A stretch of DNA of 63,936 bases, filler included, from Reclinomonas americana ATCC 50394 (lineage: Eukaryota): the NCBI GenBank assembly GCA_048213135.1. It is 10 parts of 3 records of this genome, joined end to end, with 100 filler letters (N's around TTAATTAATTAA, not from the genome) between each part and the next. Parts side by side here need not be neighbours in the genome. Positions count along the whole stretch, not along the records: positions 16,747 to 22,766 come from PS015484.1; positions 22,867 to 37,291 come from PS015484.1; 8 more parts are not named here. One strand, given 5' to 3'. Position 1 is the stretch's first letter, and each line of letters starts with the position of its first letter. The position numbers and the translations under genes are program-made. Below, one piece after another: positions 1 to 63,936 of this stretch. The notes beneath the pieces are model-generated. The model was not told the DNA's origin. It was given only the letters and a program-made list of their open reading frames with translations, and did no database searches.

Positions 1-16901: not shown

Positions 16902-18165
16902 CGTGAGCTTGAAACTGAGCGACTGCGAGTCAAAGAAAGAAAAGCAGGAAGAAAATAAGGAGGCTGTCTCTCACTGCAGAAAATAAAGACAGGAAAACAA
17001 GAATCATTGAGTCTATTCCTCAGAGAGAGAGGAAACGAGAACAAAAGGGGGAAGTGAGACGCGGTGCTATACCACAAGAATAAATTCCGCATTTGGAGGC
17101 GATGCCGCGCAGGCCACGCTGCAAGGTGGGGCGACCAACACCACCATCCTCTCACTATCCAAATCTCGCACACTCTAATCTCCCTTCCCTTCCTTTCCCC
17201 CTTCCCTTCCTTTCTACACCCTTCCTTCCCTTTTTCGCCTTCCCCATCTGCAACGCAACGATTCATATCCGTGTGAAACCACGCGCCATTGGTGCGCCAC
17301 AACGGCACATCCACACCTGGCTTGTCGGGCCCATCAATCGGCACATTGACCGTGGGACGCATCACACCAAAGCGATCCAGACTGGCCACCAGCGGCAGCG
17401 GATCGCGCCCGGTGGACTCAGCACGCGTGCCCGCATGCACACGCTGGAAGGCATCGTACAGACGCGGATGCTGACGGTTCTCCCACGAACGCGGGCCGTG
17501 CGCCGGCATGCCTGTGTGTCATCATGATAGTGAAAAAGAAGACTGCTGGAGGGAGGGAGCGGGAGGGGCAGAACGAACCGCCGAGAATGCCAAAGGACGA
17601 GCTCGGCCAGATGGTCTTCCACAGCTCGGGACGATGGCGCAGCTGTCCGGCGGCCTGCTCCTGCAACGAGTCGGGCAGCTGATACTCAATGTCTCGCCAC
17701 ACTGCAGCACGCGACAGAGGTGAGACTCCCCCAGGAGAGGATGGAGAAGAGCAGCATGAAGAACCTTCATCGACAGTGGCCTCGGCCTCTGCAGAACAAC
17801 AGGGAGTCGATGAGCATGCAATTCACGACACGCGAGTGAGCCATGCAATGCACTGACCTTCCTCCGTCAACACATTGCGAATGACGACGAGACCGTAACG
17901 CTGGAAAAAGTCGACCATGGCACGCTGCGTCTCGGGCGCCTCCCACTGCTCGCGGTCGGCAATGTCAAACGATTGCACGTAGCCTTTGTCGTGGAGGAGG
18001 CGACGATGAGATGCTATTTTCGGCCACAAGCACACATGTCATTGCCAATGTGTGTGTGCGTTTACCTTCCTCGTCAAGCGGCGCTCGCTTGAGATGCTGC
18101 TCGCACAGGGCGTCGAACTCGAGCTGCGCCAACATGGCGGCGTCAGAGGAGTTGGAACTTCCCAT
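15145..18165 (-). CDS. Phytanoyl-CoA dioxygenase (PhyH)-like Fe(II)/2-oxoglutarate dioxygenase, multi-exon
   Basis: Motifs include FFQRYGLVVIRNVL, the HxD motif WFHTDMNP, MQGLLCLTDSTDEDGGFQCVPGF, and the distal His in GSAILWNSMLPHCNFPN...RMVQY. The gene spans the linker at 16691. Confidence 0.8.
16428..16560 (+). mobile_element. Short dispersed repeat ending in (CT)n, copy B
   Basis: Matches the reverse complement of 2480-2580 and lies in a PhyH intron, antisense to the gene. Confidence 0.5.
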
Positions 18166-18294
18166 TCTCTCTCGTCGTCGCAAAGAAACCGAACGGCAGG
18201 ACAAGAACGCGACAACACGTTCTTGTCCACTCCCTCTCACAGCTGCATGCCAAGAATATCACTGTGCACTTCTCTCCTTTCCTTCATTAATCAT

Positions 18295-21200
18295 TCACAA
18301 CATCACGCCGGCCTCTCCTGCACGTCGTCGACACTCCTCCAACCACTCTATTGCAGTCCCCACGTCCTCGTCTCCACGCGCTTGCCGACCATCCACGCAC
18401 TCCACCAGCAGTGCCTCTGCCTCGATCCATCGCTGCAGCTTCGTAAGCAGGATGCCGTAGTTGCACATCGTGTACAATGTATCCTCGTGCCTGTCACCCA
18501 ACACCTGTCGTCTACCCTCCAAGCACTCACGGTACAAATCAGCAGCTTCGGCTAGTGCCTCTGCTGTGTTTTGTTGACAGAGAGAACGAGCACGATTGTT
18601 CGCTGAGGAGAGAGTGTCCGGATGTCTGTCTCCCAGTGCAGCTCGTGTCAAGCGTAAACAATCGCGCGTCATTTGAATCACTTCATCAAGACGACTGCCA
18701 CTTTTCCAAATACATGCGCCGAAGTTATTCATTGACACCAACGTGTCGGGATGCCCATCTCCAAGAACAAGTCTTCGCAACTCCCAGCACCGACGATGAA
18801 GTGTCTCAGCATCATTAAGTCGCCTTTCAAAAAACCGGACATTGCCCTGTGATTGCAGCGTCATTAGGGAATCCGGATGACCCTCACCCAGTATCGCACA
18901 CTGCCACTCATGACACTGCTGCAGAAGTAGCAAGTCGCGTGACCAAATAGCAAACCACATCAAGCAACGGAATGCGTCAATCTTATCTAGCACAGTCATC
19001 TCGCCACTGTCATCCGTCTCCCACTCCTCACACAATCGCCACGCCTGTTCACACGCTACATCGTGTTCATCCCACTCACGAAGCATATTAAACAACCATG
19101 CTTGACACTTTGCCACCACAACGGCAAACCGTCGTCGCACTGGACTAATGTCAACTACACCATCTCCACGTTGCCCACATTCTGTCACGCGTCGCACAAG
19201 CGAAGAAGCAACTGCCTCTTTGAATCCGACAGAAGGCAAACGTTCCACACAGCACAGCTCACCAATCCACTCCAATGCCCCACAATGCAGCAGTAGCCCA
19301 TTCACACCAACCACATCACTCGCCCACATGCGGTCATCCTCTCCCAACCGTCGCCACACCGTGTGCAACACACCGAGCACGTCACGCGACACCAACAGCA
19401 CACCGCCAATGTCAATCTGTGAATCAATGCCACTCAGCACACAGCACACCAGTCGCACAATCAGTCGCTGCATCCGTGACACTGCATCTCCACACCGTCC
19501 CACAATCCACCCGGCAATCTCATCGTGCACTCGATACTCCATCACCTCGTTGCTCTCTCTCACTTGCTCACCACATAGCACACGAACGACGCTATCCATG
19601 CTGCTACTAACACCGACCGTCACCAGATTCGACATACACAGACCCTCCAGCACATCCTCCACTCCGTCGTCACCACCACCACCCACCAACTCATTACGGC
19701 GCGCACGCACTCTTCGCTCCTCCTCCTCACTCATTTCGTCAAATTGCAGTCGCTCCCCCACCACCTCGGGTGCACACCGTCTTCTCTCCTTCGCCAGCTC
19801 ATGCAGCCACAGTCGACGCACACACTGACTCAACTCCACCAGCCGACTTGCTGCCTCCTCATCTTCATCCACAACAGCCTGCTCATCACCATCACCATCC
19901 ACAGCCATCGTCATATCGGGAATCACTCGCAACACACCCAGAGCCACTCGCGCAAGTGCCACTGTCACTGGCAAGCCGAGTTCCTTGCACGCCGAAATTA
20001 GAACCAACAGACGACGTGCTGCTGCTGTCTGCGACATCACATTGCGCTCCAGCAGCTGCGACAGTGCATCACCACCAATGCCACTCAGAACTTCCTCCAG
20101 TTGCGCTCCCACCAGCTGTGCTGGCAATTGTGACAGAAACCAGCTGTATGATCAAGAAGAGAAGAGAAGAAGAGAGTGAGTCTTCTCATCCACGCCACGT
20201 ACTCACTCACTCACCCACTCACCCAACACAAGCACTCACTCGCAGTGCACTCTTCTCCTGCTGTCCACTCTCCAGTGCCTCCACAATCCGTCGCCGCACT
20301 TCCTCCGACACGTTGTGGAGAAGTCGCTCCTCCACCAGCTGCATAATATCCTCACTCTCCACATTCTCCACTCGCACACACTCCACCTCCGCCTCGTGCA
20401 TCATCGAGTCACGAATCTCATCCGCCACTCGTCCATGTCGACTCGTCACCACCACAATCGGCGCCACCAGCCCACCTGCACACAGACACATGATGCACAT
20501 CAAGTCAGGACCCAACATCCAAGCAAGAATGAGCATTCTCACTCACGACACACGCACCCTCTCCAGCGCACTGAATAACATTCCGCACTTGCTCCGCCGA
20601 TCCCACATTGTCAAGCACCATCACTCCACTCGATGCATGCATCAGCTGTTGCAGCAGACGACGTGCTGGCTCCACCTCGCCACTCGCCAGCAGCGCATCC
20701 ATCTGGCTGGCCATTCTTCTTCCCTCGACTTCGTCCACTCGCATCTGTGCCGTCACAAAGGCACGAAGACACTCGCCAAGGGCACTCTCCGCCTGCAGCA
20801 AGTGGCATGGAGAGAGCGAGAGAGTCAGAATGGCAGTAGAGGGGGACGACGAAGCACGAAAGACGACATGCATGTCCCTCAGCACACCTTCACATGCTCC
20901 CTCGCATCACCCACATGACCACGCATCTCCACCGACACGGCCGATCCTTTCCACCGACGCGTCGCCTGCAACTCGGTCACCAGTAGCTCGACCAGGAACG
21001 ACTTACCAGTGCCACCCTCGCCCGTTAGCACCACCATGATTGGATGGTGTGCTGCGCAAGAATCATTCATCACAGACAACATGATGAGACACACGAACGT
21101 AGAGAAGGTTGATGGAGAAGGCGAATGAACACCCAACCTTCAACAGCATCCACAATACGCGTGGCGAGTGAAGCTGCCAGTGTACGCCGACTCGGGAAGC

Positions 21201-22661
21201 GGAACGCGATCACTGGATTGATGGTGCGGGCGATGAGAGGTGCATTGGGTGGGTGACTGCTGTCTGGTGCTGTGTGCCACAGAGAGAACAAGGGTGAGAA
21301 CAGAAATGCATGTTGAATGCATTCATGGAACACACCTGCAGCTGAGGGAGAAGAGGGCGAGATGGTCATTGTGTCAAGCCGTTGGTGCACACTCTCCACC
21401 TCCGCACGCATTGTCGCCTGCATCTCCATTCGCATCTGACCAACTAGCAAGTGAGAAACAATATCTGCAAGCGACCGCATCTGCATGCAGATCCACACAA
21501 CTTGCTCCACACTGGCTGCTATCGATGTCTGGTCTGCTTGACTCAGTGCGCCTGCATTCACACAATCAAGACAGCATCAGCTTCCACAATCCATCAAATC
21601 ATCAGCCATCTCTCTCCTCCCACTCACCATCACGAGCCTCGTTGAGCTGCACGACCAGTTCCTCCTCCACATCCCTGCCAATCTGCAACTGCCGCACAAG
21701 CTGGTGCAACTCGCCTTCACCGAGCAGAGGCACAAAGAGTGCACGAGCTCGGGAAGGAGCCGCTAGCTCAAACACCTCCCTCATTCGCTCAATTGCATTG
21801 CGCTGTGACGATGAGAGAGTGAGAGGTAAAATCACACAAAGAGAGAGATCACACTCCTCCTCCTTCCCATCTTTTCACTCATTCTCACACACTCACCACA
21901 TCGCCAGCTGGAATCAGATGATACGGCTCGTCCACCTGGTGCTCTCGATGACCCGCCAGCAGCAAGATTGAGCAGCACAGCATCGCATCAAACGAACTGC
22001 AGTCGTGCAGCTGGCCTCGTTGATGCCACTCGCGCACCGTCTGCCGCTCCTCCTCGTTCAGCTGAACACACATGCCCACTCCGTCTGGCATGGTGCTGCA
22101 TGTGGAGAAGGGAACAATGAAAAGAGAACGCTGGTGAGTGAGGAATGTATGTGACAAGAAAGAAGGTCATTCATCAGGGGTGGAATGTGGAGTGTTGGTG
22201 AGACAGTGAAGAGTGTGAGAATGGGGAGAAAAAGATGACCAGTGCGTCACCATCTGCCACTTGCTTGTTCTCTTCCTCTCTCATTCACATCTCCCATCTG
22301 CATCTTGCCATCGTGAGCTTCCCCTTTCCCTACATACACTCACCGCACATCACGCTCACTCGGCGCCTTGCACCACTCGGCAACATGATTCACACCGGGA
22401 TACGTATCGAGAAACGCCAGCAGCACTTGCTCGAGTTTGAATTGCAGAGCGCGGGTGCATGGACGAGAAAGGGCTTTGACAAGGCGAATCATGCATTCCT
22501 CATCACCAGCATCACGAGGATGACTGCACGAGAGAGGAGGAGAGGAGAGTGACAGGGAAACGAATCACACACAACGTGAGAATGATGATGATGACGTAAC
22601 AACAACAACACAATGAGAGAGAGACACGCAACTCACGCGGCACTCCACTCCCACTCGCCAT
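18295..22661 (-). CDS. NLR-like protein copy 1: uncharacterised N-terminal domain + NB-ARC-type STAND NTPase + TPR repeats
   Basis: Walker A VVLTGEGGTGKS, Walker B VMVLDNV, sensor-1 IVVVTSR, GLPL-like ELGLPV and MHD-like YRVHDEI are present. TPRs are ~42 aa with LGxxHPDTL. Several short 5' exons precede a ~1.8 kb last exon. Confidence 0.8.
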
Positions 22662-22725
22662 GATGATGCGTCACAACAACAAGAAGAACAAGCAGCACAC
22701 TGACAAGATGCACAGGGGAAAGACA

Positions 22726-22766
<41 letters not shown>

Positions 22767-23193
22767 NNNNNNNNNNNNNNNNNNNNNNNNNNNNNNNNNN
22801 NNNNNNNNNNTTAATTAATTAANNNNNNNNNNNNNNNNNNNNNNNNNNNNNNNNNNNNNNNNNNNNAAATTCAACAGCTCACGCTCCTTCTCTCTATTCT
22901 CTGTTGCACACGCACGCAGTGGGCAATGACACTGACACAGAACAGAACAGGGAACACACGAGCTCACTTCTGCTCAACAGCAGCAGCAACAACAAACCAC
23001 ACGTCACATGATTCGTAGGACAGGACTTCGTGGTGTGTGCATGCTGGCTCACAAGACGAACAGTACAAAGGCTTGTGCTTACAGGTACATTGTGTCCTGG
23101 TGCAAGTGCCAGTGGCAGCATCGGGAACAAGATGAAACGTCGAAAGGTATAGTCAAAGAAGAGGGAGACACGAGAGAGTGGTTCACTGCTCAG

Positions 23194-26100
23194 TCACAAT
23201 AGCACGCCAGCCTCTCTTGCAAGTCGTCGACACTCCTCCAAACACTCGATGACATATGCTGTAACTGGATGCCTTGCTCCAAGCACCGCTCGCCGATCAT
23301 CCACAAACTCCACCAGCAGTGCCTCTGCCTCGGCCCATCGTTGCTGGTTCATGAGCAGGTCACTGAAGTCGTACATCGTCTCCAATGTGTATTCATGTCT
23401 GTCACCCAGCACCTCACGCCGACCCTCCAAACACTGACGGTACAAGTCAGCAGCGTCTGCCAGTATCTCTGGCGTGTTTTGCTGCTTGAGATCAGCAGCA
23501 AGATTATACATCGAGGAGAGAGTGTGTGGATGCCAATCTCCCAGCGATGCTCGCCTAAACTGCAAACACTCTCTTTCAAGCCGAATAGCCTCCTCCAGGC
23601 GACTCTCATCATTGATGCATCCAGCGACGTTGTTCATGCAGGACAACGTGTCAGGATGCTCAGCTCCAAGAACCAGTCGCCGCATCTCCCAGCACCGTCG
23701 GAAGAGTGTCTCAGCCTCAGCATGTCGCTCCCAATTATAATGGTACAACGCCTGATAGTGCTGAGTCATCAGCGAGCCCGGATTACTCTCTCCAAGTGTC
23801 TCACACTGCCACTCATGACACTGCACCAGCAGTGGCAGATCGCCTGAATAGAAGGCGAACCACATCAAGCAGCGAAAAGCGTCAATCCTTAACAGCACAG
23901 TCATCTCGCCACTGTCATCCCTCTCCCACTCGTTGAACAAGCGCCACGCATGTTCCCACGCTGCTTCGCATTCATCCCACCGACGAAGCATATTAAACAG
24001 CCATGCTTGACACTTGGCCATCACGATGTCCAATAGTCGTCTCATTGGACTCATCTCAACATCGCCGTCTTCATGTTCTCCACAATGCGTCACGCGCCCC
24101 ACAAGAGACAAGGCCATAGCTGCGTCGAATCCCACCGAAGGCAGCCTTTCTCTGCCACACTGCTCACTGATCCACTCCACTGCCCCACACTGCACCATAA
24201 GCCCATTCACACCCACAGCATCACTCGCCCACATGCCATCATCCTCACCCAACCGCCGCCACACCGTGTGCAGCACACGGAGCAAGTCACGCGACACCAA
24301 CAGCACACCGTCACTGTCCATCTGTGAATCAATGCCATCCAGCACACAGCACACCAGTCGCATAATCAATCGCTGCGCCCGTGACCCGGCATCTCCACAT
24401 CGTCTCACAATCCACCCAGCAATCTCGTCGTGCACTCGATACTCCATCGCCTCATTGCTCTCTCTCACTTGCTCACCACACAACACACGCGCCACACTGT
24501 CCATGCTGCCACTGACACCCACCGTCACCAGATTCGACATGCACAGACCCTCCAGCACATCTTCCACTCCGTCACCAACACCACCACCACCCACCAACTC
24601 ATCACGCTGTGCACGCACCCGAAGCTCCTCCTCCTCACTCATCTCGTCAAACTGCAGTCGCTCACCCACTACCTCGGGTGCACGCCTCCGTCTCTCCTGT
24701 GCCAGCCCATGCAATCGCAGTCGACGCACACACTGACTCAACTCCACCAATCGACTTGCCGCCTCCTCATCTTCATCCGCCCTCCCACACGTGGTCATAT
24801 CGGGAATCACTCGCAACACACCCAGAGCCACTCGTGCAAGTGCAACAGTCACTGGCAATCCGAGTTCCTTGCATGCCGTGATCAGCACCAACAGACGACG
24901 TGCAGCTGCTGTCTGTGACATCACATTGCGCTCCAGCAATTGCGACAGTGCGTCGCCACCAACGCCACTCAGAACTTCCTCCAGTTGCGCTCCCACCAGC
25001 TGTGCTGGCAATTGTGACAGTAACCAGCTGTATGATCAAGAAGAGAGGGAAGAGTGAGTCTTCTCATCCACAAGCCGCTCACTTACAATCATATCACTCA
25101 CCCAACACAAGCACTCACTCGCAGTGCACTCTTCTCCTGCTGCCCACCCTCCAGTGCCTCCACAATCCGTCGTCGCACATCCCCCGACACGCTGTGGAGC
25201 AGTCGCTCCTCCACCAGCTGCACAATATCCTCGTTCTCCACATTCTCCACTCGCACACACTCCACCTCCGCCTCGTGCATCATCGAGTCACGAATCTCAT
25301 CTGCCACCTGCCCATACCGACTCGTCACCACCACAATCGGTGCCACCATTCCACCTGCACACAGACGCACACGCATGATGCACATCAAGTCAGGATCCAA
25401 CATACGAGCAAGAATGAGAATTCTGTCTCCCGACACGAACCCTCATCAGCACACTGAACAACACTCCTCACTTGCTCCGCCGATCCCACATTGTCCAGCA
25501 CCATCACTCCACTCGCTGCATGCATCAGCTGTCGCAGCAGTCGACGCGCTGGCTCCACCTCGCCACTCGCCAGCAGCGCATCCACCTGACCGGCCATCCT
25601 TCGTCCCTCCACTTCGTCCAGTCGCATCTGCGCCGTAACAAACGAACGCAGACACTCGCCCAGAGCGTTCTCCGCCTGCAGCATGGGGCACAGAGAGAGA
25701 GAGAGCGAGTCAGAATGACAGCAGAAGTACATTGCAATTGCAACATGAAATGACAACATGCATGTTCCCTCAGCACACACCTTCACATGCTCCCTCGCAT
25801 CACCCACATGGCCGCGCATCTCCACCGACACGGCTGATCCCTTCCATCGACGAGTCGCCAACAACTCAGTCACCAGTAGCTCGGCCAGGAATGACTTGCC
25901 AGTGCCACCATCACCAGTCAGCACCACCACGATTGGATGATGTGCTGCGCAAGAATCATCCACCACCGCAAACAAGATGAGACACGCGAATGTAGAGAAG
26001 GGAGAGGGAGAATGAGAAGGAACGCCCAACCTTCAACAGCATCCACAATGCGCGTGGCGAGTGAAGCTGCCAGTGTACGCCGACTGGGGAAGCGGAATGC

Positions 26101-27553
26101 AGTCACTGGATTCACGGTGCGGGCGATGAGTGGTGTCTTGGGTGGGCGACTGCTGTCTGGTGCTGTGTGGCACAGAGAGGAGTGAGCAGAGCAATGCACA
26201 TTGAATGCAGATCTATCATGGAACACACCTGCAGCAGAAGGAGAAGAGGGGGAGATGCTCATCTGGTCGTCTCCTTCGTGCATTTCCATTCGCATCTGAT
26301 CAATAATACGCAAGTGAGAAACGATGAGTCATCTGCAAGCGACCGCCGCTTCACGCGAATCCACTCAACTTGCTCCATGTGCGCCGCCATCGATGCCAGG
26401 TCCGCTTGACTCAGTGCACCTGAATTCACACACAATCAAGACAACATCAGCTTCCACGCTCAATCAAATCATCCACACACAAGCACCAGCATATCACTCA
26501 CCATCACGGGCCTCGTTCAGGTGCACCACCAGCTCCTCTTCCACATCCCTGCCAATCTGCAGCCGCCGCACAAGCTGGTGCAACTCGCCCTCTCCTCCTC
26601 CTCCATCACCGAGCAGAGGCACAAAGAGTGCACGAGCTCGTGCGGGACTCGCCTGCTCAAACACCTCCCTCATTCGCTCAATCGCATTGCGCTGTGACAA
26701 TGATAGAATGAGAGGCACAATCACACAGAGTGGGATATCACACTCCTCCTCCTTTCCATCTCCTCTCATTCCACACACTCACCACATCGCCCGCGGGAAT
26801 CAGACGATCTGGCTCGTCACCCGGATGCTCTCGATGACCCGCCCGCAACAAGATCGAGCAGCACAGCATCGCATCAAACGAACTGCAGTCGTGCAGCTGG
26901 CCTCGTTGATACCACTCGCGCACCAGCTGGCGCTCCTTCTCGTTCAACTGGACACACATGTCTACTCCGTCTGGCATGGTGCTGCATGGTGGGAAAGGCA
27001 CAAAGGAAAGAGAGGACGTGGTGAGTGAGGGAGATGTGCGACAAGAAAAAGGGGATTCATTAGGGATAGAATGCGGAGTCGTGTGAGGCGAGACAATGAA
27101 GAGTGAGAGAATGTGGAGAAAGAGATGACCAGTGCGTCACCATCTGCCACTTGCTTGTGACAATCTATTCTCTTCTCTCTTCCACTCTCGTTCACATCTC
27201 CAATCTGCATCTTGTCATCGTGTGCTTCCACATCCACCCCACATACACTCACCGCACATCACGCTCACTCGGCGCCTTGCACCACTCGGCAACATGATTC
27301 ACACCGGGATACGTATCGAGAAACGCCGGCAGCACTTGCTCAAGTTTCGATTGCAGAGCGCGAGTGCATGGACGAGACAGGGCATTCGCGAGGCACATTA
27401 TGCATTCCTCGTCACTAGCATCGTGATGATGACTGCACGAGGGAGAGAGGAGGAGAGGGAGCGAATCACACACAATGTGAGAATGATGATGATGCATCTG
27501 ACAACACAATGAGAGACACGCAACTCACGCGGCACTCCACTCCCACTTGCCAT
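23194..27553 (-). CDS. NLR-like protein copy 2 (NB-ARC-TPR)
   Basis: Same exon layout and motifs as copy 1 (TGDGGTGKS, VMVLDNV, VVVTSR, GLPV, VHD, LGAEHPDTL). Confidence 0.8.
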
Positions 27554-27986
27554 GATGATGCGTCACAACAACAAGAAGAACAACAGCACACTGGGAGACG
27601 CACAGAAGAATAACACACACACACACTCTCTCTCTCTCTCTCTCTCTGGCACAATAAGAAGCGGAGAAATGCACAAACTCACTCTCTCCTTCTCTCTCGC
27701 ACGCACGCACACACAGCAAGGGATAATACTGACACAGAGCAGAGCAGAACACACAAGCTCAGTTCTGCTCAAAGCAACAGCAAAACGCTCAGGCTTTCAC
27801 CGACACGCAATCAATCGTGGGACATGACTTCGTCGTGAGCTGGCTCATAAGACTCAGCGTGTCGCCGGCGAGAGACCTGTGCTACATGTGCACTATGTCG
27901 CCAGTGGAATATCGGCGAACACGATGAAACGTCGAGAGACGTCGTCGAGAAGTTCTTGGAGAAGTAGTGAGCAGGGTTTTTATCGT

Positions 27987-30900
27987 TCACAACATCACAC
28001 CGGCCTCTCTTGCACATCGCCGGCACTCCGCCAGTTTCTTGATTGCTAACACAGTCCTCGAATGCTCTTCACCAAGCACCGCTCGCCGACCATCCACGCA
28101 CTCCACCAGCAGTGCCTCTGCCTCGGCCCATCGTTGCAGCTTGACAAGCAGGTCACCGAAGTTGTACATTGTCGCCAATGTGCTTTCGTGCCTATCGCCC
28201 AGCACCTCACGCCGACCCTCCAAACACTGACGGTACAAATCAACAGCTTCTGCCAGTGATTCTGACGTATTTTGTTGCTCAAGAGAATAAGCAAGATTAT
28301 TCATCGACATGAGAGTGTTCGGATGCCGATCTCCCAGCGATGCTCGCCTCAACTGCAAACATTCTCGTTCAAGTTGAACTCTCTCCACCAGGCGACTGTC
28401 ATCTCGGATACACATGGCAACATTGCCCATGGACATCAACGTGTCCGGGTGCTCAGCTCCAAGAACCAGTCGCCGCATCTCCCAGCACTGTCGATACAGT
28501 GTCTCTGCCTCAGCATACTGCTGTTGGGCATGATGCTCCATCGCCTGCCATTGCAGAGTCGATGACGAGTCTGGATGGCACTCACCCAACGCCGCACACA
28601 GCCGCTCATGGCACTGCACCAGCAGTGGCAAGTTCTCTGAACAGAGAGCAAACCACATCAAGCATCGCAGTGCGTCCATCGTATCCAACACAGTCATTTC
28701 GCCACTGTCATCCGTCTCCCACTCTTCACACAATCGCCACGCCTGTTGCCACGCAGCTTCACGTTCGTCCCACTGACGATGTAACTCAAACAATAGCGCT
28801 TGAGACTTGGCCACCACCATGGCAAACCGTCGTCGCACAGGACTCAATTCAACATCACCATTTTCATCTCCGCGGTGATCACACTCTGTCACACGTCGCA
28901 CAAGCGACGACGCCACTGCCGCGCCAAATCCGACGGAGGGGAATCTTTGATAAGCACACTGCTCTCGAATCCACTCCACCGCCCCACACTGCACCATCAA
29001 CCCGTTCACACCAACAGCATCACTCGCCCACATGTCATCATCCTCGCCCAACCGCCGCCACACCGTATGCAGAACACTGAGCAAGTCACGTGATACCAAC
29101 AACACACCATCGTTGTCGATCTGTGAATCGATGCCACTCAGCACACAGCACACCAGTCGCATAATCAGTCGCTGCGCCCGTGACACGGTATCCCCACACC
29201 GTCCAACAATCCACCCAGCAATCTCATCGTGCACTCGATATTCCATCGCCTCGTTGCTCTCTCTCACTTGCTCGCCTGACAGCACACGCGCGACACTGTC
29301 CATGCTGCTACTAACACCAACCGTCACCAAATTTGACAAGCACAGACCCTCCAGCACATCTTCCACCTCGTCGTCACCTCTACCACCACCCACCAACTCA
29401 TCGCGCCGTGCACGCACTCGCTGCTCCTCCTCCTCACTCATCTCGTCAAACTGTAGTCGCTCACCCACCACCTCGGGTGCACGTCGTCGCCTCTCCTGCG
29501 CCAGCTCATGCAGTCGCAGTCGACGTACACACTGACTCAACTCCACCAGTCGACATGCCGCCTCTTCATCTTCATCACCACCATCCACAGCCACCGTCAT
29601 ATCGGGAATCACTCGCAACACACCCATCGCCACTCGTGCGAGTGCCACTGTCACTGGCAAGCCGAGTTCCTTGCACGCCGTGATCAGCACCAATAGACGA
29701 CGAGCGGCTGCTGTCTGTGACATCACGTTGCGCTTCAGCAGGTGCGACAGTGCATCAACGCCAATGCCACTCAGCACTTCCTCCAGTTGCGCTCTCACCA
29801 GCTGTGCTGGCGATTGTGACAGAAACCAGCTGCATGACGAAGAAAAACAAGACAGAAGAGTGAGTCTTCTCATCCACAAGACTAACTCTCTCACATTAAC
29901 TCACCCAACACAAGCACTCACTCGCAGTGCACTCTTCTCCTGCTGTCCACTTTCCAGTGCCTCCACAATCCGTCGTCGCACATCCCCCGACGCCTTGTGG
30001 AGCAGTCGCTCCTCCACCAGCTGCACAATATCCTCGTTCTCCACACTCTCCACCCGCAAACACTTCACCTCCGCCTCGTGCATCATCGAGTCGCGAATCT
30101 CATCCGCCACCCGCCCATATCGACTCGTCACCACAACAATCTGGGCCACTAGTCCGCCTGCGCATAGACGCGCATGATGCACATCAAGTCAGGATCCAAC
30201 ATCAAAGCAAGAATGAGCATTCTCACTCACGACACACACGCACCCTCATCGGCACACTGAACAACACTCCTCACTTGCTCCGCTGATCCCACATTGTCCA
30301 ACACCATCACTCCACTCGATGCGTGCATCAACTGTCGCAGCAGACGACGTGCTGGCCCCACTTCGCCACTCGCCAGCAGCGCATCCACTTGACCGGCCAT
30401 CATGCGTCCCTCCACTTCATTCACACGCATCTGCGCCGTCACAAAGGCACGCAGACACTCGCCCAGAGCACTCTCCGCCTGCAGCACGTGGCAGGGAGAG
30501 GGAGAGAGTCAGAATGCCAACGGAATGATGAAGCATCATGAAAAGACGACATGAATGATCCCTCAGCACACCTTCACATGTTCCCTCACATCACCCACAT
30601 GACCGCGCATCTCCACCGACACGGCAGATCCCTTCCAACGACGAGTCGCCAGCAACTCGGTCACCAGCAGCTCGGCCAGGAAAGACTTGCCAGTGCCACC
30701 ATCACCCGTCAGCACCACCATGATTGGATGATGTGCTGCGCAAGTAACATCCACCACAGACAACAAGATGAGACACATGAATGTGGAGAAGGAAGGAAGA
30801 GAGAAAGAAATGAACATCGAACCTTCCACAGCATCCACAATGCGTGTGGCGAGTGAGGCTGCCAGTGCACGCCGACTCGGGAAGCGGAATGTGGTCACTG

Positions 30901-32356
30901 GATTGACGGTGCACGCAATAAGAGGTGTCATGTGCAGATGGCTGCTGACTGGTGCTGTGTGGCACGGAGAGGAGTGGGCGTGAGCTTAGCAATGCACATT
31001 GAATGCAGATCTATCATGGAGCGCACCTGCAGCTGAGGGAGAAGAGGGAGAGATGCTCATCTGGTCGTCTCCTTCGTGCATTTCCATTCGCATCTGATCA
31101 ATAATACGCAAGGGAGAAACAATGAGCAATCTGCAAGCGACCGCCTTCCTCATGCATATCCACTCAACTTGCTCCATGTGCGCAAGCAGCAAGGACTGGT
31201 CTGCTTGACTCAATTCACCTGCATTCACACACGCACATACAAGGGGGCAGCAGCTTCCACATTCGATCATATCATCCACACCCAAGCAACAGCCATCTCT
31301 CCCTCCACTCACCGTCACGAGCCTCGTTCAGCTGCACCACCAATTCGTCCTCCACATCCCTGCCAATCTGCAGTCGTCGCACAAGCTGGTGCAACTCGCC
31401 CTCTTCCTCTCCTCCGTCGCCGAGGAGAGGCACAAAGAGTGCAACAGCTCGTGCGGAACTCGCTTGCTCAAACACCTCTCTCAGCCGCTCGATTGCATTG
31501 CGCTGTGACAATGAGAGAGTGAGAGGTAAAATCACACAAAGAGAGAGAGAGATCACACTCCTCCTCCTCCTTCTCAGTCACACACACGCACCACATCGCC
31601 AGCTGGAATCAGACGATCCGGCTCGTCTCTCGGGTGCTCTCGATGACCCGCCAGCAGCAAGATCGAGCAGCACAACGTTGCATCAAACGAACTGCACTCG
31701 TGCAGCTGGCCTCGCTGACGCCACTCGCGCACCAGCTGGCGCTCCTTCTCGTTCAACTTGACACACATGCCCACTCCGTCTGGCATGGTGCTGCACGGTG
31801 GAGAAGGGAACAATGAAAAGAGAACGCTGGTGAGTGAGGAATGTATGTGACAAGAAAGAAGGTCATTCATCAGGGATGGAATGTGGAGTGTTGGTGAGAC
31901 AGTGAAGAGTGTGAGAATGGGGAGAAAAAGATGACCAGTGCGTCACCATCTGCCACTTGCTTGTTCTCTTCCTCTCTCATTCACATCTCCCATCTGCATC
32001 TTGCCATCGTGAGCTTCCCCTTTCCCTACATACACTCACCGCACATCACGCTCACTCGGCGCCTTGCACCACTCGGCGACGTGATTCACACCGGGATACG
32101 AATCGAGAAACGCCGGCAGCACTTGCTCGAGTTTGGATTGCAGAGCGCGGGTGCACGGACGAGACAGTGCCTTGGCAAGGCGAATCTTGCATTCCTCATC
32201 ACCAGCATCACGAGGATGACTGCACGAGAGAGGAGGAGAGGAGAGTGACAGGGAACGAATCACACACAACGTGAGAATGATGATGATGACGTAACAACAA
32301 CAACACAATGAGAGAGAGACACGCAACTCACGCGGCACTCCACTCCCACTCGCCAT
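27987..32356 (-). CDS. NLR-like protein copy 3 (NB-ARC-TPR)
   Basis: Same exon layout and motifs as copy 1; the last exon is a long open frame. Confidence 0.8.
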
Positions 32357-32418
32357 GATGATGTGCCACAACAAGAGCAACAACAACAGCACACTGACAG
32401 ATGCACAGGGGAATGACA

Positions 32419-32459
<41 letters not shown>

Positions 32460-32799
32460 GCACAATATATTATAAGAAGCGGAGAAATGCAACAACTCGC
32501 TCTCCTTCTCTTGAGCACGCAAACACAGAGTGGGGAATGACACGGACACCGCCAGAACAGACACAAAAGCTCACTTCTGCTCACAGCAGCAGCAACAGCA
32601 AACCACACGTCACATGATTCGTAGGACAGGACTTCGTGGTGTGTGCATGCTGGCTCACAAGACGAACAGTACAAAGGCTTGTGCTTACAGGTACATTGTG
32701 TCCTGGTGCAAGTGCCAGTGGCAGCATCGGGAACAAGATGAAACGTCGAAAGATATAGTCAAAGAAGAGGGAGACACGAGAGAGTGGTTCACTGCTCAG

Positions 32800-35700
32800 T
32801 CACAATAGCACGCCAGCCTCTCTTGCAAGTCGTCGACACTCCTCCAAACACTCGATGACATATGCTGTAACTGGATGCCTTGCTCCAAGCACCGCTCGCC
32901 GATCATCCACACACTCCACCAGCAGTGCCTCTGCCTCGGCCCATCGTTGCTGCTTCATGAGCAGGTCACCGAAGTTGTACATCGTCTCCAATGTGTATTC
33001 ATGTCTGTCACCCAGCACCTCACGCCGACCCTCCAAACACTGACGGTACAAGTCAGCAGCGTCTGCCAGTATCTCTGGCGTGTTTTGCTGCTTGAGATCA
33101 GCAGCAAGATTGTTCATCGAGGAGAGAGTGTGCGGATGCCAGTCTCCCAGCGATGCTCGCCTAAACTGCAAACACTCTCTTTCGAGCCGAATAGCCTCCT
33201 CCAGGCGACTCTCATCTTTGATGCATACAGCGACGTTGTTCATGCAGGACAACGTGTCAGGATGCTCAGCTCCAAGAACCAGTCGCCGCATCTCCCAGCA
33301 CCGTCGGAAGAGTGTCTCAGCCTCAGCATGTCGCTCTCGATTATAATGGAGCAACGCCTGACTGTACTGAGTCATCAGCGAGCCCGGATTACTCTCTCCA
33401 AGTGTCTCACACTGCCACTCATGACACTGCACCAGCAGTGGCAAGCTGTCTGAATGATAAGCAAACCACATCAAGCATCGGAATGCGTCAATCCTTACCA
33501 GCACAGTCATCTCGCCACTGTCATCCCTCTCCCACTCGTTGAACAAGCGCCACGCATGTTCCCACGCTGCTTCGCATTCATCCCACCGACGAAGCATACT
33601 AAACAGCCATGCTTGACACTTGGCCATCACGATGTCCAATAGTCGTCTCATTGGACTCATCTCAACATCGACACCTGCGCGTTCTCCACACTCCGTCACA
33701 AGTCGTACTAGCGACAAGGCCACTGCTTTATCGAATCTGGCGGAAGGCAATTTGTCACTGGCACACAACTTACCGATCCACTCCAGCGCCCCACACTGCA
33801 CCAGCAGCCCATTCGTACTAACTGCATCACTCGCCCACATGCCATCATCCTCGCCCAATCGTCGCCACACTGCGTGCAGCACACAGAGCAAGTCACGCGA
33901 CACCAACAGCACACCGTCACTGTCCATCTGTGAATCAATGCCATCCAGCACACAGCACACCAGTCGCATAATCAATCGCTGCGCCCGTGACACGGCATCT
34001 CCACATCGTCTCACAATCCACCCAGCAATCTCGTCGTGCACTCGATACTCCATCGCCTCGTTGCTCTCCCTCACTTGCTCACCACACAACACACGCGCCA
34101 CACTGTCCATGCTGCCACTGACACCCACCGTCACCAGATTCGACATGCACAGACCCTCCAGCACATCTTCCACTCCGTCACCAACACCACCACCACCCAC
34201 CAACTCATCACGCTGTGCACGCACTCGCTGCTCCTCCTTTACGTTCATCTCATCAAACTGCAGTCGCTCACCCACCACCTCGGGTGCACGCCTCCGTCTC
34301 TCCTGTGCCAGCCCATGCAATCGCAGTCGACGCACACACTGACTCAACTCCACCAATCGACTTGCGGCCTCCTCATCTTCATCCGCCCTCCCACACGTGG
34401 CCATATCGGGAATCACTCGCAACACACCCAGAGCCACTCGTGCAAGTGCAACAGTCACTGGCAATCCGAGTTCCTTGCATGCCGTGATCAGCACTAACAG
34501 ACGACGTGCTGCCGCTGTCTGCGACATCACATTGCGCTCCAGCAGCTGCGACAGCGCATCACCACCAATGCCACTCAGCGCCTCCTCCAGTCGCGCTCCC
34601 ACCAGCTGTGCTGCTGATTGTGACAGCAACCAGCTGCATCAAAAAGAGAGAAGAGAGAGAAGAGTGAGTCTTCTCGTCCGCAGGCCACTCACTCACTCAC
34701 TCACCCAACACATGCACTCACTCGCAGTGCACTCTTCTCCTGCTGCCCACCCTCCAGTGCCTCCACAATCCGTCGTCGCACATCCCCCGACACGCTGTGG
34801 AGCAGTCGCTCCTCCACCAGCTGCACAATATCCTCGTTCTCCACATTCTCCACTCGCACACACTCCACCTCCGCCTCGTGCATCATCGAGTCACGAATCT
34901 CATCTGCCACCTGCCCATATCGACTCGTCACCACCACAATCGGTGCCACCATTCCACCTGCACACAGACGCACACGCATGATGCACATCAAGTCAGGATC
35001 CAACATACGAGCAAGAATGAGAATTCTGTCTCCCGACACGAACCCTCATCAGCACACTGAACAACACTCCTCACTTGCTCCGCCGATCCCACATTGTCCA
35101 GCACCATCACTCCACTCGCTGCATGCATCAGCTGTCGCAACAGACGACGTGCTGGCTCCACCTCACCACTCGCCAGCAGCGCATCCACCTGACCGGCCAT
35201 CCGTCTTCCCTCCACTTCATCCAGTCGCATCTGCGCCGTAACAAACGAACGCAGACACTCGCCCAGAGCGTTCTCCGCCTGCAGCATGGGGCACAGAGAG
35301 AGAGAGAGCGAGTCAGAATGACAGCAGAAGTACATTGCAATTGCAACATGAAATGACAACATGCATGTTCCCTCAGCACACACCTTCACATGCTCCCTCG
35401 CATCACCCACATGGCCGCGCATCTCCACCGACACGGCTGATCCCTTCCATCGACGAGTCGCCAACAACTCAGTCACCAGCAGCTCAGCAAGGAACGACTT
35501 GCCAGTGCCTCCCTCGCCCGTCAGCACCACCATGATTGGCTGATGTGCTGCGCAGGAATCATCACCACCAGACAACAAGATGAGACACACAAATGTGGAG
35601 AAGGCCGATGAAGAAAGAGAAGGAACACCCAACCTTCCACTGCTTCCACAATGCGTGTGGCAAGTGAAGCTGCCAGTGCACGACGACTTGGAAAGCGGAA

Positions 35701-37157
35701 TGCGGTCACAAGATTGACGGTGCGGGCGATGAGTGGTGTCATAGGCAGATGGCTGCTCTCTGGTGCTGTGGCACAGAGAGGAGTGAGTGTATGAACACAA
35801 CAATGCACATTGAATGCAGATCTATCATGGAGCGCACCTGCAGCTGAGGGAGAAGAGGGAGGGATGCTCATCTGGTCGTCTCCTTCGTGCACTTCCATAA
35901 GCATCTGGACAAGCACACGCAAGTGAGAAACAATGAGTCACCTGCAAGCGACCGCTTCTTCATGCAGATCCACTCAACTTGCTCCATGTGCGCCGCCATC
36001 GATGCCAGGTCCGCTTGACTCAGTGCACCTGAATTCACACACAATCAAGACAACATCAGCTTCCACCTTCGATCATGTCATTCACGCAAACGCAAGCCAT
36101 CTCTCTCCCTCCACTCACCGTCACGAGCCTCGTTCAGCTGCACCACCAATTCCTCCTCCACATCCCTGCCAATTTGCAGTCGTCGCACAAGCTGGTGCAG
36201 CTCGCCCTGTCCTCCTCCTTCTCCGGCACCGAGCAGAGGCACAAAGAGTGCACGAGCTCGAGCAGGACTCGCCTGCTCAAACACCTCCCTCATTCGCTCA
36301 ATCGCATCGCGCTGTGACAATGAGAGAGTGAGAGACACAATCAAACAGAGAGAGAGAGAGAGAGAGATCACACTCCTCCTCCTCCTTCTCAGTCACACAC
36401 ACGCACCACATCGCCAGCTGGAATCAGACGATCCGGCTCGTCTCTCGGGTGCTCTCGATGACCCGCCAGCAGCAAGATCGAGCAGCACAACATTGCATCA
36501 AACGAACGGCAGTCGTGCAGCTGGCCTCGCTGATGCCATTCGCGCACCAGCTGGAGCTCCCTGTCGTTCAACTGGACACACATGTCCACTCCGTCTGGCA
36601 TGGTGCTGCACGGTGGGAAAGGCACAAAGAAACGAGGAAGCTGGTGAGTGAGGGAACGCGTGACAAGAAAGAGAGGGCATTCATCAGGGATTGAATGCGG
36701 AGTTGTGTGGAGAGACAACGAAGAGCGGGAGAATGGAGAGAAAGGGATGACCAGTGCGTCACCATCTGCCACTTGCTTGTGGCAATCTTTTCTCTTCTCC
36801 TTCTGCATGTTGCCATTGTGTGCTTCCCACATATTTCCCCACACACTCACCGCACATCATGCTCACTCGGCACCTTGCACCACTCGGCAACATGATTCAC
36901 ACCGGGATACGAATCGAGAAACGCCGGCAGCACTTGCTCGAGTTTGGATTGCAGAGCGCGGGTGCAAGGACGAGACAGTGCTTTGGCGAGGCGCATCATG
37001 CATTCTTCATCACCAGCATCACGAGGATGACTGCACGAGAGAGGGGAGAGAGAGAAGGAACAAATCAGACACAATGTGAGAATGATGATGATGATGCATC
37101 TGACAACACAATGAGAGAGACACGCAACTCACGCGGCACTCCACTCCCACTCGCCAT
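32800..37157 (-). CDS. NLR-like protein copy 4 (NB-ARC-TPR)
   Basis: Same exon layout and motifs; very close to copy 2 over the last exon and 3' flank. Confidence 0.8.
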
Positions 37158-37214
37158 GATGATGCGTCACAACAACAAGCACAACAATAGCACGCTCACA
37201 GATGCACAGGGGAA

Positions 37215-37262
<48 letters not shown>

Positions 37263-37391
37263 CTACGTACGTACGTACGTACGTACGTACGNNNNNNNNN
37301 NNNNNNNNNNNNNNNNNNNNNNNNNNNNNNNNNNNTTAATTAATTAANNNNNNNNNNNNNNNNNNNNNNNNNNNNNNNNNNNNNNNNNNNN

Positions 37392-40220
37392 TCCACTGCA
37401 CGTGGTTGACGCGTCGCAAAAAACGGAACACGCTGAGCCGTAGTAGCCTGTTGCACATGAGCAGAGACCTGCGCTGTCACAGGAGCCATGGCCACTGCAC
37501 GTGACAGCAGGGTTGCAGTAAACGTTGCATGTCGGTGCTGGAACGTAGTACTGTGCACACTGCAAGCAGAAGGGGCCACTGTTGTTGCTGGCACAAGCTG
37601 TGTGAATCGCAAAAGAATGAGTACAATTGTTGAGGCGTGTGCGTGTGGTGTGCGCACGTATGAGTGTGTGTGTGTGTGATGACTCACCTGCAGTGGTGAA
37701 GGACACAACTTGTCCCGAAGTCATACCGACAACTGCACGATAAAAGTACTGCGTGGACGCCTTCAGAGAAGTAAGTGGAGCGCTGAGAGCGGTTGTGCTT
37801 CCTCCAGAGCTAGTTAGCGGAGAGGCCGGAACAGAACCCGGCGGAACCGCCACCATGCGGATAGTTTGGTCCTCGTTGTCTGTGCAGCGTCCGCAAAATA
37901 TCATGAGCTCCCAGTCTATGCCTGGGGGAACAACACGCGGGGACAAACCAGAGAGTGCCAGCATACGCAGAGTTTCGCTGAAACCAAGGCCCCACTACGC
38001 ATATCGAAAATCCAATAAATGTGAGTCGCGACGTCGCACCATGGACGTGATGCAAGCACAACGCAACAGGGACTACGAAAGATGCATCGACACCGAATCC
38101 GTCAGCCCACGTTGAAACATCGGGCGATCCAGCCACAGTTGTGACGAAGCCGCCAATCGTGATGCTTCGCAGAATTGAGTTGTAGCGCTGCGTCTCGCAA
38201 CAAGCATGTCAGCCACAACGCAGACCACATGCCTACCACGACTACTGGCTGAAGGTCAGACGCAACGTCGGAGACATACAGCATGCCAGAGAGCTCGTCG
38301 ACAACGATACCGGCTGGACGGTTGAATCGCGCAACTGAACCAGCACCATCAGCAGTTCCCACTGTTCCCACTGTGCCAGCCAAGGTCGTCACCATCCGCG
38401 TGCTGAGATCCACGACACGCACGGTGTTGTCTGAGCTGGTAAAGTACAGCTTGTTTCGACCAACATCAACAGCTACGCCGAGGGGGCCGGTGAGCTTCGC
38501 CGCTGAGCCGATACCATCAACCGATGAGCCGCGTTTTGTGGGATTTCCCGCAAGCGTGAAGGCCGTCGTGCCAACATACGGCAGCCGCCGCAAGGTGTTA
38601 TTGTTTGTGTCGGCTACGTAGATCCAACGCACAGTGACGTCGAGACACAGACCAGACGGCCCGCTGAATGTCACCGGCGCTGTGTCCGACACGCCTCGAG
38701 TTCCGTTACCGGCCACAGTACTCACGGTCCCCAGCGACAATTTTCGCACGGCATTGTTCGCAGTCTGCACAACGGCGCGCAGCTGCGTCAACATGTGCCC
38801 GACACAAACATGTTGATCGACGGCAAACGACGCACCTCAGAAACGTAAATGTCGCCCGATGGAAGGTCTACGGCAACTGCTGCTGGCGTATTGAACTTTG
38901 CCGACAGCGCAGCACCGTCAACGAAACCGGCGCGGCCCACTTGGCCGCCAATTGTCGTCGTAACACCTGCCGGTGTTATGCGCCGGAGGGTGTGACTGGA
39001 CAGAGATAACAGCAGAAAAAACAAGTTGAGCGAAATGCGCTGAGACGAGAAGGAGAGACATAACATACGCACTTTCCCGAGTCGCACACCACGACATTTC
39101 CGGCAGCATCAAATGCAACTCCCTACGAGGCGAGAGTAAGTTGCGCACACAAACATGCACCAATGCAACAAAACTGGAGCGAGGAAACCAACCTGCGGAG
39201 AGGAGAATGAGGCAGCGTCTGCCACTCCGTCGTCGGAACCGGGGACGCCGCTGCCAGCAAGAGTCGTCACCGGAAACCGGCTTTCAAACAACGAGGCGGA
39301 CATGGACACCTCGAAAGAATTGGCGAACGTGCCGAGATTGTTGGCGTTCGCCGTGCCCAGCAGCGTGGCACTAAATTGTGAGATGCTGGTTGCCGCATTG
39401 GTCGCCGCCGTGGGGCCTGTACCAAGGCGCATAGTGAGTGAACAATCTGAATGGACGGTCAGAGCGACTTCTGGTGCACGTGCCTGTGACGCGTGTCGAG
39501 AAGTTCGCCGGTGCAAGAGATGAGTCGGGCAGCGCTAGCATCGCCGTCGGCTTTCGCAGAGCACGTGCACGCTCTGCTTCCAACACGCTGTGTTTAGAGA
39601 TCGTCTCCCCAACAATCGCCACACATCTTCGCACTCACCGATAACAAACTCGGCTGTGCTCTCCACACGGTCGCCCTCCGACCAGCACTGCACAGTCACA
39701 CGCAGCGTGGCCACCGTCACGCCCTCCGCAGACATGATCAGCGCCGACAGCTGTTGGTCCACTTGCACCAGCGCGGCATCGTTCCCCGCTATCGAGCACT
39801 CGCCAACGGGTACCATCACAGGCGACTCTCCAGTGCGCACGAGTCGCAGCATTCCAATGAGGCGGCCACGTTGCGAAGGCGCCACATATGTTGTGTTGGT
39901 AAGGTGCAAACCTGTGTGTGAGAGAGAGAACATAAGTCATCGACTCTTTCTCTCTCTCTGTCATTCCATGACACTCATATGAGGCAAGAAATAGGAGAAA
40001 ACCGAGAGAGCGGCGTGTGAAAAGCGAGTGTGTGTGCGTGTGTGTGTGGTATGACACGCGCAGCCGGATTAGGCAAGAGTGGCGTGCCAACAACAACGCA
40101 ACGTTGATTGTGGTGCTGTGTGGCAGACAGCTCCAGTGGAGAGCATGAGAGCACGAAGGCCACGCAGCAAACGAGAAGAAATAGAGTGTACGGGCGAGTG
40201 CGAGAAGTTTTTCCAAGGAG
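37392..40220 (-). CDS. Secreted/surface protein with cadherin-like domain, NHL beta-propeller repeats, FN3-like and EGF repeats; 3' end lost in gap
   Basis: Signal-like TLFLLVCCVAFVLSCS. NHL repeats such as TTLAGTVGTVGTADGAGSVARFNRPAGIVVD...LYVSD. FN3-like LKASTQYFYRAV. EGF CSGHGSCDSAGLCSCATGYYGSAC. The start codon was not located. Confidence 0.7.
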
Positions 40221-40458
40221 CCGATATCTCGAGTGAGGAGGAGACAAACAACAACAACAACAATGCGTGTGTGTCATTCTTCTTTCCGTCGCTCAGCAAG
40301 CGTGCGAAGGAGAGACAAACAAAAGAGAGTTTGTGCGTACGTGAGTGAGAGAGGCTGTCTCACACGCGATGACACGCTGGAATTGGACAATAAAAGCCGA
40401 TTGCGTCATATCGAAGCTCTTCGATATCTTTCATGGCCTTTCATCATTATTCGTCTCA

Positions 40459-43400
40459 TTACAGTCGGTGGAGCTCGTCGTCCTCCGCGTCCAACAGGCG
40501 CATCTGCAGGCCCGGACTCGCGCTGGCAAACCTGTGCTGACTGTCGATGCGCCGAACGGTGTCTGTTACGGTGCCGTGACGACGCATGGCCTCGGCCCAC
40601 ACGTCTCGCATGCGTGCGGTTTCTGCCTCCTCCTCCAGAGCACGCACTCGCCGCTGCTCCTCCAACGCGTGCGCGCGCAGAGCGCACAAATCCGGATTGC
40701 GAAGCAAGGTGATGGCCAGTTTCCAGCGGTTGAGAGCGCGACGCCGGCGCACACTCGCCCGCTTCTCGCCGCGGAGTTGGCGCAGCACGTCGGGAGCCAG
40801 CAGCGGCCGCGCAATGTCTACTTTGTGCGTTCCACACCACGAGTGGATGAATTCGGGGTCGTCGGCTTTGTTCCGCCGTCGCTCGGCCTTGACAGCTGCG
40901 CAAGTGGCGAGCGTTAGCTCGTGGTTGGGGAAGGCAGAAATGCGAGGACGGCAGCAAACGCAACGATCCCACAGCAGCTTGCAGAAGGTGGCCAGAATAG
41001 GGTTATTTGTTTCGTGGTCCATGCGAAGAACAGCGCACCAGCTGTTGTAACCTGTCGACCAATATGTCGGACACCAAAAAAAAAACAAGCACCGTCGACA
41101 ACACAACGGGCTCTCTCACCAAAGTCAAGGTACACGGCGCTGGCAGGCGTTGGGTGGTCGAAGCGGACATACATGACAAAGTCGAGGGTGAAGGCGAAAA
41201 CGAGTCGTAGCGCCGAGTAGAAGAGTCCAACCAGGCTGAAGTCCAGGGTAGGTGAGTGTACGACAAACAACAAGGCGGCGCATGTAATGCATGACGCAAC
41301 AAGGTCAACAGCGTGTACGCCGAGTCAAAAACCAAAAACGCACGATAGTACAAGACACGACCATGTCGCACGAGAATGCCAAAGCCGATGCTGCGAGAGA
41401 AAAACAAGTCAGCTTCTGACAAAGCAAATCGTTCCCCATGCCTCCCCGTCCCCCTCCTACTCACATGTAGTATACAATGCGTGTGGCGAGCTCCAAGCCG
41501 AGCAGTGCCAGCAGGAACTTGGTGCCAATCTCAAGGAGCACCTGCCGAGACGGTTGCCAGAAGACCAGGAAGAGCGGCAACACGCCGATCAGCGCAAACA
41601 CAATGTACGTGAAGATCACAGCTGCGAGAAGCATACACACACACAAAAAGTGAGTTGCAGCGTCGGCAGGGTTCCGGGAAATCACGAGAACAAATAATAT
41701 GTGGATGGGCAGGCAAAACCCCGACGTGAAGGTCCTCTTCCNNNNNNNNNNNNNNNNNNNNNNNNNNNNNNNNNNNNNNNNNNNNTTAATTAATTAANNN
41801 NNNNNNNNNNNNNNNNNNNNNNNNNNNNNNNNNNNNNNNNNTGCTGCACTCTGCTGCAGCTTGGTGTACCAAGCCAGACCAACTGCCGCGCCCACATACG
41901 CGGCAAGCACGAGAATGGGAATCAGGGACAAGGCCACCAAAAAGCGCACTGCCGTTGCAACGAATACAGTCAGCACGACCACGACACAAGGGCTTGCGAG
42001 CCTCTCCCACTTACCGGGGTAGAAGAATCCGACTGAACGGTACCGCTGCTCCGTGAGTGTAGGCTTTGGCATGAGGAGATTGGTGACTGCATTTGCACAC
42101 AAAGTGAGTAACACAACAGCGACACGAATTGGTTAGCAGCGCACGAACTTGGGCTCCACATTGTGGATCGCGGCGGCGGCGCAAACGGATCAATGCCGAG
42201 CTCGGCGTCGATCTTGGGAGTAAAAGTGACGAGTCGGCGAATGAGCTCGCGGTACTCTTTGTCGCGGGTGTGGATGAAACTGGCCGTGTTGAAGCGACCA
42301 ATCAAGGTAAGGACAATGTGCACTGCAGCATCACAATGATCCGCGACGCGGATGAGACACACAGAGAGTGAGAGTATCGCAGGAGGACACGCGACGCCCT
42401 CACCGACGAGAATGGCGCCGACAATGAGCACCACCAGAAACGTGAAAGTGACAAGAGTTCCGGTGTATGGATCACGAGTGGTGAACACAACGCCGTCGCC
42501 AGAGTGTATCCACGAGTTGAATGACTGCAGGCAGTGCATTTAAACAAAAGCAGCTCGAGCGGGACGGCGTATACGGACTGACACATAACGCAACTTTGCC
42601 AGTGGCGAAGAGAGCAAAGATAACCTGCACGAGACGTTCGGTCAGTGCATTCCGCGAACAAGGTGTCGCGAACCGGGACAGCGAGCAGCCGTACCACGCC
42701 AAGAGTTGCAAACTGCATGATTGCCCAGTTGAACAGCGATACGCCCATAAACAGCGGGACAGTGAGCCCCACTGCCAGGTAAATGTACGTGTTCAAGTTG
42801 CTCAGCGAGCTGGTGTCGGCCTGACTGGGATTGAACATGTAGATGGAGTTGCTGGGAGACGATGGGAAGCCTTGACACAGGAACACGAGCTGTGAGGAGC
42901 GCACCCCACACAACGCAAGTGAGGTTGGAGAATTTCAGTGCAAAGCGGCGTGAGAGGGCTGCGCTGCGCACCGTGGTGAACTGAGTTGGTCCCGAGACTA
43001 TACGCAATGCGTCAAAGGTGGCAATGCCGTTGGCATCCGTGTATGCCACCGCGGTCGCAGCGTACAGCGCCATATTTGGGTTCGTGGAGGTAGCCGTCAC
43101 TGCCTGGTTGACCAGCACGGAACCACCAACGTCGCGGACCTGCACGGTCGTTGAAGTCGAGAAGACAACTCCAAGAGTTGCACCAGATGGTGGCTGCCGA
43201 ACGACGGCAACGGTGCCGATCAAGTTGCGTACAGAAACCGGCTGGCTTACAACCTGCAACTCGCCGACGAGGAACGTGAACTGGTACATTCCTGTGAGGA
43301 CAGGGAGGCACACAAGTCATTTTTTCGAGAGGAGAACAGAGGTTGCTGCTCACTGCCAACACCCGCCCCCTTACCAGTCAGCGCGCTCGTGAAAAACGTG

Positions 43401-46400
43401 GCGAAGCATGCGTTTCCGTTGAGGTCAGAGACGGCGCTGGCAGTGGCCGCATCCAACGCGACATTGGGATCCGACGACTGCCGGACGTGCGTGAGGCGTG
43501 CACAGGAATGAACGAGAACATTTTTTCAGTATACACACCGATTGCACCGTGACGGTGACACGAATGCTCGGGAGCGTTGCGCCAGAGCTGATCTGCACTT
43601 GAACACAAGGCGCTGGCGACGGCATTGGCTGACCAACTATAATTGTGGCAGCCGGTAGGCTGGTGATGACGAGTGCGCTCGGAGAGCCGACAAGCGGGAA
43701 TGACTCGCTTGGCGGACTGTGTGGAGAGGATCGATTAGCAGATGGCAAGGAATTCGAAGTCACTGAGTCCAACATGCCTGCAGAGACCAAAGGCACAGAT
43801 TCGCAGTTGGTATTCTGGTGCAAGTACACCGCTGATGCTGAGCAACTGGAAGGAAATTGTCCCGTCACTGACGCAGTTACACAGTCAGCATACGAACTGC
43901 GAAACTCCATCCACGACAGACAAACATCGTACGCAACGGGTTGGCAGAAGGCGGCGTGTTGTTCACCGTCATGTAATTGACTTGCAGCGACTGACGAATG
44001 GCCAGCGACGTCGACGGAGAGCATATGGCAACCGGCTGCGTCGATACAGCTGGGTTGAATGGCACACCGATCGACACGACCAGACGGGCTCGGGGCAAGT
44101 ACGCGGTTGGGAAGTTGCCGTTTTGACTCGCCGACGGCAGCATGGGTTGCCACAAGAGGTCAATGGCTTGCACAGGGTTCGTGACCGTCACAGCAACCGT
44201 GGCCGCACTTGTCAACGGCCCCTGTCCATTCGGTTGATTAAACGGCGTGACAAACTTGATGGTGGCGGGACCCGTTGGCGTCTGGTAAAATGTAATACCT
44301 GCACAAGCCGGCCTCCACCATGTCATCGACTATATGAACAGCACAATCGCTGCAAGACCACCACAACACACCAGAAAACTGCACAAAGCCATTGCTGTCA
44401 GACGCAGCAATCCACTGCGGTGCATCGTTGGGGGTTGTGCTGCCGTCACACGCCAACAAATTGAGCGTGGGCATGAGCGGAATGACATACACGCCAACGA
44501 CAGGTTGACCGGAGGCGCCAGTGAGTCGAACTTGCGGCTGCGTTGAAATGGGTACGCCAACCGTGGCCACGTTGGGCGGTTGCAGCGTGATTGCGATGTT
44601 TTGCACTGCATCAAGTGAGTGGACGGCGAGCCGCAGCGACAACTGAGAGCAGGCACGCGGAGGGACACGCAACATGGCGTGCTGCACACGAAAATGTTGG
44701 AGCCACCAAACACGCGACCGCCGACAAACGGAACAAGGCTCATCGGCAACGAGAAGCCAGCCTGGATACTGATTTGGAACGTGGCACATCCTGCGGGAGC
44801 CGGGTGGGCGACAGAAGAACAATCATCGGTTGCACGACCACGCAAAAGTACCAGTTGAGTCTGTGACGGAGGTTCCCGTGATGCCGTTGAACGTTGTGAA
44901 CCCACCGTCTTGCCCAACCACGTAGCGGAAGGTCTGCATCTGCTGCGTGTACGGACTCGACATGAATGCCTGCAGCACATCAAATGTCAGCAAGTAAAAA
45001 AAAAAAACAAGCATGCACGATTCCTCTCAGACCGAGCCGTAGAGCCTGTTCCCGTAGAACAAGTCAGTCTCAGCAGCAGCCAAGCAAATGCACGCTGCCG
45101 AATCAGACGCAACAGGAATGGTTTTGGAAGAAGCGAATCGCCAGAATCCAGCACAGGATCCAACCACGTTGGCTGGTAGTCGTAATACGCACGAATGTCT
45201 GCAACAGCAGACACTGTGAGTCATCATTTTGTGCGCGCCCGACATGATCTGCAGCGACGACAGACCGGCGGTAGAGTCCCAGGCCATGAAGACTTGCTGG
45301 TTCACCACGGGCACTTGATTCTCGTCGGTCAGGCACACCTACCAATTCGAGGTTCATACCCACACGTGAAAGGCAGTGTCAACAAAGTGCGCATTTTGCA
45401 TACCTTTGGCTGCGAGCTAAGTGGCTGACCAGAGTTCGTACAGACCGGCTGCACAACAAAGCCGCCAGAGTACGCTACGCAGCATTTCACGAGCAAGTGT
45501 CAGCCATCTCGTCTTGCGTCGCACAGCAGCGCCGCCCTCACTGACCTCCTCCGGAGACTTGCACAACCGGCGGAGTGTTGATGTCTGTGCGACAGTTTGC
45601 TCCAGCGCCAGCAACAAGGTAAACGGAGTAGGCCCAGGCTGCGTAGCGAGCGTGAGACAACTACCGCGCAGTGACATGCTATTTGCAAGTGGAAATATTA
45701 CCTTGAATGAAGGTGACCGAGTTGAACGTGGCGTGTCCAGTGCTGTTGGTGGGTGCCACCGCCCCGTGCGGTTGCACGCCAGCCACCAGGCCAGGCGCGT
45801 CGAGAGTGAGGAGCGACATTTGCTGGACATTGGGCACACCGCGGCCACGCGCATTGAGAGCCTGAACAGTACGAGATAAGCAACTACAGCAACCATCACA
45901 GCGCGACTTTCTCTCCAGCTCTCTCTCTCTCTCTCTCTCGCCAAGTCGCACCTGCACCACCAACGACGGGACGTATTGTGCGTTGAGGATGGCGGTGGGA
46001 GGCAGCGAAGATGCAAACTGGACATAGTTGCAAGTCTGCGCAAAGAGGCGAAGGATATTGAGCAAGACTGACTTGCGGCATGGACGGCACGCACACACGG
46101 ACCGTGGATGTCACTGTGGCGTTGGTGTAGACGGGGAAATAGTTGGAGGTGGCCGAAAAGCCGTCCACTGCACACAATGGACGCTGAGAAACAGCGTGAA
46201 GATGAATAGAGCGACGCTGCGCCACGAACCGGTTGCAGTGATAGCATAGCTTCCGCTGGCCTCGACGACGGCCAAGTATAGGAACGGCGAGTAGAGTCCC
46301 GGAGAGCTGCCGAAAGAGATGGTTAGGCATTGGAGAAGTGAACCAGATGAGGAATAGATGAAAAGGAGAAAGGAGACGGAGGGAAGGTTAGGGAGTGGAA

Positions 46401-49197
46401 GGGAGTGGAAAAGGAAAGGAAGGGCTAGTGAACGCAAGGGAAGGCGAAGCGACGGAAAGGTGGCGCAGACGGAAGACGATGGAACAGAGAGAACTGACGG
46501 GAAGGAGAGAGAGAAGAGGAGAGGGAAGGGAAAGGAAGACACGGAGAGGGAAGGGAAGACAAGGAAAGGAAGGGAAGAAGGGGAGAAAGGGAAAATTCAA
46601 GGACTTTGCTGGTACACGACGTGCTGGCGACGAACCCGCTCGGTGGTGGGGTGGAGCTGCGGAAGAGCGCCAGTTCTCCCATGCTGCCTCGAATCGAAAA
46701 CACAGGTGCCTTACCGGACAGACCTGCGGAGCCACAACGTCAGGGGTTACTGGAGCGAGTCTCAAGCACAAGGAGAGCCACGTACTACGCACCCTGCCCA
46801 GTTGAATTGCTCATGTGCACGTACACGGTTTGCAAATACGCTGAGTCGCCGTCCGTGACGTTAACGGCGCCGCCAACGTACGTGATGGAAAAGGTTGTGG
46901 GATCAACTGCGCGAGCGTGGTGCGTTAGTGAGCGCACTGCGGGGAAGAAAGAAATACACACATCGAGTACGACGACTCACGAGAGGAGATCACATTGATT
47001 GCGTCGCTCGGCTGCGAAGACATGCCCTCGCAGAAAAATGACAGAGCAAAAACGCCCGCATTGCCGACGTTGTCGAAGCCGAGGTTCGAGAAGATGGCGT
47101 TGCCGTTGCTGTCGGTAACCGCAGAAAAGTTGACCAATCCTTTGAGGCTCACCGGGCGGAAACCAAGGCCGGCTGCAGAATCCCACGAGCGGTTGCGTCA
47201 GTTTGGCACCCGCTAAAATTCACAACATCAACGAAGCGCATGCGATTCACGCACGAGGGTTCAGGTTATACATCCGAATACTCGCCGCGGTGGAGATCAG
47301 TGCGTACACGATGCGACCGACAACGGGGTTGTTGTTGGTGTCCAACACCTGATTGTCACGAATAGTATGAGCTTTCAGCACTGTCAAGGCCGTGGTCAAC
47401 GACATGGACGCACCTGCACCACCGGCTGCTGTTGCAGTGAGAGCCCTTCCGTAACCGATGCCGACGGTTGCGTCGTGATACGCAGCGATTTGACTGCGCA
47501 TCGCATAACAACAAGGGTAAGATACACGAGTGCCGTGGCACAAAGAATAAACGACGCACCGGTGGTGGTGGTCTGCACAAAGGCAAAGCCGACAGGATTC
47601 AGGGCGCCCCACGCCTGCGAAAATGTCTCACATGCGACATACGGGTACGTGATTGGCGACGAGGTGCCGAGGATCATGAAATCGTTGAACACAATCATGC
47701 CGTTGGCGTCGGAGGGTCCGGCGCGACTGCCGGCGTACGTCACTGCACGGCATTAGCGGCGTCAGTGATCATGCTTGCGAGCTCCATCAAACAGCAGGAC
47801 GCACCCATCTTCTCTCCCAGTAGCGAGTCAAAATATTTCTGCGTGGGATAGTTGACCATCTGTGCAATACGCGCCATGTCAGTGTCGGTTGACAACCCCG
47901 CGCACCCCACGACATGTCACCGTGGCGTATTTGCCGGCCAATGGCTGTTGATTGTTGTCGAGAATTTGCACACGCGGCTGTGAGATAAAAGGCTGCAGGG
48001 TGCGGCGTGAGACGAGGAACATGGCGAATGCAGCGGGCGGCAGACAATACCTGCCCAGTGGGAGAAGTCACATTGGCTGCAGGAATCGGAGGAATAACCA
48101 CAATGTTGCCGACGTCGCTGGAGAGCACAACGGTGCTGCCGACTGGCGACACGACTGAGCCGGCGGCCACGTTGAGCGTGTATGTGGGCGGGCGGTTGCC
48201 AGTGATGGGCGACCCGCAGTAGCCCGACAAGAAGTACACGTTGTCGAACGAGGCCTCGCCTCGCGAGTCCGTGTACACCGTGACGTTGCCGGCAAGGTAC
48301 GGCGTCAGGCAATCCACCAGAGAAGCGCGTTCCACGTACGACAGGTCGGCATAGATGCTCGCCACAGGGCTCGCCACCACCGTCACGGGCACATCAGACA
48401 TGGCCGTGCCCGCCAGACTGGTGACGCGAGCCGTCAGCGGCGGCGTGATGGTGCTGCCGAATTTCGCCGACACATAACCCGTGGCCGTGGTGCGCAACAG
48501 CACCGCCCCCACGGTCTTGTCGGCCACCGACTGGATCAGCGGATCCACAAAGATCGGCTGCAACAACAGCGACACCAGCACGGCAATCATCGCAAAGAAG
48601 ATGGAGATGACTGCGCGAACGTACGGGCTGCACTCAGCAAAACAAAAAGCGCGGAGACGGCGGCAGCACACACGCGTGCGCAACAGAGAATGCGAGTGCG
48701 GTAGAAATCCCGAACAAGGTCCATGATGACGGGAATATTGAGGCCGTGGTACTCGCCTCGTCGCGCATCATACCTGTTTGTTGGCACAGATGATGAGTTG
48801 CTTGTGTGCAGACGACATCTCTCTCATTTCTCATACCGCACGGGTCCACATCGCCACGATCGTCCACTGGGCCGACACCATCCGCGCTTGCGAGCGGCCT
48901 TCATTCTGTGCACACACACACGCACGCACACACACGCACACACACACATGCAATGTGTCATGCAAACAGGCAAACTGATGGACGCGCGCGTGCGCGCGCG
49001 CGCAACTGTCGCAGCTCGTCTTCCTCATTGTCGTCGTCGTCATCGGCATCCACTGCTCCGCGCTGTGCGCCTCCGAGTCGCGAAAACACCGACATTTGTC
49101 GCCCCGGAGGCGGAGGTGCAAGAAGAGGCGCGACAGAGTAGGGCACTGCGTGCTCATCCCCCGCAGCAGCAGCAGCAGCATGGCTGTCACGCTGCAT
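40459..49197 (-). CDS. Giant STRA6-like polytopic membrane protein with a long extracellular array of Ig/invasin-like repeats
   Basis: The spliced C-terminus LDFGYNSWCAVLRMDHETNNPILATFCKLL...RALNRWKLAITLLRNPDLCALR matches recalled STRA6 motifs (DxGY...HP...F and RARWxLAYTLLxNPxL). Multiple TM segments lie at 41000-42800, with one more near 48560-48620. (T/S)DxxGxAxF beta-sandwich motifs recur at 43000-48300. The gene spans the linker at 41786. Confidence 0.75.
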
Positions 49198-49374
49198 GGC
49201 TTATTAAGGAGGAGGGGGGAGGCAGAGAGGCAACACTGCGCGTCGTGCTTGCAATTGATTGATCACACAGGACGGAGTGAGAGGACACCGGTTGTTTTCG
49301 TTCTATTCGTATCGTGACTTTGAGGGGGTATGAATCCGTCTGAGAAGCCTGGGATCCCGCAGTTGCGTTCTGCA

Positions 49375-49410
<36 letters not shown>

Positions 49411-49633
49411 GCGCTCGAACCGGTNNNNNNNNNNNNNNNNNNNNNNNNNNNNNNNNNNNNNNNNNNNNNNNNNNNNNNNNNNNNNNNNNNNNNNNNNNNN
49501 NNNNNNNNNNNNNNNNNNNNNNNNNNNNNNNNNNNNNNNNNNNNNNNNNNNNNNNNNNNNNNNNNNNNNCCGATGTGCCTCTTTGTTTCATTTTGTTCAT
49601 CGTTGCCTCTTTCCCGTGTGCGTGTGATCGCAG

Positions 49634-50273
49634 CGAGGAGCTGGCGCGGGCGGAACAGCGGGGGGCGGCGCAAGTGGAGGCTCATCGCCGTGCGCTGGAG
49701 CACGAGATCACGCTGCGACAGGAGGAGGAGAAGCGTCAGGCGGAGCGTGAGCAGCGGCAGCGGGAAAAGGAGGAGCGGAAGCGTCTGGAGGAGGAGATGA
49801 AGAAGCGGCAGCGTGAGGCTGAGGAAGCCGAACGTCAAAGAAGGCGCGCCGAGGAGGAAGAGAAGCATCGCCGACAGCTCGAGGCCAAGGCCCAGCGGGA
49901 GCAGGAGGCGCGACAAAAGGAGGAGGCGCGCCAGCGTGCGCAGGAGGAGGAGCGACAAAAAGAAGAAGCGCGTCGACGAGCGGCCGAGGAGGAACTCGGT
50001 CGACGAACGCGCGAGGACAAGAAGCGTGCGCTGGAGGAGGCGCGGCGTCAGGTGGAATGTTGAGTTGAGACTGGGGAGAATGAGGGTCTGCCGCGCTTGC
50101 CCTCACACCGTTTTCTTTGTGTGTGTGTGTTTTGCGACAGTGCTCCAGCAGCAGCTGGCCGCGGAGGCCGAGGCCGAGGAGGGTGAGGAAGAGGAGGAGG
50201 ATGCTGGCGATGCATCCGCCAGTGCGGCCGCTGACCCCGCGGCCGCTGACCCCGCAGAAAAGGAAGGGGGAGT
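49634..50273 (+). CDS. E/R/K/Q-rich coiled-coil protein fragment (two exons between gaps)
   Basis: An AG acceptor at 49633 opens a frame reading EEEKRQAEREQRQREKEERKRLEEE. A second, acidic exon starts near 50141. Confidence 0.55.
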
Positions 50274-52215
50274 NNNNNNNNNNNNNNNNNNNNNNNNNNN
50301 NNNNNNNNNNNNNNNNNTTAATTAATTAANNNNNNNNNNNNNNNNNNNNNNNNNNNNNNNNNNNNNNNNNNNNCCTCCTCCGCCTCCGCCTCCACCACAG
50401 CCACTCACCCACGACCAACAAAACCCGGAGACGGCGATGAGTCGGCCTTTGTGACCACACACAACCCGCTCTTTGCTGCAACACATCAACACACACAGTC
50501 AACGCAAAGACGGCGTCGGCAGCAGTCGTGGACCGACAACGACGACTTTGACAACGATGACGACTGTGATGATGATTATGATGAGCAGGCGGACGAGACA
50601 ACACCTCCGCCTCCACCTCCACTGGGAGTAAGCACAGGTGTTCCTCCGCTGTTGTTGTTGGTGGGTGCAGCGCGTGCAGAGACGCCAGGTGGGTCGTCGT
50701 CNNNNNNNNNNNNNNNNNNNNNNNNNNNNNNNNNNNNNNNNNNNNNNNNNNNNNNNNNNNNNNNNNNNNNNNNNNNNNNNNNNNNNNNNNNNNNNNNNNN
50801 NNNNNNNNNNNNNNNNNNNNNNNNNNNNNNNNNNNNNNNNNNNNNNNNNNNNNNNNNNNNNNNNNNNNNNNNNNNNNNNNNNNNNNNNNNNNNNNNNNNN
50901 NNNNNNNNNNNNNNNNNNNNNNNNNNNNNNNNNNNNNNNNNNNNNNNNNNNNNNNNNNNNNNNNNNNNNNNNNNNNNNNNNNNNNNNNNNNNNNNNNNNN
51001 NNNNNNNNNNNNNNNNNNNNNNNNNNNNNNNNNNNNNNNNNNNNNNNNNNNNNNNNNNNNNNNNNNNNNNNNNNNNNNNNNNNNNNNNNNNNNNNNNNNN
51101 AAGTGTCACCGAACACAATCCATTTACTCGGTTCCATTCATGTACGAAACGGCACATATCGGAAGGCACGCGCGGAGCGATCCCATCCCTCCACTCAGTC
51201 TCCGACTGCGTGTGTGCGTGTGTGCGTGTGTGCGCCTGTGCGACTCACCACCACCTTTTCGCGGGTGACCACACTGTCGCGTCGTCACAATGGGTGGTGC
51301 GTGCTCACTTTCAGAACCCGGGCCCATGCACGTTTTCGGGCCCTCTCTCTCTCTCTCACACATCCTCTCGTCTCCTCCCTCACTTCCTCCTCCTCCTNNN
51401 NNNNNNNNNNNNNNNNNNNNNNNNNNNNNNNNNNNNNNNNNNNNNNNNNNNNNNNNNNNNNNNNNNNNNNNNNNNNNNNNNNNNNNNNNNNNNNNNNNNN
51501 NNNNNNNNNNNNNNNNNNNNNNNNNNNNNNNNNNNNNNNNNNNNNNNNNNNNNNNNNNNNNNNNNNNNNNNNNNNNNNNNNNNNNNNNNNNNNNNNNNNN
51601 NNNNNNNNNNNNNNNNNNNNNNNNNNNNNNNNNNNNNNNNNNNNNNNNNNNNNNNNNNNNNNNNNNNNNNNNNNNNNNNNNNNNNNNNNNNNNNNNNNNN
51701 NNNNNNNNNNNNNNNNNNNNNNNNNNNNNNNNNNNNNNNNNNNNNNNNNNNNNNNNNNNNNNNNNNNNNNNNNNNNNNNNNNNNNNNNNNNNNNNNNNNN
51801 NNNNNNNNNNNNNNNNNNNNNNNNNNNNNNNNNNNNNNNNNNNNNNNNNNNNNNNNNNNNNNNNNNNNNNNNNNNNNNNNNNNNNNNNNNNNNNNNNNNN
51901 NNNNNNNNNNGGAAGCAGCTCACGGCGGCGTGTGCATCTGCTGTACTCAATAACGGTATATAGGCACCATGGTTAACCACGGTGTGGCAAGCGCAGGTTC
52001 TGATCCGATCCAGATCGAATACGGACGAATGCGATCCATATCGATCGCGATATATATCGATTTCGCTGTTTTGTGGCGGAACTGGCGGTCAAAATGGAGG
52101 AAGAAATCCCCAGAGGAACACGGGAACGTAGCAAGAAAGCTGTTGCTTGTTTGTTGGTGAATGAATTTGTTGTTGTTGTCAATATTGACCGTGTAACAAC
52201 ATGTACCAGTAACTT

Positions 52216-52452
52216 CTAAACCTTTACTCCCGATATACAATCGCCGCACGACGCGCACGACGTGCTTGTTGATGTCGCCGTGCCGACCGCCTTCAGTGCG
52301 CACGTCGACGTGCTGACGGTGAACGTCCAGCTTCCGCACAGCGAGTTTCCGGAGCACAAGACCGAGCATGCTTGCGCACCGCTGGTTGTCGTAGAGAAGA
52401 TAGTGCCTCCGGGTTGATCTGCACATGCGTGTGACAGTGAGGGTCTAAGCAG

Positions 52453-52518
<66 letters not shown>

Positions 52519-55500
52519 TCTTACACGGGCACACACCTGTGAAAAACTGAAAGTTGCCAGAGTTGTACGTTGCCGCCAGCGTCTTCTTGCCAGAGTACAT
52601 GCAGTACGATGTGCCGCACACATTGTTGGTCTCGGCGTTCGCTGCCGTGGCCGGAACGACGGCCTGCCAACCATGTGTGAATACTAAAGCTTACGTTTCC
52701 CCAACTAGTTGCAACTAAACATACAGGGAGACACGGAAAACACCTTCAGTTGACAAACTGGCATGCCTGTCGCGTTTGACGCCGCAGCAGCATCCAAGAA
52801 CACCCACGCCACACATGCTGCATCGCCGTCGCATTTCATGCAGCACGCACTCGCGCTATTCACGTAATGCACGACATAGACATTTCCCGGACGATCCACG
52901 TTCTCCAACTGACACACCTCCATGCCGACTGCGTAGTGCAAAGGTGACAAGTGTGTGCAACGAGTTGAACAGCGAGAGAGAGAGAGAGAGAGCAAACCTG
53001 GTGGGTCAAATACAGAACCGCGCTGCACACACGGACAACTCGAACTCGGCGATGCAGCTGTACCAAAAACGTGCGGACATCAAAATGGCGGTGCTTTGCT
53101 GCTACTACTGCTGCATACGAGTCCACCACGCACCAGAATAAAGCACAAACGACTTGGTCATCGACGCTGCTGGCGTGCCATTGTCGGTACTGCGAATCGT
53201 CACTCGCAGCTGCCGGTGGACCAGACCAGCCGTCTGCACTTGCAACTGCGATCCAGCAATAGCGAACATCGTGGCATTTTCGCCACCCGCGATCGAGTAC
53301 GTGAATGTTTGGCCAGCGTTCGCGTCGGTGGTCGACAGTGTGCCCACTACGGCGTTCATTGTGGTCGGAACGGCGTACGTGAAGCTTGAAAGCACAATGT
53401 CGGCGGGGGCAGCATTTCCTGCAAAAAATGCAAGTGCAATGAGAGATTACGTATCCCCACTCCCCCCAAAAAAGTCGCAAGCGCAGCACACGCACCAATG
53501 GACAACGGCCCAAGCGACTGATACGCACTGCCGGATGCCCAACGGACGCACAGTGCGTATGTACCGACGGCGGCGCCAGCGGCATTCACGGAGAGATTGA
53601 CAATTGCGGCGCTCACAAACGTCGCACTCACGCTGGTCGACGCAATCACTGCTGGCGACGCGGCCGTACAATCAGTCGACACAACGAATGCCGCCGCGTC
53701 GGCATTGGTGTTGCCCATGCCGCCGCCGGTGAGTGCAATGGCCTGAGCGGCGGCCGCTGAAATTGTCGACACGGACATGGTGGCTTGTACTGCGCGCGGA
53801 GAGAGCAGCAACAGAACTGAGACCGCAGGGAGAGAGAGAGAGAGGCGCGCAAACGGCCGCAGGCGCAGAAAAGATATACCTGCACAATTACCGCGATCGC
53901 TCACAAGTTCGCTGACAGCATAATACATCTAGTACGTCACCGACGACAACTACCGTCTACACTGCTCTGTGCGCATTCCCCTTCACTGTCGTCGCTGTTC
54001 CTTTCATAGGACACCTCTAGCAAACACTGGGGAACACTTAGAAATGTGCTGCAACGCGGTTCCCCTCCAACGATTGTGTTCTTCCACTTGCTACATGTAT
54101 ACAAACATAGACTCGCCATGCCTTCGCGATCCTCTCCCACATGCAATTTCCCTTTTTTGCTAGTACTTGCACTTGCACCGTCTCCTCTTCTGTGACTCAC
54201 CGACAGTCACCGATCCAGCCAGCACATACACCCCTGCTGGCCGATCTCGAATGCACATGCTGTATGTGCCAGCTGCCGCACTCGAAGCGTCGAGAAGCAC
54301 TCGCATACTGCTGCTACTGGCGAGAACAATCGACTGATACGTCGCCACGACCACCAGTGTACCGTAGCAGTTCTGTGATGCAACAATATATAGTTGCTTG
54401 TTGTTGAGTGACAGCGTACTGGTGTGTGCATCTCTGCCCAACGCGACTCACCGCATTCGAAGACAGCACTGCTGCTGCCGAGTCGCCGCTGGTGGACAAG
54501 TCGAAAAAGTTGGCTGCACGAAGTGACGGCGGTAGACGATCAGCAATCAGATAGTGAGAAGAACTGCAAAGCAAAGAACACAACTTCCGCTAAGTGCCAC
54601 TAGCTGCCACGTTCGCCGATGAATGATAGTTGGCGAAACTGCCGATACAGTCATGGTAGCTGTGCGCGAGGCCACTACAAGTTACCAAGTTGTGTGTACA
54701 GTATGTAGATGTATCTAGGAGACACCAATAGAGATCTATTTCAAGAGACACTGCTGAAAGCATGAATAGCTGTAGTATAGATAGACATCTACGCACACGA
54801 TACACAAATATACACGCGCTTCTCGCGATGATCGCGTCGTCTTTGCTCTCTCCTGCCTCCTCTCCACTCACCACGTGCCGTGACCAACGGTTGTGGAAGT
54901 TCGATAAACGAACTCGTCGATAATAACGGCATGTGACACACTGCCATTGGAGCCAACAACGCCCCCGTCCCAGCCGCAACACTTGCCACCGTCAATGTAC
55001 CACTCGTCAAACTGCTGGCACCAACGCTGATCAGTGGCGTGGCTGCAGCACTGCAGTCGTTCGTCGGCAAAGTGCACGTCAAGCTCGACATAAACGCGGT
55101 GCGCTCCGCCATAAAGTTGTTCAGCACCTGTGCTGCCGTCAGTGAACTGCTGTGGATACGCAGCCGTGCGATCGTCAGCGAGCCTCGCAGAGTCGCCTCC
55201 ACAGTGCCATTGCCGTTGTACTGCGATCCCAACGTGATTGGCGCAGAGGCTGAGATGTTCGGGTTCTTGACAGCTGAACTGGCCAGAAAACCATCGGCGT
55301 ACACTCGTTCTGTTGTTCCGTCGGACGTGAAAACCAAGTGATGCCACGCGCCGGCGCCGGGTACAGAGGACCCCCAAGAAATATCGTCAGTAAAATGAAT
55401 AACTGCACCGTACGCAGCGTTGGTGCCGTACACGAATGCAAAGTTGGCAAAATTGGATCGGACACCCCAAGCGACGATAGTCTCCTGCGCCCCAATCACC

Positions 55501-58500
55501 GGATTCAACACCCATGCTTCGATCGACAGCACAGGACGTACGCCTATCAAGGATGCCGGCGTCGCAACCGACAATGGCATGTATGCCGTGCCGTCAAACT
55601 GCAGACCACGAACGCCACTCGTCAGCACCACTGTCACGGTGCTCGCTGTCGCTGTGAAGACGCCACCCAGCAACCCTGCGTTGCTGACCGTGCTGACAGA
55701 ACCCAGCGCCAGTCCAGTAGCATCCACCGACACAAGCAGTGAACCAGCAGTGGTCACAGATATGGCACTGATACCGACGACCTGGGCCGATAGGAACGCG
55801 CACTGCTCCTGTTGGAAGTTGGCCAGCACTTGCGCACCAGTAAGAGTGCCGCTGTGGATACGAATGCGAGCCATGGTGAGTGACGGACGCGCACCGCCCC
55901 ACGCCACTGCACTCGAGTCATATTGCGATCCAAGTGTGATCGGCACCGCGTTGCTAATACTTAGCGAGGCCTGCACTACTGCATTGGCCAGCACGCCGTC
56001 AATGTACACCCTATCCGTTGTGCCATCCGACGTGTACGTCAACAGATGCCATGCATTCGCTGTCGGCGGACCGCCAGCACCCCACGGTATGTCGCTGTTG
56101 AAGTGAGTCACCGCCCCCCAAGTCGAATGAGAACCGAAACTGAATGAGATACTGCTGGACGGCCAGCGCACGCCCCAAACAACCATCGATTCCTCCGCCT
56201 CGACACTCGGATTGTAGACCCACACTTCAATCGTAAACGACGGATTACGGCCTACCAAAGTTGTCGGCGGCGTCGCGACAGAGTGTCTCATGTACGCAAC
56301 GCCGTCAAACGCGAGCCCACGCATGGCAGACAGCTCCGCTACCGTCACCGTGCTGGCCGCCGTGGTAAACACACCGCCCAGCGTGCCACCATTCGTTACC
56401 GTCGTCAGAGCGCCGAGTGGAAGTGCACTGGAATCGATCGAGACTAGCAGTGAGCCGGCAATCTGCAGCGAGTTCGCTACCACTTTGACCGTGTCGCCGG
56501 CGGCCAGCTGATTGCCGGACACAGTCAAAGAAGTGGCTGTCGACAGTGTCAACACTGACGGTGTTAGAGCCGTGGCACCTACATTCAGCACCGCGACAGC
56601 CGGCAGGCCCGTCACTACTGTAGATGCTGCTTGGTCGGCAAACGTGAATGATGATAGGCTGTACACGGCACTAGACGTATTCGATGCTCCCGTGAAGCCA
56701 ACCCACGCAGAGCTGGCGCCAACAGTAGCCGGAATGTTGACAGTGTACGACTGCGTGGCGGTCGCCAACGTGATGCTGTCGGTGATTGTGACTGTGAGCG
56801 TGGTGCCGTTATACGTAATGTTGACATTCATCGTGTTGCCGTTCCCGAGAGCGATGCCGTTGGCTGTCAGATCGATCGAGCCGGTGTTGGTCGGTGTGGC
56901 ACCGTTGAGATAGAGACCAGTGGAGCTGGTGCCCTCGCCACTGGTGTCCGCCACGTCAAACTTTACGCACAAACTCGAGCCGACGCCGGAATAGCCGAGA
57001 CTAGACCCCCAACCACCAACGCCCAAAGGAGCCTGGTTTTTGATCACAAAACAAACACCTTCGCCACCACCACTCATTCGCAGCGCAAAGCTAGTGGTAA
57101 AGTTCGCGATATTCATCTTGGTTGTTGTGAATGCCAAGCCCGGCATAGAACCACCACCAGGGTACAGCAGAATGCCAGCAGCCGAATAACTCGCCACACC
57201 GCCCAGTGTCAGCTGCTGATTCACTTGCAGTGCACAAATTGAAGACGCGCCTACCGGACGGCGGCACACAGTGAAGTACGAGTTCACCAGACTGTACGCC
57301 ACCGATACCACCGGCACAGTCATCACCGTGTTCCCAGCGGATACCACGAAAGCAGGAGAGGCGACCACGCTAGTGAACTGCGTAGCAGAGGCGCAGCTCG
57401 TGCCGAAAGGCACAAAGCGGATCAAATCAGTGGTGTCGAAACTGGCCCCGGAAACCGTCAGATTCCACATCACGCCCGGGTACAGTGCGACAGGTCCAGT
57501 GACAGCACCCACCGACACAGTCAGCGCACTTATCTGCGTGGGACTGTAGGTGACTTGACTCGAGGGGCTCAAGTATGAAAACGCGAGCACGTCAAAGTTG
57601 CCGGTAACAGCACCAGCACTTGCAGTGAACCCAACCCAGGCCCTATTGGCTCCCATCTGTCCAGGAATATCGACAGTGTACGACTGGGAGGCGGTGGCCA
57701 GCGTTGCTGTATCAGTAATGGTCACAGCGAGCGTGGTACCGTCGTACGTCATGTCGACTTTCATAACGTTGTTGCTGGCCAGAATAACATTGCTCGGCAT
57801 CAAGTCCACCGCGCCAGTGCCTGTGGGCGTGGCGCCGTTGAGATAGAGACCAGTAGATGAGTGGGGAACACCGCCGGCATAGATGTCAAACTTGACACCG
57901 ACGCTCGGCGTCAGACCGCAAAAACCAAGGCATCCACCACCAAAGCCGCTGACCGTGGCGCCCATGTTTTGAATGGCAAATGTCATGCCATCTCCGCTGC
58001 CCGCAATGCGCAGGCGGAACGATAACGTGAACTGGGTCACGTCCACCGCGGCTGGAGCAAACACAGAGCCAGAGCACCCAATGACGCCAAAGGTGCATAA
58101 NNNNNNNNNNNNNNNNNNNNNNNNNNNNNNNNNNNNNNNNNNNNNNNNNNNNNNNNNNNNNNNNNNNNNNNNNNNNNNNNNNNNNNNNNNNNNNNNNNNN
58201 NNNNNNNNNNNNNNNNNNNNNNNNNNNNNNNNNNNNNNNNNNNNNNNNNNNNNNNNNNNNNNNNNNNNNNNNNNNNNNNNNNNNNNNNNNNNNNNNNNNN
58301 NNNNNNNNNNNNNNNNNNNNNNNNNNNNNNNNNNNNNNNNNNNNNNNNNNNNNNNNNNNNNNNNNNNNNNNNNNNNNNNNNNNNNNNNNNNNNNNNNNNN
58401 NNNNNNNNNNNNNNNNNNNNNNGCGCACACCCAACGACCCACTAGAGCCGACGTATGTAGCCAGTGCATTGGCCTGCCACGACATGCCTACCGTGTAAAA

Positions 58501-59269
58501 ATTGGACGCGCCCGCCAGCTTGTGGCACACACTGATTGCGTCGGCACATGACACGCTGCTGCCTGACACAGTAATGCCCGTCAATACTAGGTTGCCACCG
58601 ACCATGCTCTGCGTGCCGAGTGTGATGCCTGACACGGCGGCACCGGTGCATAGTGCGCCCAATGACACCAGCTTGACCGTGTCGGCCGCCGACAGACCCA
58701 CACCACTAAGTGTCAACGACACGCCGCTTCCGATATTGATTGCGGAGGGTGAGAAGGAGGTGGCCACGCTCACCGCAAGATTGCCGAGAAAGGCGAACGA
58801 GCCGCTCGCCGTCTCCTTGTAGCACAGCGAATACGTGCCGTCGCGCACGGGCGTCACGGCAGCGATTTGCGTGTTGGTGCCGCCGCCAGTGACAGTCAAC
58901 GTGGAGGAAGCCGACACGAAGCCACTGCGCGATGGCGGCGACCCGGCGCACGTCGACGACGCGCCATCGACGAAAACAACCGTGTCGGAGACGGCGAGAC
59001 CGGTACCCGTCACAGTGACAGTGGTGGCGATGTTGAAAGGCAAAGAGGCGGGCGAGAAACCAGCGACAGCAGCGGATACAGGCAGAGGCGCCACGGAGAC
59101 GAAGAGGGCGACAAAGAAGATGACAACGATGAGAGTGTGTGGCGCAGGCGCGTTGAAGGGGCGCAAGGAGTTGGAGGCCTGTAAGTTGATCAGCGCGTGA
59201 ATGTGTGAGATGCAAATGTACGATGTGTGAGCCAGGTGACGAACTCACCGCAGCTCTCGAGGTCCTCAT
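52216..59269 (-). CDS. Large secreted mosaic protein: Cys-containing beta-sandwich repeats, 2 L-type lectin-like domains, 2 LamG/ConA-like domains, cadherin-like domain, 2 PAN/apple domains
   Basis: MRTSRAA exon is followed by the hydrophobic signal LIVVIFFVALFVSVA. Lectin motifs: GDGMTFAIQ, GVKFD, YDGTTLAVTITD, AWVGFTA (twice). LamG motifs: FTIEVWVYNP, WHLLTYTSDG..RVYIDG (twice). Cadherin motif: VGTLSTTDANAGQTFTYSI...TDNGTP. PAN motifs: CCMKCDGDAACVAWVF and CSVLCSGNSLCGSWTF. Stop at 52216. Confidence 0.75.
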
Positions 59270-59322
59270 CGACGGCGAGGGGCTGGGTGGACACCACGAG
59301 TGCGCTAACACACGTGCACGCG

Positions 59323-59404
<82 letters not shown>

Positions 59405-59432
59405 NNNNNNNNNNNNNNNNNNNNACGACGAC

Positions 59433-59488
<56 letters not shown>

Positions 59489-59901
59489 CCGCTTCTGTGT
59501 GGCGGGAAAATTGAATTTTGCACGCACAACGTACGTACAGCTGTACAGTGTATACAGTAGCGGCCTGGCGAACCATCTGCTAGTACACACACGACAGCAG
59601 CAGCTGCAGGTGGTGCGCGACAATACAGCGTGTGGATCTGACACCAGCACTTCTTGCTATCTTGCTGCATTCGCGGTTTCTCTTGCTGACAAGCCAGCAC
59701 AAGACATTTCGACTTTCTCTCGCACTGCACCGTGATATCTGAGTTTCTAGTGCTCACACAAGATGTTGATCATCACACGCACTGTCTTGTCCTCACTCCC
59801 GCTCAGAACGACCAGTAAATCAATGCTGACTATATAATGACGGAGAAAAAAAAAAGAAGCAGCATGAAAATATAACGTGACTACATGAGAGAGGCCACCC
59901 C

Positions 59902-60818
59902 TCACCAGTACAGCCAAGGTGGATCATCGAGGTGCCGATGCACCACGACTCCCGCCTCCTCGACCACGAAACAACGCAGCGCCATCTCCGGCAGGCACCG
60001 CGAATCCTGTTCCTTCTCTCCTGCGCCTGCCTGCATCTCCTGGACAGCACGCAAGGCCAAACGCGCCGCCTGCAGCTCCTGCTGCGCGAGGCCGTACGGG
60101 GTGGACAGCAGTCGCACAGCATTGTCGCGACACCCGATCACCAAGAAGCGACCGTCGACGGTGCACGCGACAGAATACACACAATCAGAGTGTCCCTCCA
60201 AGCGCCGCACCTCCTCACCACTCGCCAGCGACCACACACGCACCGTTTGGTCCCAACCCCCACTCACGACATGCTGAGAGTCGGGAGTGACGGTCACCGA
60301 CAACACCGCACCGGTGTGCGCCTTTAGGTGTCGCACTTCCTCGCCACTCGTCACAGGCCACACTCGCACANNNNNNNNNNNNNNNNNNNNNNNNNNNNNN
60401 NNNNNNNNNNNNNNTTAATTAATTAANNNNNNNNNNNNNNNNNNNNNNNNNNNNNNNNNNNNNNNNNNNNGCCAGAATGTCCTTCCAGCCGTCGCACCTC
60501 CTCGCCACTCGCCAGCGACCACACGCGCACAGTCTTGTCAAGGCCTCCACTGACAATGAGCTGGTCATCGAAAGTGATGCCAACAGATTGCACCGCGCCA
60601 GCGTGTCCCTTCAACAGTCGCATTTGCTCGCCACTCTCCACAGACCACACGCGCACTGTGGAGTCGTAGCTGCCGCTCACAATGTGCTGCCCGTCACGCG
60701 TGACCGCAACACACGCCACACTGTTCGTGTGTCCCTGCAAGACCTGACGACACCGACCATTCACGGTGAGCACACACACTGGATGCAGACACACGAGCCC
60801 ACCCACCTTGGTTGTCAT
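59902..60818 (-). CDS. WD40-repeat protein with a short helical C-terminal tail; middle repeats lost in gap
   Basis: MTTK|VLQGHTNSVACVAVTRDGQHIVSGSYDSTVRVW; 42-aa GH...W repeats lie on both sides of the linker at 60415. Confidence 0.8.
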
Positions 60819-60896
60819 TGCTTGTGGGAGAAGGGAGTGGTCCTGCTTGTTGTGGGACACCTCTCTTCCGATCTCTCTTCCTTCCGTCCTTCTTTC

Positions 60897-61782
60897 ATGC
60901 GCGCCAACTACAACACATGCGTGGTCCGTCGCTTGCAAGAGAGAGCGTGTCCGCAGTGCATCTCTCACCTCCTCTCTCACCGTCGCATGCAGGTCGGCCA
61001 CTCAGTGGTGTTGGTCCCTTATCGCGAGGAGCACGTGCCGCGTTATCATGAGTGGATGACTGATGCCGCTCTCCAAGGTGCACCACTCTCTCTCTCTCTC
61101 TCTCTCTCCCTCTCACACACACTTTCTTGCCTCCCTTGCTCACGATTGCAAGTCAAGAGCTGACCGAGTCGGAGCCACTAACACTGGAGCAGGAGTACGC
61201 CATGCAAGCTGAGTGGCGCGACGATGAGCAAAGTACGGCTGTGTGGTGTGCACGGACAGCACTCTTTGTGTGTGTATGTACTCACTGTCGGGTGCCAGAG
61301 TGCACGTTCATCCTGCTGGATCGCTCACTGCTGCGCGATGAGAGCGACTACGCGAGTCAGTTGCAAGCCATGTGTGGCGATGTCAACTTGTTCCTGGGAC
61401 ACGACGATGATGACGACGCGGAGCGGGCCGAGATCGAGGTCATGGTGGCAGAGACAGCTTCGCGACGCAAGGGAATCGCGCAAGAGGCGGTGCTGCTCAT
61501 GATGCAGTATGGTGGGTTGCTTCTCTCCGAGTTGGAGTCGGCGCTGGCGCACTGCTTACATGTGGTGTCTCTCGGGCAGCGCTGCGCCACTTGCCGATCC
61601 GTCGCTTCCGTGCCAAGGTGTTGGAGAAGAACGAGCCATCGGTGCATCTGTTCACCAAACTCGGCTTCGCCGTCGCACGTCGCGTCGAGTGCTTTGGTGA
61701 GGTACACATGGATTGGAGTGGCAGTGGCATGGATCCACTGTCGCTGGCCTCCACCGAGTGTGTTTACGCCAGTGAGTCATGA
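60897..61782 (+). CDS. NAT9: N-acetyltransferase 9-like (GNAT), 5 exons
   Basis: Spliced product: MRANYNTCV|VGHSVVLVPYREEHVPRYHEWM...ELTESEPLTLEQEYAMQ..W..D..CTFILLD...MCGDVNLFL...AEIEVMVAE..SRRKG...NEPSVHLFTKLGF. Confidence 0.9.
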
Positions 61783-61830
61783 AAGCATGGGAGCAACAAC
61801 AATAAGCGTATTACATTCACTCTCCGTCGG

Positions 61831-62617
61831 TCAGTCGCCTCTCAGTGCTCTGTACCGCAGCAGCGCACTGTGTGGGTCCAACACAATCTCACACAACGGC
61901 GACACCTCGTGCTGTGCGGCCTCGGTGCTCTTGCTGGCATGCACAAACGTCAACGAGCGCGCAGTCACCCGCACCGCTGGCAGACCCACGCTGGCGCGAC
62001 TGTCGCCACCCAACGCCGCCGCGCTCGACGACGACGAACGGACGAGCACCGGGGGTGAGGCAGGAATGCAGTCGCTGGGGTGTCCATTTGAGGCGAGCAG
62101 AATGCGCCGTGTGACCTGCCGGAGCATCGGCGCACCGAGCGAGTGCTTCAGCACGTGATTCCACATGGAGCCGGCGGTGGCGGGCGTGACAGCTGCCACC
62201 GCCTGCCGCGTGGTGGCCTGCACCATCTCCGGTGCAAGGCGCGGCAGGCTCGTCACCGCGCCAAACACAATGAAGCGGCGCGTGGCCAGCAGATCGGCCA
62301 CCGCGCGAGTCATGGCGGCATTGCGCGCCAAGTGTTGTCGTTGCTGCAAGTGGGAGAGAGAGAGTGCCGTCAGCACTCGCAGGGTGAAGAGAAAGGAGGA
62401 AATGGAAGGCCTTCTTTACGCAACACTGTCGGCACGGTGCACCCAAAAGTGCGATGTCAGCGAATCAATCACGACCAGCTGCACCGCACCGTCGTCCACA
62501 CACGCTGACGACGCCGCCGCTGTTGTCTCAGCCGATCGCTTGCCCGTGGCTGCAACAGCAGCCGCCGCCGCCGCAGCAGCAGCGGCAGCAGCGACCGCAG
62601 ACTCGACCGACTGCCGC
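61831..62617 (-). CDS. XRCC2: RecA/Rad51 paralogue, XRCC2-like, C-terminal part
   Basis: Walker B region QLVVIDSLTSHFWVHR resembles XRCC2 LLILDSLSAFYWIDR, followed by DLLATRRFIVFGAVT. The 5' exons lie in or beyond the gap at 62618. Confidence 0.55.
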
Positions 62618-62717
62618 NNNNNNNNNNNNNNNNNNNNNNNNNNNNNNNNNNNNNNNNNNNNTTAATTAATTAANNNNNNNNNNNNNNNNNNNNNNNNNNN
62701 NNNNNNNNNNNNNNNNN

Positions 62718-62854
<137 letters not shown>

Positions 62855-63501
62855 GCGATCCAATTTGTCCGATCACTCTTTCCCTCCAGATCTCTCCTTG
62901 CCTCACCCCCTCTCCTCTCTTCTTACTTACCCTCTCTCCCTCTCTGTCCCCCCCACACACAGAGGCCTCCCTCGACCTCACCACCGGCGACCTGAGCTTT
63001 CAGTGGCGACTTGGAGGCCCAGAAGGCGCACAAATGTCACGACAGGTCAGCTCACACACACACTCTCTCTCACACACACACACACACTCACACTCACGCT
63101 CACACAGTGGCGCGGTCGTGGTCTTGTTCATCTGCATCTAGCCCCGCCCGAGTGAACCGAATGAACCGCGGAATTCCCTTACATTTCAAAAACACACTCC
63201 GCGCGCACAGGTACCGAGTCTCCTCCGCACGCAGCCACCTCACGCACTCGCATCTCTCGTGTCCATAAGAGCTTCACTCTGCGTGTGTCACTGTGATCAC
63301 TGTGTCTGTGTGTGTGCGTGTGTTTGTGAGGGCGCACATGCACATGTGCATGTGACACACCGCCACACAAGGCCAGGCGCCTCTCTCGCGCACGCACGCA
63401 CGCACTCTCTATCTGCACGCCACCTCCTATTTATGAATGGACAGAAACGCTCACTGTGTCTCTCTGTCTCCCTCTGTGTGTGTGTGTGTCATGTCGCGCA
63501 G

Positions 63502-63613
63502 ATGGTGAACCTGAGAGTCCAGAGGCGGCTCGCGGCCGCGGTCCTCAAGTGCGGCAAGCGCCGTATCTGGATGGACCCGAATGAGGTCACCGAGATCTCC
63601 AACGCCAACTCTC
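63502..63613 (+). CDS. RPL19: 60S ribosomal protein L19 (eL19), first coding exon; continues beyond the window
   Basis: [37 protein letters not shown](R). Confidence 0.95.
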
Positions 63614-63936
63614 GTTGAGTATGCTTCTGGGATTTGATCAGCGAGTGTGGGAGATAAGAAGAGAAGGAGAGGGAGAGAGAGAAGGAGTGTGCATCTCTCT
63701 GTGCAGTGTGAGGGAGCAGTGGACAGGGAGAGAGAGAGAGAGAGTAGGCAAGCAGGAAGGCGCTGCGTCTGTGTGTCTTCGCGCGTGTGCGACATGACAT
63801 GTCGTTGCTCTGGTTCACACACGCTCGTGTGCCCCTCTTCACCCCTCTCTCTCTCCGTGCGAGTGATTGTCGTGCAGTGTGGTCTATCGTGAGAATCCAT
63901 TCTGTGCTGACAGTGCCTCTCTTTTCTCTCGTCCAC

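Follow-up and report, generated by a model that had tools for sequence, protein, structure and literature searches.

An array of four head-to-tail paralogues (c1 to c4) lies on the minus strand at 18295-37157 of the window, the whole 63,936-nt stretch of Reclinomonas americana DNA that was analysed. We consider it probable that these are four intact, selectively maintained genes for tripartite STAND/NB-ARC-type NTPase-TPR proteins of ~1,110 aa. The predicted layout runs from an N-terminal region of ~290 aa through a STAND/NB-ARC (AP-ATPase-like) nucleotide-binding domain (NBD) and a helical stretch of ~380 aa to 5-6 TPRs. In its type, the NBD resembles the nucleotide switches of immune receptors in plants and animals. 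Judged from sequence, the proteins appear to be a divergent form of the already known NB-ARC-TPR candidate-receptor type, and no relatives of them were detected in the database searches described below.

The repeat search returned 4-copy direct-repeat families across 18.2-37.3 kb, with start-to-start spacings of 4787-4909 nt. Alignment of whole units with MAFFT gave pairwise nucleotide identities of 82-91% (c2/c4, 91%; 92.3% in amino acids), and tblastn with the c1 model as query found exactly four copies, with none elsewhere in the window. The three approaches agree on the four head-to-tail paralogues claimed in an earlier note, and its tandem copies of ~4.4 kb correspond to ATG-to-stop spans of 4358-4370 nt, with end coordinates matching exactly. 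The array is compact, with 433-532 nt between genes. Only c2, c3 and c4 are contiguous in one contig, because a contig-join spacer separates c1 from c2; the adjacency of c1 and c2 and the size of their gap rest on scaffolding. Nine six-frame-stop join spacers and further N runs occur in the window, one such spacer is the sole link between c1 and c2, and from the listed public runs a single 450-nt contig could be placed on the c2-c4 contig. These points would suit an array that is partly an assembly artefact or a set of decaying pseudogenes. However, c2, c3 and c4 lie within one uninterrupted contig and all four copies have complete ORFs with dN/dS of 0.07-0.44, which makes this explanation very improbable. 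Moreover, the copies differ by 9-18% at the nucleotide level and are therefore not collapsed or duplicated reads.

In spliced models, each of the four copies gave one intact 11-exon ORF of 1110-1121 aa, with 10 GT-AG introns of 66-271 nt at positions common to all four (Table 1). Both the shared exon layout and the open last exons claimed earlier were recovered in these predicted models, in which the exons of each copy join into one ORF and the last exons are open over 1834-1849 nt. An open frame in all four copies was the sole criterion for placing intron 5 and the donor of the first intron, a GTTGCG that lies 4 nt after a GTGAGT. In c2, the exon with Walker A and the one with Walker B are separated by an intron of 105 nt that is in frame and open.

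Table 1. Coordinates of the array and its parts, counted along the window.
Feature	Position	Strand	Details
c1 contig	16747-22766		
c2-c3-c4 contig	22867-37291		uninterrupted
Join spacer	22767-22866	.	N44-TTAATTAATTAA-N44; scaffold join, separates c1 from c2
Join spacer	37292-37391		identical; just upstream of c4
Join spacer	16647-16746		identical; downstream of c1
c1	18295..22661	-	11 exons, 1121 aa; conserved GT-AG sites, open frame
c1 exons	22661-22633, 22523-22344, 22095-21897, 21802-21628, 21551-21502, 21435-21336, 21269-21138, 21051-20888, 20792-20558, 20475-20223, 20143-18295	-	
c1 exon 2	22344..22523	-	180 nt, most conserved block of the unit, in frame with downstream ORF
c1 NBD coding region	20223..21204	-	exon 7 (part) to exon 10, introns included
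c1 NBD motifs	21204-21184, 21022-20999, 20624-20604, 20455-20438	-	FRFPSRR, Walker A GEGGTGKS, Walker B VMVLDNV, VVVTSR
c1 middle region	19006..20142	-	about 380-390 aa, start of last exon, all-helical
c1 middle-region motifs	19983-19966, 19815-19792, 19536-19519	-	'ELGLPV', 'RLWLHELA', 'YRVHDE'
c1 TPR domain	18298..19005	-	about 5-6 KLC/NPHP3-type TPRs with LGxxHPDTL
c2	23194..27553	-	11 exons, 1110 aa; spliced model
c2 exons	27553-27525, 27432-27253, 26981-26783, 26691-26502, 26419-26370, 26295-26229, 26162-26031, 25944-25781, 25675-25441, 25354-25102, 25027-23194	-	
c2 exon 2 equivalent	27432-27253	-	
c2 NBD	25102..26097	-	Walker A 25915-25892, Walker B 25507-25487, VVVTSR 25334-25317
c2 middle region	23911-25026	-	
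c2 TPR domain	23197..23910	-	alignment to c1
c3	27987..32356	-	11 exons, 1113 aa; spliced model
c3 exons	32356-32328, 32219-32040, 31790-31592, 31502-31313, 31218-31169, 31093-31027, 30954-30823, 30735-30572, 30478-30244, 30157-29905, 29829-27987	-	
c3 exon 2 equivalent	32219-32040	-	
c3 NBD	29905..30889	-	Walker A 30706-30683, Walker B 30310-30290, VVVTSR 30137-30120
c3 middle region	28704-29828	-	
c3 TPR domain	27990..28703	-	counterpart of c1 TPR domain
c4	32800..37157	-	11 exons, 1111 aa; spliced model
c4 exons	37157-37129, 37030-36851, 36605-36407, 36311-36119, 36028-35979, 35904-35838, 35765-35634, 35547-35384, 35278-35044, 34957-34705, 34633-32800	-	
c4 exon 2 equivalent	37030-36851	-	
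c4 NBD	34705..35700	-	Walker A 35518-35495, Walker B 35110-35090, VVVTSR 34937-34920
c4 middle region	33517-34632	-	
c4 TPR domain	32803..33516	-	counterpart of c1 TPR domain; c4 last exon matched TPR proteins only

The C-terminus of the proteins is a KLC/NPHP3-type TPR domain. The c1 last exon matched TPR_12 (1.3e-20) and TPR_10 (1.7e-14), both above Pfam thresholds, and the LGxxHPDTL motif that the earlier note had assigned to C-terminal TPRs is present in all four copies. AF2 modelled the c1 TPR part as 11 helices with pLDDT of 80-96. In agreement, the best Foldseek match of this part was the TPR domain of KLC1 (7ai4_A, E 2.1e-7, TM 0.72, target-length normalised), and that of KLC2 was also matched. 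The 42-residue TPR_10/12 repeat type and fold are shared with kinesin light chain and nephrocystin-3, whereas kinesin light chain has no NTPase and the likeness to NPHP3_N of nephrocystin-3 is confined to the P-loop (profile E 0.005-0.008; hhalign 4%).

The NBD is a very divergent P-loop NTPase. In profile-profile comparison it matched the nucleotide-binding domain of NB-ARC type best. A motif scan found G[ED]GGTGKS, VMVLDNV, VVVTSR, GLPV and RVHD in all four copies. The pre-P-loop F.FPSRR, GxGGTGKS, VMVLDNV and VVVTSR are collinear in the NB-ARC-TPR alignment, and the second acidic position of Walker B is Asn. With the spliced c1-c4 sequences as hhalign query, a shallow profile of four near-identical paralogues, the NBD scored 91.7% (E 7.8e-7) against nine NB-ARC-TPR references, compared with 83.8% for NACHT (one sequence), 69% for AAA_16-type (three sequences), 5% for nSTAND1, 4% for NPHP3_N and 0.7% for ParA-like proteins. 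With 129 aligned TIR-NB-ARC-TPR sequences as reference, hhalign gave 93.6% (E 2e-7) for a match that spans 135 columns and extends from Walker A to an RNBS-C-like block; the NBD alone gave 94.7% (E 6e-8) and the reversed-query control 0.3%. When the P-loop was removed, the same register was recovered (28%, E 6e-4). In hmmsearch, the spliced models scored just ~9 bits against the 129-sequence profile. No Pfam NTPase exceeded its threshold on any contiguous fragment, and NB-ARC was not among the matches. The best sub-threshold family was AAA_22 (1.7e-4 to 6.2e-4); AAA_16, AAA_25, nSTAND3 and NPHP3_N also appeared, and NACHT had E 0.19-0.22. The fragment from Walker A to Walker B had no database matches. 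The profile check of the NTPase thus placed NB-ARC-TPR first in hhalign (93.6-94.7%), but gave neither Pfam NB-ARC nor NACHT above threshold.

The generic, sub-threshold Pfam NTPase matches would also fit P-loop NTPase-TPR proteins that work as scaffolds and not as STAND switches, in which, for example, an AAA_22/AAA_16-like, KAP-like or NPHP3-like ATPase is joined to KLC-type TPRs. The role of such proteins would be that of an adaptor (cytoskeletal, ciliary or in trafficking) or of a chaperone-like factor, not that of a receptor. The undetectable ARC/WHD module, the kinesin light chain as best TPR fold match and a dN/dS below 1 everywhere are consistent with this. It is nevertheless unlikely, since the best and longest profile match is to NB-ARC-TPR, with Walker A, Walker B, TSR and the RNBS-C-like block collinear, while the NPHP3_N and ParA-like controls were low. 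The recent tandem expansion and fast-evolving repeat tail are also atypical for housekeeping adaptors.

In STAND proteins, helical and winged-helix regulatory modules occupy the position of the middle region. The middle region of the array proteins, predicted to be helical, lies at the corresponding place. No significant ARC/winged-helix similarity was found after the NBD (hhalign 0.2%) and the fold is not confident (AF2 pLDDT < 50), so that this defining half of the STAND module is only putative; the region also had no Pfam match at E<=10 and no match among 1.84e9 representatives. In low-confidence alignments, VGW[FL]LSQ at the exon 10/11 junction corresponds to GLPL, and 'LH[EG]L', not 'VHD', corresponds to MHD; 'GLPV' falls at the winged-helix start. 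Since these alignments shift the GLPL and MHD equivalents elsewhere, only the Walker A, Walker B and TSR parts of the ordered NB-ARC motif set proposed earlier are secure, while its 'GLPV' and 'VHD' assignments find no support in the alignments. For the N-terminal ~290 aa no match was found among the 1.84e9 representatives either, and no known death or effector domain, including the fungal effector domains in Pfam, was recognised. No consistent family emerged from the ESM Atlas at 0.8 or higher, and PADLOC gave no meaningful match.

The array proteins were compared with bacterial TIR-NB-ARC-TPR proteins, defined by Pfam NB-ARC PF00931, DUF7779 and TPR_10/TPR_12 (e.g. P0032 and 119 listed relatives). 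Both have an NTPase followed by TPR_10/12 repeats, with a pre-P-loop F.GR-like motif, GxGGxGK[ST], an hhhhDN Walker B and (T/S)SR collinear, and the TPRs are 30-42% identical across the repeat region. On the other hand, the array proteins lack TIR and have far fewer TPRs, their DUF7779/winged-helix part is undetectable, the HMMER score is ~9 bits, and the genes are eukaryotic with 10 introns. In fungal NLRs, high mutual similarity of the internal repeats is a hallmark. Fungal NLRs are reported as NB-ARC or NACHT proteins with TPR, ANK or WD repeats and as candidates for non-self recognition (Dyrka et al. 2014, PMC4986451); the array has the same three-part layout, in which a variable N-terminal domain is followed by a STAND NTPase and by repeats that form a superstructure, whereas its N-terminal domain matches no known fungal effector domain in Pfam. 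Two earlier reports describe NB-ARC-TPR genes from protists and algae (PMC3341825, PMC4053784). In the Ectocarpus siliculosus family, 12 of 24 loci are clustered, each repeat has one exon, these are shuffled, and diversifying selection is reported (Zambounis et al. 2012, PMC3341825). The array resembles this family in its protist/algal NB-ARC-like NTPase with C-terminal TPRs, its clustering and its TPR-centred variability, but its TPRs all lie in one last exon of 1.83-1.85 kb, its dN/dS is < 1, and its fragments fall below Pfam thresholds where the Ectocarpus NB-ARC is recognisable by InterPro. For Acanthamoeba castellanii, a unicellular organism with 6.2 introns per gene, one NB-ARC-TPR homologue is reported among candidate pattern-recognition receptors (Clarke et al. 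2013, PMC4053784). Both cases concern an NB-ARC-TPR protein in a unicellular, intron-rich eukaryote; unlike that single homologue with its recognisable disease-resistance domain, the array has four genes and a far more divergent NTPase.

By analogy with the STAND paradigm, the proteins may act as switches and receptors. In the likeliest mechanism, the TPR tail would keep the NTPase ADP-bound and off and would serve as the ligand sensor; ligand binding would cause nucleotide exchange and oligomerisation, and the N-terminal domains gathered in this way would bring about signalling or cell killing. An immune or allorecognition function, the candidate role named in the earlier note, is, more speculatively, conceivable on the same analogy.

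Purifying selection acts on the paralogues, and their amino acids change faster in the TPR half. The dN/dS was 0.07-0.17 in the NBD, 0.15-0.19 and 0.19-0.41 in the first and second middle parts, 0.16-0.40 in the N-terminal region and 0.30-0.44 in the TPRs. For pairs other than c2/c4, dN was about 0.20-0.25 in the TPRs against 0.04-0.05 in the NBD, and the amino-acid divergence of the TPR tail was ~5 times that of the NTPase. The dN/dS never exceeded 1, indicating no positive-selection signal, and pN/pS was at most 0.72 in every 40-codon window. This result, together with an N-terminal domain in which no known death or effector domain was recognised, would also fit true STAND NTPases without an immune role, for which the structural evidence is identical. 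Such a protein could be a developmental cell-death adaptor like Apaf-1 or a signalling regulator like MalT/AfsR, multiplied by neutral tandem duplication. We regard this as quite unlikely, since four paralogues have been kept, with amino-acid divergence centred in the putative sensor half, and clustering is reported for the candidate defence NB-ARC-TPR genes of Ectocarpus (PMC3341825). Exon 2 formed a repeat family (D14) of 89-95% identity, and its substitutions fall mostly at codon position 3 (e.g. 2/5/11 at the three positions between c1 and c2).

The minus strand at 18295-37157 holds one unit in four direct copies, here called c1 to c4. Many four-copy repeat families were returned by the repeat search, with a start-to-start spacing of 4787-4909 nt. 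Whole-unit alignment gave pairwise nucleotide identities of 82-91%, the closest pair being c2 and c4 (91%), and the c1 model matched exactly four copies, with no further copy or fragment, when searched by tblastn against the 63.9-kb window. The three approaches agree on four copies in the window and thus bear out the array described in the earlier note. The intergenic spacers between copies measure 433-532 nt. Conservation along the unit is almost even across introns and exons, indicating that the copies are young or have been homogenised. At and past their 3′ ends, c2 and c4 share 300 nt (family D20) of 99% identity, against 91% for the whole units, which suggests that gene conversion occurred very recently or that two units were duplicated together.

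The continuity of the array was also considered. In the window there are nine blocks of 100 nt, all identical and built as N44-TTAATTAATTAA-N44. We take TTAATTAATTAA, a six-frame-stop spacer, to be a device for joining contigs, and because nine such spacers are present the window comprises at least 10 contigs; several sized N gaps (20-710 nt) occur too. The c2-c3-c4 part is uninterrupted in one contig (22867-37291), while c1 is on a neighbouring contig and further sequence could sit in the gap between c1 and c2. Each copy carries a coding-strand (GA)n tract of ~30-50 nt, ~60-100 nt upstream of its ATG, and both contig breaks adjoining the array fall within such (GA)n/(TC)n tracts. The tract of c4 is followed by (ACGT)n. 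From public DNA runs (three, one sample, best share 0.10), a single 450-nt contig was placed, at 35855-36303 on the c2-c4 contig.

Splice models were predicted from GT-AG sites whose positions are conserved in all four copies and which leave one open frame. These conserved junctions were preferred to the paths of an automatic search, which spliced out too much. An initial model with 9 exons, read from a conserved 'MPDGV' ATG (1039-1050 aa), gave way to an 11-exon model, because a 180-nt block upstream of that ATG is in frame and its substitutions are biased to third positions. This block is the most conserved of the unit (family D14, 89-95% identity). A YAG acceptor and a GTGAGT donor flank it, its frame has no stop in any of the four copies, and it joins the next exon in frame; substitutions at codon positions 1/2/3 in the six pairs were 2/5/11, 1/4/6, 1/5/6, 3/3/14, 3/4/11 and 0/3/7. 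A conserved ATG ('MASGSGVP', A-3/G+4 context) lies ~110-140 nt further upstream. The 11-exon models, with introns of 66-271 nt and ATG-to-stop spans of 4358-4370 nt, predict proteins of 1121 (c1), 1110 (c2), 1113 (c3) and 1111 aa (c4). All four are open through conserved GT-AG sites, consistent with the proposal that the exons splice into one ORF, and their ends coincide with the gene ends proposed in the earlier note.

Two junctions, the first donor and intron 5 (GTTG[TA]G...YCAG, 66-75 nt), were picked by frame logic alone. When intron 5 is left in place, c2 and c4 are frame-shifted and c1 and c3 are still open. Behind the start codon of every copy there are two candidate first-intron donors 4 nt apart. 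The upstream consensus donor, GTGAGT, leads only to a short peptide (19 aa in c1, c2 and c4; 52 aa in c3), and the GTTGCG donor 4 nt downstream gives the continuous full ORF in all four copies (1110-1121 aa). Such tandem donors could act as a switch between productive and non-productive splicing. The short ORF of c1 and c4 ends in a stop that shares bases with an ATG read in the long frame (ATGA). The intron between Walker A and Walker B is 95 nt in c1 and 93 nt in c3; in c2 and c4 it is 105 nt, stop-free and a multiple of three, and its retention would add 35 hydrophobic residues to the NTPase with no truncation. Antisense ORFs (e.g. 19611-20918, plus strand) were set aside as by-products of GC-rich coding sequence, their translations being of low complexity.

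Features of the window, with strand and match where available
Feature	Position	Strand	Match or remark
Copy c1	22661-18295	minus
Copy c2	27553-23194	minus
Copy c3	32356-27987	minus
Copy c4	37157-32800	minus
3′ stretch shared by c2 and c4	22977-23276; 32583-32882		family D20
(GA)n tracts upstream of copies	~22700-22766; 27600-27640; 32400-32460; 37200-37260
Candidate first-intron donors	22633-22640; 27525-27532; 32328-32335; 37129-37136	minus
Walker A-Walker B intron, c2	25676-25780	minus	105 nt
Walker A-Walker B intron, c4	35279-35383	minus	105 nt
Join spacer	22767-22866		separates c1 from c2
Join spacer	37292-37391		directly upstream of c4
Other join spacers	8550-8649; 13550-13649; 16647-16746; 41742-41841; 50274-50373; 60371-60470; 62618-62717
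PhyH-like dioxygenase ORF	15335-16321	minus	2e-6
Gene with EGF/DSL cysteine repeats and NHL repeats	37392-38836	minus	DSL 1e-4 (sub-threshold); NHL 6.7e-8; directly upstream of array
STRA6-like retinol-binding-protein-receptor fragment	40462-41115	minus	1.8e-10
Legume-lectin/LamG ORF	54789-58100	minus	Lectin_legB 6e-23 (two domains); Laminin_G_3 7e-21
Ribosomal protein L19e N-terminal exon	63142-63615	plus	2.2e-17

The C-terminal TPR tail had been read from repeat motifs and was borne out. In all four copies the last exon, 1834-1849 nt without interruption, carries the whole TPR block. The last exon of c1 passes the Pfam cut-offs for TPR_12 (1.3e-20, 73.8 bits, cut-off 30.1) and TPR_10 (1.7e-14, 53.7 bits, cut-off 27.5). 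An AF2 model showed 11-13 paired helices at pLDDT 80-96 over last-exon residues ~340-615, and Foldseek returned 126 matches at E<=0.001 for this domain, headed by the kinesin light chain TPR domains (KLC1/KLC2; 7ai4_A, E 2.1e-7) and followed by LGN/Pins and others. The identity of the tail as TPR_10/TPR_12 (KLC/NPHP3-type) is thus secure by Pfam, AF2 and Foldseek together. A database search with the last exon gave 168 proteins at E<=0.001, all TPR-only matches with query coverage <=50%; the proteins matched were of the bacterial kinase-TPR, CHAT-TPR and NB-ARC-TPR types, with 25-42% identity over 23-50% of the query.

The NTPase is coded across exons 8-10, and no single exon identifies it. Walker A (G[ED]GGTGKS), present in all four copies, aligns with GGVGKT of the NB-ARC-TPR profile. 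Walker B (VMVLDNV, 4/4) has Asp followed by Asn and not by a second acidic residue; the bacterial NB-ARC-TPR profile consensus likewise reads 'ilDNa' here, and by analogy this Asn may slow hydrolysis. VVVTSR, also in 4/4 copies, lies 23 residues past the VMVLDNV block (c1 residues 406 to 429), aligns with the profile's 'liTSR' and matches the RNBS-B/sensor-1 block (hhhTTR/TSR ~25-30 residues after Walker B).

Single-sequence searches gave little on this core. In Pfam, the Walker A exon gave AAA_16, AAA_22, PIF1, Zeta_toxin and KAP matches, all sub-threshold. The in-frame 105-nt intron of c2 and c4 allowed a contiguous read-through fragment of 185 aa to be scanned, and it gave AAA_22, AAA_16, AAA_25, nSTAND3 and NPHP3_N at E 1.7e-4 to 8e-3, below threshold; NACHT matched at E 0.19-0.22 over fragment residues 5-27, with nothing beyond the P-loop. 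Pfam NB-ARC (PF00931) was absent from the matches to contiguous exons and to the exon-intron-exon fragment. A homologue search with the Walker A-B fragment matched none of 2680 candidates, a PDB sequence search gave chance matches only (E>=0.13), and PADLOC gave weak generic matches only. The spliced proteins were also compared with reference proteins returned by the homologue searches, and single-sequence phmmer was blank except for a weak P-loop match to a NACHT-TPR protein.

Profile-profile comparison was then informative. The hhalign query aligned the four paralogues over 9-exon-model residues 171-700. With nine NB-ARC-TPR proteins as target it gave 91.7% (E 7.8e-7, 114 columns), and with one NACHT-TPR protein (NACHT PF05729) a shorter and weaker match of 83.8% over 75 columns; other sets gave 69% (AAA_16-type, n=3), 5% (nSTAND1), 4% (NPHP3_N) and 0.7% (ParA-like). 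A deeper template of 129 aligned sequences out of 239 proteins, built on residues 150-530 of the bacterial TIR-NB-ARC-TPR protein P0032, raised the match to 93.6% (E 2e-7, 135 columns), spanning the P-loop, Walker B and the TSR block and running into an RNBS-C-like 'V.V..L..e.a..L' segment. The nucleotide-binding domain (NBD) alone gave 94.7% (E 6e-8). As controls, the reversed query gave 0.3%, and removal of the P-loop left 28% (E 6e-4) in the same register. HMMER with the same 129-sequence profile gave only ~9 bits on the spliced models. The evidence for an NB-ARC-like STAND nucleotide-binding core, as judged from sequence profiles, is good but not conclusive.

The ~380 residues between NTPase and TPRs are less tractable. 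The post-NBD region alone matched the ARC/DUF7779 half of the template at only 0.2% in hhalign. It holds the candidate motifs VGW[FL]LSQ, ELGLPV, LH[EG]L and RVHD, whose assignment is ambiguous. In low-confidence alignments the template 'G.LPLA' falls at VGW[FL]LSQLP, at the exon 10/11 junction ~75 residues after TSR; 'ELGLPV' lines up with the 'pIP' motif that opens the winged-helix domain; and 'vHrL' pairs with 'LH[EG]L' and not with 'RVHD' ~90 residues further on. Of the NB-ARC motif set claimed in the earlier note, Walker A, VMVLDNV and VVVTSR therefore stand in all four copies with profile alignment, but its reading of 'GLPV' and 'VHD', both in this middle region, as GLPL and MHD is unverified and possibly wrong, because these low-confidence alignments place the equivalents elsewhere. 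The middle region had no homologue among 1.84 billion representatives, no Pfam match at E<=10 in three copies, and no consistent neighbour in the ESM Atlas (scores <=0.80). Modelled by AF2 on its own or as part of the last exon, it stayed at pLDDT <50, so that a fold search is not meaningful. For the N-terminus (exons 1-7, ~290 aa), the pieces tested gave no Pfam match at E<=10 bar one at the chance level of E 0.13. The protein collections searched seem not to include this organism's proteins.

Selection on the copies was estimated by region (Nei-Gojobori, 9-exon models) and in 40-codon windows (11-exon models). dN/dS was 0.07-0.17 in the NTPase, 0.15-0.19 and 0.19-0.41 in the first and second halves of the middle region, 0.16-0.40 in the N-terminal region and 0.30-0.44 in the TPRs, and no window exceeded a pN/pS of 0.72. 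These values place all four copies under purifying selection. Amino-acid changes cluster in the last ~350 residues: dN is 0.20-0.25 in the TPRs (c2-c4 0.035) versus 0.04-0.05 in the NTPase (c2-c4 0.009), about five times the NBD value. Positive selection gave no signal at this resolution (regional dN/dS and 40-codon windows, four paralogues). dS too is higher in the 3′ half of the unit, which suggests that the 5′ half has been homogenised.

Receptors of the NB-ARC- and NACHT-repeat types have a central part in the innate immunity of plants, animals, fungi and bacteria; in protists, sampling of where they occur and of which effectors they carry is poor. A likely mechanism can be modelled on the STAND paradigm of Apaf-1, plant NLRs and bacterial Avs proteins: the TPR tail of c1-c4 would sense a ligand and relieve autoinhibition, the NTPase would then swap ADP for ATP and oligomerise, and the N-terminal domains would be brought together to signal. 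The reading of the array as NLR-like, with an N-domain, NTPase and TPRs, is partly supported: the array and the TPR tail hold, a profile-level NB-ARC-like NBD is probable, and the GLPL and MHD assignments do not hold yet. By analogy, an immune role of the predicted proteins is plausible.

Ectocarpus has 24 NB-ARC-TPR loci, 12 of them in clusters, with one exon per repeat and reported diversifying selection (PMC3341825). One NB-ARC-TPR homologue of Acanthamoeba is listed among candidate pattern-recognition receptors (PMC4053784), and NB-ARC-TPR proteins are also known from fungi (PMC4986451). Given these earlier descriptions from brown algae, amoebae and fungi, neither the architecture nor its clustering is new. 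Where each TPR of Ectocarpus has its own exon (PMC3341825), those of c1-c4 share a single last exon. This single-exon block and the tandem first-intron donors are unusual, as is the divergence of the family: its fragments give no Pfam NTPase match, and the middle and N-terminal regions have no detectable homologue. The literature searched on NB-ARC-TPR, NLR and STAND proteins in protists and unicellular organisms held no description of the family, and the genome's own paper may have one.

A joint reading of these features is possible but doubtful. The copies would represent, for the first time in any sampling, a previously unseen, lineage-specific clade of NLR-like STAND receptors in a unicellular or early-branching eukaryote. 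The ~290-aa N-terminus and the ~380-aa post-NBD region would both be new domain types, the former a new effector domain and the latter a remodelled ARC/regulatory module. They would form a small diversifying tandem battery sensing microbes or non-self, its on/off control perhaps exerted through the choice between full ORF and short peptide at the first intron. The locus is a compact, intact four-gene family whose recognisable parts are only the TPR tail and the NTPase core. If the N-terminal and middle regions are functional effector and regulatory modules, they would be new parts for the STAND toolkit and would show how far such receptors can drift past sequence-based detection. If the proteins are ordinary scaffolds instead, the locus is a routine tandem duplication; so far, the array holds no surprise for a specialist.

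Rfam and tRNA scans found no RNA genes in the window. The other recognisable window genes sampled are all eukaryotic in character. The lectin gene is very large and apparently intron-poor in an otherwise intron-rich region, and its frame is stop-free for 1232 codons (54789-58487, minus strand), running into an N gap at 58101-58422.
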